In this document: piece after piece, positions 1 through 64,000 of the stretch
Layout: the number at the start of each line of letters is the position of its first letter
Position numbering within the stretch: the first letter of the stretch is position 1
Assembly (NCBI GenBank): GCA_000002435.2
Contig: CM018791.1
Strand: one strand, 5' to 3'
Source of the DNA: Giardia intestinalis
Taxonomy: Eukaryota
Length of the DNA: 64,000 bases
Translations under genes and position numbers: made by a program
The notes under the pieces: model-generated
Told to the model about the DNA's origin: nothing
The model's input: only the letters and a program-made list of their open reading frames with translations
The model's database searches: none

Positions 1-291
1 GAAGCAGACCCTACTACATGCGTAATCGCAACGGGTGGAAGGCCCATTGTTCTACTTCCGGTCGCAAATGCGATGGATAAGGACTGGTTGTCATGCACAC
101 AATCAACAGAAAGAATCCCAGGGGTTCTACGAGATGTCACACCAAACGCCCTGTCCACACTGCTGGCACAGGAAGAAGGTGTGCTGGTTCCGCACGAAGG
201 CGTGCTAAAAGAGGCAGACGGGGTTAAGCGGGGAGGGGATTGGGCACTAGAGATTCCTGAGCCTATCGTGCTGCCAGGCAGCTTCGAATGA
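1..291 (+). CDS. 3' partial CDS (C-terminal ~96 codons) of a gene starting upstream of the window; product unknown
   Basis: Frame 1 is open from nt 1 to the TGA at 289-291. The track's 73..291 ORF is the same frame with an internal Met. No recognisable domain. Confidence 0.3.
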   Translation, partial: EADPTTCVIATGGRPIVLLPVANAMDKDWLSCTQSTERIPGVLRDVTPNALSTLLAQEEGVLVPHEGVLKEADGVKRGGDWALEIPEPIVLPGSFE

Positions 292-823
292 GGCCTTGGC
301 GCGTACTTATATCTGCTCTTGATCGAGTGGAGTTGTATGCTATACGTAGGCAAAGCGTCGGACTTGCATGAGCCAAGGTGAACATACATGGGCGCTGTAA
401 ACGAGGGCAGAGCAGCAAAGTAAGAACGGGTTAGGGCAGGAACTCTGCATCCCTGTATCCCTGCACTAATTGCACGGCAATATACGGGCCTCAGAGGTAT
501 ACACGTGTCTACAGCCGTAGCAGAGAGAGTAGACTTGCCACACAGAGACCTGGAGGAGAGATCAGGCTCAGCCGAAGGCGAAAGTTTGTTATCATCGAGC
601 AGCGGCAAGATGGGCCTTTGCTCTCCATCGCATACAAGGTGACTGCTGTATGTGTGACTGACGTCGCTTCTAGAGCGCTTGTGAAGGGCCATCGTCTTAG
701 GAGATACTACTCCGTCAACCACGGCTGACCGAGGAAGGCCAAAGAGGCCTTTTTTCGCATCCCCAGAGGGTGCCCCGTCGGCAAAATCAACTACCATTTT
801 AAAAATTCAAAAACAACCAGTAG

Positions 824-1114
824 ATGGCTCTACCTCCCATGCCCACCCTGAGATCGCCTGGTGCACGAGCACGCTCCCTGATGGCTCACAAGAGCATCAT
901 ATCCAAGGAGTTGCCAGGTCAGGGCTCCTCAGCGCCACTCCGCCCGAGACAGCTACCCCCTCTTGCACTCGCACCAGAGAAACCCCGGTCCTCATCTCCT
1001 ATCAGGGCAAAGTCCCAACTAGCCGCAGCCTCGGCACTTTCCAATCACCCTCCATTGGGGAATCCCGGCAATCCCAGGCCCCTGAACTCCGGGACCACAT
1101 CGAGAGCCTTTTAA
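824..1114 (+). CDS. Small Pro/Ser/Ala-rich hypothetical protein (96 aa)
   Basis: Real ATG preceded by an AT-rich tract (cattttaaaaattcaaaaacaaccagtag). The product is low-complexity, so coding status is uncertain. Confidence 0.25.
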   Translation: MALPPMPTLRSPGARARSLMAHKSIISKELPGQGSSAPLRPRQLPPLALAPEKPRSSSPIRAKSQLAAASALSNHPPLGNPGNPRPLNSGTTSRAF

Positions 1115-1181
1115 AAAGAAAAACACTACTTTCAAATGTTCACAACAGACTTTAAAACGCGGGCCTTTTTATAATCCGCGC

Positions 1182-1841
1182 ATGAGCTGTAATGGCATTG
1201 TGTCTGTCTCTCGCATTCTTGGCCACGATTATGACGACGTGAATCCTGTCGATAGTCCTGAGCACCCTTGGAGGCGGCGCGTCAGGGGCCACTGCGGAAT
1301 CCTCCCCCCGGTGGAGAGCACGCTCAGCGTCGCCCCGTTCTCTTCTAATTATGGGGCGCTTTCTCCTGTAAGCGGAAGGTTCTCACGGGCGTGCTTCAGA
1401 AACATGGGCGACCTGTTTGATCCTTCGACGAGGATGTACGCAGACAGGCTCAGCAGCTTTGTCCATTTCGGGGAGGCACTCAAGATGGACCCAGGGGTGG
1501 AGGTTACCTACTACAGCGTGGATGCTCCCGTGACAGACCTTATAAGCAGGGTTTACGATCCAACAAGCCTATGGAGCGACTTACACTATAAAGCTGGTAG
1601 AAGACATTACAAACTTGGTGAATACAGTGACGAGCAACGGATTAGGAACCGGATACCCCCCTCGTTGGACTACGAAATGCAACCCCAACACTGCAACAGG
1701 GAGTGCTGCAAGCACCTGAACATCCGCTATAGAGACGAAAGCGGGGATAGGACCAGTCCCATGTGCACCTCGTGTGGGAAAGGTCTTGGAACTTTCGTTC
1801 CGTCGTCCACCAACTCAAGCATATCCAACAGCCAGTGGTGA
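1182..1841 (+). CDS. Hypothetical protein (219 aa)
   Basis: 660-nt ORF with a real ATG and an AT-rich tract (ttttataatccgcgc) just upstream. The composition is non-repetitive. No recognisable domain. Confidence 0.45.
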   Translation: MSCNGIVSVSRILGHDYDDVNPVDSPEHPWRRRVRGHCGILPPVESTLSVAPFSSNYGALSPVSGRFSRACFRNMGDLFDPSTRMYADRLSSFVHFGEALKMDPGVEVTYYSVDAPVTDLISRVYDPTSLWSDLHYKAGRRHYKLGEYSDEQRIRNRIPPSLDYEMQPQHCNRECCKHLNIRYRDESGDRTSPMCTSCGKGLGTFVPSSTNSSISNSQW

Positions 1842-1922
1842 AGGCTGAAACGCTACCAGAAGGGCTCGACCTTGGCTTCAGCTCTATACATATGTCAGTG
1901 TGGTTTGCCGCATGCTCTTCGG

Positions 1923-2648
1923 TCACTCGCCGGCTATAATAAGGGACTTGAGGTTGGATATGTGTGATTTCAGGCCGAGTATTTCGGCCGTAAGTAAATC
2001 AAACTCCTGTATCCTGTTGGCGAGCCGCTTCTCCCACGTCTCTATTGATGTGACGTACCGGGAGATCTCATCATTTAGCTCAACAAGCCGCGCGGCTAAG
2101 TTCTTCACATCCACCTGGGTTTCCAAAAGGGGGTTCGCCGCCAGTTGATCTGCCTCGCCTATAGACACGTGGGAGAGGACATCGACAACCTGGCTCATTA
2201 CATTGAAGAGTGAGGGCCGCTGGGCTGCGATGCCCGCAGCTATTGCACAATAGATCGTAACTTCCAGGTCACGTTGGGCCTCTGGGCTCACTCGCTCAGT
2301 AGATACCGACGCTAGGTTTTCGGATAGCCATGTTTCTAGGGCCAGGATATTGCTTTTGTAGGTTCGGCGACCCACCGCCCGCACGGGAACGACAACATCA
2401 TTTGTTGAGACGTCCACAGCCGCCTTGATGAGTTGATAGCGATTGAAGTGGGAGGACAGCCCATGCAGGTAGCCTTTGCTGAAGCTTAGTCTTGAAAGAA
2501 CATTGTCTCCCGCGGAAAGCGTGGCATCCAGCGGCTCTTGTCTAGCAGTCATCATGGTGTTCAGAGACAGCCTTGCTAGAGTAGGGTCCTGGGTAGAAGA
2601 GGACTTTCTGGTGCGATCGCGAAATGCAGAACGGATAACGGAGCTCAT
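1923..2648 (-). CDS. Hypothetical alpha-helical/coiled-coil protein (241 aa)
   Basis: The track ORF 1923..2822 begins in AT-rich intergenic DNA. The first ATG with an AT-rich initiator (CTATAAAAATA ATG) is at 2648. The C-terminal half has heptad-like periodicity. It converges on the 1182..1841 gene. Confidence 0.5.
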   Translation of the reverse strand: MSSVIRSAFRDRTRKSSSTQDPTLARLSLNTMMTARQEPLDATLSAGDNVLSRLSFSKGYLHGLSSHFNRYQLIKAAVDVSTNDVVVPVRAVGRRTYKSNILALETWLSENLASVSTERVSPEAQRDLEVTIYCAIAAGIAAQRPSLFNVMSQVVDVLSHVSIGEADQLAANPLLETQVDVKNLAARLVELNDEISRYVTSIETWEKRLANRIQEFDLLTAEILGLKSHISNLKSLIIAGE

Positions 2649-2876
2649 TATTTTTATAGTGAATTGAGAGTCTGTAGAGCAACCCTGGTCATTGTGGTTC
2701 AATAGAAATTTACAATTGATCAACCGAAAGGTAAGCTGTAAGATATTATGAAATAAGGTATTATGAAGTAAGGTATTATAAAAATGACTAAAATGCCAAA
2801 GGCACTCTGCCGGCAGCCTCAAGCAAATCGAAATTTTAGTAAATTAAAATCTAGCATTCAGAGGATCCCAGCCTGA

Positions 2877-5800
2877 ATGTATGCTGATCGCCAGCGGAAA
2901 AAGGTAATGGAGCGCGATGCGCAGATCAAGCTGGCCCAGGGGGATAAGCTTGCAAAGCGGGGGCTCTGGCTGGAGGCTGTGGCACTATACACAGAATCCA
3001 TTGACTTAATCCCGACCAACGCCATGACATTTTTTAATCGAGCAAAGTGCTACTTTGAGATGCATGACTATCATAGGTATGTCTTCGATATATCACTAGC
3101 AATTCACATTGAACCGACAAATTATGTATTCTACGTTGCGCGCTCGCATGGGTTCTACATGCTTAAGAAGGTTCAGGAAGCGCTAAAGGACTTAGACTAT
3201 GCTATTTCCGAGACAGGTTCCTCTGCAGACCTATTCTTTAGGAGAGGTGTCTGCTACTATGATCTGCGTCGCTGGAGTGATTCCATAAGCGATTTCTCCA
3301 GATGTCTAGAGATCAATCCGGCCCATCCCAGTGCATACTCACGGCGCGGAGCAGCCTACCTCAAGCTTAAGAACGGCGCTTTAGCAATAGATGACCTTCG
3401 GAAATCTGTCAACGTCTCTAGTCGCTCTCTACAGCACAAAAATTACTTCAAACTTGCAATAGCAAACCTTATCATAGGAGACGCGCTCGCGGCTGTAGAG
3501 GCTTTCAGTGCCGCTTTGGAAATAGCAAGAAACTACCGCGCAGAACTTATTTCCAAGCAGAAGGCCAAGGCTTCTAAAGTAGCCACCTATGGGATATCAG
3601 GAATAGCTCAAAAGGAGGAAGAAGAGAAAATAGATATTAAGCGAGTCATCATGACTGTGGACAAGGTGCGCTATCAACTGATAGCGTTTGAGGATAATGA
3701 AACATTCAACATATTTGACGATGCCGTGAATGCAGAGCCGCCCAAGTATACACCTATGGCCATCTACACCCCCAGTAACAAGAAGCTCGAGCAGCTGTCT
3801 TCCGAGAAAGCAGAACTGGAGGCCACGGAGAAGTGCTTTCCCGAGTATCTGGCCAGTAGAGGCAAGGCAAAGGCTCTCCTTGGTAGACACTCGGAGGCCC
3901 TGCAAGACTTCTCGGAGTCAATCTCCTATTCTCCTAACAATCCCCAAACGTATTATGAACGCTCTAATGCCTTTAGAATCATGGGGTTTTATGAAAATGC
4001 CCTCAGAGACATCGAATTCTGTGCCCACAGGAAGCTTAATGCAGATATCGCCTATGCGAAAGCAATAATCTGTGAGAATATTGGAGAGCTGGAAGAGTCT
4101 TTGGTGATTTACGAGGCGATCCTCGCTGGACTGTTCTCTAAACCATATACTACGGACTACCTCCAGTCTCTTGGTGACAGGGGACAGTCCAGCATAGACG
4201 CCATCGTTGAGCTTAGTCTACGGGGAGCAGATGAAACAATGATAGCAGCAGAGCAGTTAATCAACGAGACGAGGTTTGTTAAGATGATCGAATTAGATGC
4301 ATACGTAGATGACCTGACTGAACGGAGCAAGCGTGTGACTAACTATCCTGGCAATACCACCAGGCCAAACCTAAGTATCAGCACTGGGATTTCAAGTGAT
4401 CACGAGGGGAGCAAAGACAGTCCTAATGACAAGTCTGGATTACCCAGCGCGCTTATCAGCAACACCACACCACATGCACAGGAACAGATATTTGGAAAGT
4501 CCCAGCGTTCAACTGTGACAGCTGATGGGAAGGTCTTCCCCAAGCCTCGGTTCTTCCATCTTCCGAGTCTTTACCACGCTGCTCTTTTATATAGGCAAAA
4601 GCTGAACTTCGAGCGTGCAACTGAACTTATAAGATATGCTCTCTCGTTAGATCCCTTGGATGACAAATTATATGAGCTACTTGCAATCCTGCATTATGAC
4701 GCCCTTGACTATCATAACGGAATAGCCTGCGTCGAGAAAGTCATTGAGATTCAGTCCACTAGTCCCACAGGAGTCTTTTGGGAAACTTACTACCTTCTGG
4801 GAATGTGCCACATGAAGCTACAGAACTATAGTAAGGCTTTGGAGTGCATGATACTGGCGCAGAAACAGCCCGCTGGTGGCGCAAAGGAACCGCTTTACAA
4901 GCAGATTGAGGCAGAGAAAATTAATGGGGTGCTAGCTTCTCTTCCGCCGGGCAGCAATATCGCAATTGCGTATCTGACATATGCGGGGAGCTCTGCTATA
5001 CCGCGGGATCCCTTAAGCCCCACCTCTGCAGCGCGTGGATACCGTGCCGGGCAGTCTACACAGACAGAGCAGAGAGATACCTCACCCAATTCTGTCATCT
5101 TCCCTCTCCTGGATTTGTCTGGAGCGCTTCCAGGATGCAACAATCTGCACGTTCTACTCCGGAAAGCAGAGTGTCTCTTCTATCTCTCAGACTATATAGG
5201 TTGTGTCAGAAGCTGCTCTCTGGCCCTTAAAGAATTCAACTTTTCACAGTACACCCACCGCGGTGTTCGGCTCATCTCAACTGTTGCCAACTTGATTAGA
5301 AATAATAAGCCCTTACGTCAGTATGACCTTGCACAGGTTGTGAAAACTAATGGGAACGTGATGAGCCAAGAGGAGATAGCGTCTCTTTCAACGATGGTTG
5401 AGGTTCCGCTAAATGGAAGCGATAAGGAGTATCTTTTTAATGTCTACTTTCTTCGTGCACGGGCTCTGGCCATCATCAACCGTCTGGAACGCGCTGTGAA
5501 GGACGCATTCCGGGCCCGGCACGTTTACCTTAATCTAGGAACCATGGCGACGACTGGTATTGGTGCTTTACTTTACTTTATGAGCAGAACCTACGCCTTT
5601 CTACGCCTGTACACCAAATCCTATCACTGCGCAAGAGATGCTATCAAGGCCGGTCTCCCATACTATGCTATTTCGCGTGCACACTACATGCAAGGAGTAG
5701 CGCTTATGTACACAAATAGAAAAGAGCTAGCGGCCAAGTGTTTTTCCCTTGCACTCAAAACCTCCTTTACGGCAAAATTTGCAGGCCCGATCTTTGAGAA

Positions 5801-7004
5801 GCTCCGCGGAGAAGGCATAATTGTGTTACCATCTTTGGAAGAAGTTGCACACTTTGTAGAGCTTTATAAGGAGTATGACCCCTCTGACTATGAGCATTTT
5901 CCTAAAGTGATTGAGAAGGGCAAGAAGAAGATCCTCCTCAATAGCTTTGGTAAAGAGTCGAAGGGTCCTGTCAGCAGATTTGTCGTTCGCACTCCGTCGT
6001 CAAGCAATCCGGGGAGTACTCCTGGAAGCAGGCCCAACACAGGCCGCCGCTTGGCATCAAGTAGTATCATTGAAACGTTTGGAACCGTAGAGCCACAGGC
6101 GGCTCCCCTAGAGAACCGGGACACTGTAGTCAATCGCATGCCAACAATGCAGTGTCTGCCCATCACGGGGACTGAAGCAGAGTTTACTAATAAAATCACA
6201 GCATGCCACAGCCAGCGGATTGATTCTTTAGAGAAACAACTCGTTAACAGTAGGCTTTGGACCCTCGCAGCACAACTAGACACGGAGACTCAAAACTTCG
6301 ACGAGTTTCTGATACTGACGAATCGGCTCCATCAGCCCGAAAACGAGCACATCCTTCGTGGCCCACTTCGCTTTGCCACCACCAATTCCTGGGTCACGAA
6401 AGATAATGTCTTTTATTTGCACGAACGGGCAAAGTGTCTTCAGGAGCTGGGGCTGCACGAACTTGCGACAGATGACTTCACATCAGTATTGCGGTTTCAG
6501 CCAACAAACGATCGGGCATTTTTCAGACGCGGTTTCAGCCTTCGTGCGCTTGGAATGATTGATGAGGCGGCTCTAGACTTCGAAAAAGCAAAGAAGTTGC
6601 GACCAGATGTGAGCCAATATCATCTAGATTATGAAAACATGAGCCAGATTGGCTATCTAGAGCTTGTTCCATATGGACAAGAGGAGTTTTACACTGGGGA
6701 GGCCAGTACAGACATCCAGAAGTCGGATCCTGAGGGCCTTTACAACAGTGACACGTATCCACCGCTTCCGGACGAGCAGTACCTTCAGACTCGCCTGCAG
6801 AACACGCACTTCTATTATATTAATACGCAAGATGTCTTTGACATGGTGCGTACGTTAAACGATTCGATACGGCTTCGCCGGCAGGTTGAGTCACCCACCA
6901 TTCCTCTCACTGAAGAAGACACCGCATTATTGAACAATGACGTAGACGACATACCTCCAGACGCCAGTGTATCAATTGATGGGCCTACACAAGCAGCCCA
7001 ATGA
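2877..7004 (+). CDS. Large TPR-repeat protein (1375 aa), function unknown
   Basis: Uninterrupted 4.1-kb ORF with a real ATG after an AT-rich tract. Multiple 34-residue TPR-like units occur near both the N and C termini (W/L-G-Y-A-F-A-P pattern, e.g. AKCYFEMHDYHRYVFDISLAIHIEP, FFRRGVCYYDLRRWSDSISDFSRCLEINPAHPSAYSRRGAAY). Confidence 0.8.
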   Translation: MYADRQRKKVMERDAQIKLAQGDKLAKRGLWLEAVALYTESIDLIPTNAMTFFNRAKCYFEMHDYHRYVFDISLAIHIEPTNYVFYVARSHGFYMLKKVQEALKDLDYAISETGSSADLFFRRGVCYYDLRRWSDSISDFSRCLEINPAHPSAYSRRGAAYLKLKNGALAIDDLRKSVNVSSRSLQHKNYFKLAIANLIIGDALAAVEAFSAALEIARNYRAELISKQKAKASKVATYGISGIAQKEEEEKIDIKRVIMTVDKVRYQLIAFEDNETFNIFDDAVNAEPPKYTPMAIYTPSNKKLEQLSSEKAELEATEKCFPEYLASRGKAKALLGRHSEALQDFSESISYSPNNPQTYYERSNAFRIMGFYENALRDIEFCAHRKLNADIAYAKAIICENIGELEESLVIYEAILAGLFSKPYTTDYLQSLGDRGQSSIDAIVELSLRGADETMIAAEQLINETRFVKMIELDAYVDDLTERSKRVTNYPGNTTRPNLSISTGISSDHEGSKDSPNDKSGLPSALISNTTPHAQEQIFGKSQRSTVTADGKVFPKPRFFHLPSLYHAALLYRQKLNFERATELIRYALSLDPLDDKLYELLAILHYDALDYHNGIACVEKVIEIQSTSPTGVFWETYYLLGMCHMKLQNYSKALECMILAQKQPAGGAKEPLYKQIEAEKINGVLASLPPGSNIAIAYLTYAGSSAIPRDPLSPTSAARGYRAGQSTQTEQRDTSPNSVIFPLLDLSGALPGCNNLHVLLRKAECLFYLSDYIGCVRSCSLALKEFNFSQYTHRGVRLISTVANLIRNNKPLRQYDLAQVVKTNGNVMSQEEIASLSTMVEVPLNGSDKEYLFNVYFLRARALAIINRLERAVKDAFRARHVYLNLGTMATTGIGALLYFMSRTYAFLRLYTKSYHCARDAIKAGLPYYAISRAHYMQGVALMYTNRKELAAKCFSLALKTSFTAKFAGPIFEKLRGEGIIVLPSLEEVAHFVELYKEYDPSDYEHFPKVIEKGKKKILLNSFGKESKGPVSRFVVRTPSSSNPGSTPGSRPNTGRRLASSSIIETFGTVEPQAAPLENRDTVVNRMPTMQCLPITGTEAEFTNKITACHSQRIDSLEKQLVNSRLWTLAAQLDTETQNFDEFLILTNRLHQPENEHILRGPLRFATTNSWVTKDNVFYLHERAKCLQELGLHELATDDFTSVLRFQPTNDRAFFRRGFSLRALGMIDEAALDFEKAKKLRPDVSQYHLDYENMSQIGYLELVPYGQEEFYTGEASTDIQKSDPEGLYNSDTYPPLPDEQYLQTRLQNTHFYYINTQDVFDMVRTLNDSIRLRRQVESPTIPLTEEDTALLNNDVDDIPPDASVSIDGPTQAAQ

Positions 7005-7010
7005 AGAGTA

Positions 7011-7034
7011 ACGCATGCATACGTAAATTTACGT
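7011..7034. terminator. Shared 3'-end region of convergent genes, containing the palindrome ACGTAAATTTACGT
   Basis: The 39-nt gap between the TPR gene stop (7004) and the NEK gene stop (7044) holds GAGTAAC and a 14-nt perfect palindrome. Its halves read CGTAAAT on both strands, a near match to AGTRAAY. Confidence 0.35.
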
Positions 7035-7043
7035 TAAGATAGG

Positions 7044-10000
7044 CTAAATACCGTGCTTATAAATAGAAGCTATACGGTTTGCTACGTCGCGCTTGGCCGT
7101 TCTTTGGTTGAGAAAAATCTGCAGCTCATCAACGATGTCCTTGTGGCCTTCTCGCAAAGCAACATCTAGGGCTTCGAGACCGTACGTCTCTCCCTCGTAT
7201 GGCAATATCTTACGTAGGGACTCTACATGGCCTTTCCGGGCAGCTATCTTGAGGGCAGAGCTGAAGAACGAGCCTTTTCTATTACCCTCAACTGGCGCAA
7301 GAACTTCACAGCATTCTGCACGATTGTATGTGGCAGCAATCATCAAAGCTGTTCTTCCGTCCTTGTCACAAGACCCGTGCTCAGCACCTAGGAGGATCTT
7401 ACACACTTCTGGGTGTCCGTTCATGGCTGCATACATAAGTCCCGTGTAGCTGCGTGCATCTGACATTGACGCCTCATGTGGAGCTAGTAGCTGGACAAGC
7501 GCGGGATTTCCCTTACTTGCAGCAAAGATCAGAGCAGTCTTCCCGTCCTTATTTATCATTCTAGATTCATACTGACACAAGATCTTGGCACACGCAAGCT
7601 TCCCTTGTAGTGACGCCTCCATAAGAGCTGTTTTCCCGTCTTTGTTTTGCATCTTGCTTTCGTGGGCAGACAGTATTTTGACTATGTCGTCATACCCTCG
7701 TGTTGCTGCCATGATCAGGGACGTAGACCCATCGTGCCGTGAAAGCGTTGCTTCAACGGGGGCAAGAAGTTCCACGCACTTAGTGTGGTGGTTCATCGTA
7801 GCAAACATAAGGGCTGTGAGCCCATCACTGTTGTGCATTCTTCCTTCGTAATTAAGCAATAGCTCAACTGTCGAAGTGCTTCCGTGACCAGCAGCCTTCA
7901 TAAGCGCTGTGGTACCGTCCTTTGTCGTCAGCTTCGCTTCTTTGTCTACCAAGAGCCGACACAGGTCGCTGTTATTAAAGAATGCAGCCCACAACAGAGC
8001 AGTTTCACCCTTCTTGTTCTGTGCCCCTGCTTGAACAAGATTTGAAATAGCATCAGTATAGGAGCTGCGCTTGCAGGCCCGGATGAGACGCGTATTTCCT
8101 TCCGGATCAACCAAGTTCTCAGGGTGTACAACGGATGCCAACTCTTCGTTCATGTGTACAACGGATGCCGTGTTAGATCTTAGTGGAAACACACCAGGTA
8201 ACTGTACAACAGATGGAGTTCGCTGAGTTGGTGTGAAAGAGCGTCCTGTAACTGCACTATAGACACGCTCTGGTGTCCCGACGGAATTGGTGATGATCCC
8301 GGCCACTTCATAAAGGCTTGTTATACGCCTGTTTTGCAAAGCCTTGGTAACCATCTGGTTTATCTCACTTTCTGCTGAAACATTTGCAGGTGCTGAATCA
8401 GCTTGTGGTGCCGAAGGCTGATCTGTAACACTTGTAGCCTGACCTGTTCGCATGTTTATTGCTGAGTTTTTATTCCCAGCTGAGACAAGTAGCCGGTGGA
8501 CGCTCTTGCTTTGTGCAAGGACCCGTTCTCTCTGATCTTCTAGTAGGTTATTTATTGGCTGCTTCTCATAGTTTTCTACCATCACAGGTGGTGTCGGGGC
8601 ACTCGGCTTATCCTCTATATGTGTCGAGTGCCTTATTGGATGCTTGGATCGCGAAGGAGTAGGATTGCGTGTAGAGTTTGAAAATATCCTCGGCTTTGCT
8701 GTCTTCGGAAGAACAGACGTGGGCATGGGCTTAACTCGAGGAACCTCATTTATTTTACTACTAAGGGGGTCAAATCGATTCCGTGCTTGAGAGGCATGAC
8801 CAGACGAATCTTCATTTGCAGTGTGCTCTTGAGATTTATAGGCCTGTGCTGGAGGATCACTGGATCCCGAAATGCTCATTGTTCCGGTGTTAGTACCAGA
8901 GTTAGAATGGTCGAAGTGACCAGAATTAGCGGAGGGTACTGATATGCCCGTTGCTTCTATGCTGTTAATCGAACAAGTGGCAGCCGGGGAGATAGATGCA
9001 ATACCATGACTCTCCTCTCTATGGAGTTCTCCACTGGCTACACACAAGTCCGAGCTGTGATGCTTGGCTACATCTCGGATGTCTTTACCACTAGATACAG
9101 TAGAAGAGGTTGATGATCTTTTGGGTACAACAGGAGCGCTATTGCTGCCTGCGATATCTGCTCCGCTGGGAGGAATGGTGGAGCTAGGAAGCGCCAGTGT
9201 AGCACTCAATGATACGGTCTGGCAGGGGTGCTCTGAAGTTATTGCAACCTTTCTAGACATGGCATCAAGTGCCTCGACAATCCTGTTATGCTGAAGCAGA
9301 TCAGCTGTGCTAATTCGACACGCGGGCTTCGGCCGTATCATATTCTCTATCACTTCGTGTAGTTCCTTGCTATAGAATTGGGGCATTTCCGGGTATACAC
9401 CACTCCGGATCATACGAATGAGCGGGCCCATCCCAACAGCTACAAAGGGAGGTCGGAGGGCACACACGTGATAGATTGTGCACCCAAGAGACCAGATATC
9501 TACTGCACCACCATGGTACTCCCGTACACCCTCATGAATCTCAGGCGGGGCGTATAGAGGCGTTCCGCACTTGGTTGAGTTCAGCTTGTCGCCTTTAATG
9601 GCGGTAGAAACATTAAAATCTGCTAGCTTTATGTTCCCCTCTTTATCTAAAAGAAGATTCGCCGGCTTAATGTCCCGGTGATAAACCTTTCCGATATTGT
9701 GTGTTACCCCCTCCTCGTCTTGATACTTTTTGTTGAAGGGGCTGTGTAAATAGGTGAGCGCTTGGATGGCCTGCGCAAGAAAGCCCCATATAGCTGCCTC
9801 TGGGACCATTCTTTTCTTTGACTTGCTATCGTCGATCAAGCGCTGAAGATCTGACTCACAAAGCTCCATGAAGACATACAGCGTACAGTTCTCCTTATCA
9901 TCAATGACGTCATAGCACTGAACAATGTGCGGGTGGTGCATGTGCTTAAGTATGCGGGATTCTTTGAACATAGACTCGGGGTCCTTCACTCCCTCATAGC

Positions 10001-10121
10001 TGACTATCTTACACGCCACCTCCGTAGTGGTGTCGGTATTCCGCGCCTTCACTACCCGACCAAACGCCCCTTGCCCTATGCTTCCTATGTATTCATAGGG
10101 GTGGGGGAGACTCACCGACAT
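7044..10121 (-). CDS. NEK-family Ser/Thr protein kinase with C-terminal ankyrin-repeat array (1025 aa); catalytic motifs intact
   Basis: The N-terminal kinase domain has a Gly-loop GQGAFGRV, VACK lysine, HRDIKPANLL catalytic loop, DFN (DFG-like) and GTPLYAPPE. A central S/T/P-rich linker follows. About 10 ankyrin repeats fill the C-terminal third (TALMKAAGHG..., TALMFATMNHH...). The start is a real ATG with AAAAATAT upstream. Confidence 0.9.
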   Translation of the reverse strand: MSVSLPHPYEYIGSIGQGAFGRVVKARNTDTTTEVACKIVSYEGVKDPESMFKESRILKHMHHPHIVQCYDVIDDKENCTLYVFMELCESDLQRLIDDSKSKKRMVPEAAIWGFLAQAIQALTYLHSPFNKKYQDEEGVTHNIGKVYHRDIKPANLLLDKEGNIKLADFNVSTAIKGDKLNSTKCGTPLYAPPEIHEGVREYHGGAVDIWSLGCTIYHVCALRPPFVAVGMGPLIRMIRSGVYPEMPQFYSKELHEVIENMIRPKPACRISTADLLQHNRIVEALDAMSRKVAITSEHPCQTVSLSATLALPSSTIPPSGADIAGSNSAPVVPKRSSTSSTVSSGKDIRDVAKHHSSDLCVASGELHREESHGIASISPAATCSINSIEATGISVPSANSGHFDHSNSGTNTGTMSISGSSDPPAQAYKSQEHTANEDSSGHASQARNRFDPLSSKINEVPRVKPMPTSVLPKTAKPRIFSNSTRNPTPSRSKHPIRHSTHIEDKPSAPTPPVMVENYEKQPINNLLEDQRERVLAQSKSVHRLLVSAGNKNSAINMRTGQATSVTDQPSAPQADSAPANVSAESEINQMVTKALQNRRITSLYEVAGIITNSVGTPERVYSAVTGRSFTPTQRTPSVVQLPGVFPLRSNTASVVHMNEELASVVHPENLVDPEGNTRLIRACKRSSYTDAISNLVQAGAQNKKGETALLWAAFFNNSDLCRLLVDKEAKLTTKDGTTALMKAAGHGSTSTVELLLNYEGRMHNSDGLTALMFATMNHHTKCVELLAPVEATLSRHDGSTSLIMAATRGYDDIVKILSAHESKMQNKDGKTALMEASLQGKLACAKILCQYESRMINKDGKTALIFAASKGNPALVQLLAPHEASMSDARSYTGLMYAAMNGHPEVCKILLGAEHGSCDKDGRTALMIAATYNRAECCEVLAPVEGNRKGSFFSSALKIAARKGHVESLRKILPYEGETYGLEALDVALREGHKDIVDELQIFLNQRTAKRDVANRIASIYKHGI

Positions 10122-10135
10122 ATATTTTTCACTAT

Positions 10136-11089
10136 TTACAGATCAAGGAATTCCGCGAGTATATCAAAGTGACTGGCCGGTTGGCTATCCGCCACGGTAG
10201 AGTTCGTTGTCGACTGCTCAGTTGTGCGGGTAGCACGGAGGTCACAGTCTTGAGATAGGCCAGGCACCGCATCGGGAAAGCTATCTTCGGAGTTTATAGT
10301 TATCGTTCGACACTCCCGCTCATAGGCCAATAATCTATTTATGTGCTGGATCTCTTCCTGGAAGCAGTCATTCCCAGCGCTAGAGTCCGGGCCTTGCTCC
10401 TTTAGAGAGCTCATTCGGGAGTTAAACTCGTCCAGCGCTCTGAGAAGTCCGCTGTGCCTGCTCTTGTAGAGCCGCTTGAAGTACGCCGTAATGCATCGCT
10501 TAGGGCGCGTTGGAAAGTGTATGGCAATAGGATCAAAGCTGATCCCAAATCTGCGGACAAGATCTATGAGCCTCTCTATTTCCGAAACCTTCCACTGGCG
10601 ACCATGGGTAACTAGAAACGTCGAATCATCTGCTTCTTCATAATTCTTTGCTAACCTGTTGGTGCGAAGCCGTGCCTTGATGGCTTCTGCTTCTTTATCA
10701 CGCCGGGACCTGGTGCGGTAATTGATCCCGAGCTTTGTTGGATACTTAACAGCCACCGAGTAGTCATTGGAGTGCTGCTCATCGAACATGACCAAGTAAT
10801 CATCTACGCAATCGTCGTCAAAGTCCAGAAGATTGCCATCGGAAGGGTTGTTATCGTGGGTTCCGGGTACTACATTGGAAAGGTCCGCTTCGGTAGCAAA
10901 GTAGTTCTCTATGTCGAGTAAAGAGCCCTTTTCGCTCTCATCGGGGACTACGTTACGCAACTCGTCGATACTTTGCTGATCACGCTCCCGTGCTTCGCGC
11001 GCCGTGCGACGCCTATAGTCTGCGTAGGCTTCATCTTCCTTCGTATCATAGGCTATCAGGTCAGCAATGCTCATGTGAAGGTTGGGCAT
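10136..11089 (-). CDS. Hypothetical acidic protein with one SANT/Myb-like domain (317 aa)
   Basis: Real ATG. The segment GRQWKVSEIERLIDLVRRFGISFDPIAIHFPTRPKRCITAYFKRL fits the SANT/Myb pattern W..E...L...FG..W..IA.....R....C...Y. The stop lies 14 nt upstream of the next gene's start codon. Confidence 0.6.
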   Translation of the reverse strand: MPNLHMSIADLIAYDTKEDEAYADYRRRTAREARERDQQSIDELRNVVPDESEKGSLLDIENYFATEADLSNVVPGTHDNNPSDGNLLDFDDDCVDDYLVMFDEQHSNDYSVAVKYPTKLGINYRTRSRRDKEAEAIKARLRTNRLAKNYEEADDSTFLVTHGRQWKVSEIERLIDLVRRFGISFDPIAIHFPTRPKRCITAYFKRLYKSRHSGLLRALDEFNSRMSSLKEQGPDSSAGNDCFQEEIQHINRLLAYERECRTITINSEDSFPDAVPGLSQDCDLRATRTTEQSTTNSTVADSQPASHFDILAEFLDL

Positions 11090-11196
11090 TGAATCCTGCC
11101 GTCAAGAATAGCTGTCAATATCGCAATTGAACTCAAGCCAGGATTAAAATAAATGGAAAGACGCACTGAAAAAAATACCAGGTCTGGCGCTACTAC

Positions 11197-12570
11197 ATGT
11201 CCATAAACCCCGATGCACCCCAGTCCAACGGAGAGCAGGAGCGACAGATAGCAATCTGGCAACTAAAGAGAACAATAGAAAAGCTGGAGTCGTACACAGG
11301 ATCTGGAACATCCGTCATCTCTCTCCTAATTCCCCCCGGCGAACAGCTGAGTAGCGTTACTGGGATGCTAACCAATGAGTATGGGACAGCAAGCAATATC
11401 AAATCTCGCGTTAATAAGAACGCTGTGCTCTCGGCGATCACTTCAGCCATGAGCCGCCTTAAGTTGTATAACCGTCTCCCACCGAACGGTCTTGCAGTTT
11501 ACTGCGGCGAGATCGAAGAAGACGGCAAGAACACCAAGGTTGTAATAGACTACACCCCATATAAGCCCATATCAAACTTCATCTACCTTTGTGACAGCAA
11601 GTTCCACACCGAGCACTTGCGCGAGCTTCTCACCAATGACGATACCTTCGGATTCATTATAATGGACGGTAAGGAGACGCTCATGGCCACACTGTCAGGT
11701 ACTGTCAGGACGATTCTGGATCGATTCACCGTAGACCTGCCGAAGAAGCATGGGCGTGGAGGTCAGTCATCGGTTCGCTTTGCTAGGCTTCGTGAGGAAG
11801 CGAGGCACAATTACGTCCGCAAGGTCGCAGAAAGAGCGAACAGCCTTTTCATCAGCTCAGGGCCAACAGGAACTAACAAGCCCATTGTTTCTGGACTCAT
11901 TCTCGGCGGGTCAGCTGATTTCAAGAATGTACTCTCAACCTCCGCCATCTTTGACCAGCGTTTGCAGAGCATAGTCATGAAGCAGATAGACATCAACTAT
12001 GGGGGAGAGCAGGGCTTCAACCAAGCTATCGAAATGGCTGGGGACACACTTAAGGACGTCAAGCTTATTCAGGAGGTCAAGCTCCTTACGGAATTCACAG
12101 AGAACATTGCAAAGGACACCAAGCGCGTCTGTTTCGGAATAACTGACACCATTCGCTGTCTTGAAATGTCTGCAGTTGAGAAGCTAATTGTTTGGGACGA
12201 TCTCCCTTATCACCGGGTCACCCTCCAATGTGTTATCAATGGTGAAACCAGTGCCCCCGTGATAAAGTACCTCTTGAAGTCTCAGATGAGCAACCCAAAG
12301 TACCTAAGAGAGGTCATCAACGGAGAGGAGGTGCAGCTAGACATCATGGGCGATCAGTTACTCTTAGAGTGGTTTGTTGACAACTACAAGAATTATGGCG
12401 CAAGCTTGGAGTTTATAACAAACAGAAGCGCAGAGGGCACCCAGTTCTGCTCTGGATTTGGTGGAATTGGCGGACTCTTAAGGTGGCAGGTGGATCTGGT
12501 AGAGGCAGCAAGGTTTATGCAAGAGAGTGATGAGGACAGTTTCATGGACGATCTCGAGGACTTCATTTAA
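11197..12570 (+). CDS. eRF1: Eukaryotic peptide chain release factor subunit 1 (eRF1)
   Basis: 457 aa carrying the universally conserved GGQ motif (HGRGGQS) and NIKS motif (TASNIKS). The eRF1 domain 1/2/3 order is collinear. AGTAAAT lies 7 nt after the stop. Confidence 0.95.
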   Translation: MSINPDAPQSNGEQERQIAIWQLKRTIEKLESYTGSGTSVISLLIPPGEQLSSVTGMLTNEYGTASNIKSRVNKNAVLSAITSAMSRLKLYNRLPPNGLAVYCGEIEEDGKNTKVVIDYTPYKPISNFIYLCDSKFHTEHLRELLTNDDTFGFIIMDGKETLMATLSGTVRTILDRFTVDLPKKHGRGGQSSVRFARLREEARHNYVRKVAERANSLFISSGPTGTNKPIVSGLILGGSADFKNVLSTSAIFDQRLQSIVMKQIDINYGGEQGFNQAIEMAGDTLKDVKLIQEVKLLTEFTENIAKDTKRVCFGITDTIRCLEMSAVEKLIVWDDLPYHRVTLQCVINGETSAPVIKYLLKSQMSNPKYLREVINGEEVQLDIMGDQLLLEWFVDNYKNYGASLEFITNRSAEGTQFCSGFGGIGGLLRWQVDLVEAARFMQESDEDSFMDDLEDFI

Positions 12571-12576
12571 CTTAGT

Positions 12577-12583
12577 AGTAAAT
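12577..12583 (+). promoter_or_regulatory. Putative polyadenylation signal AGTAAAT for eRF1
   Basis: Matches the diplomonad AGTRAAY consensus, 7 nt downstream of the TAA stop. Confidence 0.5.
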
Positions 12584-12628
12584 GCTACAGCCAGCACAGC
12601 CCCTAATACAGGAGTATTACCAGAGGTA

Positions 12629-13735
12629 TTACTCTGCAGCGTCTATTATTCCCTCTGCGGCTATGCTGTAGGATGCTTCTCCTTCCGCAAGAGACGGTGA
12701 GTCATAAATCTTAGCAACACGAGTATCTCCGCGGCCCTTGCGGAGGTACAAACGGGTGGTGCTGGCGTGGGCGAGGATGTGACCCCCAATCGGCTTCTTG
12801 GGATCGGCAGTGAACATCGCTGCACCGTCAACCTGCGCCATGACCTGATTAGTAACAAAAACGGCGAGGTTGAATTCGTCTGCAAGCTTTGCTAGGCCAG
12901 AAAGGTGTTGCCCGAGCTTCTGTTGCCTATCTGCAAGTTCTCCCCTGCCTGTGAAGTCCACCCTGAACAGCGCTGTGAGTGAGTCGACAATCACCAAAGA
13001 AAACTGATTCTCTACCATCAGCTTTGGTAACGCAGTAATGCACTCTATTTGCTGCTCATGTGTGTACACTCTTGCGACCATGATGTTATCCAATGCTTTT
13101 TTGGGGTTGAGCCCGAACCGCTCAGCAATGGGAGCAACCTTCTCTGGCCGAAAAGTGCCCTCCGTGTCTATGTAAACGGTCTTGCCTCCACCGCCGCCCT
13201 TGCTGACTGGAAGCTGGGCCGTAACGGCAAGTGTGTGACACAGCTGCGTCTTTCCAGTACGAAATTCCCCAAACACTTCAGTAATCGACATGGTCTCAAC
13301 TCCACCACCCAGCAGTGCATTGAAATCCGCACAGCCCGTGGATAGTCGCTTCACCTGCTGTCTTTTCTTGAGGGCTTCGCTGCCCGTGATGAATGTCTTC
13401 CCACACATCTCGGTTGCGACAGATAAGATCTTGTCGACTTTGGCCTCAGATATCCCCTTCACGTTTCCAAGAGCCTTTTTCGTGTGCATAAGAAGCGACT
13501 GAATTGTGTGAATCCCTGCCTCCTTGAGGCGCTTAATATCCATTGTTGCAATTCCACTCTTTGTAAGGTCGTCTATCGGGCTGACTATGTGCTTGGTTTG
13601 AGTGACATCTGCCATCGTCAAGTCCCCCTCCGTAGCCTCCTCTGTACCTGCAGAGGCTGCATCTACCACATCCGTCGCCTCAGTGCCCTCCGTAACGTCA
13701 CTCTCACTAACTTCAGCAGCTTTCCTGGGAGGCAT
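12629..13735 (-). CDS. Rad51/Dmc1-family strand-exchange recombinase (369 aa from first ATG)
   Basis: Walker A GEFRTGKTQ, Walker B LVIVDS and the RecA-fold core (TEGTFRPE, HASTTRLYLRKGRG) are present. The N-terminal HhH region is present. The track ORF is extended 31 codons upstream through an AT-rich leader, and the first ATG is at 13735. The Dmc1-versus-Rad51 subtype cannot be assigned by eye. Confidence 0.9.
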   Translation of the reverse strand: MPPRKAAEVSESDVTEGTEATDVVDAASAGTEEATEGDLTMADVTQTKHIVSPIDDLTKSGIATMDIKRLKEAGIHTIQSLLMHTKKALGNVKGISEAKVDKILSVATEMCGKTFITGSEALKKRQQVKRLSTGCADFNALLGGGVETMSITEVFGEFRTGKTQLCHTLAVTAQLPVSKGGGGGKTVYIDTEGTFRPEKVAPIAERFGLNPKKALDNIMVARVYTHEQQIECITALPKLMVENQFSLVIVDSLTALFRVDFTGRGELADRQQKLGQHLSGLAKLADEFNLAVFVTNQVMAQVDGAAMFTADPKKPIGGHILAHASTTRLYLRKGRGDTRVAKIYDSPSLAEGEASYSIAAEGIIDAAE

Positions 13736-13775
13736 GTCTTGGACTTTCAAATAAATTAAAAACCCAAAGAATTGG
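13736..13775. promoter_or_regulatory. 40-bp AT-rich bidirectional promoter/initiator region between the recombinase (-) and the CBS-domain gene (+)
   Basis: Only 40 nt (gtcttggactttcaaataaattaaaaacccaaagaattgg) separate two divergent real ATGs. It contains an A/T-rich core typical of diplomonad initiators. Confidence 0.5.
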
Positions 13776-14840
13776 ATGGAAATACACGAGGACTTGAAGC
13801 CGATATCTGACTTCTTGAAGCAGTACACAGCCTATGATGTAATGCCCACCAGTGCGAAGTGCATTGTCATCGAGTCTGGAATTAGCGTCTACCGGGCGTA
13901 TCGAATAATGGGCGAGAACAGGACCTCCGTTGCCTATATTTGGCACGCCACGAACCAAACATTAATAGGTGTCTTGACCATTAACGATATAATGTCTGCC
14001 ATATTATCCCTTCATAAGTATTTCTTTGGGCAGAACAAGGTGCAGGACGTACAAACATTTATGCGATCTGTTTATCCTCAGGCCCTCCAGATCCATGAAA
14101 ATATAACGATACTCCACCTACTTAACTATGTAACCATTAATTCCATCAAATCGGGAGGTACATTTCTGCACGCTCCTCCAGAAATTACGCTATTTGATAC
14201 GCTGAGGTTGCTCAGGTCCCACTCTGTGCACAGATTGCCAATCATTGATGACGGTGGCAGTGTTCTTTGTAGCATGACATACAGGAGCCTTTGCAAATTT
14301 CTGGTCGGCAAGTTCCGCTTGCCATCCAAGATCCTCCAAACCCCGGTTCTATCCTTAATATCAGGGGATCGCTCCCCTTGTGTCGTTCGACCTGAGAGCA
14401 CCTTTGAAGAGGCTCTAGAGCAGATGCTTGCGCACCATCTCTCCAGTATACCCGTGGTGAACGCCGAGACACAAGAAATAATAGAAGTCTTTAGCAAGTA
14501 CGATGTGGCGGCGCTATCTATGACACCAGAAAACATCTCGTTGGACGCCCGGGTTATTGATTTGATAAACACTAGACCGCCACAGGTAGAGGGACTTAGC
14601 TTGATGCCAGAGACAGCTACTTGTGGAGATATACTCAAGGAGATTGCCACAAGGAATATCCATCGTGTTGTGTTGGTTGACGAGGCAACACGCAAGCATA
14701 TAGTCGCGGTTGTCTCTCTTAGGCATATCCTTGATTTCATGTCTGACACTATTGCCTCGGAGAAACTAAAACCAATCGAGCAAATAACCCTGCAGTCAAC
14801 TATAAGTGCATGCCCCACAGATAGTGACCAGTCTCTTTAG
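13776..14840 (+). CDS. CBS-domain protein, AMPK gamma/SNF4-like regulatory subunit (354 aa)
   Basis: Four CBS-like units. The N-terminal segment FLKQYTAYDVMPTSAKCIVIES...LIGVLTINDIM parallels the Snf4/AMPK-gamma Bateman-domain pattern. The size matches the gamma subunit family. Confidence 0.7.
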   Translation: MEIHEDLKPISDFLKQYTAYDVMPTSAKCIVIESGISVYRAYRIMGENRTSVAYIWHATNQTLIGVLTINDIMSAILSLHKYFFGQNKVQDVQTFMRSVYPQALQIHENITILHLLNYVTINSIKSGGTFLHAPPEITLFDTLRLLRSHSVHRLPIIDDGGSVLCSMTYRSLCKFLVGKFRLPSKILQTPVLSLISGDRSPCVVRPESTFEEALEQMLAHHLSSIPVVNAETQEIIEVFSKYDVAALSMTPENISLDARVIDLINTRPPQVEGLSLMPETATCGDILKEIATRNIHRVVLVDEATRKHIVAVVSLRHILDFMSDTIASEKLKPIEQITLQSTISACPTDSDQSL

Positions 14841-14907
14841 TGTAGCAGCATAACCTGCAATCTGTAAACCTCAGTGGAGAGAATGTGTGCTTCTCTATTG
14901 ATGCAGA

Positions 14908-17900
14908 CTATGTGTACTTACCTATGAGCTCGTCAATGTCTGTGTCTACGCATAATTCGTGACTGTTGCTCAGGATGTCCACGGTGTCTACAACATTAAT
15001 ACCTTCTTCCTCTACTCCAAGCGTGTTAGGAAGGCTTGGTTGCAGCACAGAACTAGCAACCTCTAATTCTTGTAGATTAGTATCCACATCTATTACATTA
15101 ATAGATGCAGATATCTGTGACGAATTGTCATTTGCATATGTCTCAATAAGAGAGTTAACATCCGGTGGAAGATCTAAGTCCTTATAAATATCTATTTGTG
15201 GTGCCCCTTTGCCAGCAGGTTTCACGCCCACAGCACAGTTCCCAGCTTGCAATCTAGTTGCCTGATTGGCCTGCGTAATGGGCCTGTAAGGTGGCAAAGA
15301 TGATGTTGTGACACTCGCTGAACCGGCTAGATCAACTACAGAGTCAGAAATGGTCAGCCCTGAGTCTATTTCGCCTCCTGTTCTGCTCTGCAACGCCGAG
15401 AGGGTCACCGGTGCATCATTTGTAGGGTACTGTTGGTGTAAGATGTGTGGCGGAAGAGACGCTTGTTGAGGTAATCCTTGCTGGACGGTCGCGGTAGTGG
15501 ACAGGCGCATAGCTGAAGGTAAAGGCGGAAATGCTCCACTGGCAGGGACAGGTGTCAGAGTAGAAGAAGGAGTGGACTGGAACTGTACACGTGCTTGCTT
15601 GTGCATAGTTTGAGCCTCAAGAACTGCCAATCGCTCCATTAAACGTTCGTTTTCGAACTGTAGCTTGGAAATTTCGTTAACGTGTAAAGAAACAGCGGTT
15701 TCTACCCCAAGCTTCTCTCTCTGTAGCTCTTGGATGCGTCTATCATAGTCGAGCATCATGGTCTGGAGGTCTAGCTGATGTTTCGAAGACTGTTGCTCAA
15801 GGGAAAGGTGCGCGTCGTGGTTCTGCTGTGTGATCTCTCGTAATTCCATCCGCAGGTTGGTGATCTCTTGCGTTAGCTGTGCTTTCTCCTCCGTCAACCT
15901 CTTCTTTGACTCAGTGGACCTCAAGAGCTCGGAGGATAGCTTGCGCAGCTCCTCCTCATAGGTTTCCTTAATCTGCTCAAGGGCATCCTCCTGGTCTTTG
16001 AGCGAGCGTCCAGAGGCAGTCATGCTTTCCATTAAGTCCTTCGAAAGATTTTGTCTCTGCGCAAGCACTTCCTTCTGGTTGGCTACTGTCATACTTAACT
16101 CCTCCTTCTCTTCCGTGAGGATTTTGATGCGGTTGCTAGCAATTGCGAGATCACTTTCTAACCGAGTAGCACGGGTTTGCTCTGTGATATAATCCGAGTT
16201 TAAATTGGCAACCTGCTTATTTAAAGCTTCATTCTCCATCCTCATGTCATCAAGTTGTGATCGTAACTGTTTCAATTCCACTTCAATCTTCTCTTTGCTG
16301 ATTGCGATAAACTTCATCTCATCAGCTGTGGCTCTGCAGTCTTCTTCACTATCCCTCAGACGCTCCTTGAGAAGGTCAATCTCTCGCTGTGCCTCTGTGC
16401 AGGAGGCCAGCTTTACTTTGCAAGCGGTGAGTTCTGTTCTTACTGTCTCGAAATCTCTGCTCACCTCTTCGCTTGCGCTCTTGAATGCTGCGTACTCGCT
16501 GCTGAGAGAGTCCTTATCATTGGTTAACCGTGCAATGTCTAACTTCTGTGTTTCTCCCCACAACTGAAGCCTCTCTATTTCCGCCTGGAGGGCTATTTGC
16601 TTTGTCACCAGGTCTGAATTCTCCTGCTGGAGCTTTACGCCCTTGGCCCGCAGGGCGTCCTTTTCTGCAGTCAAGTGCGAGACCTCGGCCTCTGCCGTCT
16701 TGAGAGAAGACTCCTGCTCCATTACTGTCATCTCCATCTTGGATATGTCTCGTGTAGCTTTCGTAAACGATGCTGTAACAGAATTTAGCTTATCTATAAG
16801 GTCCTTGACTTTAGCTGTCAGTTCCACTTTCTCTTGTGTGACTATTCCAAGGTTCTCTTTCAGGAGGTCGAGTGCGGCGTTCTTCTCGGCTACCATCTGT
16901 TTCATGGAGCTCTCAGAGCCATCGATTCGTAGTAACTGGGCTTCCAGCTCTACAATTCTAGCTGTCTTTTCTGCCAATTGCTGAGCAAGAAGGCTCAGTT
17001 CGCTTTCCTTTGCCAGTAGTAGGGCCTCCTTGTCTTGAACGGAGGACAGCAACTCCGTACACTTCTCATTAAGGCCACCAATTTGTTGCTTTTGGTCAGC
17101 GACAACAGAAGTGAGATTTGCATTTGCATGTGATAAGCGCAATATTTCATGCTCTGCCTCAGACATCTTGGCATGGGCCTCTGCAACGCCATTAATCGCG
17201 GCCTGATAATTCTCCTGCAAGGTCTCTAACTGTTTTCGAAGAATACCTGCCTCTTCTGCTGCGGTCGAGAGCTCCTGATGCTTCTCTTGAAGTGACACCC
17301 TCTCTCGATCTCCATCTGCGCATTGTTCAAGCAGAATTGAATACTCTCCGGATAACTTCGTGTACTGTGCAGTCATATCTGCGCTATGCGCCTTGGCTTG
17401 CTTGAGCTCTAGAATAGCCTGCTCGTTAAGTGTCTTGAGGTTCTGAATCACCATATCGAACTTCTTTATCATGACGTCCAGCATCCGAAGGATTGCTATG
17501 CGGTCCAGAATAATGGACTGCTCGCCTTCCTTTTTCTCCCAAGATGACTCTGTGGCGTCGCCTTCTTTGGTACTGAAAGAGACGGACTTCTGCGACTTAG
17601 CTAGGACTATCTGGCTGGTTGGCTGCTTCATTGATCCACCCAGAGCAGCACCATCACTGACTGAGCGGAATGGATTGAACGAGCTTGCTTTGATATAATT
17701 TGATGTACTTTTACCCACACCTTCTGCCTTGAGAGGCCCTACCAATCCCTCGCTATTAAGAGAGTACGTTAATACAAAGCTAGTAGTCGCGAGTGCACTT
17801 CTTGTCACGGCTTTTCCACCAGATACAATGGAAATAGAATCTAGTTGATATTCTAATTTGTATGCATTATAAAGGAGAACGATCTTGTCAAATAGAGAGT

Positions 17901-20900
17901 GCAAATCTGTTTCTCGCTCATCAACCAGACGGCCCTTCTCTCTAATTTCTGAAGCCCAGCGCTCTTCAGCTTCCTTGAGCAAACATCGCGTGTTCTCGTA
18001 CTCTATGCTTAGCGAATTAAACTCTTTGAGAGTCACTGTGTACTGATCTTCCTTTTCTTTGAGTTTCTCTTCTAGTGCTATAACTGTGTTAGACTCGGTA
18101 ATGTTGGCATCCTGCAGCTTAATCGTTAATAGCTTGTTATTGTCCTCAAGCGCCTTTACCTTGTGGTTCAGCTCTGAGGCCAGGGAGTCTGCAATGTAGT
18201 ACTCTGAACTTAGTCTAGATATCTCTGCTTTAGCCCTTTCTAACTCCATTGCCTTCTCAGCCGCCTCTTCACTGACAACAGACACCCTCTGCTCTAGCTG
18301 CACAATGAAGCCACACTTTTCTTCATAGTCTGTCTGCAGTGCTCCAAACGCGGATGAAAGGTTGTTGTGCTCATCTATAAGATTATTCAGATCTGCTTGC
18401 AGAGTACTTGCAAGAATTGTGCACTGGACAGCTTGAGCCCTGGCTACTGTCTTCTTTACGGGGAGAGACCCTGCTAGCTGTGGCGATCTAACAGTGACAG
18501 GATCATCTACATAATTTAGTGATCGACTTTTGCGAGAATTATCTTTTGGTGGCATGGCATTCTGAAATTCATCCACTGAATTACGAACGCTTTTGACGGT
18601 CATGGTTTGTATCCCTGGACTGCCTATTGTTGGTGTTGTAGGATAGTCAGATGTATTAGCCTTCCGTTGACTGCCGATCTCACTAGTCCTCTGAGATGGC
18701 TGAACTAACATGAGTGATGCTGTCAGCGTATCGTTGCGGCTGCGCTCAAACTCAACTTGGCGCTGCAGATCTTCCACTTTGGACTCCAGAGTCTCTTGCT
18801 TCAATTTCCAGTCCTGCTCTGTTTTTCTGATCTGCTCCTCCATTACTCTTCTCTCCTGCTCGGCTGCTACCTGGTACTGATGCTTCATTACCAAGTACTC
18901 CTCAGACTGGCTCTGTATCTCTTGACGCATCTTTGCATCCTGTGTTCTCAACGACTCTTCTGCCAAAGTAAGCCTGTCCACTAGTTGTCTTATCTCAGCA
19001 TCCTTCTCACCAATCACCACCTCTACCTCCTTCCTTGCCTTCTCAAGCAGACCCTTGTTCGCTGTAGCCTCTGTGTAATCCGTCTCTAGAGCTTTGTATT
19101 GAGCCACCAATTGCTCGTGGCTGGCTGTAAGCGACTCATACTTTTTGTGAGCGTTGCTCAATGCGACAGTGATTGTCTTATTTCGTTCCTGGAGCCTTGT
19201 GATTGCATTTGTTTGGTCTTCGCGGCTCTCAGAAAAGGCGGAAAGTTGCTGTTCAAGGTCGAGGTACGCTTGCTGCTGAACGCCTGCATCAATCTCCATG
19301 CGAGTAAGTTTCTCCTGAAGTGATTGAATAGTCGACTTGTATGATGTAATGGTTGTGTTGGCGTTTGCAAGCTCCATGTCCTTGTTCTCTAGCCTGATGA
19401 TTGTCAGCTCCAATTCCCCGATACGGGACACCTTTTCTGCACCATCTCGTTTAGCTTTTGTTAAGTCTTCCTGGAGTGTTGTGATAGCAGACTGTAGCTT
19501 TGACACTGTCCGTTTGGACTCTTCCAGCTCTGACTGGCACGCACTTATAGTGGCCATCTTCTTATCTAGCTCCCCCTCGAGCTCTATATGAGCCTTTAGC
19601 GCTGACGCCTTTTCATCTGTCAATCTCTTTAGGGACGTAGCCAGTTCAGAAGACTTAGCCTTGATAGCCTCGTAGCTAGCCAGCAAGTCGGCATTTTTCG
19701 CTGTGAGCAAGCTTATCTCTGCGCGGTGCTCATGCTCGAGTTTGTTATACTTTTGTTTGATGCTTGAAAGCTCTACTTCCCGCTCCATAAGCTGCTTCTT
19801 TGTCGCCTGCGATGTTATGACGTCATCGGACGCCTTAAAACCCTCAAACTCCCTATATAATTGGTCCCTATCCTCTTCCAGCTTTTTGTTCAATTGAGTA
19901 AGCTCTTGTACCTTCTGTCGCTGCTCACTTATTATAACATCTCGTTGCGAAAGTTGCTCCTGAGCTTGGGTGAATGATTGAATAGACTGAGCTAGCTTTT
20001 GTTCTAATTCCTGCAGAGCTTCTCTTCTATTAGCTTCACTCTTGCGTACCTGATGAATCTCCTCGCTGAGCTTTTGGTTTGTTTCCGACAGCGAAAGACC
20101 ATAGTTATATGCATCTGTGTATTGAGCTTTCAGTGTCTCGTACGTGACCTCTAAGCATCGGGCTTTTTCCTCCTCCTTTGCAAGGGCATTAAGTAGCTCC
20201 TTACGCTCTGCTGCCTGTCTTTCTGCATCTATGCTATGTTGTTTCAGCTGGGATTCCTGGAGCGAGAGCTTAGTCAGCAGGTCATTATGCTCTACTGTCA
20301 GCTTCCCGTGCTGCTTCTGGATTTGTAGGCTCTCCTCGCGCAGCGTGTTAAAGGAGTCATGCTGAAGTTGAAGTTCATGCTTCAATTCCTGTATCTGAGA
20401 GGCTAAGCCAGAACATTTCCGCTCATACCCTTCAGTTAGCTGTGCCTTTCCACGCTCGTATACACTGGCATTGGACTCATGGTGAGCTAGCTGTGCCTGA
20501 GCGCTTTCATAGCTCTTGCTTAATGATGCATGCTGTTCACGGAGGTGATCAAGCTCCTGTTTAAGGGCTTCACAAGTGGAGTTAAGTGATGCAATTTGAA
20601 TGTTCAGTGAACCTAACTCTGAGGAAGCCTGCACCAAATGTGCGTCTTTTTCCTTTAGCCGTTTAGCGTACGTTTCAATAGTATCTGTCGCCTCTGCCAG
20701 TTCTGACTGTAAGCGAGCCTGACCAGCCTTGGCGCGGGACAGCTCCCCATTCAGGCTGGCAATCGACTCTTCGTTGGCTCTGTCAGCTGCAGACACGTCT
20801 CCCAGCGCTCTTTCTGCATTGAACCTTCGCTCGTTAGCTTTGCGAAGCTCTTCATGAAGTTTATCCGTCTGAAGAACGGCGTCAGAGAGCTGCTGCGAGA

Positions 20901-22074
20901 CGCTGCGAAGTTCACGCTCAGAAGCCTCTTTTGCCGCCTGTGCAACTCCCAGCTCAGACTGAAGCTGGTGTGTGCGAATTCGCAGCTCCTGTGTAGCCAG
21001 GAAGACCTCGTCTGTGTCGATGTAGGCCTGGACTCCCTTAGAACACTCTGCATAGGATGTCTCAGGGTTTGTGTACGCGCTCTTCATCAGTGCACGAATA
21101 CCCTCCTGATAAGCAGTCGGGTGGGAGTAGAGTCCAGCTACTTCTTTGGTGCCATGAATCGTCAGCGCAAGAGCCTCGGCAGCGCCCTCTCCTACCTCAA
21201 GGATAATGTTGTGCCTGTCAAGATTATCAATGGACAGGTGCGAGCATGCAGATATGTTGCCGTTTGGATTGCTCGGGTGGGGGAAGCTATCTTGGGTAAG
21301 ACTACCGCTGAGAGCGAGGCTGGAATTGCGCCTACTGCTTTGTGCTTGCTGTGGCGTTGCCATAGGCTCTGCACTCTTCCCTGAACTGTCGGGTTTTCTG
21401 CCAAGCGCCTCTAACTGCCCTCGCAACTTGGAGATCTCCTTTTCTTTCGCATTCAGCTCATCCTTTCGTGTTGCGAGGCGTGCTTTACATTCAACCATCA
21501 GTTCGTTATGTTTGTTTTTATATTTGCTTAGAGTGCTCTTCATCTGGCGGTTTTCCTCCACCATCAGGTTTAGCTTACAGTTCATCTCTTCCAGCTGACC
21601 TTCATAAACAGTAAGATCTGCGTTCAATTTAGCATTAGTCTTTAACAGCTCTGCTCTACCGTCCTCCTGAAGAAGTTGTGGCACCAACTTAAGCAGTGCT
21701 CCCAACTTAGTGGAGCTGAACTCTTCTTTATTGTCATTGCTCTGGTCTTCTAGATGCGCCTGCTTCCAATCCTGTCTGTCACCTTTGGCGGGATAAGATA
21801 AAAACTCAGGAATGTACGGGGCATAATCAAATTCCTTCGTGTTCAGCCGCCGAAATGACTCTACTTCTAGCACTAGCTGTGTTTTTGTAAAGCCATTTCC
21901 CTCCAACCAGTCAAAGACAAACGCAAACTCTGCGTTACTTGACTGCTTGAAAAAGTTTGCCTGCTGGGCTGTTCGTTCTGCTTTTTCGTTAATGGAGAGG
22001 AACATTTTGAACATCCGCATCCACTCCGTGTTCTCTAGGCGTTGCATATAGCCTTGAACGCCATCTTGTGTCAT
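14908..22074 (-). CDS. Giant coiled-coil protein (~2388 aa from first ATG; track ORF 2462 aa from a TTG)
   Basis: 7.2-kb uninterrupted ORF. About 1900 residues have a continuous heptad, E/K/Q/L-rich composition. The C-terminal ~350 aa tail is S/T/P/Q-rich. The first in-frame ATG (22072-22074) follows AAAAATTCAAAAAT. The frame stays open a further 74 codons upstream to 22296, so the start is uncertain. Confidence 0.8.
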   Translation of the reverse strand: MTQDGVQGYMQRLENTEWMRMFKMFLSINEKAERTAQQANFFKQSSNAEFAFVFDWLEGNGFTKTQLVLEVESFRRLNTKEFDYAPYIPEFLSYPAKGDRQDWKQAHLEDQSNDNKEEFSSTKLGALLKLVPQLLQEDGRAELLKTNAKLNADLTVYEGQLEEMNCKLNLMVEENRQMKSTLSKYKNKHNELMVECKARLATRKDELNAKEKEISKLRGQLEALGRKPDSSGKSAEPMATPQQAQSSRRNSSLALSGSLTQDSFPHPSNPNGNISACSHLSIDNLDRHNIILEVGEGAAEALALTIHGTKEVAGLYSHPTAYQEGIRALMKSAYTNPETSYAECSKGVQAYIDTDEVFLATQELRIRTHQLQSELGVAQAAKEASERELRSVSQQLSDAVLQTDKLHEELRKANERRFNAERALGDVSAADRANEESIASLNGELSRAKAGQARLQSELAEATDTIETYAKRLKEKDAHLVQASSELGSLNIQIASLNSTCEALKQELDHLREQHASLSKSYESAQAQLAHHESNASVYERGKAQLTEGYERKCSGLASQIQELKHELQLQHDSFNTLREESLQIQKQHGKLTVEHNDLLTKLSLQESQLKQHSIDAERQAAERKELLNALAKEEEKARCLEVTYETLKAQYTDAYNYGLSLSETNQKLSEEIHQVRKSEANRREALQELEQKLAQSIQSFTQAQEQLSQRDVIISEQRQKVQELTQLNKKLEEDRDQLYREFEGFKASDDVITSQATKKQLMEREVELSSIKQKYNKLEHEHRAEISLLTAKNADLLASYEAIKAKSSELATSLKRLTDEKASALKAHIELEGELDKKMATISACQSELEESKRTVSKLQSAITTLQEDLTKAKRDGAEKVSRIGELELTIIRLENKDMELANANTTITSYKSTIQSLQEKLTRMEIDAGVQQQAYLDLEQQLSAFSESREDQTNAITRLQERNKTITVALSNAHKKYESLTASHEQLVAQYKALETDYTEATANKGLLEKARKEVEVVIGEKDAEIRQLVDRLTLAEESLRTQDAKMRQEIQSQSEEYLVMKHQYQVAAEQERRVMEEQIRKTEQDWKLKQETLESKVEDLQRQVEFERSRNDTLTASLMLVQPSQRTSEIGSQRKANTSDYPTTPTIGSPGIQTMTVKSVRNSVDEFQNAMPPKDNSRKSRSLNYVDDPVTVRSPQLAGSLPVKKTVARAQAVQCTILASTLQADLNNLIDEHNNLSSAFGALQTDYEEKCGFIVQLEQRVSVVSEEAAEKAMELERAKAEISRLSSEYYIADSLASELNHKVKALEDNNKLLTIKLQDANITESNTVIALEEKLKEKEDQYTVTLKEFNSLSIEYENTRCLLKEAEERWASEIREKGRLVDERETDLHSLFDKIVLLYNAYKLEYQLDSISIVSGGKAVTRSALATTSFVLTYSLNSEGLVGPLKAEGVGKSTSNYIKASSFNPFRSVSDGAALGGSMKQPTSQIVLAKSQKSVSFSTKEGDATESSWEKKEGEQSIILDRIAILRMLDVMIKKFDMVIQNLKTLNEQAILELKQAKAHSADMTAQYTKLSGEYSILLEQCADGDRERVSLQEKHQELSTAAEEAGILRKQLETLQENYQAAINGVAEAHAKMSEAEHEILRLSHANANLTSVVADQKQQIGGLNEKCTELLSSVQDKEALLLAKESELSLLAQQLAEKTARIVELEAQLLRIDGSESSMKQMVAEKNAALDLLKENLGIVTQEKVELTAKVKDLIDKLNSVTASFTKATRDISKMEMTVMEQESSLKTAEAEVSHLTAEKDALRAKGVKLQQENSDLVTKQIALQAEIERLQLWGETQKLDIARLTNDKDSLSSEYAAFKSASEEVSRDFETVRTELTACKVKLASCTEAQREIDLLKERLRDSEEDCRATADEMKFIAISKEKIEVELKQLRSQLDDMRMENEALNKQVANLNSDYITEQTRATRLESDLAIASNRIKILTEEKEELSMTVANQKEVLAQRQNLSKDLMESMTASGRSLKDQEDALEQIKETYEEELRKLSSELLRSTESKKRLTEEKAQLTQEITNLRMELREITQQNHDAHLSLEQQSSKHQLDLQTMMLDYDRRIQELQREKLGVETAVSLHVNEISKLQFENERLMERLAVLEAQTMHKQARVQFQSTPSSTLTPVPASGAFPPLPSAMRLSTTATVQQGLPQQASLPPHILHQQYPTNDAPVTLSALQSRTGGEIDSGLTISDSVVDLAGSASVTTSSLPPYRPITQANQATRLQAGNCAVGVKPAGKGAPQIDIYKDLDLPPDVNSLIETYANDNSSQISASINVIDVDTNLQELEVASSVLQPSLPNTLGVEEEGINVVDTVDILSNSHELCVDTDIDELIGKYT

Positions 22075-22153
22075 CAAAAGGGCGATTTTTGAATTTTTAC
22101 CATTCACTCCTACTGAACGATAGTCGATAACGACCGGCGGTCGCCTTCGCCTG

Positions 22154-22579
22154 CTAAGGAGCGCAGGCGCCAACTTTTTCACTGAGAGAATAAAGCTGCC
22201 GGTATATGGAGTTGAGATAGTCGGGATCGATACACCCCATAATTCGAACTGACGAGTCCGTGATGGTAAAGCTGGGACTGTGAGTGGTGCCTGCAATACG
22301 GTGGTTCAGGCAAATCATGGAGCTCTTCTCTGTTGGTCTATCTCTCCCGTTGAGCGTGAAGAGCCCTAACTCAGACAATATTACGTTGTAAAGTTTAAAT
22401 ACGTTGCACGGGTGAAGAGGCCCGTTTGCGATGAGATTATTAATCCGAGGCTGTGAAAACTCTAGCTTTGCGCCCCGAAAGTCCCTCACCACCTTTAGTA
22501 TGTCACGCAGACACTCCTTGAATGCATTGCACCAGGCATATACGGTGTCCAGCCTGTCCCCCTCGCAATCTACCACCAT
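22154..22579 (-). CDS. Short ORF with a calponin-homology (CH)-like N-terminal motif; separate small gene or frameshifted 5' part of the coiled-coil gene
   Basis: In the frame overlapping the coiled-coil ORF by 143 nt, TVYAWCNAFKECL...VRDFRGAKLEF resembles the start of actinin/spectrin-type CH domains (TFTAWCNSHL...DFRDGLKL). The frame is open from 22774. The first ATG is at 22579. There is no clear AT-rich initiator. Confidence 0.3.
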   Translation of the reverse strand: MVVDCEGDRLDTVYAWCNAFKECLRDILKVVRDFRGAKLEFSQPRINNLIANGPLHPCNVFKLYNVILSELGLFTLNGRDRPTEKSSMICLNHRIAGTTHSPSFTITDSSVRIMGCIDPDYLNSIYRQLYSLSEKVGACAP

Positions 22580-23077
22580 CTTCTTGTAGACTCGTAGTTT
22601 GATGTTGGAACTAGGGGTTATCAAAAGATAATTCTTTGCAAGCGCACTGTTCGGCGTGCTTAGTGAACCGTCCGATAAGGGGCTGTTGTCTAGGGGGTCC
22701 ACAGGATACGAAGCGTTGCGAAAATTCTTGGCGATGGATACGAAAGCGCTGGGTGTGAACTCTGTTGGCTGCACCTCGCCCGTTGGCTGGGTACTGGTGA
22801 TATCGAAAGTTAGGCGAAGGTTTCTGTGTGTTAGTCGTCATGCGAAACGTTCATACGTGATATTGACGAACCTGTTTGCCGTGCTCATCCTACTGTTTTT
22901 TATCAGCTAGTTTCAGCCCGATGGAATTAGAGTGTCTGGACTGACGTCTCTTTAACCACAATGGAGCATTTCTTCTGGTATAAACAGCTAGCTGTAGTAA
23001 CGCAGGACTCAGAGAGGTGCTGCATCCACTTGCTAAGATAATAACATGGGTTCACAGATCAAGGATGTACGGTGAAC

Positions 23078-25198
23078 CTAACACCGCTCCTCTGGATACT
23101 GAGAAAGAAGATTTACAACGTCGTAATGCTTTGCCGCCCTAGCTATGGAGAGGGCTGTACAGCTGCATGGGAAGAGGGAATCTGTAGATGTAGCTTTCAT
23201 CCCCTTTTCATAGTCTATGAGCATCTTCACCGCCTCTATTTTACCAGCTCGCGCGGCCTGCATAAGGGCTGTCTCACCAGTTCCAGTTTGCATCTTTGCC
23301 TCGCACTTAATGAGCTCGCTGATGATCTCCGTATTGCCTTGTTGTGCAGCGAACATCAGTGCTGTGTATCCTTTACCGCAGGAATAGCTTTCCGTCCCGA
23401 CTTCATAGGTGTAACAGTCGGTCGTCCGCATTCCTCCCTGGAGAGATACAAGGGCCTTCACTGTTTTGATGTCTCCAGACTTCACAGCCTGCATGAGAGC
23501 GGTGACACCCTTTTTGCTGGTGGGCTGAATAACCTCAACGATATTTCCAAATCCTGCCTTTCCAGCAATGATGAGTGCAGTGTCTCCGTTGGCATCTTTT
23601 CTACTCTTGATCCTGAGGTGCTTCTTGACGGTGGCTACGTCGCCCTTTGCAGCTGCACACATAAGGAAAGTCCACTTAAGAACATCCTTTTCGTGTTTGA
23701 TAAGACGCTTGACGATTGATAGATGACCATTTTCCAGTGCCATGTTGAGAGCTGACTGCCCTTTCTTGTCCGTTACACCCACTTCAAACCTACATAAAAT
23801 GGACACGGACTCTGCGTGTCCACCAAGTGCGGCATGCATGAGAGCAGTCATGCCTGTCTCGTCTTTGAGTCCAGACTCTTTGTTAGCAAGCATCCGGACG
23901 ATCTGCAAGTGCCCTCGCTGCGCAGCATGCATAAGGGCTGTCATTCCGTGTTCGTCACGCCTTCCTATGCTATTGCCCAGGCTCAAAAAGACCTTGATGT
24001 CGTTCACCTCGTTGTTACACGCAGCGGCTATCATTGTTGCATACTTAGGGTGGTTCTCATGCACTGAAGATTTCGCGAGTCGAGAAGGTGTTTCTGAAGA
24101 CACCCCCGTGTGCAACAGGTCAATGTTTGGACTGCTTGGAGACTCAGGCTTCGGTTTGGGTGTTGTATTCCGTGAGTTGTACGACGAGCAGGCACTCTTG
24201 AGGGACTGTATTTGTGCTTCTTGCTCCTCAATCTTGGACTGAGAGTTACTCAAAGTTACCCTGAGGGTTGCGCGCTCTGCCTCGAGCATTGCACACTTTC
24301 TTTCAAGTGTACTAATCCTTATTACAGAGTCATCGGTAGGCAGTGTCTTCCTAGCAACGCTCGTAGCATTACTTTTTAAATCTAACATATTCGCTAAGTC
24401 TATAGCAGAGAGGCGGTTGGTTGGATTCAGTACGAGAAGTCGTCGGAGTATATCTTTCAGAAAGCCATCAGCAATCTCACTGAGGTCCGGCCTCCAATCG
24501 CTAACGAAAACCTCCGTCGGCCTACAACCCCTTATGAAGTGTGGTCTACTCAAGCTGACCAGCTCATAGATGATGATTCCGAGGCTCCACATGTCAGAGG
24601 CCGTACTAGATTCTCCCCTCAAAAGCACTTCTGGAGCAGAGTAAGTTGAGCTACCAAAACCAGCAGGTGCACCCTCCAGAGCGCTCCTGCAGAGCCCACA
24701 GTCCGCCACAACAAAGAAGTTTGCGTTTTTGTTAGTTAATATGTTGTCTGTCTTGAGATTTTGATGAGTAAATACCGGTAGAGGTTCCCAGTTTTTACCC
24801 TGCTTATTTGGGTCATGAAGATAGGCAAGGGCAGAGGTGACGTGGTCGATGATAGTAAGAATAGTTGCCTCAGGTATGGGCCTTTTTTCTCGTTTGTGTT
24901 TCACAATCAAGGAAGCAAGGCTTTCGTGGTAGTGCCACATGGAAAGATAAACAAAATCATTAGCTTGTAGCGCCCAAAAATATTCGAGAACGTGGGGGTG
25001 ACTAACATGTTGAAATACGCAGAGTCTTTTAATAAGAACGTCTTTGGCATGCTCCTTCAATGTGTCCAGACGAATTTCCTTAATCGCCTGCTTCGGATCC
25101 TTTTTATATGTGTACACAGCGCCCAGAGAGCCCTCGCCAATGATCTCACCCAGGTTCTCTGACATCTTAGCGACACTATGGTCAACATTATTTGCCAT
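23078..25198 (-). CDS. NEK-like pseudokinase with coiled-coil linker and C-terminal ankyrin repeats (706 aa)
   Basis: Real ATG after TTTAATTAAAATAATTTTTAAAG. The kinase fold has IGEGSLGAV, AIKEI, SAPE and DCG, but the catalytic loop is HQNLKTDN (canonical HRDLKPEN). The catalytic Asp is replaced by Asn, so I predict it is inactive. A coiled-coil segment sits around residues 290-330. Then about 9 ankyrin repeats follow (TALMHAAQRGH, TALMHAALGGH, TALIIAGKAG...). Confidence 0.85.
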   Translation of the reverse strand: MANNVDHSVAKMSENLGEIIGEGSLGAVYTYKKDPKQAIKEIRLDTLKEHAKDVLIKRLCVFQHVSHPHVLEYFWALQANDFVYLSMWHYHESLASLIVKHKREKRPIPEATILTIIDHVTSALAYLHDPNKQGKNWEPLPVFTHQNLKTDNILTNKNANFFVVADCGLCRSALEGAPAGFGSSTYSAPEVLLRGESSTASDMWSLGIIIYELVSLSRPHFIRGCRPTEVFVSDWRPDLSEIADGFLKDILRRLLVLNPTNRLSAIDLANMLDLKSNATSVARKTLPTDDSVIRISTLERKCAMLEAERATLRVTLSNSQSKIEEQEAQIQSLKSACSSYNSRNTTPKPKPESPSSPNIDLLHTGVSSETPSRLAKSSVHENHPKYATMIAAACNNEVNDIKVFLSLGNSIGRRDEHGMTALMHAAQRGHLQIVRMLANKESGLKDETGMTALMHAALGGHAESVSILCRFEVGVTDKKGQSALNMALENGHLSIVKRLIKHEKDVLKWTFLMCAAAKGDVATVKKHLRIKSRKDANGDTALIIAGKAGFGNIVEVIQPTSKKGVTALMQAVKSGDIKTVKALVSLQGGMRTTDCYTYEVGTESYSCGKGYTALMFAAQQGNTEIISELIKCEAKMQTGTGETALMQAARAGKIEAVKMLIDYEKGMKATSTDSLFPCSCTALSIARAAKHYDVVNLLSQYPEERC

Positions 25199-25497
25199 GA
25201 CTCACTTTAAAAATTATTTTAATTAAAGAGATTGGAAGCGATTGTTTAGACCCAGAGAGTAGGCCAACGCATAAGTAGATCTCATCAGAGAGTCTCCAGT
25301 AGTCACCGAAGCCCGTCTGCTTGCAGTGATAGAAGCCGCGGGCTGGACTCCCAAGGGGTTTAAATGACGTGATCAAGTGCATGGACACGGCATTCACCTC
25401 GGAACACACAGTTCTGTACATTTTTTGCCCCTGATTCTCGGAGTACTTGAATTCAGAGAAGATTTGTGACTCTTAAAAAATTAGATTGTATAACAAA

Positions 25498-25896
25498 ATG
25501 TCAGCCAAAGTACCGCCAAATAGACCCGAGCTACTGGACACTCATGTGTGCTGGGAGGTGAAGACGGACTCTTTGGGCAAAGTCCTCAGGCTTCGCTCCC
25601 TGCCTGCTCCACTTTTGACAAGTAACTTCCTGGCTGTCCGTGGAGTGGTCGCTGCCCTAAGCTCTAATGGAAGGTACATAAAGCCAGAGGATCTTTCTAC
25701 GAATATCTTATCAACATCTCCGTTTTCTCGACCCTACTCCGGGTGCTTGTCTGCTAACACCAGAGCTTCGATTAACTCTCTTAACTCCCAAAGCTCCCCC
25801 AAAGACAAATCCAGGGCTCAGTCTACACCAAGTACAGCACCGGATATTGATGAATTAATGAACTGGTACACTTACCGTCGAGCTTGGCATAAGTAG
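25498..25896 (+). CDS. Small Ser-rich hypothetical ORF (132 aa); may be the N-terminal part of the following gene
   Basis: Real ATG with an AT-rich leader (ctcttaaaaaattagattgtataacaaa ATG). It ends at a TAG that is in frame with, and 39 stop-free nt upstream of, the 25936 gene. Confidence 0.35.
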   Translation: MSAKVPPNRPELLDTHVCWEVKTDSLGKVLRLRSLPAPLLTSNFLAVRGVVAALSSNGRYIKPEDLSTNILSTSPFSRPYSGCLSANTRASINSLNSQSSPKDKSRAQSTPSTAPDIDELMNWYTYRRAWHK

Positions 25897-25935
25897 CTGT
25901 CCACACCCTTATCAATTTTAAAAACCCTACTTCTC

Positions 25936-28900
25936 ATGAGGACTTCAGCTCTATGTCCTCTTCAGCCTATTGTGCGGCAATCAGATGCAGAACGGTCGCC
26001 CGTGGCACGAAAGTCACCTACCGTCCTTCCACCGCTTCGAGGTGTTGAGGCGATGAACTCCATGGGAGCGCGGCCAAGGCTTCCGTCCACCTCGCCTATG
26101 AGTCCTCGTGGCTCTAAATTATCTGAAAGGACACCTGATGATGACCGCAGCTCTGATTTGCAAAGGCAGGGATCGTCACTCTCCAAATTATCTGACTCCC
26201 TTTTTAAGGCCAGGAACGACTCTGTAAGGTGGCTCTTAAGCGACAACATGGAAATAGCAAATATAGACGACACATCCATGATTACCCCTAGTTGCCAAAC
26301 ACAGCCCCGTGAGGTGATTGTGAGCATACCGGGATACTTTTGTTATTGCAGCAGCTTTTCGCTTTTTATGTACAGGATCTTGTCCACTAAGAACGGCAGG
26401 GAGCCTGTTTTTCAATTGGTCCGGATCATCAACTTACCTGGGACCCACATCTTGTCATTGACTGCCGACAAGCAGACGATGCAGGTGGCCATCTCCAGCA
26501 TGGACCGCCGCATTCATCTATACTCCCTTGTTACAGGGGAGCCCACGCAAGATGTCATATTAGAGCTACAATCTCCCCCTGTCTCCATCAAGTTCCATCC
26601 CAGCATTCCGCATAGCTTGTTTCTCCTCCACTATTCAGCACAGAGCGAAGGAGAGCTTCGCCTACTTCACAGCATCACAGGAAAGTCCGTTGTCGTGAAG
26701 GCAGGCCTTGACAAAGCACTGGCACTGACATGCAGTCCATATAGCAAGGAACTAGCGGTCTCCTTTGAATCCGGAGAGATCTTTGTTATCGGACTATCTG
26801 CAGATGGAACCGAGGAGATCTATTCCCGTTCCTTGATTGCGGGTACCTTTACATCTAAGCTTCCAGACCTGGTTGCATGGAACTCCAAGCACAACGGTGC
26901 TAAAGCAAAGTCAGAAACTATCAAATCTAACATAAAGTACGTGCGCAAACTTTTAGACTATGTTTCCACGGTCTTGCTAAAGCCTGTCGAGCCCGTGTCA
27001 GTATCCTATGACCCCACCAATCATGAGACTCTGCTGGTAGTATTTGCGTTTGGGCTCCACTGCCTGTTCAACACTGCGACTGGCGACTGCTTAGTGATAT
27101 ACTTTGCTCGAGAAGGGAGACAGTTGGATACATCTAGGCTTAGGACAATCTTTAATATTGGCCTCATAGATACCACACTTAACAACGCTGACAGTAAGAA
27201 CATTTTCACTCCCGCTGGGACGCTTCCAAATGGGATTTCTTCGTGCATTTTTGTTCCTGGGCAGGCGGGAAGGTTCATCAGCACCGATTGTGACGCAGGA
27301 ATCGTGCGCATCTGGTCCGTGAACAATCCCCACGATCTGTCTGCGCGTCGTGTTGCTTCTACTGCACTATCTGGAGCATATATAGTAGAGTTGGATCCAT
27401 TTTTGCAAAATGAGCCCATAGCTTCTAATTGCCTTCCTACCGGCCTCACTGTCATCACCCCGACGACCACAACACTGTCTTCCTACGTAATAGCTCTAGT
27501 AGATTCATTTGGGGGCATATCGATTTATTCCAGTGACTTTCGTGCTCTTGTTCTAAGCATACCCTCGTCTCATTACGATAGGATTCTTTCATTGACCTAT
27601 GATCCCTTCAATCCTCTAGTATTTTGTACAGTAGGATGTGACGGGCTTGTCAAGCAATGGCGCACAGACTTTATAACAGAGCAGCACACAACTAGCGCCT
27701 CGGCGTTCAGTTGTAATAATAAGCAATACCAGCGGGTCTTAATACCGTACAACGGATCGGGACGCTTTAAGACGTGGAAAAGCAATGATCACGGGAAGAT
27801 TGCTGTGGCAAAGGCCCCTGCGTGTGTCTCGGTAATCTACGCGCCAGCAGAAGATCTACCGTACGTATTATGCTCATATATAAATGGTGACATACGCTTC
27901 TTTCAAAAGCACACTGGGCGACATACGTGCGACCTCATTTCTTCGTCTTCATTCTACGATTCAGGCCTCTTGATTCCCAAGAAGCACCACTTCTTCAGCA
28001 ATTATGACAAGGGGTTTCTCACCGGTCTATTCAGCTCCACCCTTAGGATCCCCCACGCGACAACCCTAGCCTGGTCTGATCTGAAGCCGCAGCTCATTGT
28101 CACCGGTTGGACGGATGGGTGTCTGCGTTTCTTCTTGTCTACCCGCGGTGTTCACGAATCAGTCGTCGATGCAGATGAATTGGTAATGTCTTTTCGACTT
28201 CTAGCCGTCTTTTCGGTTCCTTGGTTCTTCTCGGCACCAGATAACGACGGCTTCAGCATTCGTGCCACCAAATTCATTCCTAAGACATTAATCGTCGCTG
28301 CAGCCTTAGAGTCGGGCCATCTGCTATTCGTCAACGTGCGGCCGCTACTCTCAAAGACAATTCACTCTCTCTTTGACATGTGCTATGAATTCGACGCCGG
28401 CTTCTCGGCTGAATCCAACTACTCAGGCATAACTAACGATCAAGCAGCATTGGAGGCGGGCAAAAGTGACGCCCAAAACACAGACGAAAAGCTTTATAGA
28501 CAGCTTAAGCCTCTCTTTACAGAAACAGCTTCTGTTCTCGCTAATACTTCAAACATCTTTGTGTTTAACTTAACCATTTCATACAGATGCCACCTTGAGC
28601 ACAGGACAGTGATATTCCAGCACTCTTCGTACACCACGGCGCCCCTGCAACACCATGGTGGAACTCCAAGGAAGATCTGTTGCCTCGACATCCACCCACG
28701 TGCGGCGTCGTCGACTGACGCAGATGACTACAACCTGCTGGCTTTGGGGGATAACATGGGAGTAATGAGTATACTCCATATCGACTCTAATATTTGCACA
28801 GGAAACCTACCGGAGGGCCGCATTCTAATCAAGCACGTCTATACTTGTCTTGGAACCACCGGAAACCGTCCCACACATAGTCGGCGAGCGCCCTTAATTC

Positions 28901-31900
28901 GGGCGCTCAAGTTCACTCACGAAGTACCAACCTTTATCCTCCTTTCAGCATCGTCTGGCGATTTTCAGCTAATCGATTACACTCTGTCTCGCTGTGTAGC
29001 ACAAGCAAAGGCTATCAAGGTTCATAACTCTGAGGTGTTCTCGATGGATATACATCCCCTAAATCCGTACACCTGTATTGCTGCATGCCAAGATAATTCC
29101 ATCAGACAATTCAGCCTCTTGTCTTGCGGCCTTGGAATGTCTTTTTTGGGCTTTGTATCCTTGAAGTACCTCTGGTCTATATTCACTGATCGCTCGCCCA
29201 GTGCCTTTGCCACTTCTATCCTAGATGTGTGTCCCTTTAAAAACACTCTCTTCGACAACGAGGGTGTCCATGCAATTGGCTCTATCATTAGCAGTTGCTT
29301 GGGAGCCAGCGCAAGTACAAATGATGATCGTGAGACAAAGCTACCTTCCTACGTACTAGACCTCAATGCAGCATTCGCTTCTATCGGATCCTTTTTCCAC
29401 ACAAATCAATCTCTCTTTGCAGCTGTTGTTGCGCTAATACAGGGCAGGGTGACCCCGTACACGCCTTCTCCTGCATATGGATATTTGCATGTTGTCAGAC
29501 GCGTAGAGGCCATTGTCTCCGTGCTTCTCTCAGAAGTGATGCAGATCTGCCAGGTTCCCATGTTTGCTACTCTTGAGGAAGAAATTTCAAGGACATACCA
29601 ACACATATGTACTGATAGTACACTTTCCTCTGGTTCTGGAATAGGGCTGAATGAAATGATCTCACAAATCAAGCATGATCTAGGCGGGACGGTGACAATA
29701 TACACCTTGGGAACGGATGTATGCTTGAGGGACACGCCATTATCGGTGTCTAATAACATCACAAACAAGTTTAAATACGTTCTACAGCTACTTCTTCTGT
29801 CGCACAAGTATGCACTTCTCTCAGACGTTTTATGGCAGTTTGGGTTTCGTAACGAAGCTCTGCAGGTATCAATGTCAGTCAACGATAAGGAGCGCTGGTT
29901 TTCCCAACTTGTTCATGAAGCAGAAGAGGTCGCACGGCAAGGAGGCTTCCTTTTGCATGCAAGTATCTCCACCCCAACATCAACAGCCTCGGAGGCTCCC
30001 TTACGCGATGCTATCTCACAGACCAGAGCCCGGTACAACCTTGAAAGTGCAATCCCAGCTGATCTAGGCACGATTCTTCTCCAGAATGATCCTGCGGCTC
30101 TTGCACTCTATTTACTGTCTGTAGGAAAGTATGTCGAGGCCAAAATTGTGCTTTCTTTTGCCGTTTATAATCTGACTTCTACTCACCACCTCTATGAGTT
30201 CGATACCTTATATGGCGGGTCAAGCTCAGTTCGAGTGGCTGCACTACCTTGTCCTGCATCGTCTGAAAACTTCCCCCTGGGCCTAGACACTCTCAATACC
30301 TTGTACGCGATAACGTCCTTAAACATCGCTGCCACTTATTGTGACGCCCGCCAGCCTCTAGCAGCGGTTTGTGAACTGCTTGTGTGCAGAAGCTATGACC
30401 AAGCCACAAGGCTACTCCTTCTGAACAGGAGTGTCACTCTACTTATTTTATTATTAACCATGCTCATTAAAGCAGGAGAAGAAAATCCACGGCTACTTAC
30501 ACCACAAAAGCTATATCCTGCATCTTACCTACATGGCGAGAAGTCCTCGGTTGATGGTACAGACGACTGGGTTCCAGTCAATGCCATTCAGCGATACAAG
30601 GCCTTGCTGGTGACTATGACGATAGAATTATATTACTCATACGTTCATGGAAGCGTATTTCTTTCTGACGAGGCTCATACTATGGCAGAAGATGATGCGG
30701 GACCTAACTATCAACTTGAGCCGCTACTATCAGCATCCATAGGAAGCTTATACAAAGAGGTCGAAGATACTTCATTTGACAAGTCCGGTGTCCTTGCGCC
30801 CAAGTGCCTAACCGTAAGGGATGTTGTTATGCGCTATACGGGCAACTATGACGTGGAGTGCGCAGCACAACTAGATGAGAGCAGGCTAGCAGAGCATCTA
30901 TCAAGTATTCAGGGTCGCATTGAATTCAGCGACGAACCAGACGCGTTTTCCTCGCTGACGGGGTCTGTGTGCAAGGTCTCATTCCGCTCCCTTGTACACT
31001 TTATAGTGAAGAAACTCTTAGATGAGTTTCGCGGGCATTCAGAGGCGTATAGCATGTCGCCACAAGATGCCTATGGCACCTGCAGAGACGCTGGGGCAGA
31101 GGCGCCAGAGTCTGCTGAGGCTGTACCGATCAGTAATTCTGCGGCGGAGCTTGCTGCCAAGCCTGTTTTACCAGTCTGGAAATCAATATCCAAACTGCCC
31201 AAGGCGGCTTCGGAACAAGTCGTAGCGTCTGAGAAAGCAGAGGACCACGAAAAGATGGATGCTGGTAGTGACGGCATGCACCTAGAGCAACAGTCTGCAG
31301 TAGTAATGCAGTCAAACACGGCACCGAACGACGATGAGCTTGGCGACAACGACGTATTCCGGCTGGATATAGACCCCGGATATGGATGTCCCAGCGATGA
31401 TGATTATGTCCACTCTGTGCATGACGTATACCGACACCAGTTAGTCCCCGTGCTGCATCAAGCTAAGGACGGGGCCGCCCTATCTGATGCGTCCAAGAAG
31501 ACCAGCTGTGTAGCAGCCGAAACCTATGATCTTATATCTAAGCTTATCCTGAAACTACCGGTGACGGATGCCAATTGGGATACTCTATCACCCTATATCT
31601 CTTTCCTCGCCAAATGTCTTCCGTGTACAGGCGCTCAGAGGGTGCATCTACCATCAACGATGCCGCACATTTGCATCTGCTTTTTGGCAGCAGCCGGCTG
31701 CTCCTTCCTCTATGGACAACACAAGACAGCTAGAACAATTACTTTGGCTTTGAACAAAACTGTCACCAAGCACCCGGAAACGGAGGTGTTTTCAATAAAG
31801 GAGATCGTGAATGGGATACTAGACAAGAGGATATCGGTTCTGCCTGTCAGCATTAATGGAGACCAGCCCCTGTTGTACAAGGGAGAAACGTTCTTTGACA

Positions 31901-31977
31901 ACTCCGACGGACGTTGCTTCTCCCTCTTCCTATTCTTTGATAAGTATATGCACTGGAGCACCTCTGTTCTTATATAG
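25936..31977 (+). CDS. Very large hypothetical protein (2013 aa) with a disordered N-terminus, a beta-propeller-like region and a long alpha-helical region
   Basis: 6-kb uninterrupted ORF. After an S/P-rich leader, repeated beta-strand-rich segments suggest WD-like blades (e.g. HSLFLLHYSAQSEGELRLLHSITGKSVVVKAG, GIVRIWSVNNPHD, GWTDGCLRFF). The remainder is helical. No named family recognised. Confidence 0.8.
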   Translation: MRTSALCPLQPIVRQSDAERSPVARKSPTVLPPLRGVEAMNSMGARPRLPSTSPMSPRGSKLSERTPDDDRSSDLQRQGSSLSKLSDSLFKARNDSVRWLLSDNMEIANIDDTSMITPSCQTQPREVIVSIPGYFCYCSSFSLFMYRILSTKNGREPVFQLVRIINLPGTHILSLTADKQTMQVAISSMDRRIHLYSLVTGEPTQDVILELQSPPVSIKFHPSIPHSLFLLHYSAQSEGELRLLHSITGKSVVVKAGLDKALALTCSPYSKELAVSFESGEIFVIGLSADGTEEIYSRSLIAGTFTSKLPDLVAWNSKHNGAKAKSETIKSNIKYVRKLLDYVSTVLLKPVEPVSVSYDPTNHETLLVVFAFGLHCLFNTATGDCLVIYFAREGRQLDTSRLRTIFNIGLIDTTLNNADSKNIFTPAGTLPNGISSCIFVPGQAGRFISTDCDAGIVRIWSVNNPHDLSARRVASTALSGAYIVELDPFLQNEPIASNCLPTGLTVITPTTTTLSSYVIALVDSFGGISIYSSDFRALVLSIPSSHYDRILSLTYDPFNPLVFCTVGCDGLVKQWRTDFITEQHTTSASAFSCNNKQYQRVLIPYNGSGRFKTWKSNDHGKIAVAKAPACVSVIYAPAEDLPYVLCSYINGDIRFFQKHTGRHTCDLISSSSFYDSGLLIPKKHHFFSNYDKGFLTGLFSSTLRIPHATTLAWSDLKPQLIVTGWTDGCLRFFLSTRGVHESVVDADELVMSFRLLAVFSVPWFFSAPDNDGFSIRATKFIPKTLIVAAALESGHLLFVNVRPLLSKTIHSLFDMCYEFDAGFSAESNYSGITNDQAALEAGKSDAQNTDEKLYRQLKPLFTETASVLANTSNIFVFNLTISYRCHLEHRTVIFQHSSYTTAPLQHHGGTPRKICCLDIHPRAASSTDADDYNLLALGDNMGVMSILHIDSNICTGNLPEGRILIKHVYTCLGTTGNRPTHSRRAPLIRALKFTHEVPTFILLSASSGDFQLIDYTLSRCVAQAKAIKVHNSEVFSMDIHPLNPYTCIAACQDNSIRQFSLLSCGLGMSFLGFVSLKYLWSIFTDRSPSAFATSILDVCPFKNTLFDNEGVHAIGSIISSCLGASASTNDDRETKLPSYVLDLNAAFASIGSFFHTNQSLFAAVVALIQGRVTPYTPSPAYGYLHVVRRVEAIVSVLLSEVMQICQVPMFATLEEEISRTYQHICTDSTLSSGSGIGLNEMISQIKHDLGGTVTIYTLGTDVCLRDTPLSVSNNITNKFKYVLQLLLLSHKYALLSDVLWQFGFRNEALQVSMSVNDKERWFSQLVHEAEEVARQGGFLLHASISTPTSTASEAPLRDAISQTRARYNLESAIPADLGTILLQNDPAALALYLLSVGKYVEAKIVLSFAVYNLTSTHHLYEFDTLYGGSSSVRVAALPCPASSENFPLGLDTLNTLYAITSLNIAATYCDARQPLAAVCELLVCRSYDQATRLLLLNRSVTLLILLLTMLIKAGEENPRLLTPQKLYPASYLHGEKSSVDGTDDWVPVNAIQRYKALLVTMTIELYYSYVHGSVFLSDEAHTMAEDDAGPNYQLEPLLSASIGSLYKEVEDTSFDKSGVLAPKCLTVRDVVMRYTGNYDVECAAQLDESRLAEHLSSIQGRIEFSDEPDAFSSLTGSVCKVSFRSLVHFIVKKLLDEFRGHSEAYSMSPQDAYGTCRDAGAEAPESAEAVPISNSAAELAAKPVLPVWKSISKLPKAASEQVVASEKAEDHEKMDAGSDGMHLEQQSAVVMQSNTAPNDDELGDNDVFRLDIDPGYGCPSDDDYVHSVHDVYRHQLVPVLHQAKDGAALSDASKKTSCVAAETYDLISKLILKLPVTDANWDTLSPYISFLAKCLPCTGAQRVHLPSTMPHICICFLAAAGCSFLYGQHKTARTITLALNKTVTKHPETEVFSIKEIVNGILDKRISVLPVSINGDQPLLYKGETFFDNSDGRCFSLFLFFDKYMHWSTSVLI

Positions 31978-32064
31978 CGAAGACCGCTCTTGAAGCATCT
32001 ACAGCCAGTTTCTACCTACACAAAAACTCAAAATTCAAAATTTGAGGCAAAGTCACGTGTTGCC

Positions 32065-34371
32065 ATGGTTATCTCCTCCCCCTCCCAGGTGCTGATTAAG
32101 GCTGTGGATGACAAGAGGACGAGGTCGACCGCCTGCAAAGGAAACTGCCCCAAGTCAGGAAAGATTGGTACCGTCGAAGACCTGGAGAGGGTCATCGCAG
32201 ATCTAGATAGATGCATAGGATTTGCAGACATCCACCGCATTATTGCTAGCGACGTTGCTGATATACGGTATGTAGTCCCGTGGCTTCAGCGCGAAAACGT
32301 GTTAGGACAAGCAAGTCGACTTCTTTCTTCTTCAGAGTTGGCCGCCTCCTCTTTGTGCACTAGAAAACGGTGTGCCAAGATGTATCTTATATTATTCTCT
32401 GTCTGCGTGATGCTGCATGACAAACGATTACAGTCCAGTGTCCTTGAATCTCTAACGACAGTGAGTTTGTGCTTTGACTTACTTATCGGGGCTCATGTAA
32501 ATCTATACAGAATGAGGTCGCTGGAAGATAGCGGAAGATTCTCGCCCGAGATGTCAACTATCCTTGAGCGGCTAATGGGGCTGGATGAATTTGTGCATGA
32601 ATTTGATCGTCTTGGGCTCTTTGAAGACTATCAAGGAAGAGAGACCGAACATGCCCCTAGAAGGTATACTCCACCACCAGTCCCAGCAGAGTATTCGGTA
32701 GTGGTTTATGTTCATAGAAATTCCTCCTCTCCAAATGGGTGTAGTAATCCTGTCCGGGAGCCTACAATCAAGAAGGATATCCCGACTGAAAAAGAAACTA
32801 CACCGATGCCTTTGGCTGATCATCCTCCGTTCAACTTTCACTTGCTAAAGACGAATGCATTGAGCACATTCGACTTAGGTGTGTACTCCTTTCTATCAAC
32901 ACTGCGGTTTCATATATATCAAGATCTCCTTCAGCAGACTAACAAAGAGCGCCTCCTAGAGCAGGACATCCGGCGGTTTCAAAAGCTCTTTAGCCTTCTG
33001 GTCTACGTTAACAGGGATACAAGTAGTAAGGAGGTGTGCGAATATTTGGAGCAGCTCTTCGAGACTATCTCCTCACTCATCACATACACACGAATCTGCA
33101 GGTTTATCTTCGAGGTAGCGGAGTCACATCAGTTCTCAACATCGGAGATACCGATATCGTGCCTGACATCACGTAACGCCAAGACACGTATCTTAGCGGC
33201 AACCAAACCCTCAGTCAAGACCATCTCTCAATCCCTACGGAACATAGCAGCAGCAATAGCGGCTTGCACCCAGCAGATGCTTCAGTTTGTATCCTGGGTC
33301 GTACTAGAAAATCCGTGGCATGCTGCAGACTACCGCACAGAACATACTGCTTTGGACGCGGCTTCTAGAGTATCATGGTTGTTCCAACGGGCTTATGAAA
33401 AGATGCTCTCCCTCATAGAAGAGATCTTCATGTGTAGAGCTTGCCTATGCTTTACGATATTCCAGGTTGACGAGGAGTTGGTCAAGAATCTGACAGATGA
33501 CCTTCAGTATGACTCTACGATGATATCATACACGCTAGACGACGAAGGACAGCCCCCAAAAGAAGACGGTATTGAATACGAATTGCTCAGAAGCCTGTAC
33601 TGTACGGGAGAAGACGCGCTTCTGGAGTCGAAGGGAGTTCATGCTGCCGTAACAAGCAACATAGACTGCTCAGCTTTATATGCCAGGAAATCGGGAGAGA
33701 AGGGCCAGATTATCATCCAGCTCTATGGCCTACTCCCGCAACTCCTCTATGGCCTGCTGTACTTGATGAATCTGACCAACATGATGCTCCCGGGGTCGAA
33801 TCCTTCACGGGTTAACTCTGTTATCCAACTCATAGAGCCAACTGGGCTTATAATTACAACAATTTTCAGCGTGCTACAGCAAAACAACAAGTCCTTCTGC
33901 AGAGCGCAGTTGGGAGGGATATCCTTGTTCCTTAAGAGATTTTCGCAAGCTATCGAAGCCGTCCTGTCCGCTGTCCATACAGCATCACGATCTATCTATA
34001 AAAGAATCCGGACCTCCCAAAATAACCTCAATGACAATACCCGTATGGAGGCATACACTGCCATCATAAACACTGCGTTCAGGGTGCTACAGAATATGTT
34101 CGAGGCTGGCGTTGTCGTGCTTGACCAAAAGCTTCTTGTAACGGGGATCCGATATGTAACTTCATTTGTATCTCCCAAATCGTTCTGTGATGCTTGCCGC
34201 ATTTTAGTGCACCTTCTTCCATACAAGGAAATGCGAGAGTTTGCCGAGTGCTACACATTAGATGGAAAATCTGTTGGAGAATATTTAATCGAGCGGACCA
34301 GGCCTACAATAGCAGATTCTGCTTGTCTAAACTCTCTCGACGCCTTGCTTTTTCTCATCAACAATAGGTAA
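32065..34371 (+). CDS. Hypothetical protein (768 aa)
   Basis: The track ORF starts at a TTG. The first ATG (32065) follows AAAAACTCAAAATTCAAAATTTGAGG. The product is non-repetitive and largely helical. No recognisable domain. Confidence 0.7.
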   Translation: MVISSPSQVLIKAVDDKRTRSTACKGNCPKSGKIGTVEDLERVIADLDRCIGFADIHRIIASDVADIRYVVPWLQRENVLGQASRLLSSSELAASSLCTRKRCAKMYLILFSVCVMLHDKRLQSSVLESLTTVSLCFDLLIGAHVNLYRMRSLEDSGRFSPEMSTILERLMGLDEFVHEFDRLGLFEDYQGRETEHAPRRYTPPPVPAEYSVVVYVHRNSSSPNGCSNPVREPTIKKDIPTEKETTPMPLADHPPFNFHLLKTNALSTFDLGVYSFLSTLRFHIYQDLLQQTNKERLLEQDIRRFQKLFSLLVYVNRDTSSKEVCEYLEQLFETISSLITYTRICRFIFEVAESHQFSTSEIPISCLTSRNAKTRILAATKPSVKTISQSLRNIAAAIAACTQQMLQFVSWVVLENPWHAADYRTEHTALDAASRVSWLFQRAYEKMLSLIEEIFMCRACLCFTIFQVDEELVKNLTDDLQYDSTMISYTLDDEGQPPKEDGIEYELLRSLYCTGEDALLESKGVHAAVTSNIDCSALYARKSGEKGQIIIQLYGLLPQLLYGLLYLMNLTNMMLPGSNPSRVNSVIQLIEPTGLIITTIFSVLQQNNKSFCRAQLGGISLFLKRFSQAIEAVLSAVHTASRSIYKRIRTSQNNLNDNTRMEAYTAIINTAFRVLQNMFEAGVVVLDQKLLVTGIRYVTSFVSPKSFCDACRILVHLLPYKEMREFAECYTLDGKSVGEYLIERTRPTIADSACLNSLDALLFLINNR

Positions 34372-34378
34372 GACACTG

Positions 34379-37300
34379 TTACACAGAATCTTCGAGCTGC
34401 ATACGAACAAGCACACCCATAGAGATGAGCTCCTGGATCATCAGCTTTGCAGCGTATGGGATGCGTATCTTTACAACGTCCTTTCCGGATTGACAAGTTG
34501 GGCACCACAGGACGCCATTTTTTTCATAGCTAAACAGGCCGCAAGTCTCGCATACGTAGGCAAGAAAGTCATCAGATGACAACATGAACCGCTCTAGTAG
34601 CAGGGCGGATGCCCCATAGGAAATAGCACAGTCCCGCTCCATCTCCCCCATTCGCAGGCCTCCGTGTACACGCCTTCCTTCGGTCGGCTGTCGAGTAAGC
34701 ATTGTTATGGGTCCTGTACCCCGAGAGTGTATTTTATCTTTTACCATGTGCTTCAGCTTCTGATAGTATATGGGGCCATTAAAGATGTAGACAGGTATCA
34801 CGTCTCCGGTAAGTCCTGAGTAGAGGACGTCCTTTCCGCTGTAGCTAAACCCGGCTACACGAAGACTGTCATAAAGCTCAGCAAGAAAGGTCTCGTCGGT
34901 CTTTGTGCGGAAGCATGTCCCATCAGTCTGTTCGCCTCTAAAGCAACCCGACTTGTTACTGAGCAGCTCAAGTAGCTTTGCAACGGTCATGCGAGAGGGA
35001 TACCCGTGCGGGTTCATAATTAAGTCCGGCACAATCCCTTGGGAGGTGAACGGCAAGTCGGACTGTGGTACGATAAGCCCACAGACACCCTTCTGTCCGT
35101 GTCGACTGCTGAACTTATCCCCTACCTCTGGTCTTCGGGGCTCTCGCGTCAGCACCTTTATCAACATGTTCCCGTCCCCGTTTGTAGTCACCAATACCTT
35201 GTCTACATACGTTATAGTTTCTAGAGGAGACTTAAGGGACTCGGGCGCCTTGATCAACGATGCTGTGGCTTCTGTTCCATCCGACAACCCTGGAATATTG
35301 GTGATGTGTCTCCCCTTGTTTATGACTATGTCTCCTGTCTTCAGATGGGCTCCAACAGCACACAGACCATCATCCTCTATGGCATGATAGCCCTCATATT
35401 GCTTTAGATGGTCCTTCGGTGGCCCTAAGAGGATATCTTTTATCCCATCGACGGACTTGGAGCCAATGGAATTGAGCTCAGTGGAGACTGAGCGATAGAT
35501 GCTGCAGCGTCCAAAGCCCCGGTCAATGGCGTTTCGATTTAGTATTAGAGCGTCTTCTATGTCAAAAGACGAGTAGCTCATAACACAGACAGTAGCGTTT
35601 TGGCCGGCTGGGAGCCTCTCATACCCCGTGAGTTTCAGAATCTTGGTGCTTGTGAGAGGTTGTTGCGGGTAGTCTAGAAGAAACATTGCTGTTTCGAAAC
35701 GCTCAAGTTGGTTGAACGCAATGGCCCCAGACGCCTGCTTCCCCATACTGCACTGGTAGCAGTTTCTTGGAGACTGGTTGTGATGTGGATAGGGGATAAG
35801 GCCAACGACGTAGCCTAGAAGGGTATAGGATTCGATTTCACAATGAGTATGCTGTGGCGTCAGATCTTTAGTGTCCATTGCAATATAGGCATTTTTGGCC
35901 TCGTTAACGTCGAGGTACTCCACTTTCCCCTCATATATCAAGTCCACAAAGCACTTTTGGTTGTCCACTAACAGCTCTATGTCGCTACGCGTGAGCATTA
36001 GCTTCCCGTTCTCCACAATGAGCAAGGGCCTACACGCACGTCCTGAATCGCAGTTGATGTACACGGCTTGATGCTCATCGTTGAAGTGAAAGCTCGTTAA
36101 GTAGCTGATATAACCTCTGCGTCTGAATGTGCGCAAGGTAATAATAAACCCCTTAAGCATATCCTTAGCAATAACTCCCTTTATTGTGCCGTTTAGAAAT
36201 ACCATATAACCGTACCCCAGAGAAAAGGTGTCTCCAGACCAACATGATGCCAAATCCTCAACCCCTATGCTCATCAGGAGCTTCGAGATTGAGTCGGTAC
36301 TCTCGTCCTTGGATATCCGGGCCATTATTGAAAGGTTTTTAACAATCCCGACGGATTCTCCCTCCGGAGTATCAGACGGACAAAAGATTCCCATTTGGCT
36401 AAAGTTGAGCATACGAGGTCCAGAGCTCTTCATCGCCTTATCAAATGTGGACGACAGTCTGGTAACCTGGCCCAGGGCAGAGATATACGATAACCTCGAA
36501 AGAATTTGGGACACGCCCACTCTGTCTACCCCTATCTTTTCTATCTTCCAATTGCCCGTAGATATTGCGGAGTTGAAGGCCCTGGTGATGATGCTAGGGT
36601 CAACCAGCGAGACTATGTCATAGTTTGTAAGGTCTGTGCCACGATTTCTATCTGATCGTAGAACGCTATCCACCTTTCTGACCATATGAGCCAAAAGGGT
36701 CTTGAATGCATCATCGAAAATGAGCTCTAAGAGGTCTCCAGCAGTCTCAATCTTCTTATTTCCTACAAAGTCTTTGCTGTCTCCCTTTATCACGCCAAAA
36801 TCAAATAAAATGGCTCTGCGAATCATTGTAGCAAGATAGACAGCTTTAGGAAGCCAGTTGAACCGCGCCGTGTTGGTCAACGACGCAGCAGACCCAATGG
36901 TTGAGGCTCCCGTTGATGCCCCACCGCCCGATACTGATTTTGCTGTAGCATTGGCACTTCCACTTCTACCACCACCAATGGTAGCGGTACCTACGTCTGC
37001 GCCTGCACTTACACTAGAACCTGCAGGTGCAGATGCCTGTGGTAGTACGTGCTGTGCTGCCTGTTGTAAATTTAACCGTTCGACTACTGGTATGTGTGAG
37101 AGGACAAAGTGGGCAAGACAGTCGCGAGCTGATTCAACGGAGGCCTTTGCTGCCGTGGCGACTGGCGATGCCGAGAAGTTAGCATTGGCATTTGTATAAG
37201 TTCGAACAACTATGCGATCTGCAAGGTACTTAAGTGCCTGTTCTTGAGTGTATATCTTATCGTTACTACACTCCTGAACGCTCAAAGACATGTAGTCAAG

Positions 37301-38095
37301 GAAGAGCTGGTCCGTGCCAATCAGAGATAGAACTGTCACATCATTAACAAACCCCATGGCCTTAAAGACTGTAACAATGGGGATGGGCTTCTTGTTGAAC
37401 TTGTTATGAATCAAGTAAAACTTCTTGTTCTTGTAGAGCACTGCACAGCGAGACTTGCGCTCGGTGGTGTTCGACGCCACAGTGACCTCTACGTTTCCAT
37501 CTGCGTTTCGTCCTAGAACAATCCTATTCATCGTCATTTGCTCTGCCAGAAGAATGGACTTCTCTGCACCGCGCACAATGAAGTAACCCCCGGGGTCATC
37601 GGGACACTCCTGGAGAAATGCCTGCTGCTTGCGTGACTTGTTAGTCAAAATACACCGATTGCTTCTTAGCATGATTGGTATGTAGCCGATGCAAATCTCC
37701 TTGTAGTACTGCACAGAGCTCTTGTTAGAAGCTTTACATCTGACATCAATTGTTATAGGGGCAGCGTATGTCATATTGCGTTGACGACACTCGTGTGGGG
37801 TCAACCCAACGCCACTGCCCGCGGAAGAACTTGACAGCTTGGAAGAGCCCTGAGAAACCTGCTTCACATCCACCTTCTCTATCCGCAAATGAAACTGCGG
37901 ATGCTTGGCTACTACAAGAAGAGAATTTTCCTTGATTATGGCTGGTATGGTGACGTCCAGCAGATGATTAAAGCTATCCAAGTGATGCTTGGTGATGCTT
38001 TCTGTCATCAGATAGGAGTGTATTAACCGCCACCGGTCCATAGCGACTGAGTGAACGGGAGAATCCGGCGAGGGGATTCCCAGGGGCATTTTCAT
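34379..38095 (-). CDS. DNA-directed RNA polymerase second-largest subunit, most likely Pol III RPC2/C128 (1238 aa)
   Basis: Signature GDKFSSRHGQKGVCG...MNPHGYPSRMTVAK, then GPIYYQKLKHMV, QPTEGR, GEMERDC, a C-terminal Zn ribbon CETCG...CPTCQ and IPYAAKLMIQEL. The GVCG, MNPHG-PSRMTV-K and IYYQKLKHMV variants match RPC2 rather than RPB2 (GTIG) or RPA2 (GVCS). This assignment is from memory of yeast Ret1/Rpb2/Rpa135. The track ORF starts at GTG. The first ATG (38095) follows CTTAAATTAAATGAATGG. Confidence 0.85.
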   Translation of the reverse strand: MKMPLGIPSPDSPVHSVAMDRWRLIHSYLMTESITKHHLDSFNHLLDVTIPAIIKENSLLVVAKHPQFHLRIEKVDVKQVSQGSSKLSSSSAGSGVGLTPHECRQRNMTYAAPITIDVRCKASNKSSVQYYKEICIGYIPIMLRSNRCILTNKSRKQQAFLQECPDDPGGYFIVRGAEKSILLAEQMTMNRIVLGRNADGNVEVTVASNTTERKSRCAVLYKNKKFYLIHNKFNKKPIPIVTVFKAMGFVNDVTVLSLIGTDQLFLDYMSLSVQECSNDKIYTQEQALKYLADRIVVRTYTNANANFSASPVATAAKASVESARDCLAHFVLSHIPVVERLNLQQAAQHVLPQASAPAGSSVSAGADVGTATIGGGRSGSANATAKSVSGGGASTGASTIGSAASLTNTARFNWLPKAVYLATMIRRAILFDFGVIKGDSKDFVGNKKIETAGDLLELIFDDAFKTLLAHMVRKVDSVLRSDRNRGTDLTNYDIVSLVDPSIITRAFNSAISTGNWKIEKIGVDRVGVSQILSRLSYISALGQVTRLSSTFDKAMKSSGPRMLNFSQMGIFCPSDTPEGESVGIVKNLSIMARISKDESTDSISKLLMSIGVEDLASCWSGDTFSLGYGYMVFLNGTIKGVIAKDMLKGFIITLRTFRRRGYISYLTSFHFNDEHQAVYINCDSGRACRPLLIVENGKLMLTRSDIELLVDNQKCFVDLIYEGKVEYLDVNEAKNAYIAMDTKDLTPQHTHCEIESYTLLGYVVGLIPYPHHNQSPRNCYQCSMGKQASGAIAFNQLERFETAMFLLDYPQQPLTSTKILKLTGYERLPAGQNATVCVMSYSSFDIEDALILNRNAIDRGFGRCSIYRSVSTELNSIGSKSVDGIKDILLGPPKDHLKQYEGYHAIEDDGLCAVGAHLKTGDIVINKGRHITNIPGLSDGTEATASLIKAPESLKSPLETITYVDKVLVTTNGDGNMLIKVLTREPRRPEVGDKFSSRHGQKGVCGLIVPQSDLPFTSQGIVPDLIMNPHGYPSRMTVAKLLELLSNKSGCFRGEQTDGTCFRTKTDETFLAELYDSLRVAGFSYSGKDVLYSGLTGDVIPVYIFNGPIYYQKLKHMVKDKIHSRGTGPITMLTRQPTEGRRVHGGLRMGEMERDCAISYGASALLLERFMLSSDDFLAYVCETCGLFSYEKNGVLWCPTCQSGKDVVKIRIPYAAKLMIQELISMGVLVRMQLEDSV

Positions 38096-38157
38096 TGCTC
38101 CTGTCCATTCATTTAATTTAAGTGGCACAGAAAAGCTTGAAAACTAACGCGTTCACT
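38096..38157. promoter_or_regulatory. 62-bp divergent promoter region between RPC2-like (-) and hypothetical gene (+)
   Basis: Two divergent real ATGs are separated by 62 nt containing A/T-rich initiator tracts on both strands. Confidence 0.45.
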
Positions 38158-40362
38158 ATGTCAGATGCAGATGACGCTACCATCGAGCAGGCTCTCTGCA
38201 CTGAACCACTTGATTTACAGGTGGCCATGCCGCATATTAAACGAATTGTAAGTAAGGATTTCAACGCTCGCGAAAACATTATTGAGCTCCTTCAGCGTAG
38301 AGGGGCTGAGATCCTGCGGAATATCCTCAAAGCAGACGGCCTGCTCAACTCCACTGCTGACTGCTGGAAGCATGTCGTCCTGTTGGCCATACTAATTATT
38401 AAGTACTCGACATCCTCGTCTCTTGTCTACCTCATACAGCTCCTCCCTGACCGAGCGGCGAAGCTGGGTTCTGGGACCGACGGAGAGCATTATGCAGTAA
38501 GGCATATGTCACAGATTTTGGAGTTCTATATCCGCAAGCTTGTCTCTGACTCTATCTCCAGGTTTCCAGTGCCTCCTGAGGGCACAGAAGGAGATTCGTT
38601 GGTTACCTGGAAGACAGAGCTGGCGTACGTTCGGCCAGTGATTGCTCTTCTCCTCGCTGTGATAACCAGCAAGCAGGGCGAGCATGCTAATGTGACGGAA
38701 ATAGAGCCACTTCAAGAACGGGATATGTGCACAGGGTACATCTCTATGTTATCCCTCCTTCTCATATTCGAGGCTGGCAAGCGCACGTTCGTCGAGGCAG
38801 ACGGGTTCACTGTCCTAATGATGGTTGCTGCACAAACTCAGTCCATCCCGGTAGTGACTGCCATTCTGACAGCCTTCCACAGCTGTATTTTCAACCTTGT
38901 CGACAGCGTCAACGAAGAACTGGATGTCCCGGCCGCTGACTCCGCTTCTGGAGATTGCAATCCTAAGCAGACCACAGTGTACAACCTAGTGGTGGATGCA
39001 TTTGCCTTTGTGCGTCCTCACGAGCTTATTGAGTCTGTATATGAGCGCTTCTACCGTCTGCACTACGTACCAAAGCAGCCCATCTTTACCGAGGACCAGC
39101 TGAAGCAGCAGCTCACCGAGCTCACCTTTTCGGTAGTCTTACTGTTTCATGACTGTGCCCTCCCAGAAACAACTGGCTTCGTGACAGGGGAGAATCTGCT
39201 CTTCATTGCGCAATACATAGTTTCGGTTACCAAGGGTGTTAGCTTGTCAAAGCCAGCGCTGTGGCAGTCCGATGGGTCGCTCGCCACGTTTAATGCCAAG
39301 GTCAAGGGAGGATTAGAGGCACTTATGCGGCTGATCAGTTTGCACACAGAAACCCCCACGGCCATTAGGATTCTGATAAACGGATACAACCATGAGACTA
39401 AGGAGCATGATTCAGTGCAGTCCCAAGGCCCTGTTGCGGAGGACAAGTCAGTGGATGTTGAGGGTGGGGAAGAACCTCTCAGGAAGGCTGAGATGCCCGG
39501 AAATATTGACTTTCTCCGAGCTGTGGTTAACGCTGTCGCTGTCACTGACTGCTCAACGCTTGCTGGGACGCTGTTCTCCTTCCTCTCTCTCGTTGCATCG
39601 TACTCTTGCTGCTATAGTCGAAGATTGATAATACCACTGGAGTTTACATCCTATGAGAGGATTCTAAGATGGGTGAGTGCGTATGGCTCCTACATTCTCG
39701 GCGGGCACGCTGAGACGACAAAAATAATCCAGAACATGGAGGATACGTGCCTGGTCCTTGTGTGGCTGGTCGAGAACTCCTCTTCTGACAACGAGGAGGG
39801 TGCAGATATCGAAGAAGTGGCATCTAAGACGCTAACTCGCAATGAAATATGGGCCCGCCTTTCCATCAAGCAGGAGGCCCATGGAGTGCTGATGCTGGCC
39901 ATGGCAATGTCTGTCATCAAAGGTCTTGTGCCCACACTGACTGGTCTATTATCTGTTATCTCGTGCTTCATGGGCACCGATGGCTATTTCGTTAGACTCC
40001 TTACCGTCTTTAAAGAGAAGAAAGTAGAGATATGCAATTTCCTTGTTGATCTCTGTGCCAACCTAAGCAAGCAAGGCGCGTTCTGCTACGTTGTCTGCAA
40101 TAACATACTCAAAGGAATGTCGTCACTTCCAGATGCATTCTCATCGGTTGACGTCAACCAGTTGGCGGACGCGCTTCTCCCCCTGGGCTTCAGCGACGGC
40201 GATGACGACGTTCTGATGAAGATTGTTAACAGTTACGAGGAGATTCCTCCCGTTATAAAGGAATCTTGTAAGAAGATCTTGGCAATCATGGATGCTGTGG
40301 ACGGTGAAGAGATGGTGGCAAGGTCAGAGCCCTATGCCAGCCAGCCTGCAGCCGTTGGATAG
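38158..40362 (+). CDS. Hypothetical helical-repeat protein (734 aa)
   Basis: The track ORF starts at GTG. The first ATG (38158) follows AGAAAAGCTTGAAAACTAACG. The product is alpha-helical, possibly ARM/HEAT-like. AGTAAAT lies at 40366-40372, 4 nt after the TAG. Confidence 0.7.
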   Translation: MSDADDATIEQALCTEPLDLQVAMPHIKRIVSKDFNARENIIELLQRRGAEILRNILKADGLLNSTADCWKHVVLLAILIIKYSTSSSLVYLIQLLPDRAAKLGSGTDGEHYAVRHMSQILEFYIRKLVSDSISRFPVPPEGTEGDSLVTWKTELAYVRPVIALLLAVITSKQGEHANVTEIEPLQERDMCTGYISMLSLLLIFEAGKRTFVEADGFTVLMMVAAQTQSIPVVTAILTAFHSCIFNLVDSVNEELDVPAADSASGDCNPKQTTVYNLVVDAFAFVRPHELIESVYERFYRLHYVPKQPIFTEDQLKQQLTELTFSVVLLFHDCALPETTGFVTGENLLFIAQYIVSVTKGVSLSKPALWQSDGSLATFNAKVKGGLEALMRLISLHTETPTAIRILINGYNHETKEHDSVQSQGPVAEDKSVDVEGGEEPLRKAEMPGNIDFLRAVVNAVAVTDCSTLAGTLFSFLSLVASYSCCYSRRLIIPLEFTSYERILRWVSAYGSYILGGHAETTKIIQNMEDTCLVLVWLVENSSSDNEEGADIEEVASKTLTRNEIWARLSIKQEAHGVLMLAMAMSVIKGLVPTLTGLLSVISCFMGTDGYFVRLLTVFKEKKVEICNFLVDLCANLSKQGAFCYVVCNNILKGMSSLPDAFSSVDVNQLADALLPLGFSDGDDDVLMKIVNSYEEIPPVIKESCKKILAIMDAVDGEEMVARSEPYASQPAAVG

Positions 40363-40415
40363 ACTAGTAAATAACCCTGAAAAGCTAGATTTTTTAATCT
40401 CCCGCCTCAGCCACA

Positions 40416-41951
40416 ATGAGCCGCGCCACAGGGGTTCTGTTGGGCCCACATGAGGCTGAGATCAATGGAGAAAGAGTCATAAGCGCTGCGTGCTCCGATG
40501 GAGCGCAATTCAGAAGGCTGAGCATGGCATGGAGCTCGGCAGCAAGATTCCTTTCAGACACTCCTTCTGTACTTCCTCTTGAGAGTATCAATGGCAATCC
40601 GCAAAATCAGTCGATATACATCCGATTTAGGAAGATGAGCGGAGTATCTATGCAAACACTACTTCAACGGCATCAAAGTGCCAACCTCCCCTTCTCAGAG
40701 GAAGTGCTCCGCTCATATGCACTCCAGCTATTGACAGGAATATCTGCTCTCGAACGACTCAATTTCTGCCCGACCGTCTCACTTGATACCATACTCGTCT
40801 CTTCTAGCTTCTCTACCGATCCGTGCAACGCTTCCATGGATGATGCGCTAGACTACGCCGGTCTGCTCATTCACGGAGAGTGCTTCTTAACGTGTTATGA
40901 TCCAATTATTTCGACGGGGAAGAGTACTAGGGACTACGATCTCCACCCCCCTCCTCTGGTGTCTTTTTCTCGTGTTTTTGATGAGCTTTGCAAACTTCAA
41001 AAGCAGGACACATGTGCTGGCAGTGTGCCATATCGTGTGAGCTCCAAACCTGGCTCAGGGTATTCAAGGGAACTGCGGGTGCTCATGCGAGCTTGTTCTC
41101 AGGAGCATTCTGCATTGCGCCCATCTGCATACCATGCTTTGCAGTGGTTTAAACGGATTCATGCTGGGGTTGACCTCAGTTGTGTCAATGGTATTCCGAC
41201 CGTGTTCAGTATTACTCCAAGGGTGTCTCGCTCGCCCAGCCCGGTACGTAGTCCGAGTCCTAGCAGACTCGTCTCCCACCCAGACTATCCCGCACTATTG
41301 GGTAGCCAGCGCTGTCTAAGAGCCTATCTTGATAGTGAGCCTGACAGAAGTCTCGTTGAGGACCTCCTCGAGACGGCTGTTGCAAGAAGAAGTGTGATGG
41401 GGATAACAACTATTTCTGATCATTCAAGAAGGAAACAGGTCTTTGCCACTATCAAGCCTCGGGTGGGTGTTGCCGTTATGCGGGAGACTGCTCTTATGGC
41501 AGCGACCCGTGCTAATAATAGTGAAGCCGTACAACATATCTTAAAGACGTCTCCAGAGCTTCTGTGTTCAATACATTGTGGAGATACTAGTCTGCGGATA
41601 GCATCCAGACGAGGTCTGTTTTCTATAGTCCGCCTGCTGTTAAGTGAGCTTGGCATTCGGAGCCCTGCCGGCTGGACCGCGCTGATGTCTGCTGCACGAC
41701 ATGGTTATGATGACATAGTGAGGCTGTTACTCCCGGAGGCCGGAGCACAGTTACAGGATGGCACATCTGCGTTGATGCTTGCGTGCAGGTATGGCCACGC
41801 AAATTGTATAAGAGAACTGCGTGCCGTGGAGAAGAACCTGACAACAACCAATGGAAGCTCTGCCGTTGACTTCATTGCGGAGTCGTTTCACAACGGTACC
41901 CTGAGTAACGCAACAAGACAGAAGTGTCTAGATGCGCTAGCTGGTGAGTAA
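40416..41951 (+). CDS. Ankyrin-repeat protein with a highly degenerate kinase-like N-terminal region (511 aa)
   Basis: Real ATG after TAGATTTTTTAATCT. The N-terminal ~300 aa keep only vestiges of a kinase fold (LQLLTGISALERLNFCPTVSLDTILVS in place of the catalytic loop; no Gly-loop or VAIK). The C-terminus has about 4 ankyrin repeats (GWTALMSAARHGYDDIVRLLL, GTSALMLACRYGHANCIREL). The stop TAA is embedded in AGTAAAT (41947-41953). Confidence 0.8.
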   Translation: MSRATGVLLGPHEAEINGERVISAACSDGAQFRRLSMAWSSAARFLSDTPSVLPLESINGNPQNQSIYIRFRKMSGVSMQTLLQRHQSANLPFSEEVLRSYALQLLTGISALERLNFCPTVSLDTILVSSSFSTDPCNASMDDALDYAGLLIHGECFLTCYDPIISTGKSTRDYDLHPPPLVSFSRVFDELCKLQKQDTCAGSVPYRVSSKPGSGYSRELRVLMRACSQEHSALRPSAYHALQWFKRIHAGVDLSCVNGIPTVFSITPRVSRSPSPVRSPSPSRLVSHPDYPALLGSQRCLRAYLDSEPDRSLVEDLLETAVARRSVMGITTISDHSRRKQVFATIKPRVGVAVMRETALMAATRANNSEAVQHILKTSPELLCSIHCGDTSLRIASRRGLFSIVRLLLSELGIRSPAGWTALMSAARHGYDDIVRLLLPEAGAQLQDGTSALMLACRYGHANCIRELRAVEKNLTTTNGSSAVDFIAESFHNGTLSNATRQKCLDALAGE

Positions 41952-41953
41952 AT
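41947..41953 (+). promoter_or_regulatory. Polyadenylation signal AGTAAAT overlapping the TAA stop of the 40416 gene
   Basis: ggtgAGTAAATag. The stop codon lies inside the AGTRAAY match. Confidence 0.5.
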
Positions 41954-41960
41954 AGTATCG

Positions 41961-43580
41961 TCACGTAGAGACCATAGTAGTGAGCGTAACTGGATTGGTG
42001 GATAGTCCGTGCTTTGTTGTCTTTCTTTTCTTAACAAGTATGATTGCTAGTGTAATGACGGTAGCAGCAAGAAGTAGCACAGCAAGTGGCAACGTGATCG
42101 ATAGAATAAGCGTTGTCCTGTTAGTACTAAGCGGAGGAAAAGCAAAGGGAGAATCAGGATCATTATCCAAACATACCACAGAGGTCTCAGAAGATGATAC
42201 CAGACACTGCTTGCATCCCTTTATACCCTTCAGAGGTCCCGAGATAGTAGAATTATCGCAGCGAATGCAACCATGGACAGAGCTGGTCCAAAAGTATCCT
42301 GGTGCACAAAGATTGCACCCACTAGGCGACGAATCCTCGCAAGAGAGACAACCAGGTGCACACTGACTGCAGTGCACCTCCTCAGAGTCGACTGAAACTT
42401 GCGTGGAGTAGTATCCGTTAGAGCAGAAAGTACATATGTCCGGACTTGATGGACAAGCAAAGCAGCCAGTCATGGTACACTTAATGCACCCGCCGTCACT
42501 AGTCCGATGGTAGCCACACGTACAAGCTCGACAAGTCCCATAGGCGGCAGGATCTATTCGCTCTGCGGCGGCGCATACTAGTTTTCCCGGGGCATATAAT
42601 GAACTATAACACCCTCCTTGATGCAGAAAGTACCCCAGGGCACATTTAAGGCAGAGACCTTTGTCTGTTTGAGCACATGCAGAGATCTGCTGACCTGAAG
42701 TAGAAACGCACCTCCCATCGAGAGGAAAGAAGCCCTGGCTGCACCTAGAGCAATACCTTGCCGATCCCAGGATAGCATGACATTCCACGCACGGTCCTAC
42801 GGCGGCTTCGGCGCACTCTGGAACACAACGACCCATAGTGAGCACGTTAGAATCAGTCCTATATATGAAATATCCGTCAACACAGGAGGTACACTGATCT
42901 TCGATTGCTCGTTCACAAGAGTAACAATTTGCTGGACAGAGATCGCATGTATTTGTGATAGGATTTGCTGCATAGCCGATGGGGCAGCTGTGCAAACATA
43001 TTCTGCGTGCCGGCTGTAGAAAGTATCTTTTCTCACACAAAACGCAAGTGGCTCCAGAATCAGTTCCGTTGTTCTCGCAAACACAATTTGCTGGACAACC
43101 GCCCACTTCTAGACAGTTCCTCCCATCTAGGGAAAGACCAAATGGTATTTCGCACGCGTTGCAAATGTCAGCGTTATCGGTGCAAAGAGCGCAGCTGCTG
43201 ACCTTGCAAAGGATACACCCTTGTGCTCTGTTGCCTTGGTCTAGTCCATATCCAGCGATGCACGTACACTGTCTAGTATAGTAATTGGACGATGCACCGA
43301 TTCCACAGGAGGCCACGCACGATCTTCCATTAATGCTAACCATATAATCATACTCAGAACAATCTAGACATACAGGGGCTGTATCAGTGGAAGAGGGTAA
43401 CATGCAGCGAGAGCATCCTCTTATACCAGCGTATCCATGAACTGGCACTTCAGTACTACAAGAGATACAATATCCCCTGTCATTACCTTGAACTGCCAAG
43501 AAAGACGTACTATTGCACGACGTACATGAGGCATCGTCTTGACCATCACACGTAGTACAGGATTGGTGGCACGACGACAT
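41961..43580 (-). CDS. High-cysteine membrane protein (HCMP-like; ~11% Cys, CXXC/CXC motifs, single C-terminal TM, short basic cytoplasmic tail)
   Basis: 539 aa from the first ATG, with dozens of CXXC/CXC spacings. A hydrophobic TM segment (LILSITLPLAVLLLAATVITLAIILV) is followed by a KKRKTTKHG... tail rather than the VSP CRGKA tail. No N-terminal signal peptide is visible. The track ORF starts at a TTG. Confidence 0.85.
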   Translation of the reverse strand: MSSCHQSCTTCDGQDDASCTSCNSTSFLAVQGNDRGYCISCSTEVPVHGYAGIRGCSRCMLPSSTDTAPVCLDCSEYDYMVSINGRSCVASCGIGASSNYYTRQCTCIAGYGLDQGNRAQGCILCKVSSCALCTDNADICNACEIPFGLSLDGRNCLEVGGCPANCVCENNGTDSGATCVLCEKRYFLQPARRICLHSCPIGYAANPITNTCDLCPANCYSCERAIEDQCTSCVDGYFIYRTDSNVLTMGRCVPECAEAAVGPCVECHAILGSARYCSRCSQGFFPLDGRCVSTSGQQISACAQTDKGLCLKCALGYFLHQGGCYSSLYAPGKLVCAAAERIDPAAYGTCRACTCGYHRTSDGGCIKCTMTGCFACPSSPDICTFCSNGYYSTQVSVDSEEVHCSQCAPGCLSCEDSSPSGCNLCAPGYFWTSSVHGCIRCDNSTISGPLKGIKGCKQCLVSSSETSVVCLDNDPDSPFAFPPLSTNRTTLILSITLPLAVLLLAATVITLAIILVKKRKTTKHGLSTNPVTLTTMVST

Positions 43581-43914
43581 GTTAAAGTAGGCTCTCGAGA
43601 CCAAATTACTAGGTAGCCGTATCCTAAGAAATTAAAAGCTGATTGTTACGTAGAATTGTGTACATTAACATCAAGTAGCTGCATTGTATTACTGTAGCAT
43701 TGGTGAGAACATCTCTTGGATTTTTAGCGCTGCAGAGAAGGCCCGGGATCTGGTTGGTAAGATAACCTTTGTCCAGTGCAGTAGAAATGTCTTATTCATC
43801 AAAACACTGTGGTCGCGAGGAAGGTCTTGGTCAGTACAGATGCTCACTTTGTGCAACATAATCAAGAACCCGATTCAGTTTACAGTTGGACGAGAGCAAA
43901 TAAAAACTCCTAAT

Positions 43915-44472
43915 TTACTTGCAGCACCCGCCGCCCAGGCAGCAGAGCGCCGCGGCGTACATGGCTGTGAAGACTACCACATCGACGAGCCCGAGGACCA
44001 CGCCCGCCCACTTGTTGGAGGGGCCCTCAAGAAGGCCGCGGGGGCCCGCCGGGACGATGGCCGCGATGACGACGAAGGCGACGATGCAGCCCAGAATGAG
44101 CCCGAGGAACTTCAGCCCGCAGCTGTCCTTGTGGATGAAGAACGAGCCGATGACCACGGTGAAGGCCCAGCCGGCCGCGAGGGAGACCATCGACAGCCCG
44201 CTGTAGCCGCCCACGGTGTTGCTGAACGACTTATCGTTACCATTGTTCCCGTTCTTCGCCAGCACGGAGGTGATCAGGTACGTGAGGAAGTCCGCGAGCG
44301 AGGGGTACCCGACCCCGACCCCGATGCGGAACGCGTACTTGAGGAAGCAGTCGAGGCACCCGCAGCACCCGCAGCAGCAGCAGCTGCAGCAGCAGAGGAC
44401 GCACTTGAGGATCTGGACGACGATGCTGTAGATGATGCAGATCACGGCCACAATCATTATGAAGAGGAAGAG
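43915..44472. repeat. Left arm of a 558-bp inverted repeat (pairs with 46093..46650)
   Basis: The reverse complement matches the right arm with a single difference (GGG vs GGA Gly codon). The match ends exactly at the TAA stop. Confidence 0.9.
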
Positions 44473-44676
44473 CTTGCCCTCATTTTTATCAGTAAGACAC
44501 TGTATGGGATTTTTCCCATTACTGTTTCCCTTACTACCATTACTATCGAAACACGTTTTCAGCGTTTCTCCAATTGTTTTAGGATTTCTCCCCGGAAACC
44601 CTACAATCAGAGCATAAACAATCATCGGAACGCCCACACAGATGAGGGCAATGACGTCCTCATCGCAGCAGCACAT
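43915..44676 (-). CDS. Cysteine-string multi-pass membrane protein, paralogue A (253 aa)
   Basis: Real ATG after GGAATTTAAA. MCCCDED N-terminus, poly-Cys string CCCSCCCCGCCGC after TM2, C-terminal CCLGGGCCK, and 4-5 predicted TM helices. The 3' 558 nt are nearly identical to 46093..46650 on the opposite strand. Confidence 0.75.
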   Translation of the reverse strand: MCCCDEDVIALICVGVPMIVYALIVGFPGRNPKTIGETLKTCFDSNGSKGNSNGKNPIQCLTDKNEGKLFLFIMIVAVICIIYSIVVQILKCVLCCCSCCCCGCCGCLDCFLKYAFRIGVGVGYPSLADFLTYLITSVLAKNGNNGNDKSFSNTVGGYSGLSMVSLAAGWAFTVVIGSFFIHKDSCGLKFLGLILGCIVAFVVIAAIVPAGPRGLLEGPSNKWAGVVLGLVDVVVFTAMYAAALCCLGGGCCK

Positions 44677-45126
44677 TTTAAATTCCTTCGAACAAACCGA
44701 GTAAATAGATTTTGACGTATTGACGGTGTAAGGAACTTATGCAGATGCTTGTCTAATGGCACGTGTCCACAACTAGATTCAATATAGTCAGCTATATTTT
44801 CAAGTTTAGCGGCAACCCTTAAAAAACTATGCATGTAAACAAATTACACCAACAATCATAAATACTCGGATGGCTTCAGTGGTCCCGGGGGGCAAGAGGT
44901 AAGGCATTGATACAGACTGTTTCGTTGCTAGTGTACGATGCGACGAGCGTGATATAACAAACGTACACCTGGATCTAAGAGGCCTGAATCTCTCCGTCTA
45001 ATCGCACTCTTTGAACATAGATTTTCCTCCAGACACTTAAGTTTTCGCTTTGAAACGGACAGGTCTGCATTCAGCTGCTGATGTCGAAGTGTGGTGTGTT
45101 GCAGGGCACTCTCCTGCCGTCAAGCC

Positions 45127-45543
45127 TCACCCTCCACTTTTCCAGTTAGCTGTCCATCCCAAGTCTGATTTCGGAAAGTATACCTTGTTGCAGTACCTCA
45201 GAGCTGTTTGCAGTAAACCTTTTGCTGAATTGGGGTCACGGCTTTCGAACTGTGGAACCAGTCTTTCATCTGCGAGGGTCTGCTGAGGGCTGCGCCCCGG
45301 CTGTTCTGCGCACGCTCCCCTGCGGAGGCGGTGGCCGGGGGCGCACCGGTGGCAGTACTCCGGGACGGCGCAGACCGCGCAGTGCTCGACGGCGCAGGGC
45401 CCGGGGGTGCACGCCCGCCCGCCGTCTGCAGGGACCAGCTCGCCCTGGCAGCGCAGGCAGGCGGCGCCCGCGCACCGCTCGCAGCCGGGGACCGTCACCC
45501 CGCAGGGCAGGGCCGCGAGGAGGCGGAGGAGGCGTCCGGGCAT
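45127..45543 (-). CDS. Small secreted Cys-rich (CXXC) protein or VSP/HCMP-like N-terminal fragment (138 aa from MPGRLL)
   Basis: Signal-peptide-like MPGRLLRLLAALPCGVTVPG followed by four CXXC motifs (CERC, CLRC, CAVC, CHRC) within 60 aa. The 5' two-thirds are extremely GC-rich. It may be a pseudogene remnant. Confidence 0.3.
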   Translation of the reverse strand: MPGRLLRLLAALPCGVTVPGCERCAGAACLRCQGELVPADGGRACTPGPCAVEHCAVCAVPEYCHRCAPGHRLRRGACAEQPGRSPQQTLADERLVPQFESRDPNSAKGLLQTALRYCNKVYFPKSDLGWTANWKSGG

Positions 45544-45830
45544 CGGCGTGTTTTCGGCCAAAAATCTGGCGATGTCTACGGCGCCCGCGACCTGGGACAC
45601 GCACTGGGCGCGCCACTGGCGCCTGGCCTGGGACTACGTCCTCGGGGCCGCCGTGGCAGGGCTCCTCCTGGTGTGCGGGGTGCGCTCCCCGGGCCAGGCA
45701 GGGGACCCGGACCCCCGGCGCAGCCCCCGCAGCCCCCGGCGCCGCAGCTCCTTCGAGGGCCGGGCTCCCCCGCGCCGGCGGGAGACGAGCGACCCCGACG
45801 TCGACTGCTCCGACTAGCCCGGGGCACGCG
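45290..45830. other. GC-rich island (visually >70% GC) in the spacer between the inverted paralogues
   Basis: Dense GC-rich codons give spurious open frames on both strands and in several frames (ORFs 45222..45845, 45266..45868, 45331..45840, 45407..45817, 45576..45827). Flanking DNA is about 45-50% GC. Confidence 0.7.
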
Positions 45831-45900
45831 AATCCCATAAAGTGAACGTCAACGCTTTTCCGGCACAATCACCGGGTAGTTTATTGATGGAGAAAAATAA

Positions 45901-46650
45901 ATGTGCTGCTGCGACGAGGACATCATCGCCCTCATCTGCGTGGGCATCCCGATGATCGCGTACGCGGTGGTAGTCGGCTTTCCGGGGAGAGACCCCAGCA
46001 AGGTTGGAGCGGCATTGAAAGAGTGTCTCAGTAACAAAAATGGTAAGAATCTTCTGGCCTGCATCAGTGAGAAGGGGGATAACTACGGCGGCCTCTTCCT
46101 CTTCATAATGATTGTGGCCGTGATCTGCATCATCTACAGCATCGTCGTCCAGATCCTCAAGTGCGTCCTCTGCTGCTGCAGCTGCTGCTGCTGCGGGTGC
46201 TGCGGGTGCCTCGACTGCTTCCTCAAGTACGCGTTCCGCATCGGGGTCGGAGTCGGGTACCCCTCGCTCGCGGACTTCCTCACGTACCTGATCACCTCCG
46301 TGCTGGCGAAGAACGGGAACAATGGTAACGATAAGTCGTTCAGCAACACCGTGGGCGGCTACAGCGGGCTGTCGATGGTCTCCCTCGCGGCCGGCTGGGC
46401 CTTCACCGTGGTCATCGGCTCGTTCTTCATCCACAAGGACAGCTGCGGGCTGAAGTTCCTCGGGCTCATTCTGGGCTGCATCGTCGCCTTCGTCGTCATC
46501 GCGGCCATCGTCCCGGCGGGCCCCCGCGGCCTTCTTGAGGGCCCCTCCAACAAGTGGGCGGGCGTGGTCCTCGGGCTCGTCGATGTGGTAGTCTTCACAG
46601 CCATGTACGCCGCGGCGCTCTGCTGCCTGGGCGGCGGGTGCTGCAAGTAA
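45901..46650 (+). CDS. Cysteine-string multi-pass membrane protein, paralogue B (249 aa)
   Basis: Real ATG after GAGAAAAATAA. The domain layout matches paralogue A. The N-terminal ~65 aa diverged (MCCCDEDIIALICVGIPMIAYAVVVGFPGRDPSKVGAALKECL...), and the remainder is identical. Confidence 0.75.
   Translation: MCCCDEDIIALICVGIPMIAYAVVVGFPGRDPSKVGAALKECLSNKNGKNLLACISEKGDNYGGLFLFIMIVAVICIIYSIVVQILKCVLCCCSCCCCGCCGCLDCFLKYAFRIGVGVGYPSLADFLTYLITSVLAKNGNNGNDKSFSNTVGGYSGLSMVSLAAGWAFTVVIGSFFIHKDSCGLKFLGLILGCIVAFVVIAAIVPAGPRGLLEGPSNKWAGVVLGLVDVVVFTAMYAAALCCLGGGCCK
46093..46650. repeat. Right arm of the 558-bp inverted repeat
   Basis: See left arm. The arms are separated by about 1.6 kb (44473-46092), which holds both divergent 5' gene ends and the GC island. 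Confidence 0.9.
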
Positions 46651-46662
46651 ACGGCGCCCGGC

Positions 46663-48183
46663 CTACTGCTCGGTCTCCTCGTAGATCGTGATCTCGGAGC
46701 AGTCTGCGCACCGGAGCCCGCTGTCCTCCGAGACGGGGACCTGGAAGATCACCCTGCAGAAGCGCATGAACCGGTTTGCGTACGCGTCGCTCGGGACCGC
46801 GGAGATCCCGTCCTTGTCTGCGCACAGCCCCTTCGCCCTGCGCTCGACGTGCTTGATGCTCCTGAACTCGGTGAGGAAGTCGACGACGCCCATGTGGAGG
46901 ACCCGGTAGTAGAGGGCCGACCCCCGCAGCGTGGGCCCCAGGGCGCAGGCGGGGGAGAACGCGTAGAGCCCGCCCTCCTCGCTGTGGAAGATGTCGCTGC
47001 TCTGGATGGCCGCCTCGAACGTGAAGCGGCGCCGGAAGACCTCCCGGAGGTACTCGTCGGGGGGCAGCGCGGCGAGGAACGCGGACGTCCCCCGGCTCCC
47101 CCCGGCCGCGATGCTGTGGCCCACCGGGGGCAGCATGTCCGAGACGTCCCGCGTGCTGAGGATGGTTCTCGGGGAGCTGGCAGCAAGAAGGCGGTCGTAG
47201 AAGCGCTGCACAGGGGTCTTGGCATCTTCGCTGTGGACTTTATCGGCTTCGATAGTGTTGTTGGTTGGCGTGCCCGGGGCCGCTGCGGGATCATCGTCAC
47301 GCTCTCTGTCCTGAATACACGGGATATCGTCCGTGAGACCCAAGAGTAGGCTGTAGTCTATCAGGTTGTGCTGCTTGAGCCAATCTGAGTCTGCCTTGAG
47401 CTGATGGATCAGGAGCCGCCGCCGGAGGGTTGTGAGGTAAATGTAGTTCTCCATATTTGTGTCCTTCAAGGTCTTTTTGGCCCGATCATCAGGAGCATGC
47501 AGCTTTGTGTGCCGGCCAACCCAGGAGCCCTTCAGGTCATACCGCTCAACTATCTTTCGAGGAGTGGCGAAAAGGTTTGGTATGATAATAAAATGCTTAC
47601 CATGCTTGGAGGTCCTATGTGGCGCTGAAGAAGTGCCGGGCTTACCGGTAGTGATAGTGAACATTGCGTAGATCCGGATGAGAAGTGAGCTAGGGTTATC
47701 TAGAAGGTGCCGCCCGTATGATGCGCAGATCTTTAGCATGAGAACAAGCTCCTTGGGCTTTAGTTGCTTAATAAGATACTTACCAGACTCGCTGAAAATA
47801 AAGAATGTGGGGCTTTTACCGGGCGACTTCATTAGCCCAGGGTGGCTGCATGTGACAAACTCTTTTAGCAGCGACTGAGGATTGAGGGAATCTTTTGTCA
47901 TTAGCGTTCTAAACATAGACGCATGATAGAAGATGGCAGTCAAATCGCTTCCAAGTGGCGCACTGGTGTTGGGATCCACCTCACTGCCGGGTAAAGCCAA
48001 TACTGTCATAAGGCCTTCTGTCTCGGAGCTGTATGGGTTCTCACCAGTCTGAGTTTGAGTTTCAATAACTTTTCCAATAGCCTGTTGCACGCGCCGTACA
48101 TGTGGATAGAGCGAACTCTGAACAGTCAGTTGCTCGCCAGAATATGGCCGTTGGTCATACTCCAACTTCCCCAACAGAACCAT
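46663..48183 (-). CDS. Phosphatidylinositol phosphate kinase (PIPK/PIP5K-domain) protein (506 aa)
   Basis: Real ATG after GATGATTAAAAA. PIPK core motifs are present: GKSPTFFIFSESGKYLIKQLKPKE (G-loop/substrate region), IDYSLLLGL (catalytic-loop region) and LHMGVVDFLTEFRSIKHVERRAKGL (activation-loop/C-terminal signature). The 3' ~640 nt are markedly GC-rich. Confidence 0.85.
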   Translation of the reverse strand: MVLLGKLEYDQRPYSGEQLTVQSSLYPHVRRVQQAIGKVIETQTQTGENPYSSETEGLMTVLALPGSEVDPNTSAPLGSDLTAIFYHASMFRTLMTKDSLNPQSLLKEFVTCSHPGLMKSPGKSPTFFIFSESGKYLIKQLKPKELVLMLKICASYGRHLLDNPSSLLIRIYAMFTITTGKPGTSSAPHRTSKHGKHFIIIPNLFATPRKIVERYDLKGSWVGRHTKLHAPDDRAKKTLKDTNMENYIYLTTLRRRLLIHQLKADSDWLKQHNLIDYSLLLGLTDDIPCIQDRERDDDPAAAPGTPTNNTIEADKVHSEDAKTPVQRFYDRLLAASSPRTILSTRDVSDMLPPVGHSIAAGGSRGTSAFLAALPPDEYLREVFRRRFTFEAAIQSSDIFHSEEGGLYAFSPACALGPTLRGSALYYRVLHMGVVDFLTEFRSIKHVERRAKGLCADKDGISAVPSDAYANRFMRFCRVIFQVPVSEDSGLRCADCSEITIYEETEQ

Positions 48184-48313
48184 TTTTTAATCATCCTCCG
48201 ACGCTTTTCCTTTCGATCGGATGCCAATATTATCCTATTTACTAAGATAGTACGAGCCATGAGAGGTATAGTGGCTGCGAATCCTATATATGTAAATAGA
48301 AAATAAAGAACTA

Positions 48314-48673
48314 ATGAGCACAGGACATAACGAGAAAGAGCACTCAATCACAGTAGACCTTCACGAGGAAATAGAAAACTTCATGAACAATGTGATCTCC
48401 CTAGAGGTGGAGCTTGCCTCCCACATTCGAGGACTGGATCTCATGTCTCACCAGCTAAACAAGATCATTGACAATCTCACTGGGTGTAAGACGCAGGAAG
48501 CAGAGTATGACAGTGACACCACAGATAATGGAGAGCCCCCGCGTCCCAAATACTCCATGGAAGGATTTGAGAAGCGTGTACAAGAGGTGATGGAAGAAAT
48601 AAATAAAGACGCCGTTGCGCTAAGGCATCTGCGTGAAGAAGCCATCCAAATCCGTGAGAATTGCTTGGCGTAA
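48314..48673 (+). CDS. Small coiled-coil hypothetical protein (119 aa)
   Basis: Real ATG with a strongly AT-rich leader (tatatatgtaaatagaaaataaagaactaATG). Acidic helical protein. Its stop is 7 nt from the convergent BBS9-like stop. Confidence 0.45.
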   Translation: MSTGHNEKEHSITVDLHEEIENFMNNVISLEVELASHIRGLDLMSHQLNKIIDNLTGCKTQEAEYDSDTTDNGEPPRPKYSMEGFEKRVQEVMEEINKDAVALRHLREEAIQIRENCLA

Positions 48674-48680
48674 GGATGCT

Positions 48681-51605
48681 CTATGCAAATCTGGCTAAAA
48701 GGCTGCGGGTTCCTAATCGAAGTTGATCTGGTGTTGGACAGTTGGCAAAGTCATATGTGCGTGGACTGGATACCGAATCGTCATCTTGTTTGGAATAATA
48801 TGTAATAAAGTAGTACAAGTGTGATGGGTGTTCGAACTCTGTCAGGCATTGGTGCAGCTGCTCAAAGCCCTCCTCCGTGGGCTCTCCTCTCATCAAGAAG
48901 CAAATACCTATAATACCTACAACTACGTTCATGCCCGCCCTTAGCTTTTGTAGCAGATGCTGATGGTTAGCAGACAGCTGTTGCGCATCACGAAGCTGCA
49001 GCTCGTAGTAGGACAAGAGAGCATCAACCTTCTCTCCTACATTCGTACACCGTGTAGCCGACAGGACGCTCTGACCCTGATTGAAGGTAGCCTGAGTAAG
49101 AAACCCAATACTTCCCAAAATGGACTGGTAGGAGAATTGAGAGTACTTAGGCAAGAGCTTAGTGAAGTCCACATCAAATGGCTGCGTGCCAAATGGAATC
49201 CGTGGAATGACTTCCGTGACAAGTTGCAGGACATCAGCAACAAGTTCCGAGGTTACACCCAAGCGTAGGTTGAGCTTCTCCAAGGCGTTGCTCAGCTCCA
49301 CACATTGGCCGTAGATATCCAGGAGTTTGTCAAGTATTAGCTCTTCGCTATAGTCTATACCCGTAATTTGGAAGAAGCTCTTGTATCCCAGAAGAAACTC
49401 TATCCCAAGGGGTAGTATTTCCAGAGCAGTTGCCGTAATGTGAAGCTGCATGTCCTGGAAAGAAACAACTACCTGGCCGTGGACTCCTGCAATTATGCAC
49501 ACAGCATTCGGCGACTTCTTCCCCACCTCAGAGAGGATAGATGCAGAGAAGGGCCGCTTAAGTAGGAGCTCATGAAGGGTAGAAAAAGACTCCTTAGGGC
49601 TTATCTTTAAAGAGACCCTTAAGGGTAGATCGGTGGCTTTCGGAAAAACAGAGCTCTCACGAACTAGAGCACTCGAAAACAATGGAAGGGATAGGCTGCG
49701 CGTTACAACAAAGGGTACTGACAGAAGACAGTCCTCTGACGGGATCTTTACATTGGCACAGATGGAAAGATGCAGAGATGGTGAGACAAAGAAGGAAAGA
49801 TCGGAGATCCCTAGCTTGATGTAGACAGTAGCCGGTGCTCCGCTGCCAAGATGCACTATTGTACTTGTTATTGATCTGAAGCATTCTCTATCCCCAAGTT
49901 GAATAAAAGAAGACGGTGGGCCTGCTAGTGGTGCATGGATATCTTTGTTATCAGAGGAAAGAAAAGAGGGATACTCTGCAAGGGACGATAGGTCGGTGAT
50001 GGGCTCCTCATAGCTTCCGCAGCCAGTAACTCCGAGCGTTGCCGAAGGCAATCGACCAGATACAGCTTTAAGTGTTAGTTCTATTATGGTGTAATTTGTG
50101 TTGCCATCCCGATAAAACTTACTGATGCCGCAGTTAACAGTAATGAGCTCATCCAAGCCTGTGCGCATGCTCGCATGCTGGGCTTTTAAAGCGCTTACTC
50201 GCTTCTGGGCTTCCTCCATCAAGGTCTTCGTTACAGCTTGTTTCGGGATAGCAATAGGTGAGAGAAGAGAAGGAAGCAAACTACTGGGTCTTCCATCAAC
50301 GTCCAAGGGGTTGGTCCCAAGGAGGTGAACCTGTATAGATCCACTGCGGGACTGGACCACAAACAAGCCATCCTGGCTACACATCTTTGGAGGACTACGA
50401 GGTACAAACAATTGGGCCATGTATTGCGGAGTATGAACGCCCACAGGCTCGTCGATGCTATCCGATAGCCTAGACGTCCATCTAAGTTCACCTCCGCGGA
50501 AGAAGTGAAGTGTCCTATTGGAGTCTAAGACAACAATTGACGAAATCTCAGGCAAATTGATCCTTCTCTGCCGAATCGGCTGGGAGGTGGACTCCTTTTC
50601 CTTGACTGGAGCTCTGAATAAGGCCATGCTGAATAAGAGCCCATCTGGGAGCTGATTTTCCACGGAAAGCAATCCTGTAGATGCGTTGACAAGTGTTATA
50701 CCGTGTGTGTGCAGAGCGATGACCTCGCCTTCCAGTCCTGAGTCTACTCCGAAGCAGCGGCCGTAGGAAAGTTGCTGAATCCGCTCACCAATGACATAAG
50801 TCCATTGTGGCTTCAGCGGAGAAGAGCGGACGTCCTTGCTTGATTGTGGCACACCGCGCAAAAGGGGGTTTCCCTCATCATTAAATGTACTTGCAGGTCC
50901 AGTTGCATCATGCTCGGTACTACTATTCCATGCTTCACCTCCAGTATCATTCATAACATCTGCACAGGAAAAAGATACAATCGTGTAATCAAACGTGGCT
51001 ATGACCAATGAGTTAGTCCCCGGGCAAAAGGCCATCGGAGTAGGGAAACTGTACATAAGTCCTAGACGGTGGGTGGCCATCACTCTACGGGCACAGATGT
51101 GTAGTATGCCATCGTCTGTCCTTACTGCAAGCCTACTATGATAGAGGGCAGCGCCGGCCTCAGTACTAGGACTTGGCAAGGTGATGACACATGTGGAAAT
51201 TATGTACCTGCTAAAGTGCACCGTACTCACCAGCTCTAAGCCTATATCGCCGTCTTGCAATCTTTTAGGAGTGTAGATACCAATCGAGTGGGGATGAACT
51301 ACCGCCAACTCCAAATTTTCGGGCTTGCTGGCCGCCTCGTCAATGAGCGGGGATGGACCAGTGAAGAAGCCCAACTCAAGGCCCAGAATGGGGTTTTCTG
51401 TCTCGCTAGAAAATACTGTGTTCGTGAGAGTCTCGGACTCGTTACTCTCAGTCCGCAGCACCGTGAGCCGCCCCGCCAGGGATCCGACGACAATCTGAGC
51501 CGAGTTGTTCTTGGCGCGCATCAGATTAAGGACTGCCACTGCCCTAGCATCCACACGCTCCTCCAAGGCGTGAGACCAGCAGGGAACCGTTGAAAAGAGA
51601 GACAT
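48681..51605 (-). CDS. BBS9/PTHB1-like protein (BBSome subunit; N-terminal beta-propeller + helical C-terminus), 974 aa
   Basis: Real ATG. The N-terminus MSLFS...W....NSAQIVVGSLAGRLTVL...NPILGLELGFFTG...LAVVHPHSIGIY parallels human PTHB1 MSLFKARDWW...NGQDKIIVGSFMGYLRIF...DPILQVEVGKFVSG...LAVLHSRKLCVY. The comparison is from memory, and the length matches. A CDS is certain; the family assignment is moderately confident. Confidence 0.6.
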   Translation of the reverse strand: MSLFSTVPCWSHALEERVDARAVAVLNLMRAKNNSAQIVVGSLAGRLTVLRTESNESETLTNTVFSSETENPILGLELGFFTGPSPLIDEAASKPENLELAVVHPHSIGIYTPKRLQDGDIGLELVSTVHFSRYIISTCVITLPSPSTEAGAALYHSRLAVRTDDGILHICARRVMATHRLGLMYSFPTPMAFCPGTNSLVIATFDYTIVSFSCADVMNDTGGEAWNSSTEHDATGPASTFNDEGNPLLRGVPQSSKDVRSSPLKPQWTYVIGERIQQLSYGRCFGVDSGLEGEVIALHTHGITLVNASTGLLSVENQLPDGLLFSMALFRAPVKEKESTSQPIRQRRINLPEISSIVVLDSNRTLHFFRGGELRWTSRLSDSIDEPVGVHTPQYMAQLFVPRSPPKMCSQDGLFVVQSRSGSIQVHLLGTNPLDVDGRPSSLLPSLLSPIAIPKQAVTKTLMEEAQKRVSALKAQHASMRTGLDELITVNCGISKFYRDGNTNYTIIELTLKAVSGRLPSATLGVTGCGSYEEPITDLSSLAEYPSFLSSDNKDIHAPLAGPPSSFIQLGDRECFRSITSTIVHLGSGAPATVYIKLGISDLSFFVSPSLHLSICANVKIPSEDCLLSVPFVVTRSLSLPLFSSALVRESSVFPKATDLPLRVSLKISPKESFSTLHELLLKRPFSASILSEVGKKSPNAVCIIAGVHGQVVVSFQDMQLHITATALEILPLGIEFLLGYKSFFQITGIDYSEELILDKLLDIYGQCVELSNALEKLNLRLGVTSELVADVLQLVTEVIPRIPFGTQPFDVDFTKLLPKYSQFSYQSILGSIGFLTQATFNQGQSVLSATRCTNVGEKVDALLSYYELQLRDAQQLSANHQHLLQKLRAGMNVVVGIIGICFLMRGEPTEEGFEQLHQCLTEFEHPSHLYYFITYYSKQDDDSVSSPRTYDFANCPTPDQLRLGTRSLLARFA

Positions 51606-51750
51606 AGTTCTCTGCCCAGGGCCAAAACGAGAAAAGATGAAAAAATATCACATCTGTACCCCAATGTGTAAAAATGTCACGCCATAATGCAAAACCTAAA
51701 TTTTATTTTAAATTCATTTTCAATGCTGCCCGAAAAGCGAGGACGACTCG
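51606..51750. promoter_or_regulatory. 145-bp divergent promoter region (BBS9-like / RPL21)
   Basis: AT-rich tracts (aaacctaaattttattttaaattcattttcaatg) lie immediately upstream of both divergent ATGs. Confidence 0.45.
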
Positions 51751-52230
51751 ATGACGCACAGCCAGGGGTACAGGTGTAAGACGCGCTACTGCTTCGCACG
51801 CAAGTTCCGTAGACACGGAATGGCCAACCTGACGACATACAACCGCGTCTACAAGCTCGGCCAGTACGTCAACATCAAGGTGAACGGGGCTTATCACAAG
51901 GGGATGCCCCACCGCTACTACAACGGGCGCACAGGCACAATCTTCAACATCGGGCCGCGTGCCCTCGGTGTCCAGATCCAGAAGCGCGTCCGCGGCCGCA
52001 TCATGCTCAAGCGCATCAATGTGCGTCTGGAGCACGTTCACCCGTCAGACTGCAGGAAGAACCACCTGGAGCGCGTTGCCGCCAACGACGCTGCCCGCAG
52101 GCTCGCGAAGGAGACCGGCCAGCCTGTCCCATGCCTCAAGAGACAAAACGCCCTTCCCAGGGCCGCACACGTGGTCAGCATAGCATCTGCCATCGACATC
52201 ACCCCACTCAAGTATGACGGAGTTTTCTAG
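51751..52230 (+). CDS. RPL21: 60S ribosomal protein L21e
   Basis: 159 aa. MTHSQGYRCKTRYCFARKFRRHG...KGMPHRYYNGRTGTIFNIG...KRINVRLEHV aligns along its length with eukaryotic L21e ([23 protein letters not shown]...KGMPHKCYHGKTGRVYNV...KRINVRIEHI). AGTAAAT lies at 52241-52247. Confidence 0.95.
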   Translation: MTHSQGYRCKTRYCFARKFRRHGMANLTTYNRVYKLGQYVNIKVNGAYHKGMPHRYYNGRTGTIFNIGPRALGVQIQKRVRGRIMLKRINVRLEHVHPSDCRKNHLERVAANDAARRLAKETGQPVPCLKRQNALPRAAHVVSIASAIDITPLKYDGVF

Positions 52231-52240
52231 GCTCCGACGA

Positions 52241-52247
52241 AGTAAAT
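52241..52247 (+). promoter_or_regulatory. Polyadenylation signal AGTAAAT for RPL21
   Basis: Exact AGTRAAY match 11 nt after the RPL21 TAG. Confidence 0.5.
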
Positions 52248-52261
52248 GGCCTGCGGGGCGG

Positions 52262-54076
52262 CTAGTGGAGGCTGGCCTTCCACCGGTTCCTCGACGCGCT
52301 CTCACCGCGCTGCTGGTTTGGGCCGAGGACTACATTCTGTGCCTTCGTGACTTGCTTCCGGGAAGATGGACGGACGATGTGCTGCTCCGGTATGGCTGAG
52401 TCGTTAATGATATTGAACCGCCGCCTTGGAGCCGCCGCAGCCGATTGTGCAGAGTACGCACGTGCCTTGAAGCTGTGAGGAGCGGTCGAGGTGGCAAAGA
52501 AGCTCGGGGATGGATCGTTGGGGTGCATGGACGGAAGAGCAACTCCTGGGGCTGTTAGTGAATTCGGGTTTAGCTCCCCTTCTGGTGTATTTTGAATGCA
52601 CGAAAACGAAGCTGCATACCTACTGAAGGACGCCTCGAGGTTATCTAGTTCGCGATATTGAAGCTGCATCACCTCTAGTGAAGCGGGCCCGGCGGCTGTC
52701 CTTGCTCTGAGCTGGTTAGGTCTGATGGAAGCCCCAGGGAGAAGGCTCTCAGGTGCTATGTCCGATGTGTCTGAGGAGTGATCTGGCAAAGCGTGTTCTT
52801 GGTCATAGCTGTGCACAGAGCTTTCTGCCAGTGTGCTGGATGTGTTGCTTCTGGTGATGTAAACATGTCCCGAACCCTCTGGGCACGAGGCTGGTAGTAT
52901 AGCAGGGTCCTGCTGGCCCCGCGGTGGCTTACTGCTTGTGGTGTGCTTCTGAATTGATGCCGATGTTTTGCCTAGTGAGTTACTCGCCAGAGCACTCATC
53001 TGGAGCCCCGAGCTCCCTTCCTTTGTAGAAACAACGCTGGGACCCACTGGTGTTACGGTAGAGATAGCTGGTTTGGTGAAGGTTGGCGGCGGACTGTGGG
53101 AAAGCTCTACAATCATGGGCTCCACAGTTGGTATAGACTGGATTGGCCCTGCATGAGTCTCCTTTTTCTGACCTGCAACGGACCGTGCACCTGGCGCACA
53201 GAAAGATATAATCGGAGGCCTGCGGTACTCCCGCTGCATCTCAGTAGTGGATGATGGATTGCTCGAAGAAACAGATGTCCTAGCGCACGAATCATGCAGC
53301 CGCTGAAGCTCACCAGCGGTTTCAGCATCAGTGTGGGTAACGACCTGGGTATTCTTTGTACATGCAACTTCCCGAGCGATGGAGCAGGGGTCTCTGTATA
53401 TGGTGAGATCTATTGAGTCATCACATACTTGTGAACTTTGAGAATCTAGCGTTCCACCATCAGTGAGGTGAAAGGTAGCAGATCCTGGGAAAAGGGAACC
53501 GCCGTGAGACCGTGCCCTCTCATATGATGTCCTACGCTCAAGACGACTAGTTCCCCGACCATCAGCAGATCTTTGTGCCAAAAAGGAACTGATAAGGGAG
53601 CAGCCGCTCTTTTGTTGTGCCGCAGACTGCTTCTCTGCCCCTAGTGTGTACCTGCTCAGCACCCGAACAGACACCGGCCGCGGTACACGCGTACGTACTT
53701 CTGGCTTGACATACTCGTCTCCTATGTTGCACAGGGTGGCAGCCTGTGGTAGATGTATGGATCTGTCTCTATCCCATGATGACTTGGGGCCGTCTGCAAT
53801 GCTCAAAAGCACTCTCTGCGGACGGATGTTGGCGCCATCTGGCACATTTGGCAGTAGGTATTCCATACCGCGCACAAATGCACGGCCAGCGTTAGTCTTG
53901 GACGGCAGAATGGAGATGTGGTCCCGCATTTCATTACACAGAATCGGCTGTCCTTTCTTTGGAGCATCAATCTTATCTGATCCTATAGGGCTGTTAACGT
54001 ATGAAATTTTCCTCAATTTTCCAGTCCTATTGCTGGTAGTGCGTAGAGCTTGTGTTGCGATCACTCCTGGATCCAT
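52262..54076 (-). CDS. Ser/Pro/Thr-rich hypothetical protein (604 aa from first ATG)
   Basis: The track ORF starts at a TTG. The first ATG (54076) follows TAGAAGATTTAAAAAT. The product is low-complexity and likely disordered. It converges on RPL21 with 31 nt between stops. Confidence 0.6.
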   Translation of the reverse strand: MDPGVIATQALRTTSNRTGKLRKISYVNSPIGSDKIDAPKKGQPILCNEMRDHISILPSKTNAGRAFVRGMEYLLPNVPDGANIRPQRVLLSIADGPKSSWDRDRSIHLPQAATLCNIGDEYVKPEVRTRVPRPVSVRVLSRYTLGAEKQSAAQQKSGCSLISSFLAQRSADGRGTSRLERRTSYERARSHGGSLFPGSATFHLTDGGTLDSQSSQVCDDSIDLTIYRDPCSIAREVACTKNTQVVTHTDAETAGELQRLHDSCARTSVSSSNPSSTTEMQREYRRPPIISFCAPGARSVAGQKKETHAGPIQSIPTVEPMIVELSHSPPPTFTKPAISTVTPVGPSVVSTKEGSSGLQMSALASNSLGKTSASIQKHTTSSKPPRGQQDPAILPASCPEGSGHVYITRSNTSSTLAESSVHSYDQEHALPDHSSDTSDIAPESLLPGASIRPNQLRARTAAGPASLEVMQLQYRELDNLEASFSRYAASFSCIQNTPEGELNPNSLTAPGVALPSMHPNDPSPSFFATSTAPHSFKARAYSAQSAAAAPRRRFNIINDSAIPEQHIVRPSSRKQVTKAQNVVLGPNQQRGESASRNRWKASLH

Positions 54077-54181
54077 ATTTTTAAATCTTCTAGACCCTCC
54101 CAAGCAGAGCCCAAAACCCGAAAGTGTGTCTCTGGCTCCCAAAGAGCCAGGTGATAGAGATTTACACGACAAACTAGATAA

Positions 54182-55849
54182 CTAAGCAAAGAAATCAAAA
54201 TTATCTGGATTGCGTTCTATTGGGTCAGGCAATGCAGATTGGTGCTGGCGTGCAGTAGAGTTGAGGGTGTCCATAATTTTGTCATCGATGTCGTCGCTAA
54301 AGTGGTCAAAGTCATCTTTATAGATCTCATCATAATTATCGCCTGCTCCCCGCCGTGACTTAGCTGTATCAATGCGTCTGCTGACTTCCTTGCGGATCTC
54401 GTCTTCGATCACCGCCTTCTCTATATCCTCCTTCTTGAGGTGTACACCCGTCACATCGTACTCGCTACCCTTGCCCGGAGAGACCTGAGATATGTAAGCA
54501 GAGTAGCCCTCCACCAGCTCCACCTGGTCAATGGCACTAGGGGTCTCCACAATGGCAATGCCACCAACACCACCTCTGGATGGCGGAAGGTCCGCTTGGC
54601 GAGGAGGTGTGTTGAGTCCGTTGAGGGGAAGCGGTGGGTCAAAGACGACAGCCTTCAGTCTGCGATCAGGGGAGTACGCTATGTCCGCATCATGCTCTGC
54701 CGCTTCCAGGTATTGATCCTTCGCTGCTCTGTCAAAGGAGGAGCGATCTCTGAACTCAGTAGTGGGTGCGCTGGTTTTCTCGGCGGTCGTAGTTACCTTA
54801 TCCGGTGTGCTTGAAGCAGGATCAGTAAAGGACTGAGGAGCCGAATTCTTTGCGATCGGCGAGGCCTTCTTACTGGGTATGTGGCTTGGTTGCCGAGTTA
54901 CTACAGGTTCCCCATATGGAGAGGTCTGTTGAGGAGTTCTAGTGAGCGAGGCCTCCTTTAGAGTTGCGCTGTGTGCGGTAACCGCGCTCACACTCAGCAT
55001 ATCGGTATTGTACTGGTTGTTTGCCTTTTGTATGAGCTCGTTGACATTCTGCTTGACACCCGGCGCCCCTGCTCTGGCCGCAGGTCGGTCAGAGGTCTTC
55101 CTTTCACTAACATCTTCCCGCACCTCCATCAGTGGCATTCCAATGTCTTTGTACATCTTTTGTAGCTCCGCTGGTGCAACCCCTGCCTGTACAAGCTCCT
55201 CCTGCAGTTTTGAAATCACCTCTATGTTATCGTCTCGTTGCTTGCGTAAATTCTCGATGCTCCGCTGCGCTGCTGCATAGTCCTGGTTCTTCTTCTGAAC
55301 GTCTTGGTGGTGTATTTCGGCACCCTTTGCTAGACTGTCTTCAAATATTGCTTTCTTCTTGGCGTAGTAATCCTTTTCTTTCTGCGCAGCCAGGAGATTC
55401 CTTACGGCGCGGAGCATATCAAGGTCGCGGAGCATATGGTTCCCGGCTTTGTCTGACACGCTTGTATTCGCACTAGAGTCCGGATCTCCATGTATACTCT
55501 CAGAATCCTTACTCCTCCATTCCAGCTCAGCCAGAAGCCGATGTACGTTAGCCTTACCTGTCTCTATCTGCTTTGCAAGCCTGATCATTTCAGTTCGCAG
55601 AGCGGCCTTGCGTGTCTCCGGATCAACATCCTGGAGCCGGAGGAGCTTCTCACTGTTCTTTTCTATGAGGACCTGCTTTTCGCGCAGATGCTGCTTTAGG
55701 CTCTTGATGTCCGTCAGACACGACCTAAACTCCTCCCGCAGCACACCTATGTCATTGGTGTGGCGGACCGACTGGGGAAGGATCTGATGCGGATGTTGTG
55801 CTTTTGTCACCGGTGCATCGCCCTGATGCATGCGAGGCTTTGGCGGCAT
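54182..55849 (-). CDS. Hypothetical protein with N-terminal coiled-coil and S/T/P-rich C-terminus (555 aa)
   Basis: ATG at 55849, one codon inside the track's TTG start, after AT-rich TAATTACATTTGCATAG... Heptad-rich residues ~30-230. No recognisable domain. Confidence 0.7.
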   Translation of the reverse strand: MPPKPRMHQGDAPVTKAQHPHQILPQSVRHTNDIGVLREEFRSCLTDIKSLKQHLREKQVLIEKNSEKLLRLQDVDPETRKAALRTEMIRLAKQIETGKANVHRLLAELEWRSKDSESIHGDPDSSANTSVSDKAGNHMLRDLDMLRAVRNLLAAQKEKDYYAKKKAIFEDSLAKGAEIHHQDVQKKNQDYAAAQRSIENLRKQRDDNIEVISKLQEELVQAGVAPAELQKMYKDIGMPLMEVREDVSERKTSDRPAARAGAPGVKQNVNELIQKANNQYNTDMLSVSAVTAHSATLKEASLTRTPQQTSPYGEPVVTRQPSHIPSKKASPIAKNSAPQSFTDPASSTPDKVTTTAEKTSAPTTEFRDRSSFDRAAKDQYLEAAEHDADIAYSPDRRLKAVVFDPPLPLNGLNTPPRQADLPPSRGGVGGIAIVETPSAIDQVELVEGYSAYISQVSPGKGSEYDVTGVHLKKEDIEKAVIEDEIRKEVSRRIDTAKSRRGAGDNYDEIYKDDFDHFSDDIDDKIMDTLNSTARQHQSALPDPIERNPDNFDFFA

Positions 55850-55969
55850 CAATTATGTGCTTTTCTATCTGTGCTATGCAAATGTAATTAAGTATGAAAT
55901 TTGTGTTTTAAATACATTTCAACTATTTTTACACAATCTCAAAACACAAAAGGAAACCCAGAGCGACGA
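55850..55969. promoter_or_regulatory. 120-bp AT-rich divergent promoter region (coiled-coil gene / DNAAF1-like)
   Basis: aattatgtgcttttctatctgtgctatgcaaatgtaattaagtatgaaatttgtgttttaaatacatttcaactatttttacacaatctcaaaacac lies between divergent ATGs. Confidence 0.45.
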
Positions 55970-57403
55970 ATGCTGAAGAGAGACGAAGAGACAGATGCAG
56001 CCGGCAATCGACGGATGACCCCGAAGGCACTCCGAAAGATCTGTGTTGAAAAGGGAGGGTACGCGACACCGGAGCTCAACGACACCGTGTACTTCCATTA
56101 CAAGGGCTTTTCACGCATCGAAAATCTTGACGCATATGTCGGAGTGAAGGCCTTGTGGCTAGAGGGAAACGGCTTTTTCAAGATTGAAAATCTGGAACCA
56201 CTGCAAAATCTGGTGTGTCTTTTCTTGCAGGAGAACCTGATTTCTAAGGTAGAAAATCTGGATAAGAACCCAACTATCAGGCAGTTAAATCTTGCAACAA
56301 ATCAGATCAGATCAATCGGGGATGGACTTTGCAAGCTCGTCAATCTAGAGACTCTCAATCTCTCCAACAACATGCTAGAGACGGTCGATGACCTCAGAGG
56401 GTTGGTTGAGGCTACTGATCCCGACACGAACGAGCTGGTGCCCGTCTGTCAGAATCTCTCCGTGCTAGACCTATCTAAGAACCGGATTGAGGACCCTGCT
56501 ATAGTAACTATCCTTCAGCGTCTTCCTAATTTGAAGGTTCTTAACCTCATGAACAACAAGATTGTGCGTACAATGGAGCGGTACCGAAAGACGATCATTC
56601 ATGCATGCCCAAAGTTGACATATTTGGACGATCGGCCCGTCTTTGATGATGAGCGTCGCGCAGTCACGGCTTACTTTGCGGGAGGCCCTGAAGCAGAGAT
56701 AGCTGAGAGAAGACTGTGTCTGGCTGAAAAGCGCGCAGAAGAATCTGCACAGTTTGTCTCAATGCGTGCCTTTCTCAATGGCACGTCACGTGACGAGTGC
56801 ATCCAGATAGGCAATCGAGAACGCGAACGCTATATGAAGAGGTTCCACGAAACTGGAGAGGTGGACCAATATGGTGGCCGGAATCACGCTGAGGAGGTCA
56901 CCGCGGCAGATCCCAAGTACCTCTATCCAATTTGGTCTCTTGAGGAGGTCGAGTCTGTTTCTAAGGAGAGCCTCAAATCACGGATAGTGGTGCCCATTCA
57001 ACTACACAGCATGGCAACCGCTTCGGCAAAATCAGAGGATGTCCCCGAGTTGGAAGAGGTCACACTTGATGAAAGTGGCAATGTGGTTACCGTGCCGTTG
57101 GCTAAAGAGGAAGTGGACTCTGCGGGGGATATAACGGATATTGGCTTTGATACAGGCTTAGGCTCAGAGCGCGACTCTGAAGATGTATACTACGACAGTT
57201 TGCCTAGAAACACGCTCGACCCCCTTCCCTCCAAGGCTCTACCTCCTGCCATGGAAGCAGACACTAGTAATAATGACCAGTTCACTTCAAAAGATAAGCT
57301 AGAGCAAGGGCCGTGTGAACCTGTGCCGACGCAAGAGGATGGACCGCCAGCCAACAAACAGGAAGATAAGGAGGACGGATGTGATTTCTCCGAGCCGGAT
57401 TAG
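55970..57403 (+). CDS. Leucine-rich-repeat protein, DNAAF1/LRRC50/ODA7-like axonemal dynein assembly factor (477 aa)
   Basis: The track ORF starts at TTG, and the first ATG is at 55970. TPELNDTVYFHYKGFSRIENLDAYVGVKALWLEGNGFFKIENLEPLQNLVCLFLQENLISKVENL...LDLSKNRIEDPAIVTILQRLPNLKVLNLMNNKIVR...LTYLDDRPVF parallels the DNAAF1 LRR + LRRcap region ([43 protein letters not shown]...LTYLDDRPVF). The comparison is from memory. An acidic C-terminal tail follows. Confidence 0.8.
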   Translation: MLKRDEETDAAGNRRMTPKALRKICVEKGGYATPELNDTVYFHYKGFSRIENLDAYVGVKALWLEGNGFFKIENLEPLQNLVCLFLQENLISKVENLDKNPTIRQLNLATNQIRSIGDGLCKLVNLETLNLSNNMLETVDDLRGLVEATDPDTNELVPVCQNLSVLDLSKNRIEDPAIVTILQRLPNLKVLNLMNNKIVRTMERYRKTIIHACPKLTYLDDRPVFDDERRAVTAYFAGGPEAEIAERRLCLAEKRAEESAQFVSMRAFLNGTSRDECIQIGNRERERYMKRFHETGEVDQYGGRNHAEEVTAADPKYLYPIWSLEEVESVSKESLKSRIVVPIQLHSMATASAKSEDVPELEEVTLDESGNVVTVPLAKEEVDSAGDITDIGFDTGLGSERDSEDVYYDSLPRNTLDPLPSKALPPAMEADTSNNDQFTSKDKLEQGPCEPVPTQEDGPPANKQEDKEDGCDFSEPD

Positions 57404-57410
57404 CTGTCGG

Positions 57411-57698
57411 CTATCCTCCGTGAACCATGGACAGGAATGTCACCTTGTCTCCCGCCCTTATTCTGGTATCCTTTGGCAGTACGGTAATATCTTGATCGTT
57501 AATCAATGCGATGATCCCAGGGGCCAGATTGCTCTGAGGACCAGTAAATACGTTCCCATGCTTCTCTAAAAGCTTTGTGGCAACGTAGTCAACGACTTCT
57601 GTGAAGTCAACTGGGTGTGTCACAAGCATTTCGTGGTCGCTCTTCTTCGTTTTGGAGAGCTGCTCCAGGCCTGCCAAGAGCTCGATAGTTATGGACAT
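57411..57698 (-). CDS. URM1: Ubiquitin-related modifier 1 (URM1; beta-grasp, C-terminal GG)
   Basis: 95 aa ending ...PGIIALINDQDITVLPKDTRIRAGDKVTFLSMVHGG. This matches the Urm1 C-terminus (PGIITLINDTDWEL...DGDIISFTSTLHGG) and beta-grasp layout. Its stop is 7 nt from the DNAAF1-like stop. Confidence 0.9.
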   Translation of the reverse strand: MSITIELLAGLEQLSKTKKSDHEMLVTHPVDFTEVVDYVATKLLEKHGNVFTGPQSNLAPGIIALINDQDITVLPKDTRIRAGDKVTFLSMVHGG

Positions 57699-58255
57699 TT
57701 TTAATTCCGGGCCTGAACGTGGGATTTTTGACCTCTATCTGTCTTGCGGCAATTACAAGCTCTACTACAAACACCGAAGTAGCACTTAGCAAGTGGTCTA
57801 GTATGTTAGTATTACAAAAGATGAACTACAATCCGGGCAACTGGCTTCGATCTCCTCTGCTCGCTGAGGCCATGTACTATGCTTCCTGCAACCGCGAGGT
57901 ACTAGCTCCAGAGAGCAAGGCCCATCAGTACATTCAGAGTCGCCACATACTAACTTTCCAGAGACCTCGAAGACAGTCTCAAAGAAGCGTGTGTGCAGTT
58001 TCCTGTGTCCCAAACCCCCCTCAGCTAGGAGCTCCTATGGTAGCCGACGAGGCCTGGAGGCCCAACCTGAGCTTCTTTGCCTCTTCACTTCCACGCTTTT
58101 TGGGAAACGTGCGCCGAATTCCAGGTGCACTAGACTCTATATTGTTCTCTCCCATCCAGAGGGTTGATCTGCCCCTAAGCGCACCAACAAAAGTAAAGCT
58201 GTGCAGATGAAGACAGCTAACGAGGGTTTATTCACTCACAATCTTGGCCACCGCT

Positions 58256-61200
58256 CTACAGGACAGATCTTGCTGCATGCTCTTCAAGAGGAATAGAATC
58301 CTGGGGTTGCATCTTCATATAGTTACTTGTTGGGCCCATTCTCTTGGCCTTCAATAAGAAAACAATCAGAGTAACGATCCCAGCGACTAGTACTACAGAA
58401 ACAACAGTAAGAGCTATGGTGATGCCGCTCATCACTTTATGCGTGGAGTACAGCTGCCTTACAGGGACAAACAAAGCGTCAGGGCTGACACACATCCCCG
58501 TCCCCGTAGAAACATAAGGTATGTCGCATATTGCGTCTCCAGGTCCAATGCAGATACCGTTCATCAGATTAGTGCATCCCACACGGCACGCCTCGGCGTG
58601 CTTGTACGATGTCTGGTCACAAGCACACGTAAAGACATAGTTGTCTAGCTGTGTACATATCCCGTTCCTATTACAATTGGAACCGCAGAAGCTTTCGCTA
58701 CAAGAACTGCCATAGAGTCCAAGACCACACTCGCACGAGCCCGTACTAACATCGCATCTTCCACCGGAGCCACAGTCTCCATTGATGGTGCACTGAAATG
58801 TGCTGCAGAATGCGCCTGAGTATCCTGGGCTACAATTGAATTGTCCTGGCGTCACATACACCTGCCCTCCCCCTAGGCTTTTGAAGGACTTCAGATGGGG
58901 GCAATGATTAAACGTGTCATCACTGTTGGCCCAGACCTTATCATAATTCCATCGCCTTTCCTTCGTCGCTCCCAAAGCACTGGGCTTCCTTAGATTGTCA
59001 ACAAAACCCTCTTTTGAAGGGTTACTTAGTGTTGGCAGATTTCGAAGATATGGGTAACCAGTCGTGTCATGACCAAAGATGCTATCATCAGCAAAGTTGA
59101 TTCCGTCATAGGTGGCACTATTCTGCATAGCATCGGCCCCGACACAGTGCAGCTGGCTTCCAAACTTGGCATTGAAATCGGCATTTGCGGTCGGTTCCCC
59201 ACAATTATCAGTGTTTGCCGTGTTCAGGTAGTAAACCTGACCCGCCATCGCTGCATTTATGTTGCTTACGTTCAGGCCACCGAAGGCTTTGGGTTGACCC
59301 TGACTCGTTAATCCTATGAAGCTCACATTGACTATCACCCTCCTGACCACTCCATCGTGCAGATAACCAATGACTGACCCAAGGTTTTTGGGCACAAAAC
59401 CGCTTATGCTTATCGGCTTTGTTTGATATGCAATAGAGTTGCTCACCGTACTTCCTAGGTGCAGGCTACCAACAATACCGCCAATACCGCCATCCAGTTC
59501 AGGAGAAGTTGCTGTCGTGTCTGAATACTCCATTGTTGTTTCGCCCACTCTTGCCCAACAGTCGTCAATAGCCCCAAGAGAGGAGACCAACCCACCGATA
59601 GTTCCCACGTGCGGTTGGACTTTAGTGCTGTTTATTTTCATCTTCATTGCCTTTACATCAGCAAAGCTGTCGCTAAGCTTTCCTGTCATAGTGAGCATGG
59701 AAAGACCTCCCAGCAGTGCAAGACGATTGCCCTCTATGCTATTGGCAGCGTCGACGGTGATGTTGATTGATTCGGCTCTTCCGTAGCACCGGTCGATGAA
59801 ACTATTACGATAAACTTCAGCTACAAACGATGCTCCTCCAGTAAGCGTGTCATCTGGAGCCTGGGTCTCATCATAGCCTGGATAGAGGGTTCTGAGGAAA
59901 GATGCCTTGACTTCCAGTGCTGTGTTGACGACGGCAAAGGAATCCTGGATGGTGCTTCTGTAGCGTAAGCTTCCTCCATACCCGGCAGCAGTTGAAAAAG
60001 CATACCCGCTACTGATAACCTTGTTCGTAACAGCATACGTGTTGCTTATCTGCAAGTACTCTGCATAGCCAACAAAGCCTGCAGATATGCTTGATTTCCA
60101 GGAAGTAGCTTTGTCCTCTCCGGATTCGGAGGAGTATATCACATCGCCATGAGCTGCACAGAGATAGATGGCGCCAGAATGGACGTGCTCATTTTCGGTG
60201 CGTGAAAGAAAGCCTGCAGCAATCCCATAGAGGCCTCCCGTTGCATTGACAAGCTTTGTGACAGCGGCTGAATTTTTAACGACGATAGAGGAATTCTGCC
60301 TGTGGAAAATCCCAATGAAACCGCCACAATATGAAACGCAGTTATCAGAAATGCACACAACTGACTCTGGATATGCATAGCATTCGTCGACATCGGCCGA
60401 GACACGCCCCGCAAATCCTCCCCCAGCAGTCTCCGGTCCCACGGAGACAGTCGGTGGTAGAGGTTGGTCTTGCGTATGGAGATGCACATTGCCAACGGAG
60501 GTGCAGTTGCGGATGGAGGATAACGACCATCCGACAAACCCGCCAGCAGTAATGTCACCAGCCGCTGTGACCCGAATGGTAGCGTTAGTCCAGGACGAAG
60601 AAGACATAGATGTACCACGAGTCAGATACCCGGCAGCACCACCAACGGTGGATATTCCAGTGACCTTCATGTTTGGAATAACAGCTCTGCTATGCTGAAT
60701 TGCACCGCATATCCCAGCAATTCCGCCCACAACAAGGTCGAGTTCATAGCTGAACCCTGTTGTTGCAGCACTACCCGTTCTGGTGACAGTAAGCTCAGCT
60801 GGATAGGACTCCGAACGTTGGACTGTACCCGTCGAATTGCCAACTATACCTCCCACAGTGAATCTAGCCGGGCCTGTAACTTTCAAGCTTCCTGTAGCAT
60901 GCACCGCAGACAGCGCAGCGTGTTCTACAAGGCCGACACCCATTCCAACATTCAAGCGAACTGTGTCACTTCCAGCAGTGGTAACCGTCATCTGGAGCTT
61001 TACCAGAATGTCTGAAGCAGGTTCCACTCCAGTTAGATATCCGAGCACGCCCCCAATGGAAATGGTCTCCGCAGGCGGGACGCTTAAAGAAGATGTAATG
61101 GACAGGGTCCCCTCTACCACAACCTGGCTGAAGTAAGAGTCGGTTGCAGTGGCAGCAAGGAGCCCAAAGTAGATGAAGCTGCCTTTAACCTCGGTGTTGG

Positions 61201-61519
61201 CGCGAATCTTGAGGTTGACGATCTTTGACTGGTTGAGATGCTTGAAGATACCGCCGTACCCGTCACTAAAGGTAAAGGAGGACACAGTGATCGTCTTTCC
61301 ACGACCATTGAGGGTCCCTGTGAATAGGGAAACGGGTTCCCAGTTCTCCGAAAGGGTGACGTCCGAACCTAGCTCCACAGCACAACAGGGACAGTCTGCA
61401 AGAGCTTTCAGCCCAGCCTCATCAGTAATAGTCAGTTGACGCGGAACGCATCCCAACGCACTGGCCAGCAGGAGGAGTATCACTCCTTTAAACATTTTTG
61501 TGGACAATGGGGTCAACAT
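58256..61519 (-). CDS. Type I membrane/secreted surface protein with GG[IVF][AV]G-repeat (beta-helix-like) ectodomain, EGF-like Cys modules and one C-terminal TM
   Basis: Signal peptide (MLTPLSTKMFKGVILLLLASALGC). About 12 spaced GGxxG motifs (VGGIAG, AGGFVG, GGFAG, GGFIG, TIGGLVS, GGIGGIVG). C-terminal EGF-like Cys spacing (CSPGYSGAFCSTFQCTINGDCGSGGRCDVSTGSCECGLGLYGSSC...). TM helix ITIALTVVSVVLVAGIVTLIVFLL plus a short tail. The track ORF starts at GTG. The first ATG (61519) is the more likely start, but a second ATG at 61495 is also plausible. Confidence 0.8.
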   Translation of the reverse strand: MLTPLSTKMFKGVILLLLASALGCVPRQLTITDEAGLKALADCPCCAVELGSDVTLSENWEPVSLFTGTLNGRGKTITVSSFTFSDGYGGIFKHLNQSKIVNLKIRANTEVKGSFIYFGLLAATATDSYFSQVVVEGTLSITSSLSVPPAETISIGGVLGYLTGVEPASDILVKLQMTVTTAGSDTVRLNVGMGVGLVEHAALSAVHATGSLKVTGPARFTVGGIVGNSTGTVQRSESYPAELTVTRTGSAATTGFSYELDLVVGGIAGICGAIQHSRAVIPNMKVTGISTVGGAAGYLTRGTSMSSSSWTNATIRVTAAGDITAGGFVGWSLSSIRNCTSVGNVHLHTQDQPLPPTVSVGPETAGGGFAGRVSADVDECYAYPESVVCISDNCVSYCGGFIGIFHRQNSSIVVKNSAAVTKLVNATGGLYGIAAGFLSRTENEHVHSGAIYLCAAHGDVIYSSESGEDKATSWKSSISAGFVGYAEYLQISNTYAVTNKVISSGYAFSTAAGYGGSLRYRSTIQDSFAVVNTALEVKASFLRTLYPGYDETQAPDDTLTGGASFVAEVYRNSFIDRCYGRAESINITVDAANSIEGNRLALLGGLSMLTMTGKLSDSFADVKAMKMKINSTKVQPHVGTIGGLVSSLGAIDDCWARVGETTMEYSDTTATSPELDGGIGGIVGSLHLGSTVSNSIAYQTKPISISGFVPKNLGSVIGYLHDGVVRRVIVNVSFIGLTSQGQPKAFGGLNVSNINAAMAGQVYYLNTANTDNCGEPTANADFNAKFGSQLHCVGADAMQNSATYDGINFADDSIFGHDTTGYPYLRNLPTLSNPSKEGFVDNLRKPSALGATKERRWNYDKVWANSDDTFNHCPHLKSFKSLGGGQVYVTPGQFNCSPGYSGAFCSTFQCTINGDCGSGGRCDVSTGSCECGLGLYGSSCSESFCGSNCNRNGICTQLDNYVFTCACDQTSYKHAEACRVGCTNLMNGICIGPGDAICDIPYVSTGTGMCVSPDALFVPVRQLYSTHKVMSGITIALTVVSVVLVAGIVTLIVFLLKAKRMGPTSNYMKMQPQDSIPLEEHAARSVL

Positions 61520-61546
61520 AACTGCAAGCTTCACCAGAAAAATGAA

Positions 61547-63853
61547 TCAAGTGAGGATTGCCTCAAGACTCTTCTTGAGAGCGTGGCCATCAGGATCTGA
61601 AGTGTTTATGTCTGCGATTGCAGCCTTGGCACGGACCAATCTCAATAAATCTCTATCTATAAGTAGTTGTGTGACAACCTCCATATAAAGGCTATTGGAG
61701 CGATATTTGGGGTACTTGAGTAGGCTTGTCAACGCTGCCTCTACAGACAGCTCTGTCAAGTGAGCGTATTCGAGGAAGGCAGGGCCTAGTTGTCCGAGTC
61801 CGTACGCTGCACTGAAGTCTCTGCTGTTGCGCTCTGAAAACAGCTCTGCTTGCATTGTCTCCGGAGCCGTAAAGGTCTGCTTGTGCGACTTCTCAAGCTG
61901 AACTCTCTTCTGCCGCAGCTTCAGCAGCCTCTCCCTGCATTGTTCAGTCGTAAGAATGCTGAACATCCCGTGTTCGGGAGTCCTCCCGGTCTTTTCCACC
62001 TCACTCAGGGACGATATCTTTTCCTCTATACTTACAATCTCCTTCTCTCCTGCTTGCTTCATCTGTTTAATGTATTCTGGGAGATTGCACACTGCCCTCA
62101 TGAAGATTGGCAGCAGAGTAGCAGACCTACAGAAGGTGTCCCGCATCGGGGGGCTCAGCCGTGGCCACAGCAGAATAGCAGTGATTGAGCTCTGCCTGCA
62201 AAGGAGCTCTAAAAGCTCCACATATGTAGGGAACTTCATGGTCAAATAGAGGATTAAATGGTCTGTGAAGGGCACTCGATTCTCAAAGCTGGTGCCCTGA
62301 ATTTGAAATGAGCCTAAGAAGTCGACCACATCAGTATATGTACGAAGAGTGTCAGCACTGGGTGAGTCTGTGTGCTTTTGAAAAATTGCCTCTAGCATCT
62401 GAAAAGTGGAACAGAGGAACTTCTTCTGAAGCGCCACAATCTTCTTCTGGTCTGCAATGCATTGTGCAGCGGATATTTTGATATTGAAAACAGTTGTATG
62501 ATCAGTCACTCTCTGCAGGAGGTCGTCATCTGAAGGTGCCTGGGTAAGACTATAGAGAGCCAGCAAGGTGTTAAGGATGCAACTAGTGTAGACTAGGATA
62601 GAAGCTGTTTCATGTGCAAAGATGCTGTCAATGGGAAAGAGAAGGGCAGATAGTAGTAGCTTTTCAACAATGGGTACATGATAGCTAATAAGATACAATG
62701 CTGACAAAGCAGCGGCTTGCTCGTTTAGAGTTAGCGCTAGAACACTGGCACAGCTCTGTCCATTGCGCACGTCAAGCTGATGCTGCTGACAAAGTTGCTG
62801 GAGATCTTCTTGGAGCATATCCGACAGTTCCCCAGCAGCGTCCGGGTGGGAATCAAGAAGGAGCAAAGTGGGATAAAGTACGTCCGCGTTGTGGAGTACA
62901 GAATGGGCCAGAGAAAACTTGGTAACTCCCTTGAGTAGGGAATAGTCTGCGAGTCCAGTAGGAAGGTTTGCGCGTATCAAATAAAGGTATACCAGAGCCA
63001 GCACCACAAGGGGAAAGTAGCAATATGAGAGCTGAGGATCTCCGTGTAGCGTATCTAGCTTTGCCTGAAGAAGTGGTGGAACAGCCTGCTTTACTTTCAT
63101 TGAGGCCTTTCGCAGAGCAACGGAAATTGGAAAGGCAGTGTGCGGCTGGCTACATGCTAAATCAATAAGGGCAATCAAATAGGCTGAAAGCATATCGGAC
63201 TTGTTTGCTGCATACTCCTCCATTAAGTACAGGAATGGCTGGTATCCGAACAGGGACTCTGAGTTCGTATCAGAACGGTGCAAGTCCCAAACAAGAATGT
63301 TGGAAGTTGAGATGGCTAGCGACTGCTGAGAAAAGAGCGTACTGGGATCAAATCGCCCCGAGCGTAGGCGAGGGCCACCTCGCGCCTCAGCATTTTGCTG
63401 CTGGATCTTTTCAACCATCTGTGCATGAAACCTGTCAACCGCTGCATTGCACTGGCTGATAAAGCAATTAGTCACAAACTGACCAAGAGTAGATACACAC
63501 AAGCCCACATTATAATTGGATACCCGCACAAGTGTGCAGAGACTGTCAAAGGACGGAGATAGTGCTTGGAGCTTCTGAGCTAGAGCCAGTATGCCTTTGC
63601 CCTCGTCTTGCTTTGTATGCTGGAGCCTGACGGCGTGTTCGTGCTCATAGTATATGCTCTTTGCATTTTCCAAATGAGTCTCGTTTATGGGGAGCCTTCT
63701 CGAGTCGCTCCCGTCGCGAGAAAAAAGGAAATCAGACTCTAGCAATGGGCCTGCGCTGAAGATAATAGAAAGGGAGTTGGCAGAGCCTCCCACTACTACG
63801 ATTCGCGGCTGCATGCTCTTCACGCGAACCTGTTTGACGTAAAAGTCTGCCAT
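61547..63853 (-). CDS. Hypothetical protein (768 aa from first ATG)
   Basis: The track ORF starts at a TTG. The first ATG (63853) follows ACAAAACTAATCACATTAATACAT. Largely helical. No recognisable domain. Confidence 0.7.
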   Translation of the reverse strand: MADFYVKQVRVKSMQPRIVVVGGSANSLSIIFSAGPLLESDFLFSRDGSDSRRLPINETHLENAKSIYYEHEHAVRLQHTKQDEGKGILALAQKLQALSPSFDSLCTLVRVSNYNVGLCVSTLGQFVTNCFISQCNAAVDRFHAQMVEKIQQQNAEARGGPRLRSGRFDPSTLFSQQSLAISTSNILVWDLHRSDTNSESLFGYQPFLYLMEEYAANKSDMLSAYLIALIDLACSQPHTAFPISVALRKASMKVKQAVPPLLQAKLDTLHGDPQLSYCYFPLVVLALVYLYLIRANLPTGLADYSLLKGVTKFSLAHSVLHNADVLYPTLLLLDSHPDAAGELSDMLQEDLQQLCQQHQLDVRNGQSCASVLALTLNEQAAALSALYLISYHVPIVEKLLLSALLFPIDSIFAHETASILVYTSCILNTLLALYSLTQAPSDDDLLQRVTDHTTVFNIKISAAQCIADQKKIVALQKKFLCSTFQMLEAIFQKHTDSPSADTLRTYTDVVDFLGSFQIQGTSFENRVPFTDHLILYLTMKFPTYVELLELLCRQSSITAILLWPRLSPPMRDTFCRSATLLPIFMRAVCNLPEYIKQMKQAGEKEIVSIEEKISSLSEVEKTGRTPEHGMFSILTTEQCRERLLKLRQKRVQLEKSHKQTFTAPETMQAELFSERNSRDFSAAYGLGQLGPAFLEYAHLTELSVEAALTSLLKYPKYRSNSLYMEVVTQLLIDRDLLRLVRAKAAIADINTSDPDGHALKKSLEAILT

Positions 63854-64000
63854 ATGTATTAATGTGATTAGTTTTGTGACAATGATCGCCCGCTTCTCTA
63901 GAGATTTCAAAAGGGGGCACAATAGCTTGAAGAAGGTGATCGCTGTCAAATGGAACTCTAATGGCAGCGTTATCTTGAGCTGACCGCATGGGTAAAAGGA

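Follow-up and report, generated by a model that had tools for sequence, protein, structure and literature searches.

The analyzed window, a stretch of 64,000 nucleotides, derives from chromosome 3 of Giardia intestinalis WB C6 and carries two neighboring open reading frames (ORFs) that share a strand and a reading frame (Table 1). The sequence-only reading had described a 132-codon ORF closed by a single TAG, followed by 39 stop-free nucleotides (13 codons) and an in-frame 2013-codon ORF, and this layout proved exact when the coordinates were re-read. The two products are exact matches to the WB proteins GL50803_29692 and GL50803_11912, respectively, the latter identifier being taken from the supplements of PMC7461913. 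The two genes are already annotated separately in the reference genome, and the pair is an ordinary one.

Table 1. Features of the locus, with positions in the window
Feature	Position	Strand	Remark
AT-rich initiator-like element TTAAAAAATTA	25473..25483	+	15–25 nt 5' of the small gene's ATG
GL50803_29692 (new id GL50803_0029692, XP_037901843.1)	25498..25896	+	132-aa hypothetical protein, Giardia-restricted; ATG at 25498
TAG, genuine conserved terminator of the small gene	25894..25896	+	Homologous stop in all six lineages
Intergenic spacer, 39 nt, non-coding	25897..25935	+	Variable length, non-triplet indels among lineages; in WB no stop in the frame of the flanking ORFs
AT-rich initiator-like element AATTTTAAAAA	25914..25924	+	12–22 nt 5' of the large gene's ATG
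GL50803_11912 (XP_037901844.1), 2013-aa WD40 repeat protein	25936..31977	+	Exact WB match; ATG at 25936, TAG at 31975–31977

The 132-aa orphan is a genuine, genus-restricted gene under purifying selection. Orthologues of 129–144 aa with 34 invariant residues are present in all six Giardia lineages compared (assemblage A, assemblage E (P15), L002, L003, L007/L008, and G. muris), and the small ORF is under purifying selection, with dN/dS of 0.04–0.22 at dS of up to about 1.6. The C-terminal motif PDIxxLxxWY reaches the stop in six of the six lineages. The small product and the N-terminus of the large one had both been taken for S/P-rich disordered sequence. For the small protein, this holds in residues 56–114, where S, P, and T together make up 42%, but residues 12–55 and the C-terminal 18 residues (PDIDELMNWYTYRRAWHK) show conservation rather than low complexity. 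A profile search of 1.84 billion representative proteins with GL50803_29692 returned only two clusters, of 132 and 144 aa, corresponding to the G. intestinalis cluster and the G. muris protein, and no fused form was found among these representatives. Pfam gave no match for GL50803_29692 or its G. muris orthologue, the PDB profile search yielded nothing (best E value, 0.93), and the AF2 model built from a five-sequence alignment was unusable (pLDDT 36.9).

The large ORF is also under purifying selection, with dN/dS of 0.07–0.21 over the first 600 codons of GL50803_11912. Its orthologues measure 1951–2033 aa in the G. intestinalis lineages and 1961 aa in G. muris, and all start at the homologous Met. 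Across the G. intestinalis-complex loci, the ATG and the initial peptide (M-x-T-x-x-L-x-P-L-Q-P-I-V-R) are conserved; the N-terminal similarity of the G. muris protein is looser (MQKSLTLSPLQ). The architecture consists of an S/P-rich N-terminus, a beta-rich region with WD40 repeats, and a helical C-terminal half. The WB protein scores 28.3 bits with the Pfam WD40 model (PF00400), above the gathering cut-off of 27, and its G. muris orthologue reaches 50.4 bits. PDB profile matches cover one generic WD40 repeat only, at about residues 541–579, and no specific subfamily is assignable; structure prediction for residues 101–1300 was unusable (pLDDT 36.4). Database searches revealed no large-protein homologue carrying the small protein. 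A search with an alignment of five large-protein sequences yielded Giardia proteins only, and therefore no outgroup beyond the genus is available.

The stop between the two ORFs is conserved, and the frame is not (Table 2). A stop occupies the homologous position in four of four assemblage A assemblies (WB, DH, SRR3177751, and SRR18693200, the last two from Logan) and in the five other lineages, G. muris among them. TAG, TAA, and TGA all serve at this position, each frame offset is found twice among the six lineages, and the small and large ORFs are out of frame with each other in four of them. Additional in-frame stops follow downstream in P15, L002, L007/L008, and G. muris. The spacer has undergone indels of 2 and 13 nt, neither a multiple of three, and lacks coding-type conservation; in the five G. 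intestinalis-complex sequences, the TAAAAA core alone is invariant. The base 3' of the stop (+4) is C in all G. intestinalis lineages, and the context is not conserved past it. The order of the small gene followed by the large gene is kept from G. intestinalis to G. muris across spacers of 7–52 nt, and the synteny also takes in the following gene (768/778 aa).

Table 2. Stop codon, spacer, and frame offset between the two ORFs in six Giardia lineages
Lineage	Stop	Spacer	Offset
Assemblage A (WB, DH, two Logan assemblies)	TAG	39 nt	0
Assemblage E (P15)	TAG	41 nt	2
L002	TAA	52 nt	1
L003	TAA	39 nt	0
L007/L008	TGA	41 nt	2
G. muris	TGA TAG TAA in succession	7 nt (TGATAGTAAAATG)	1

AT-rich elements resembling published initiation sites precede both genes. 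The element upstream of the small gene, with a putative promoter function, resembles TSS-seq initiation-site variants such as CTTTTAAAAAT (PMC3792122). The P15 and L002 loci retain its AAAAAATTAGATTG context, and the L003 element is diverged yet still AT-rich (TTTTTTAAAGATCAGATTG). The large-gene element (ATTTTAAAAAC) matches ATTTTAAAAAT and ATTTTAAAAAA, both frequent initiation-site variants in WB TSS-seq (PMC3792122), at 10 of 11 positions. Of the 30 ORFs in the window, 14 have an A/T run of 7 nt or longer that includes AAAA in the 60 nt 5' of the ORF, compared with 3.4% of random 60-nt windows. The region 25498–26100 contains no AGTRAA-type polyadenylation signal, and the small-gene transcript may extend into the large gene. 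A bacterial promoter and terminator scan gave nothing useful and is irrelevant to a eukaryote, and Rfam identified no RNA families in the window.

We are highly confident that GL50803_29692 and GL50803_11912 are two independent, adjacent, co-directional genes and that the TAG at 25894–25896 is the normal terminator of the small one. The conserved stop, the variable frame, and purifying selection on both ORFs, observed directly together with the separate annotation and the lack of a fused homologue, support one of the three possibilities raised by the sequence-only reading, i.e., separate genes of which the second uses its own ATG behind AATTTTAAAAA. The large gene would most likely be transcribed from this AT-rich initiator inside the 39-nt spacer, so that independent mRNAs are expected, and its translation would start at ATG 25936 on an mRNA with the very short leader typical of Giardia. 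That the two ORFs share a frame across a stop-free spacer is a coincidence, one that the very short intergenic regions of this compact genome favor.

The other two possibilities do not hold up across lineages. It is extremely improbable that the locus is a single ancestral 2,159-codon gene that a nonsense mutation or a sequencing error has split in this isolate, as a pseudogene or polymorphism, an idea supported solely by the window's in-frame layout with its stop-free spacer. The stop recurs in four independent assemblage A assemblies, both parts are still under purifying selection, four of the six lineages have the orthologous ORFs out of frame, and the 1.84 billion representatives include no fused homologue. 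The orthologues are split in all six lineages, the very outcome that the sequence-only reading had named as refuting a single gene, and the single-gene reading is refuted because the stop is conserved at the homologous position, even in G. muris. Programmed or regulated read-through of the TAG is very unlikely; its product would be a 2,158-residue polypeptide in which 13 residues link the small protein to the WD40 protein. As in read-through genes (e.g., viral gag-pol, the tobacco mosaic virus (TMV)-type UAG-CARYYA, and the cellular UGA-CUAG), a single stop in this isolate is followed by an in-frame open extension; the ORFs are in frame without a second stop in assemblage A and L003, and the +4 base is C in every G. 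intestinalis lineage. Unlike in those genes, the frame is not conserved (offsets of 2, 1, 2, and 1 in P15, L002, L007/L008, and G. muris, with more in-frame stops), the extension lacks coding-type conservation, and the downstream ORF starts at a conserved ATG and has a conserved initiator of its own. Known read-through motifs include the UGA-CUAG and UAG-CARYYA kinds, and the context here, TAG-CTG-TCC, is neither, leaving no known stimulatory context. Moreover, our literature search found no paper on read-through in Giardia genes, and the same layout arises by chance in 4 of 10 neighbor pairs. Since the frame varies and the spacer indels are not multiples of three, read-through as a conserved mechanism is refuted. 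Low-level, non-programmed read-through of the TAG may occur in assemblage A. Programmed read-through would have to be limited to assemblage A and the L003 lineage, with a junction reading ...RRAWHK-X-LSTPLSILKTLLLMRTSAL....

Neither splicing nor a changed genetic code accounts for the TAG. An intron across the stop was rejected, as the region 25498–26100 contains neither a GTATGT 5' site nor a CTRACACACAG branch/3' site. To our knowledge, TGA is a stop throughout diplomonads. In the hexamitid diplomonads (Spironucleus, Hexamita, and Trepomonas), TAA and TAG are reassigned to glutamine (see also PMC5304391). The locus is similar in having a TAG inside a seemingly continuous frame of a diplomonad, but Giardia uses the standard code. 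Reassignment was rejected because TAG, the commonest stop in the window, terminates 15 of its 30 ORFs and because L007/L008 and G. muris have TGA as the homologous stop.

A bicistronic unit, in which one transcript starts from a promoter 5' of 25498 and the small ORF is a conserved upstream cistron or encodes a partner subunit of the WD40 protein, is unlikely. The gene order kept out to G. muris over spacers of just 7–52 nt, the lack of a recognizable poly(A) signal after the small ORF, and the joint rise of both genes on host-cell contact are in its favor. However, a conserved initiator-like element precedes the large gene itself, and the synteny extends to the next gene and may be just a conserved block. 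A 438-nt leader would also be atypical, since Giardia 5' UTRs are mostly shorter than 20 nt and mRNAs with leaders down to 1 nt are translated (PMC3792122). Published RNA-seq detected GL50803_29692 and showed its upregulation by about 2.7–3.0-fold on host-cell contact (PMC7461913). In that experiment, logCPM was 3.14 for the small gene versus 8.72 for the large gene, and logFC was 0.95/1.36/1.50 versus 0.72/0.85/0.84 (PMC7461913). The counts thus differ about 48-fold and the lengths 15-fold, giving read densities that differ about 3-fold, which also argues against a single unit. The differences in read density and logFC weakly suggest separate transcripts, and the joint upregulation is compatible with some co-transcription. 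There is likewise only a small chance that the two proteins form a functionally linked pair, as partner subunits or as the product of an old gene fission; the tight linkage could then reflect co-expression, possibly on a partly shared transcript, and occasional read-through in assemblage A could fuse them.

The in-frame layout is not above chance. When the 39-nt spacer was shuffled, 65% of the sequences had no in-frame stop, and multiplication by 1/3 for the frame gives about 0.22 per co-directional pair; the window shows the single-stop in-frame layout in 4 of its 10 co-directional neighbor pairs, one of which is formed by the WD40 gene and the next gene (32065–34371). In-frame neighbors across one stop are a routine by-product of the very short intergenic regions of Giardia, and this pattern alone is unfit for flagging pseudogenes or recoding in such compact genomes. 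Beyond confirming the reference annotation of GL50803_29692 and GL50803_11912, the locus is of little importance. It resembles ordinary compact Giardia gene pairs (PMC3792122; PMC1885649) in its spacer of tens of bases, in an AT-rich element that lies 12–22 nt before the ATG and is similar to published initiation-site variants, and in the separate annotation of ORFs that each have their own conserved start and stop; nothing essential sets it apart. The only oddity, of minor value, is that the small orphan and the WD40 gene are still neighbors in G. muris, with a spacer of just 7 nt.

The two ORFs at 25498–31977 are an ordinary adjacent gene pair that shares a reading frame by coincidence. The sequence agrees with the noted layout of a 132-codon ORF, one TAG, 39 stop-free nucleotides and a 2013-codon ORF in the same frame. 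In an exact-sequence look-up each ORF is identical to its own Giardia intestinalis WB clone C6 protein, so the reference annotation already has two genes. The older identifier of the large gene is GL50803_11912 (supplementary tables, PMC7461913). The pair lies between a NEK-type kinase gene and the gene for RNA polymerase II subunit Rpb2, in a window of ~48% G+C with long ORFs densely packed on both strands and no tRNA genes.

Features of the pair, its surroundings and other in-frame single-stop pairs in the window
Feature	Coordinates	Strand	Remarks
NEK-type kinase with ankyrin repeats	23078–25198	−	upstream neighbour
AT-rich element TTAAAAAATTA	25473–25483	+	5' of small gene's ATG
Small ORF	25498–25896	+	ATG 25498, TAG 25894–25896; "hypothetical protein GL50803_0029692", XP_037901843.1
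Spacer	25897–25935		13 codons, stop-free in frame
AT-rich element AATTTTAAAAA	25914–25924	+	in spacer, 5' of large gene's ATG
Large ORF	25936–31977	+	ATG 25936; "WD40 repeat protein", XP_037901844.1
In-frame pair (WD40 gene first)	25936–31977 / 32065–34371	+	stop-free spacer 87 nt
In-frame pair	54182–55849 / 52262–54076	−	stop-free spacer 105 nt
In-frame pair	61547–63853 / 58256–61519	−	stop-free spacer 27 nt

A single gene broken by a nonsense mutation or sequencing error is contradicted by the orthologous loci, which are also split, the outcome that the sequence-only reading had named as refuting it, with a stop rather than a sense codon at the homologous position in every one fetched. The small ORF (129–144 codons) terminates after the C-terminal motif PDIxxLxxWY plus ~8 residues in all loci. 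Termination at this position is conserved, with the identity of the stop codon free to vary. Programmed read-through fares no better as a conserved mechanism. Frame offsets of 0, 1 and 2 are each seen twice, indicating that the downstream gene is under no constraint as to frame. In a DNA alignment of the junction, the spacer varies by indels of 2 and 13 nt, and nothing but a TAAAAA core and the large gene's ATG is unchanged throughout. The conserved stop, the unconstrained frame and the indels together rule out conserved read-through. Trace read-through confined to assemblage A, where the two ORFs do share a frame, is improbable. The small ORF lies immediately 5' of the WD40 gene in every fetched locus, and functional coupling of this conserved pair is likewise given a low probability.

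Stop codon, spacer and frame at the orthologous junctions
Locus	Identity	Stop	Spacer (nt)	Frame offset
Assemblage A (isolate DH, L009; two more assemblies, L004 and L005)	~98% (L004, L005)	TAG	39	0
Assemblage E (P15, L001)		TAG	41	2
Metagenome contig (L002)	72%	TAA	52	1
Logan run ERR3333379 (L003)	67%	TAA	39	0
Logan runs ERR3333380, ERR3333378 (L007, L008)	69% (small protein P0009, not large protein)	TGA	41	2
G. muris (L006)	28%	TGA, then TAG and TAA	7	1

Around the stop codon the sequence AAG-TRR-C is conserved (AAGTAGC, AAGTAAC and AAGTGAC; window 25890–25900 and the L002, L003 and L007 sites), which resembles the Giardia AGTRAAY polyadenylation motif without matching it. Synteny between L006 2559–11234 and window 25498–34371 extends over a block of three genes, those for the small orphan, the WD40 protein and a hypothetical protein of 768/778 aa. 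The flanks of this block differ, with the NEK-ankyrin kinase upstream and Rpb2 downstream in G. intestinalis versus a 227-aa ORF and a DHHC protein in G. muris.

Both ORFs are real genes, with Nei–Gojobori estimates of dN/dS of 0.04–0.22 for the small one (dS up to ~1.6) and 0.07–0.21 for codons 1–600 of the large one. The searches recovered no fused form: the small-protein profile, run against 1.84 billion representative proteins, had just two matching clusters, those of the G. intestinalis protein and of a 144-aa G. muris protein, and the large protein, as a single sequence or a five-sequence profile, matched only Giardia orthologues of 1951–2033 aa. Among the three explanations offered by the sequence-only reading, two separate genes is thus the one upheld, by separate annotation, a conserved stop, selection on both ORFs and the lack of a fused form.

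The in-frame arrangement does not exceed chance. Shuffled spacers lacked an in-frame stop in 65% of cases, so ~22% of such co-directional pairs are expected to show this layout. Six of the ten co-directional neighbour pairs in the window share a frame, and four, the studied pair included, do so with one intervening stop; four observed against ~2 expected is not significant (p ~0.15). A change of genetic code was discounted because 15 of the window's 30 ORFs end in TAG, more than in any other stop codon.

The idea that the small product and the N-terminus of the large one form a continuous low-complexity leader is only partly right. Residues 56–114 of the small protein are indeed rich in S, P and T (42%) and less conserved, but 34 residues, unchanged across the lineages up to and including G. 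muris, are grouped in residues 12–55 (CWEV.TD..G...LR.LP.PL.T..F...RGV..AL) and the C-terminal 18. The small protein has no family match and no confident fold. The large protein carries WD40 repeats (Pfam WD40, 28.3 bits in WB against a cut-off of 27; 50.4 bits in the G. muris orthologue). A PDB profile search matched one generic repeat and nothing more, and in a low-confidence model the N-terminal two-thirds would be rich in beta structure and the remainder helical; no specific family is assignable. In many public assemblies, automated annotation begins the WD40 protein at Met-40 (window 26053; 1974 aa), a form that makes up clusters P0001 and P0017 (128 contigs). The longer form is favoured by conservation of ATG 25936 and of the 39 codons that begin with it, and the conserved N-terminal peptide likewise supports this ATG, not Met-40, as the true start.

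An AT-rich initiator-like element precedes each ATG and is most likely where transcription of that gene starts. TSS-seq in WB placed initiation inside an AT-rich consensus, with frequent variants including ATTTTAAAAAT, ATTTTAAAAAA and CTTTTAAAAAT and 5' UTRs mostly <20 nt (PMC3792122); of the 11 positions in the spacer element, 10 agree with them. Within 60 nt 5' of 14 of the 30 window ORFs lies a stretch of at least 7 A/T nucleotides that includes AAAA, compared with 3.4% of random 60-nt windows. In G. muris (L006 2988–3003), three consecutive in-frame stops close the small gene, with a spacer of just 7 nt to the ATG of the WD40 gene (AGA TGA TAG TAA A ATG). The G. muris stops and 7-nt spacer read TGATAGTAAAATG, which is AT-rich and resembles "AAAATAAAATG"-type variants, so the triple stop may double as the initiator of the downstream gene. 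In published RNA-seq, both genes were detected at different levels (logCPM 3.14 small, 8.72 large), with induction logFC of 0.95/1.36/1.50 for the small gene and 0.72/0.85/0.84 for the large (PMC7461913). The length-corrected read densities derived from these logCPM values differ ~3-fold. Because level and induction both differ, these data hint at separate mRNAs. No exact AGTRAA-type poly(A) motif was found within 200 nt downstream of the small ORF's stop. A 2009 small-RNA survey reported a miRNA candidate, Gim6, antisense to GL50803_11912 (PMC2817412).

Elsewhere in the window, G+C rises locally to ~0.59 at 44001–48000, compared to ~0.48 in the remainder, and ~45100–46650 holds many overlapping ORFs on both strands, adjoining a PIP5K-domain gene (46663–48183, minus strand).

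Follow-up and report, generated by a model that had tools for sequence, protein, structure and literature searches.

Two neighbouring, divergently transcribed genes of Giardia intestinalis strain WB, here called L and R, carry 3′ parts that are identical at all but one position, and a comparison with a second isolate makes it likely that they and a third copy, P248, located ~75 kb away on the same chromosome, recombine non-allelically with one another, the outcomes being recurrent gene conversion, apparently GC-biased, and, as it appears, crossovers that generate inversions. The pair lies in a stretch of 64,000 nucleotides (the window), and to this stretch all coordinates refer.

An inverted repeat that ends at the stop codons

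Gene L (43915–44676, minus strand; 253 aa, XP_001710015 / KAE8303016) and gene R (45901–46650, plus strand; 249 aa, XP_001710016 / KAE8303017) are arranged head-to-head, and both open reading frames are intact. A preliminary description of this locus had proposed a near-perfect inverted duplication of 558 bp. A repeat search, a base-by-base comparison and a self-BLAST of the region, the last of which had been suggested as a check, agree on a single inverted repeat with arms at 43914–44472 (minus strand; GC 63%, GC3 94%) and 46093–46651 (plus strand; GC 63%, GC3 93.5%). The duplication thus stands, with the correction that each arm measures 559 nt, that is, the 3′ 558 nt of the gene and one nucleotide past the stop. 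The arms are 1620 nt apart and complementary at 558 of 559 positions; their sole mismatch, at 44314/46251, is the synonymous glycine difference already reported, GGG in the minus-strand gene L and GGA in the plus-strand gene R. Within the 64-kb window, no repeat of at least 80 nt was found besides this inverted pair.

The limits of identity also proved to be those described earlier. Inward, identity reaches the first codon of the ...LFLFIMIVAV... segment (44472/46093), while outward it stops one base past each TAA, and in the base-by-base comparison the following 28 positions are essentially unrelated. The 5′ parts of the genes, which we refer to as heads, had been called diverged, and the 204 nt of L and 192 nt of R indeed align at 69–73% with indels, all similarity being lost 2 nt upstream of the ATGs. 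The L-type head (44473–44676, minus strand) encodes the first transmembrane helix and a variable loop; the R-type head occupies 45901–46092 on the plus strand. The boundary at the stop codon is an old junction common to WB and the isolate DHA2, not a property of the conversion machinery: identity ends there in WB because the tail junction of L is the old one, ‘T1’, beside a VSP-like gene, a point at which homology to the other copies would always have ended. Two short-read contigs (L008 and L009) break off exactly at the stop codon, where the repeat has its boundary. In DHA2, the arms run on for 518 nt into the gene for phosphatidylinositol-4-phosphate 5-kinase (PIP5K).

Additional copies and the full repeat unit

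L and R are two of four paralogues. Three of them (L, R and P248) constitute the converting system, and the fourth, P264, has a diverged tail with 75% nucleotide identity except for one short shared stretch. The three-copy system, P264 and a duplicated PIP5K fragment are all absent from the preliminary description. Gene R, the GC-rich region upstream of it and the 3′-terminal 502 nt of the PIP5K coding sequence together make up the full R-type repeat unit (45299–47164, plus strand). The P248 and PIP5K-fragment copies, at other sites on the chromosome, share this unit, and among R-type copies the upstream 600 nt are 97–100% identical. The complete PIP5K gene (46663–48183, minus strand; 506 aa, XP_001710017) is convergent with R at a distance of 12 nt. 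Its duplicated 3′ part (46652–47164, minus strand; GC3 90–100%) has a truncated counterpart, GL50803_112368 / XP_001709973, which adjoins P264 and is identical to the full gene at 156 of 157 positions, both in WB and in DHA2; the WB fragment was located by exact look-up, a similarity search with the fragment having given no match. In one SRA contig (L003), a P248-type gene is joined to the complete PIP5K gene.

Near-identity of this kind could have arisen from collapsed or consensus-polished WB paralogues, and the difference in gene order described below from a misjoined DHA2 contig: repeats of 0.5–1 kb are hard for 454 and short-read assemblers, the contigs of other isolates end there, and L003 may be a chimeric assembly. 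We consider such an artefact unlikely. The L, R, P248 and P264 proteins and their order are identical in the Sanger (2007) and PacBio (2019) assemblies of WB, and WB was checked by optical maps and split-read alignment (PMC7000408). Since both proteins of the pair are present in the 2007 (XP_) and 2019 (KAE) versions and the same architecture recurs in DHA2 and in metagenome and SRA contigs, the repeat itself is not the assembly artefact that the preliminary description had named as its possible refutation. In DHA2, sites that discriminate the arms recur over the full length of the repeat at distances of at most 295 nt, which makes that assembly plausible, though unproven.

Heads follow orthology and tails follow the genome

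The cross-isolate comparison that had been proposed for the locus was run between WB (A1) and DHA2 (A2). The heads group by orthology: those of L are 91.2% identical between the two isolates and those of R 92.2%, as against 69–75% between paralogues (69% for the L and R heads of WB). The R-type head of WB likewise shares 92% identity with the DHA2 R′ and P248 heads and 99% with that of the A1 P248. The tails, on the other hand, group by genome. Within WB the arms are 99.8% identical between L and R and 98.9–99.1% identical to that of P248, and within DHA2 they are 98.0–99.3% identical, while between the isolates the values are 97.5–98.6%. The pattern is one of concerted evolution: in the converted segment only, the similarity of paralogues within a genome equals or exceeds that of orthologues between genomes; the unique flanks of WB and DHA2 are 97.96% identical.

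Individual substitutions display the same pattern. At alignment columns 240, 248 and 318 all three WB copies differ from all three DHA2 copies, the change at column 248 being visible in the proteins (IMIVAV in WB, IMIVAA in DHA2), and at columns 492 and 756 the derived states are restricted to L and R of WB. The GGG of L at 44314 is the state of all DHA2 copies, and the GGA of R at 46251 is also found in L003, an A1 contig of the P248 type. The arm variants NN/NG, DK/deletion and EG/DN occur among the copies in all four pairwise combinations; at one of these sites, within a low-complexity Asn/Gly run, recurrent slippage could also be at work. Tract ends vary, since the L-type head of a metagenome copy (P0023) gives way to the R type earlier and the DHA2 L′ head bears an R-type patch. 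Homogenisation also reaches unconstrained sequence, namely the truncated PIP5K fragment and the upstream block. Scanning JGI metagenomes with an invariant 29-mer from the arms yielded no further isolates. With heads that are orthologous between WB and DHA2, arms that are homogenised within each genome and derived states that are shared by paralogues, gene conversion between paralogues is well supported, and the earlier preference for this process over a recent whole-gene duplication is borne out.

For this pair in this genome, one recent tract would suffice to explain a single difference in 559 positions, and one might therefore envisage a solitary event, either a partial duplication or a tract that pasted the 3′ end of R into L, with nothing ongoing. 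This is very unlikely. The same three copies are homogenised in DHA2 as well, with other combinations of variants, and the tract ends differ among isolates. In WB as in DHA2, the PIP5K fragment has been kept at ~99% identity to the gene, and the PIP5K copy of isolate P15 is 94.5% identical to the WB gene compared with ~87% in the adjoining unique sequence. Finally, the GC3 saturation of 93–100% described below needs long-term, repeated exchange. Under recurrent conversion, the last homogenisation of L and R in WB would have occurred well after the split of A1 and A2, as one difference is seen where about 11 would be expected.

A step in base composition at the repeat edges

Third-position GC content is 93–100% exactly within the repeated segments and about 50% elsewhere. 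The converting arms have a GC3 of 93–94%, whereas the non-converting arms of P264 are at 54–60% and the neighbouring genes at 43–59%. The step is visible inside single genes: in L, GC3 drops from 93–94% in the arm to 44% in the head (the R-type head has 75%), and along PIP5K it varies between 44 and 80% before rising to 100% from codon 351, at the duplication boundary. A GC-rich island at 45280–47250 coincides with the repeat unit at 45299–47164. The confinement of high GC3 to repeated segments points to GC-biased conversion, and on this compositional evidence the conversion appears to be GC-biased. The recent changes that can be polarised number only about five and are mixed (one T-to-C, one G-to-A, one C-to-T, the others ambiguous); as the substitutions that spread recently are not all AT-to-GC, the bias is deduced from the equilibrium composition and not from a polarised substitution spectrum. 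We also considered the GC mosaic as a sign that conversion ran from R to L, and rejected it as such because the arms are GC-rich in every copy and R of WB shares the ‘no deletion’ state with the L type.

Purifying selection at the nucleotide level, acting on codon usage or on an RNA element, could in principle keep the 3′ parts identical without recombination. The protein tail is strongly conserved across the family, and one stretch of 29 nt shows no variation, P264 and assemblages B and E included, as such selection would have it. Yet selection cannot place derived substitutions in all paralogues of one isolate, hold the upstream block, which is non-coding, and the truncated part of PIP5K at 97–100% identity, or produce a GC3 step inside one transcript. 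P264, moreover, encodes a similar tail with only 75% nucleotide identity, and a search of 43000–47500 against Rfam gave no match. We regard this explanation as highly improbable.

Gene order differs between WB and DHA2

In WB the order is P248-PIP5Kfrag-P264...VSP547-L(-)-spacer-R(+)-PIP5K, and in DHA2 it is P248-VSP547...P264-PIP5Kfrag-R'(-)-spacer-L'(+)-PIP5K. In the one 454 assembly available for this comparison, window positions 43914–47164 align to DHA2 in reverse and 45899–56650 align forward on the same contig, while the left flank (33916–44472) aligns reversed ~78 kb away. Two changes thus separate the orders: the 1.2-kb spacer is flipped, and a ~75-kb block is inverted; both breakpoints lie within these genes. 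The spacer between the start codons (44677–45900) is colinear with that of DHA2 and has the opposite orientation relative to the right-hand PIP5K flank, which accords with the spacer inversion that the preliminary description had envisaged. Judged from these alignments, which for the inversions come from a single 454-era DHA2 contig, two inversions between the strains appear to have had their breakpoints in the repeats.

In 200x PacBio data for WB, no structural variation was detected within the isolate (Xu et al. 2020, PMC7000408). Flipping is therefore not frequent in culture. Contigs from P15 and assemblage B either end at the repeats (L007, L010) or sit in unrelated contexts (L006, L011), and those of assemblages B and E break at the repeats or occupy other contexts, so that as outgroups they do not polarise the rearrangements. 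Formation of a hairpin or cruciform by the inverted repeat, which had been raised as a further possibility, is unlikely because the spacer is 1.6 kb long, and a loop of this size strongly disfavours cruciform extrusion. A programmed invertible switch or cruciform-forming element that chooses which gene is expressed would fit inverted arms that enclose both promoters and a segment found in both orientations across isolates, but it is scarcely credible and was rejected, since inversion swaps identical coding tails and alters only the 3′ flank, leaving promoter, head and protein unchanged, since no recombinase gene is found among the neighbours (a VSP-like protein, an ankyrin protein and PIP5K), and since no orientation heterogeneity was reported in the 200x WB PacBio data (PMC7000408).

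A model of recurrent exchange

We propose a long history of non-allelic homologous recombination among L, R and P248. Where it ended without a crossover, that is, in gene conversion, the conserved 3′ 559 nt would have been overwritten time and again, together in some copies with the upstream region and the adjoining 3′ fragment of PIP5K, and such overwriting would be why identity among the copies of one genome stays at 98–99.8%. Most tracts would leave out the 5′ heads and the promoters, which have diverged, while synonymous sites in the repeated segments would have been driven to 93–100% G/C. If the difference in gene order is biological, crossovers between inverted copies would account for the flip of the 1.2-kb spacer and the inversion of the ~75 kb block, and these inversions would be nearly silent, because the swapped tails encode the same protein sequence.

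We see in this locus a new and clear case of a process already known, closest to the ‘inverted pairs’ of Giardia vsp genes, and not a new kind of biology. In WB, 14 pairs of identical vsp ORFs lie head-to-head or tail-to-tail at 2.2–3.8 kb from each other; they were ascribed to recent duplication and described as a ‘cryptic observation’ (Adam et al. 2010, PMC2996952), and the PacBio assembly contains 19 duplicated VSP pairs (Xu et al. 2020, PMC7000408). Like them, L and R are nearby inverted Giardia copies with near-perfect identity that ends abruptly, a kilobase-scale spacer and short-read contigs that terminate at the repeat. Unlike them, L and R are not VSPs (they have neither a Pfam VSP match nor a CRGKA tail), and their spacer is shorter, with 1.2 kb between the ORFs. 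In the vsp pairs the whole ORF is identical and identity extends 139–729 bp beyond it, whereas in L and R it covers the 3′ 73% (558 of 762/750 nt, the heads being at 69%) and in WB ends 1 nt past the stop, the heads and promoters being old and diverged. Where the vsp pairs were read as recent duplications, the cross-isolate data for L and R point to recurrent conversion.

In the palindromes of the human Y chromosome, GC-biased conversion from arm to arm keeps the arms alike, and the arms mediate inversion of the spacer. The Giardia pair resembles them in having inverted arms that are more than 99.8% identical, together with apparent GC-biased conversion between arms and spacer inversion, but operates on a scale of 0.56–1.9 kb instead of tens of kb to Mb, involves a third, distant copy and resides in a tetraploid protist without established meiosis. 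Flip-flop inversion between large inverted repeats is likewise known from the inverted repeats of plastid genomes and from the yeast 2-micron plasmid. There, as is proposed here, homologous recombination between inverted arms reverses the middle segment without loss of information; the Giardia pair, in contrast, shows no evidence of coexisting isomers in one strain and has no dedicated recombinase. As for composition, GC enrichment confined to ectopically recombining sequences is shared with multicopy families such as rDNA and histone genes. In Giardia, GC-biased gene conversion has so far only been suggested, and this for rDNA (PMC10123126, citing Escobar et al. 2011). Unlike rDNA, the present locus has sharp GC edges inside protein genes that look single-copy, and the step in PIP5K, where GC3 climbs from 65–80% to 100%, is an internal control that rDNA lacks.

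The locus documents homogenisation, a probable GC bias and inversions as a by-product. As a natural experiment, it may reveal ectopic conversion in Giardia to be strongly GC-biased, frequent enough to bring synonymous sites to ~100% G/C and a source of breakpoints for large, phenotypically silent inversions between sub-assemblages, although we would stop short of calling this probable. Were it to hold generally, it would explain the GC-rich islands at VSP, HCMP and rDNA loci and their link to synteny breaks, as well as the occurrence of identical Giardia genes only as nearby inverted pairs. The sexual and recombinational biology of this tetraploid, binucleate organism, with almost no allelic heterozygosity in assemblage A, is still debated, and the locus offers a small, tractable case with internal controls: the converting tail against the non-converting head of one gene, the duplicated against the unique part of PIP5K, and the diverged tail of P264. 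For annotators and population geneticists it carries a warning that SNPs and synteny breaks near these genes reflect exchange between paralogues, not orthologous divergence.

The protein family and the spacer ORF

L and R belong to a Giardia-only family of cysteine-rich multipass membrane proteins. The 25 cysteines of L sit in juxtamembrane clusters and the C-terminal end reads ...GGGCCK; that these proteins are palmitoylated is a guess. No Pfam family was matched by the L and R proteins, and the quality of the AlphaFold model (all-helical, pLDDT 57) did not permit a fold search. Among 1.8 billion representative sequences, a profile search returned 16 matches, and every one with a named source is from Giardia, G. 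muris included. Long antisense ORFs in the arms (for example 43684–44715, plus strand) were taken as by-products of GC richness. The spacer contains an unannotated, CXXC-rich ORF of 157 codons (orf157; 45127–45600, minus strand) that may be a gene or a pseudogene. It had no match in the protein database; both DHA2 and a metagenome contig conserve it, and it shares 44% protein identity with the sequence upstream of an assemblage-B paralogue.

An inverted repeat joins the 3′ parts of two divergent paralogues

The head-to-head genes L (43915-44676, minus strand; intact ORF, 253 aa) and R (45901-46650, plus strand; intact ORF, 249 aa) share inverted-repeat arms at 43914-44472 and 46093-46651. Repeat search, base-by-base comparison and self-BLAST gave arms of 559 nt with a spacing of 1620 nt and one mismatch (44314/46251), a synonymous GGG codon in L and GGA in R. 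Identity reaches outward to 1 base past the TAA of both genes and inward to the first codon of LFLFIMIVAV. The repeat comparison therefore agrees with the preliminary description of a near-perfect, partial inverted repeat in a divergent gene pair, with one GGG/GGA difference and identity ending at the stop codon; only the arm size, put there at 558 nt, has to be corrected. The 5′-most 204 nt of L and 192 nt of R (the heads) are ~69-73% identical, with indels, and their similarity ends 2 nt upstream of the ATGs. No further repeats of at least 80 nt were found across the 64-kb window.

By exact look-up, L is XP_001710015/KAE8303016 and R is XP_001710016/KAE8303017 of G. intestinalis WB (ATCC 50803), both unchanged between the 2007 Sanger and 2019 PacBio assemblies. 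The family, for which there is no Pfam model, has named members exclusively in Giardia, G. muris among them. Its product is a membrane protein of the multipass type, whose 25 cysteines are grouped beside hydrophobic helices (structure prediction was too poor for use), and L and R differ only in the first helix and first loop. Neighbouring genes match Giardia families, namely a VSP-like cysteine-rich protein, an ankyrin protein and the phosphatidylinositol-4-phosphate 5-kinase PIP5K (46663-48183, minus strand). Two more WB paralogues, P248 (XP_001709972) and the more divergent P264 (XP_001709974), lie with L and R on one 1,973,847-bp contig, and between P248 and P264 is a 157-codon 3′ fragment of PIP5K (XP_001709973 = GL50803_112368). 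The assemblage B (GS) paralogues, found in contigs L006 and L011, adjoin other VSP genes and share no gene neighbourhood with the assemblage A loci, so either the family moved or the region was rearranged between A and B.

Arms group by genome and heads by orthology

We aligned ten copies, including L′ and R′, the counterparts in the assemblage A2 isolate DHA2. Head identities follow orthology (91.2% for L and 92.2% for R between WB and DHA2, 69-75% for L versus R), and arm identities follow the genome: 99.8%, 98.9% and 99.1% within WB, 98.0-99.3% within DHA2 and 97.5-98.6% between the isolates, the last being the comparison that had been suggested for arm identity. Unique flanks of WB and DHA2 differ by 2.0%. 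Had the L and R arms been independent since the A1/A2 split, ~11 differences would be expected; 1 is observed (Poisson P ~2e-4). At three sites all WB copies differ from every DHA2 copy; one is an amino-acid change (IMIVAV/IMIVAA) present in the deposited proteins. Two additional derived states are common to WB L and R only. Every pairwise combination of arm variants was found among the copies. At 1 of 157 residues in WB, and at 1 in DHA2, the truncated PIP5K fragment departs from the C-terminus of the full gene. One old duplication cannot yield these head/arm, shared-variant and fragment patterns, and nor can protein-level selection. The grouping of arms by genome and heads by orthology, together with the derived states common to paralogues, supports the earlier proposal of ongoing conversion of the 3′ part of the gene pair.

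The ends of conversion tracts vary, since the metagenome copy P0023 changes from L-type to R-type sequence within its head and an R-type patch sits in the head of DHA2 L′. On an ENA metagenome contig (L008), the head of an L-type gene (1040-1798) turns R-type (KNLLACISEKGDGYGG) ~15 codons ahead of the WB arm boundary, a putative different tract end in another isolate. Arm identity is 99.8% for L and R, 1.6 kb apart, and about 99% for each against P248, ~75 kb away, which is consistent with a distance effect.

The L and R heads (44473-44676 and 45901-46092, compared with contig L001) differ by 8-9% between WB and DHA2, ~4 times the 2% of unique flanks; the first loop may evolve fast, or conversion between the head types may have been patchy. 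A 29-nt stretch, TGCGGGTGCCTCGACTGCTTCCTCAAGTA (46201-46229, mirrored at 44336-44364), is invariant in ten of ten copies, including P264 and those of assemblages B and E. Around it P264 is identical to R at 40 of 40 positions, and its GC3 is 81-96% there versus 54% elsewhere. This sequence pattern suggests that P264 received a short conversion tract or that the stretch is under nucleotide-level constraint.

Heads and tails are paired differently in the WB and DHA2 assemblies

Comparison with DHA2 contig AHGT01000002 and short contigs defined an R-type repeat unit (45299-47164) in which the gene is preceded by a very GC-rich block and followed by the final 502 nt of convergent PIP5K. Three heads, H1 (P248, adjoining the ribulose-phosphate epimerase gene, RPE), H2 (R) and H3 (L), combine with three tails: T1 adjoins the VSP-like gene, T2 is the PIP5K fragment with P264 after it, and T3 is complete PIP5K. 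T1 starts alike in WB L and DHA2 P248 (TAAATTAGGAG...), and T2 and T3 start with TAAACGGCGCC.... Since L carries T1, without homology to T2 or T3 past the stop codon, this edge of the WB repeat is an old junction. The local inverted repeat in DHA2 is longer (~1080 nt) because PIP5K sequence is in both arms. Short-read contigs from other samples terminate precisely at the stop codon, the behaviour that a repeat boundary would produce. Contig L003 (Logan SRR14213831), corresponding to 45326-48175, encodes the exact WB P248 protein, including its 3-nt deletion, and runs on into complete PIP5K instead of the fragment and P264. Either this is a short-read chimera, or the contig comes from an isolate whose R position holds P248-type sequence.

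The DHA2 genes lie on a single contig in the order RPE, P248(+), VSP547(+), Ank511(-), then after ~75 kb P264(-), PIP5K fragment(+), R′(-), spacer, L′(+) and PIP5K(-). The WB order, derived from the window, the accession order and contig L002 (fragment end directly upstream of P264), is P248, PIP5K fragment, P264, then Ank511(+), VSP547(-), L(-), spacer, R(+) and PIP5K(-). Pairing is H1-T1, H2-T2 and H3-T3 in DHA2 and H1-T2, H2-T3 and H3-T1 in WB, a cyclic change that takes two reciprocal exchanges, each between inverted copies. One would flip the spacer and the other would invert the ~75-kb block, both crossovers falling inside the homogenised tails. In alignments with the DHA2 contig, window segments 33916-44472 and 43914-47164 are reversed and 45899-56650 is forward. 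Inversion of the spacer, which had been raised as a possibility, is thus seen in its opposite orientation relative to PIP5K on this one 454-era contig, whose discriminating arm sites are at most 295 nt apart, making the assembly credible. WB PacBio data are reported to show no structural variation within the isolate (PMC7000408); another study predicts many inversions within WB. We consider the WB/DHA2 inversions likely to be real. As the exchanged tails encode identical protein, inversion alters only the 3′ flank of each gene, and nothing at the locus points to a programmed switch. With a loop of 1.6 kb, a cruciform is unlikely to extrude.

Repeated segments stand out in GC content

The arms of L, R and P248 reach 93-94% GC3, as against 44% in the head of gene L itself. 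The P264 arms, merely 75% identical to the converting copies, have 54-60%. Eight of nine other window genes tested fall at 43-59%; the ninth, PIP5K, reaches 71% owing to its duplicated 3′ part. Along PIP5K, GC3 is 44-60% over codons 1-250 and 65-80% up to codon 350; from codon 351, ~10 codons within the duplication boundary at 47164, to the stop, six of eight 20-codon blocks are at 100% and the others at 90% and 94%. The rise coincides with the part (46663-47164, codons ~340-506) duplicated as GL50803_112368, and a compositional island at 45280-47250 matches the repeat unit. We read this pattern as long-term GC-biased gene conversion; recent substitutions in the alignment are too few for a direct test of the bias. 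In the portion of the literature consulted, such conversion in Giardia is merely suggested, for rDNA (PMC10123126), and GC-rich islands at variable gene families, linked to synteny breaks, are described without a mechanism.

Long ORFs antisense to or overlapping the GC-rich segments (43684-44715, plus strand; 45814-46434, minus strand; 45222-45868, both strands) are most likely by-products of high GC, which leaves few stop codons, and not genes.

Relation to known inverted gene pairs

The nearest described phenomenon is the identical inverted vsp pairs of WB (PMC2996952, PMC7000408). In contrast to these, L and R are not VSPs and their identity is partial, ending at the stop codon, which places the locus outside that class. 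It probably shares their working, offering an explanation for the 'cryptic' class. Nearby inverted copies would convert efficiently, and recombination between them, unlike that between direct repeats, could not delete the intervening segment. Y-chromosome palindromes evolve in concert, with conversion that is GC-biased and inversions that arise through non-allelic homologous recombination, and the L/R locus resembles them in these respects. The locus adds a new, well-controlled case of a process already known, and its significance would be greater if the GC-biased reading held genome-wide. Overall, the preliminary reading is supported and extended.

The spacer (44677-45900) contains an unannotated 157-codon ORF (45127-45600, minus strand) with a signal-peptide-like start (MPGRLLRLLAALP) and CXXC motifs. 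A search of a 5.8-billion-protein database returned no homologue. The ORF is kept in contig L008 and, shortened by an in-frame deletion of 24 nt, in DHA2; it has 44% protein identity to sequence upstream of the assemblage B paralogue in L006. Either a small cysteine-rich gene or the remains of a VSP/HCMP would fit.

Follow-up and report, generated by a model that had tools for sequence, protein, structure and literature searches.

The described proteins closest to the locus reported here are the VSPs, the HCMP/CRMP proteins, and the SCRPs of Giardia, together with the R-spondins. VSPs and HCMP/CRMP proteins carry tens of CXXC furin-like hairpin repeats following a signal peptide; VSPs (Cys content ~10-13%) have a C-terminal TM segment, an invariant CRGKA cytoplasmic tail, and a GGCY motif, and HCMPs have a single C-terminal TM segment and a non-CRGKA tail. 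The PyAATGTT element surrounds the start codon of 135 of the 136 WB VSPs (bioRxiv 10.1101/2022.03.07.483299). Rodriguez-Walker et al. 2022 (bioRxiv 10.1101/2022.03.07.483299) united the former HCPs and the tenascin-like proteins as SCRPs, defined by at least 4% Cys, at least two CXC, CXXC, or CXXXC motifs, no TMD, no CRGKA, a signal peptide on which two or more of Phobius, SignalP, and TOPCONS agree, and similarity at BLAST E < 1e-4 to an annotated VSP, HCMP, HCP, or TLP. The Fu1-Fu2 module of R-spondins consists of two consecutive repeats of ~65-90 residues in all, ending in C-x2-G-x-x-L-x2-G-x-C.

We analyzed a stretch of 64,000 nucleotides (the window) from Giardia intestinalis assemblage A, which matches strain WB, the right-hand of two inverted paralogues being 100% identical to WB XP_001710016.1/KAE8303017.1. 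Between these paralogues the GC content rises to 0.69-0.84 per 100 nt from ~45250 to ~45850, against a mean of 0.496 for the whole window. The preliminary description had picked out this stretch as rich in GC and poor in stop codons and had read on its minus strand a signal-peptide-like ORF with CERC, CLRC, CAVC, and CHRC motifs, for which it offered three readings: a small secreted Cys-rich protein, a truncated VSP/HCMP pseudogene, or an artefact of GC richness. Both the stretch and the ORF are present exactly as described, and the first reading stood up to the comparisons below, while the second and third did not. We consider it quite probable that the island holds two small conserved genes, A and B, transcribed apart across a 28-bp spacer, and that its GC content is tied to a duplicated, recombining unit (Table 1). 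Both genes are apparently unannotated at this locus.

Table 1. Features of the GC-rich island and its surroundings (positions in the window).
Feature	Position	Strand	Description
HCMP-type neighbor gene	41961-43604		Pfam VSP E 7e-35; 1.5 kb away
Left-hand paralogue, inverted copy	43915..44676	-	253 aa; 3' 559 nt identical to right-hand copy
ORF A tail, codons 87-138 + stop	45127..45285	-	non-conserved read-on of ordinary composition
GC-rich island	45250-45830		581 nt, 76.9% GC; 0-2 stop codons per frame
Gene A core, codons 1-86	45286..45543	-	signal-peptide-like N terminus, then about two furin-like Cys-rich repeats; 12 Cys
10-bp direct repeat GACGGCGCAG	45364-45373 and 45388-45397		bounds the in-frame 24-nt deletion of DHA2 locus 1
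Divergent intergenic region (CGGCGTGTTTTCGGCCAAAAATCTGGCG)	45544..45571		28 bp; putative bidirectional AT-rich initiator
Gene B	45572..45817	+	81 aa, predicted single-pass membrane protein, head to head with gene A
AGTGAAC, polyadenylation-signal match	45841..45847	+	23 nt past gene B stop; present in DHA2
Right-hand paralogue	45901..46650	+	249-aa multi-pass membrane protein, poly-Cys clusters
PIP5K, last 167 codons	46663..47163	-	GC3 0.95-1.00; part inside duplicated segment

The minus-strand ORF (45127..45600) encodes 157 aa from a GTG or 138 aa from the ATG at 45543; from the latter it starts MPGRLL..., reading MPGRLLRLLAALPCGVTVPGCERC..CLRC..CAVC..CHRC, and has four CXXC motifs. Its frame holds these four motifs and 11 Cys within a stop-free stretch of 60 aa, while the remaining five frames hold none or one CXXC. 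When the sequence was shuffled 2000 times with dinucleotides preserved and all six frames were read, no shuffle attained four CXXC (maximum 3) or 11 Cys (maximum 10). Gene A was then compared among six sequences: WB, the two copies of DHA2 (assemblage A2; locus 1, L001, and locus 2, L008), GS (L003) and the ENA contig L006 (both assemblage B), and the Logan contig L005 (SRR22936437), a third lineage encoding a protein, P0022, that gene A matched at phmmer E 9.8e-17. In the five sequences compared for open frames (WB, DHA2 locus 1, GS, L006, and L005), the gene A frame alone lacks stops in every one. An origin of the ORF by chance from GC richness, with no gene at all, might be argued from the openness of almost every frame in the island and from the DHA2 and GS records, in which no gene is annotated there; against the shuffles, the single open frame of orthologues at 50-53% GC, and a dN/dS of ~0.2, this reading is scarcely credible, and it is already refuted as far as sequence comparison allows.

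The conserved core behaves as a coding sequence throughout the comparison. All 12 Cys residues are retained in every sequence except DHA2 locus 1, which carries a deletion, and the five-sequence alignment A1, with the deleted DHA2 copy included, has 30 invariant columns. Gene A dN/dS is 0.18-0.25, pS between assemblages is 0.65-0.80 (saturated) with pN at 0.28-0.37, and within assemblage B pS is 0.169 versus a pN of 0.045; all indels are multiples of three. The product has 78-112 residues, or 138 with the read-on tail of this sequence; Cys makes up 12-14% of the short forms and 9.4% of the 138-aa form. All lineages have a hydrophobic stretch at the N terminus (KD maximum 1.65-2.07 over 15 residues and 1.15-2.11 over 19 residues); in WB it is weak, being short and interrupted by Arg (LLRLLAAL), with the 15-residue maximum at 1.65. 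Hydropathy of the six gene A sequences revealed no later TM segment. Judged by these comparisons, gene A is a real, conserved gene under purifying selection, and its conservation with 12 Cys and a dN/dS of ~0.2 supports the small secreted Cys-rich protein proposed at the outset, with the 86-codon core as the conserved part.

Giardia makes abundant antisense transcripts, and gene A lies directly upstream of gene B and the paralogue, so that its conservation might instead reflect a non-coding function, for instance as an extended promoter or enhancer for these two genes or as a structured or antisense RNA. The substitutions are, however, periodic with the codons (pS saturated, pN low), the indels keep the frame, and the Cys codons are invariant; Giardia promoters typically fit within ~50 nt, and an Rfam scan of 43500-47500 gave no match. 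A non-coding role is thus extremely improbable. A scan for bacterial promoters and terminators, a type of scan irrelevant to a eukaryote, gave nothing meaningful.

Gene A was absent from all annotated proteomes of the searched collection in a word-indexed protein search with the 138-aa ORF, and exact look-ups of the ORF A sequence and of the paralogue sequence found neither on record. Scans of JGI metagenomes with the gene A and gene B alignments returned no relatives. Tryptic peptides from the gene A core include CAGAACLR and CQGELVPADGGR.

Like the VSPs, gene A combines multiple CXXC motifs with a high Cys content, and it shares with VSPs and HCMP/CRMP proteins the furin-like hairpin repeats after a signal-like N terminus, but it has about two repeats in place of tens. 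The Pfam VSP family (PF03302, gathering score 31.4 bits) gave no match at E ≤ 1 to the 138-aa ORF or to five aligned members, while in the same search the neighboring 547-aa gene, serving as a positive control, scored 121 bits. Neither CRGKA nor a second hydrophobic segment occurs in any of the six gene A sequences, which end 4-8 residues past the last Cys or in unrelated read-on; the preliminary description was right that the TM anchor and the CRGKA tail are missing. Unlike VSPs, gene A also lacks GGCY, and PyAATGTT is not found at its start (start context GCCGATGCC; minus-strand context ...ACACGCCGATGCCCGG); unlike HCMP/CRMP proteins, it lacks the C-terminal hydrophobic segment.

A truncated VSP/HCMP pseudogene caught between the inverted paralogues would account for the richness in CXXC and for the HCMP-type gene close by, to which gene A shows a weak similarity at the level of a single repeat (BLASTP E 7e-4; hhalign probability 27%; tblastn within the window E 2.8e-4, this being the sole HCMP-type protein compared). 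It would not account for the assemblage B orthologues in GS and L006, which have the same short length, their own start and stop, and no flanking inverted repeat, nor for the purifying selection and the lack of a TM segment, CRGKA, GGCY, PyAATGTT, and a Pfam VSP match; an exhaustive phmmer search with gene A likewise returned no Giardia VSP or HCMP. We regard a pseudogene origin as very unlikely. The suggestion that a VSP fragment here supplies surface-protein diversity found nothing in its support, and to call the CXXC periodicity diagnostic of VSP/HCMP was too strong, as furin-like repeats in general show this kind of spacing, R-spondin Fu1-Fu2 being the best match among solved structures.

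The family profile of gene A, compared with solved structures, matched R-spondin-1/2 Fu1-Fu2 at E 7e-4 to 4e-2, with the register C-x4-C-x2-C-x5-C-x2-C-x2-G-x-x-L-x2-G-x-C in line. Pfam PF15913 (Furin-like_2) matched four of five gene A members, all below its gathering threshold of 28 bits (best E 0.0028; WB gene A 11-13.5 bits). An AlphaFold (AF2) model built from a two-sequence alignment consists of beta-hairpins throughout (pLDDT 68), and the top 29 Foldseek matches of this model in the PDB were all R-spondin Fu1-Fu2 (best E 8e-3). Gene A thus looks like two furin-like repeats after a signal-like N terminus, apparently similar to the R-spondin module in repeat number, Cys spacing, ending, and size, but unlike R-spondins it has neither a thrombospondin nor a basic domain. 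Nothing gives cause to expect ligands of the LGR/ZNRF3 type in a diplomonad, and we take the likeness to be one of fold module and not of function. Four further candidates (P0024-P0027) were set aside as relatives, being generic furin-like-repeat proteins of other organisms, informative on the type of repeat only.

Of the Giardia classes, the SCRPs resemble gene A in their signal-like N terminus, several CXXC motifs, and lack of a TM segment or CRGKA tail, and gene A has the Cys content and the number of motifs by which SCRPs are defined. Its best similarity, to one HCMP (E ~2.8e-4 to 7e-4), does not clearly reach the E < 1e-4 of that definition. Gene A is also far smaller than SCRPs and CXXC-dominated, while 12 of the 16 WB SCRPs are CXC-dominated; it lies outside the CDS and pseudogene annotation from which the SCRP survey started, as the look-up and protein search above brought up no equal or similar protein, and it is duplicated and orthologous across assemblages, while SCRPs were reported without duplicates (bioRxiv 10.1101/2022.03.07.483299). 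Operationally, gene A can be described as a very small secretory Cys-rich protein, its secretion being predicted. The pre-protein would have ~80-100 residues, a hydrophobic signal-like N terminus followed by ~65 residues with 12 Cys, and the module would be of the disulfide-knotted hairpin kind from which VSP/HCMP ectodomains are built. We propose that it may enter the secretory pathway, fold with six disulfides, and leave the cell, or stay at its surface, as a soluble mini-protein.

Codon 87 (45285-45283), which falls exactly on the edge of the duplicated unit, reads CAG in this sequence; in DHA2 locus 1 it is TAG (45285 G>A), and this difference explains why ORF A runs on here into a long C-terminal tail. 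In GS, L006, and L005 the stop comes 4-6 residues past the last Cys, and the 30 aa that form the tail in the second DHA2 copy are unrelated, so that the three assemblage A copies carry three different C-terminal tails. The decay into ordinary sequence remarked on in the preliminary description is therefore read-on beyond the ancestral stop, at the boundary of the duplicated unit. Between WB and DHA2 the ORF A tail diverges by 3.8% with a 1-nt indel, versus 1.2% in the core, the latter amounting to three substitutions, too few to measure selection; this low divergence could partly reflect homogenization by conversion and not selection. A phmmer match of the WB tail (residues 90-124) to P0023 (E 1.7e-12, eight stretches) was rejected as spurious because the score piles up over the repeats of this animal-type SEA-repeat mucin against a non-conserved tail. 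DHA2 locus 1 has in addition lost 24 nt, equal to the eight residues EHCAVCAV with two Cys and bounded by the direct repeats of Table 1; DHA2 locus 2 retains them.

This instability could mean that constraint on gene A is relaxed within assemblage A. Taken further, the gene would function in assemblage B, and in assemblage A it would be in decay or a pseudogene already, its frame kept open only by the scarcity of stops in GC-rich DNA and by conversion. The three C-terminal ends and the copy without eight residues fit such a decay, five of the six frames are free of stops over the core in assemblage A regardless, and the few core substitutions between WB and DHA2 do not suffice to measure selection. 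On the other hand, WB and DHA2 locus 2 agree at each of residues 1-82, all 12 Cys included, pN between A1 and assemblage B is only ~0.28-0.30 despite saturated pS, the tail changes lie outside the conserved core at the duplication edge, and all the copies share an intact, unchanged 28-bp putative promoter region. We consider decay in assemblage A unlikely, and retain gene A as a conserved gene whose tail varies at the edge of the unit.

WB and the two DHA2 copies have the same 28-bp spacer sequence (0/28 changes between WB and DHA2). Each of the two ATGs is preceded at a distance of 7-11 nt by one of two tracts, of T (45551-45554) and of A (45560-45564), and the TTTT/CAAAAT arrangement recurs in the 52-nt spacers of GS and L006 and the 43-nt spacer of L005. 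Giardia promoters are short and AT-rich, typically within ~50 nt (bioRxiv 10.1101/2022.03.07.483299, section 1.6), and by this analogy we infer that the spacer is a bidirectional AT-rich initiator region.

Gene B, in the right half of the island, had been missed in the preliminary description. Its frame is the sole frame open in all the sequences compared, its dN/dS is 0.13-0.22, and it diverges by 1.2% between WB and DHA2, compared with 5.8% in the adjacent non-GC spacer; by these measures it is a real conserved gene. The protein has a conserved Trp-rich N terminus (TWDTHWARxWRLAWDY), one hydrophobic segment (residues 23-37; hydropathy maximum 2.6 over 15 residues), and a basic Ser/Pro/Arg tail, in which RRxSF is conserved; the acidic C terminus, RRRETSDPDVD[C/Y]SD, is invariant. 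By the positive-inside rule the basic tail would be cytosolic, opposite a short Trp-rich N-terminal segment, and RRxSF, which resembles a basophilic-kinase site, may be phosphorylated. No Pfam family and no PDB relative was found for gene B, the profile comparison with the PDB giving noise. WB has a relative at the other copy of the unit, XP_001709971.1, 93% identical along its whole length and annotated as "hypothetical protein GL50803_34968", with 78 residues in place of 81 through a three-residue deletion in the RSP repeat; like gene B, it adjoins a paralogue copy (248 aa), judged from the consecutive accessions XP_001709971 and XP_001709972. No literature on GL50803_34968 was found. The AGTGAAC past the gene B stop matches the Giardia polyadenylation consensus AGURAA (AGTRAA) (bioRxiv 10.1101/2022.03.07.483299) and is weak evidence for a polyadenylation signal; no such motif was found within 80 nt at the GS, L006, and L005 loci.

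We also considered whether gene A is an antisense shadow of gene B and rejected this, as the coding sequences do not overlap (45127-45543 and 45572-45817). Only the in-frame stretch upstream of the gene A ATG mirrors the gene B N terminus.

The flanking paralogues noted earlier are real, with arms of 559 nt (43914-44472 and 46093-46651) that are 100% complementary. The gene order, with A pointing away from B and B pointing toward the paralogue, is common to GS (L003), L006, and the DHA2 copy L008; A, B, and the poly-Cys membrane protein make up a conserved triplet, shared by the assemblages and duplicated in assemblage A. A multi-copy unit, with the island as its left end, spans the right-hand paralogue and reaches into PIP5K at its 3' end. 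The second DHA2 copy (L008) is homologous from ~45285-45299 onward, where GC climbs in both sequences, and at the other end the GC3 of PIP5K jumps from 0.55-0.75 to 1.00 at 47164/47163, the point at which homology to the inverted copy ends in DHA2 and in L002.

GC3 values of 0.9-1.0 in the window coincide with this duplicated unit. The identical arms of the paralogues have a GC3 of 0.85-1.0 and their diverged N-terminal parts 0.30-0.75; across lineages, GC3 falls between 0.91 and 0.95 in assemblage A and between 0.45 and 0.55 in GS and L006, and L005 has a value of 0.75. Since the assemblage B orthologues have a GC content of ~52% (50-53%), the extreme GC is not intrinsic to the genes. As far as composition and boundaries go, it most likely stems from GC-biased gene conversion between copies, and it would have arisen in the lineages in which the unit is multi-copy and recombining. 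In the literature on Giardia, we found on GC-biased conversion only a speculative remark about rDNA. A wider proposal, which we offer tentatively and hold to be possible though somewhat doubtful, is that the cassette of A, B, and the paralogue, with or without the PIP5K 3' end, is a Giardia recombination hot spot, in which GC-biased conversion would have driven GC3 to ~1.0 and left homology edges sharp to the base pair, and whose copies would mediate the putative inversions of the spacer and of ~75 kb that separate A1 from A2. The identical arms at these putative inversions between WB and DHA2 measure 0.56-0.84 kb.

The Giardia gene list gains two conserved small genes, of which B was known only as an old "hypothetical" at the other copy. 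In Giardia, virulence or interaction with the host is a role for which secreted Cys-rich proteins are candidates, and the VSP/HCMP building block could be studied in minimal, tractable form in the ~65-residue, two-repeat product of gene A. The comparison also demonstrates that lower-GC orthologues can resolve a GC island with open frames everywhere. GC3 of ~1.0 coinciding with duplication boundaries provides a testable case for GC-biased conversion and repeat-mediated inversion in Giardia, with a bearing on the extent of homologous recombination in this organism. If the cassette is indeed a hot spot, it would mark GC-biased conversion in Giardia clearly at the sequence level beyond rDNA and give a practical recombination read-out in an organism of debated sexuality; it would also have preserved a pair made up of a secreted mini-protein and a membrane microprotein, which may act with the adjoining poly-Cys membrane protein.

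Between the two inverted copies of a membrane-protein gene (the paralogues, Table), the GC-rich island with few stop codons noted in the preliminary description is readily recovered: the composition profile shows GC of 0.69-0.84 in 100-nt windows from ~45250 to ~45850, with sharp edges and against a window mean of 0.496, and 45250-45830 has 77% GC and 0-2 stops in each of the six frames. The minus-strand ORF 45127..45600 includes an ATG at 45543 and reads MPGRLLRLLAALPCGVTVPGCERC...CLRC...CAVC...CHRC, exactly the CXXC series described before. This frame, gene A, holds 4 CxxC motifs and 11 Cys within a stop-free 60-residue window, compared with 0-1 CxxC in the other five frames, and 0 of 2000 dinucleotide-preserving shuffles matched 4 CxxC or 11 Cys in any of the six frames; the Cys pattern is therefore not a by-product of composition. 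The preliminary description covered this half of the island but overlooked a second gene, B, which fills the other half and is conserved as strongly as A. The island consists of two small conserved genes arranged head to head, at the margin of a duplicated and probably recombining unit driven towards high GC.

Table. Features of the island and its surroundings.
Feature	Coordinates	Strand	Length	Remark
HCMP-type (high-cysteine membrane protein) gene	41961-43604		547 aa	Pfam VSP, E 7e-35
Left-hand paralogue	43915-44676	-	253 aa	inverted copy; island between both copies
A, core	45543-45286	-	86 codons	Cys-rich ORF
B	45572-45817	+	81 aa
Right-hand paralogue	45901-46650	+	249 aa	100% identical to G. 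intestinalis WB XP_001710016.1 / KAE8303017.1
PIP5K gene	46663-48183			neighbour of right-hand paralogue

Homologues of the flanking paralogue led to the syntenic regions of DHA2 (loci 1 and 2, L001 and L008, assemblage A2), GS (L003, assemblage B) and an ENA metagenome contig that resembles GS (L006). A was found in all of them by tblastn and ORF extraction, and the order A<- ->B ->paralogue is common to WB, both DHA2 copies, GS and L006. A word-indexed protein search with the A ORF gave no match, and an exhaustive phmmer search gave one close relative, P0022 (E 9.8e-17, 56% identity), encoded on the Logan contig L005, and otherwise generic furin-like-repeat proteins. The alignment has 30 invariant columns, with all 12 Cys present in every sequence but a deleted DHA2 locus-1 copy, and the consensus PCG-x3-PGCExC-x(4-12)-C-x2-CQGE-x(8)-AC-x3-PC-x4-C-x2-C-x5-C-x2-C-x2-G-x5-G-x-C. 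Indels are multiples of three without exception, and dN/dS is 0.18-0.25 (Nei-Gojobori), a range that covers the within-assemblage-B pair too, for which saturation is no issue (pS 0.169, pN 0.045). The proposed frame is the sole frame always open across the five sequences compared, and every other frame of the 50-53% GC orthologues contains 2-7 stops. Taken together, the in-frame indels, the dN/dS and the single open frame provide evidence for constraint on A at the protein level.

Three readings were first offered for the ORF. A chance product of GC richness is ruled out by the same three observations, the frame staying open at 50-53% GC. Combined with the orthologues of the same size in assemblage B, which lack a surrounding inverted repeat, these observations also rule out a VSP (variant-specific surface protein) or HCMP remnant captured between the repeats. 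The supported reading is a small secreted Cys-rich protein, with a conserved Cys-rich core, a signal-like start and no TM segment. A is apparently unannotated so far.

Pfam returned for the A ORF a below-threshold Furin-like_2 match, nothing else and no VSP match; Furin-like_2 matched below threshold in 4 of the 5 A members. When a five-sequence A profile was compared with PDB sequences, only the furin-like repeats (Fu1-Fu2) of R-spondin-1/2 were matched (E 7e-4 to 4e-2), with the Cys register aligned, as in a 29-residue stretch paired with PCVIEHCAVCAVAEYCYKCFPGYRAYRGRC. AlphaFold, run on a two-sequence alignment, gives a model (pLDDT 68) made up of successive beta-hairpins, and the model's top 29 Foldseek PDB matches are all R-spondin Fu1-Fu2, yet weak (E >= 8e-3, TM ~0.29). 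Likeness to the adjacent HCMP-type protein is confined to the single-repeat level. A thus carries the module from which VSP and HCMP ectodomains are built, but has none of their defining TM segment, CRGKA tail and GGCY motif, the missing anchor and tail being as first described; it also lacks the PyAATGTT start context, and the suggested HMM check against the VSP family gave no PF03302 match. Secretory Cys-rich proteins (SCRPs) are those Cys-rich proteins that have a signal peptide but lack a TMD (classification of Rodriguez-Walker et al., bioRxiv 10.1101/2022.03.07.483299); the formal definition asks for a signal peptide from two predictors and E < 1e-4 to annotated family members. Operationally, A would be an SCRP with a putative signal peptide, and by far the smallest of them.

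The conserved A protein stops 4-8 residues past the last Cys in GS, L006, L005 and DHA2 locus 1. Codon 87 (45285-45283) is CAG in the window versus TAG in DHA2 (45285 G>A), so the WB frame reads on for 52 codons into ordinary-composition sequence; this read-on, at a position where the duplicated unit has its left boundary, accounts for the decay of the ORF noticed earlier. Up to residue 82 the second DHA2 copy (L008) does not differ from WB; beyond, it runs into unrelated sequence with its own 30-residue tail. WB-DHA2 divergence is 5.8% in the non-GC spacer, 3.8% plus a 1-nt indel in the A tail, 1.2% in the A core, 1.2% in B and 0/28 in the 28-bp A-B intergenic region. In DHA2 locus 1, A has lost 24 nt in frame (45364-45387), between direct repeats of 10 bp, and two Cys with them, so at least one assemblage-A copy is not pristine. 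Short direct repeats rich in GC occur in the island, namely two copies of the 10-bp GACGGCGCAG (45364-45397) and a period-9 CCCCCGGCGCAG-like array (45712-45742); they coincide with in-frame length variants (24 nt lost in DHA2 locus-1 A, 9 nt in GL50803_34968 B); such variants are consistent with replication slippage.

B begins with an invariant TWDTHWARxWRLAWDY, followed by one hydrophobic segment and a basic tail, and ends in an invariant acidic RRRETSDPDVD[C/Y]SD (residues 68-81 region). All homologues keep RRxSF (residues 56-61 region), which fits the consensus of PKA-type basophilic kinases; the stretch between RRxSF and the C-terminus varies in length, giving whole proteins of 81 to 136 aa. 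dN/dS is 0.13-0.22, the B frame alone is open in all sequences, and no relatives were found in Pfam or PDB. WB XP_001709971.1 ('hypothetical protein GL50803_34968') is 93% identical to B and has an accession consecutive with that of a 248-aa paralogue copy, which places it in the other copy of the unit. The spacer from which A and B diverge is 28 bp long in assemblage A, 43 bp in L005 and 52 bp in assemblage B. In every lineage a T-tract precedes the ATG of A and an A-tract that of B, each at a distance of 7-13 nt. Short AT-rich promoter/initiator regions have been described for Giardia genes (bioRxiv 10.1101/2022.03.07.483299), and we infer that the spacer would function as one. AGTGAAC lies 23 nt past the B stop in assemblage A.

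The paralogues, which have no Pfam family, share a 100% identical 3' 559 nt. Both are multi-pass membrane proteins that start MCCCDED, contain a CCCSCCCCGCCGC cluster and end CCLGGGCCK, which marks them as candidates for heavy palmitoylation. At least three members of the family, a 264-aa form among them, occur per assemblage-A genome. A second complete A-B-paralogue unit lies in DHA2 (L008 5334-5913), and its B variant (LLLACGARSPG) is common to the Logan contig L007 (SRR14213831), which matches window 45326-48175 at 99.6% identity. Such a mosaic among unit copies suggests exchange between them.

Orientation differs between the assemblies. The inter-arm segment (A, B and the paralogue N-terminal parts) is inverted in DHA2 relative to full-length PIP5K (window 44473-46092 versus L001 8371-10440). 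The left flank 37916-44678, HCMP-type gene included, is collinear with L008 5999-12747 in opposite orientation, ~75 kb from L001 on the same DHA2 contig (AHGT01000002.1); left of 43914 the window has no synteny with the DHA2 PIP5K locus. This would imply an A1-A2 inversion of ~75 kb with breakpoints in the paralogue copies, or an assembly artefact. Either real inversions were mediated by the repeats, the inter-arm case being a flip-flop via the inverted repeat, or segments with identical repeats at both ends were placed in the wrong orientation in the 454-based DHA2 draft assembly.

GC3 of the A core and B is 0.91-0.95 in assemblage A, 0.74-0.75 in L005 and 0.45-0.55 in assemblage B, so the two genes are not GC-rich by nature. 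Extreme GC3 in the window coincides with multi-copy DNA. The identical arms of the paralogues have GC3 of 0.85-1.00 and their diverged N-terminal parts 0.30-0.75; the left edge of the island (~45285-45299) coincides with the left boundary of the unit that DHA2 carries in duplicate. PIP5K passes from 0.55-0.75 (47164-48183) to 1.00 (46663-47163) exactly at 47164/47163, the end of the segment duplicated in inverted orientation in DHA2 (839-nt arm, 99%) and in the Logan contig L002. Expression-linked codon selection cannot account for such a step within a gene. About 100 codons in a row at the PIP5K 3' end finish in G or C, and the step at the duplication end may be a mark of GC-biased gene conversion. 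L001 7566-8039, the duplicated PIP5K 3' fragment, which DHA2 annotates on its own as a 157-aa gene and which matches PIP5K in Pfam, is most likely a truncated duplicate and not an independent gene. From composition and boundaries we infer that GC-biased gene conversion between unit copies is the probable source of the high GC.
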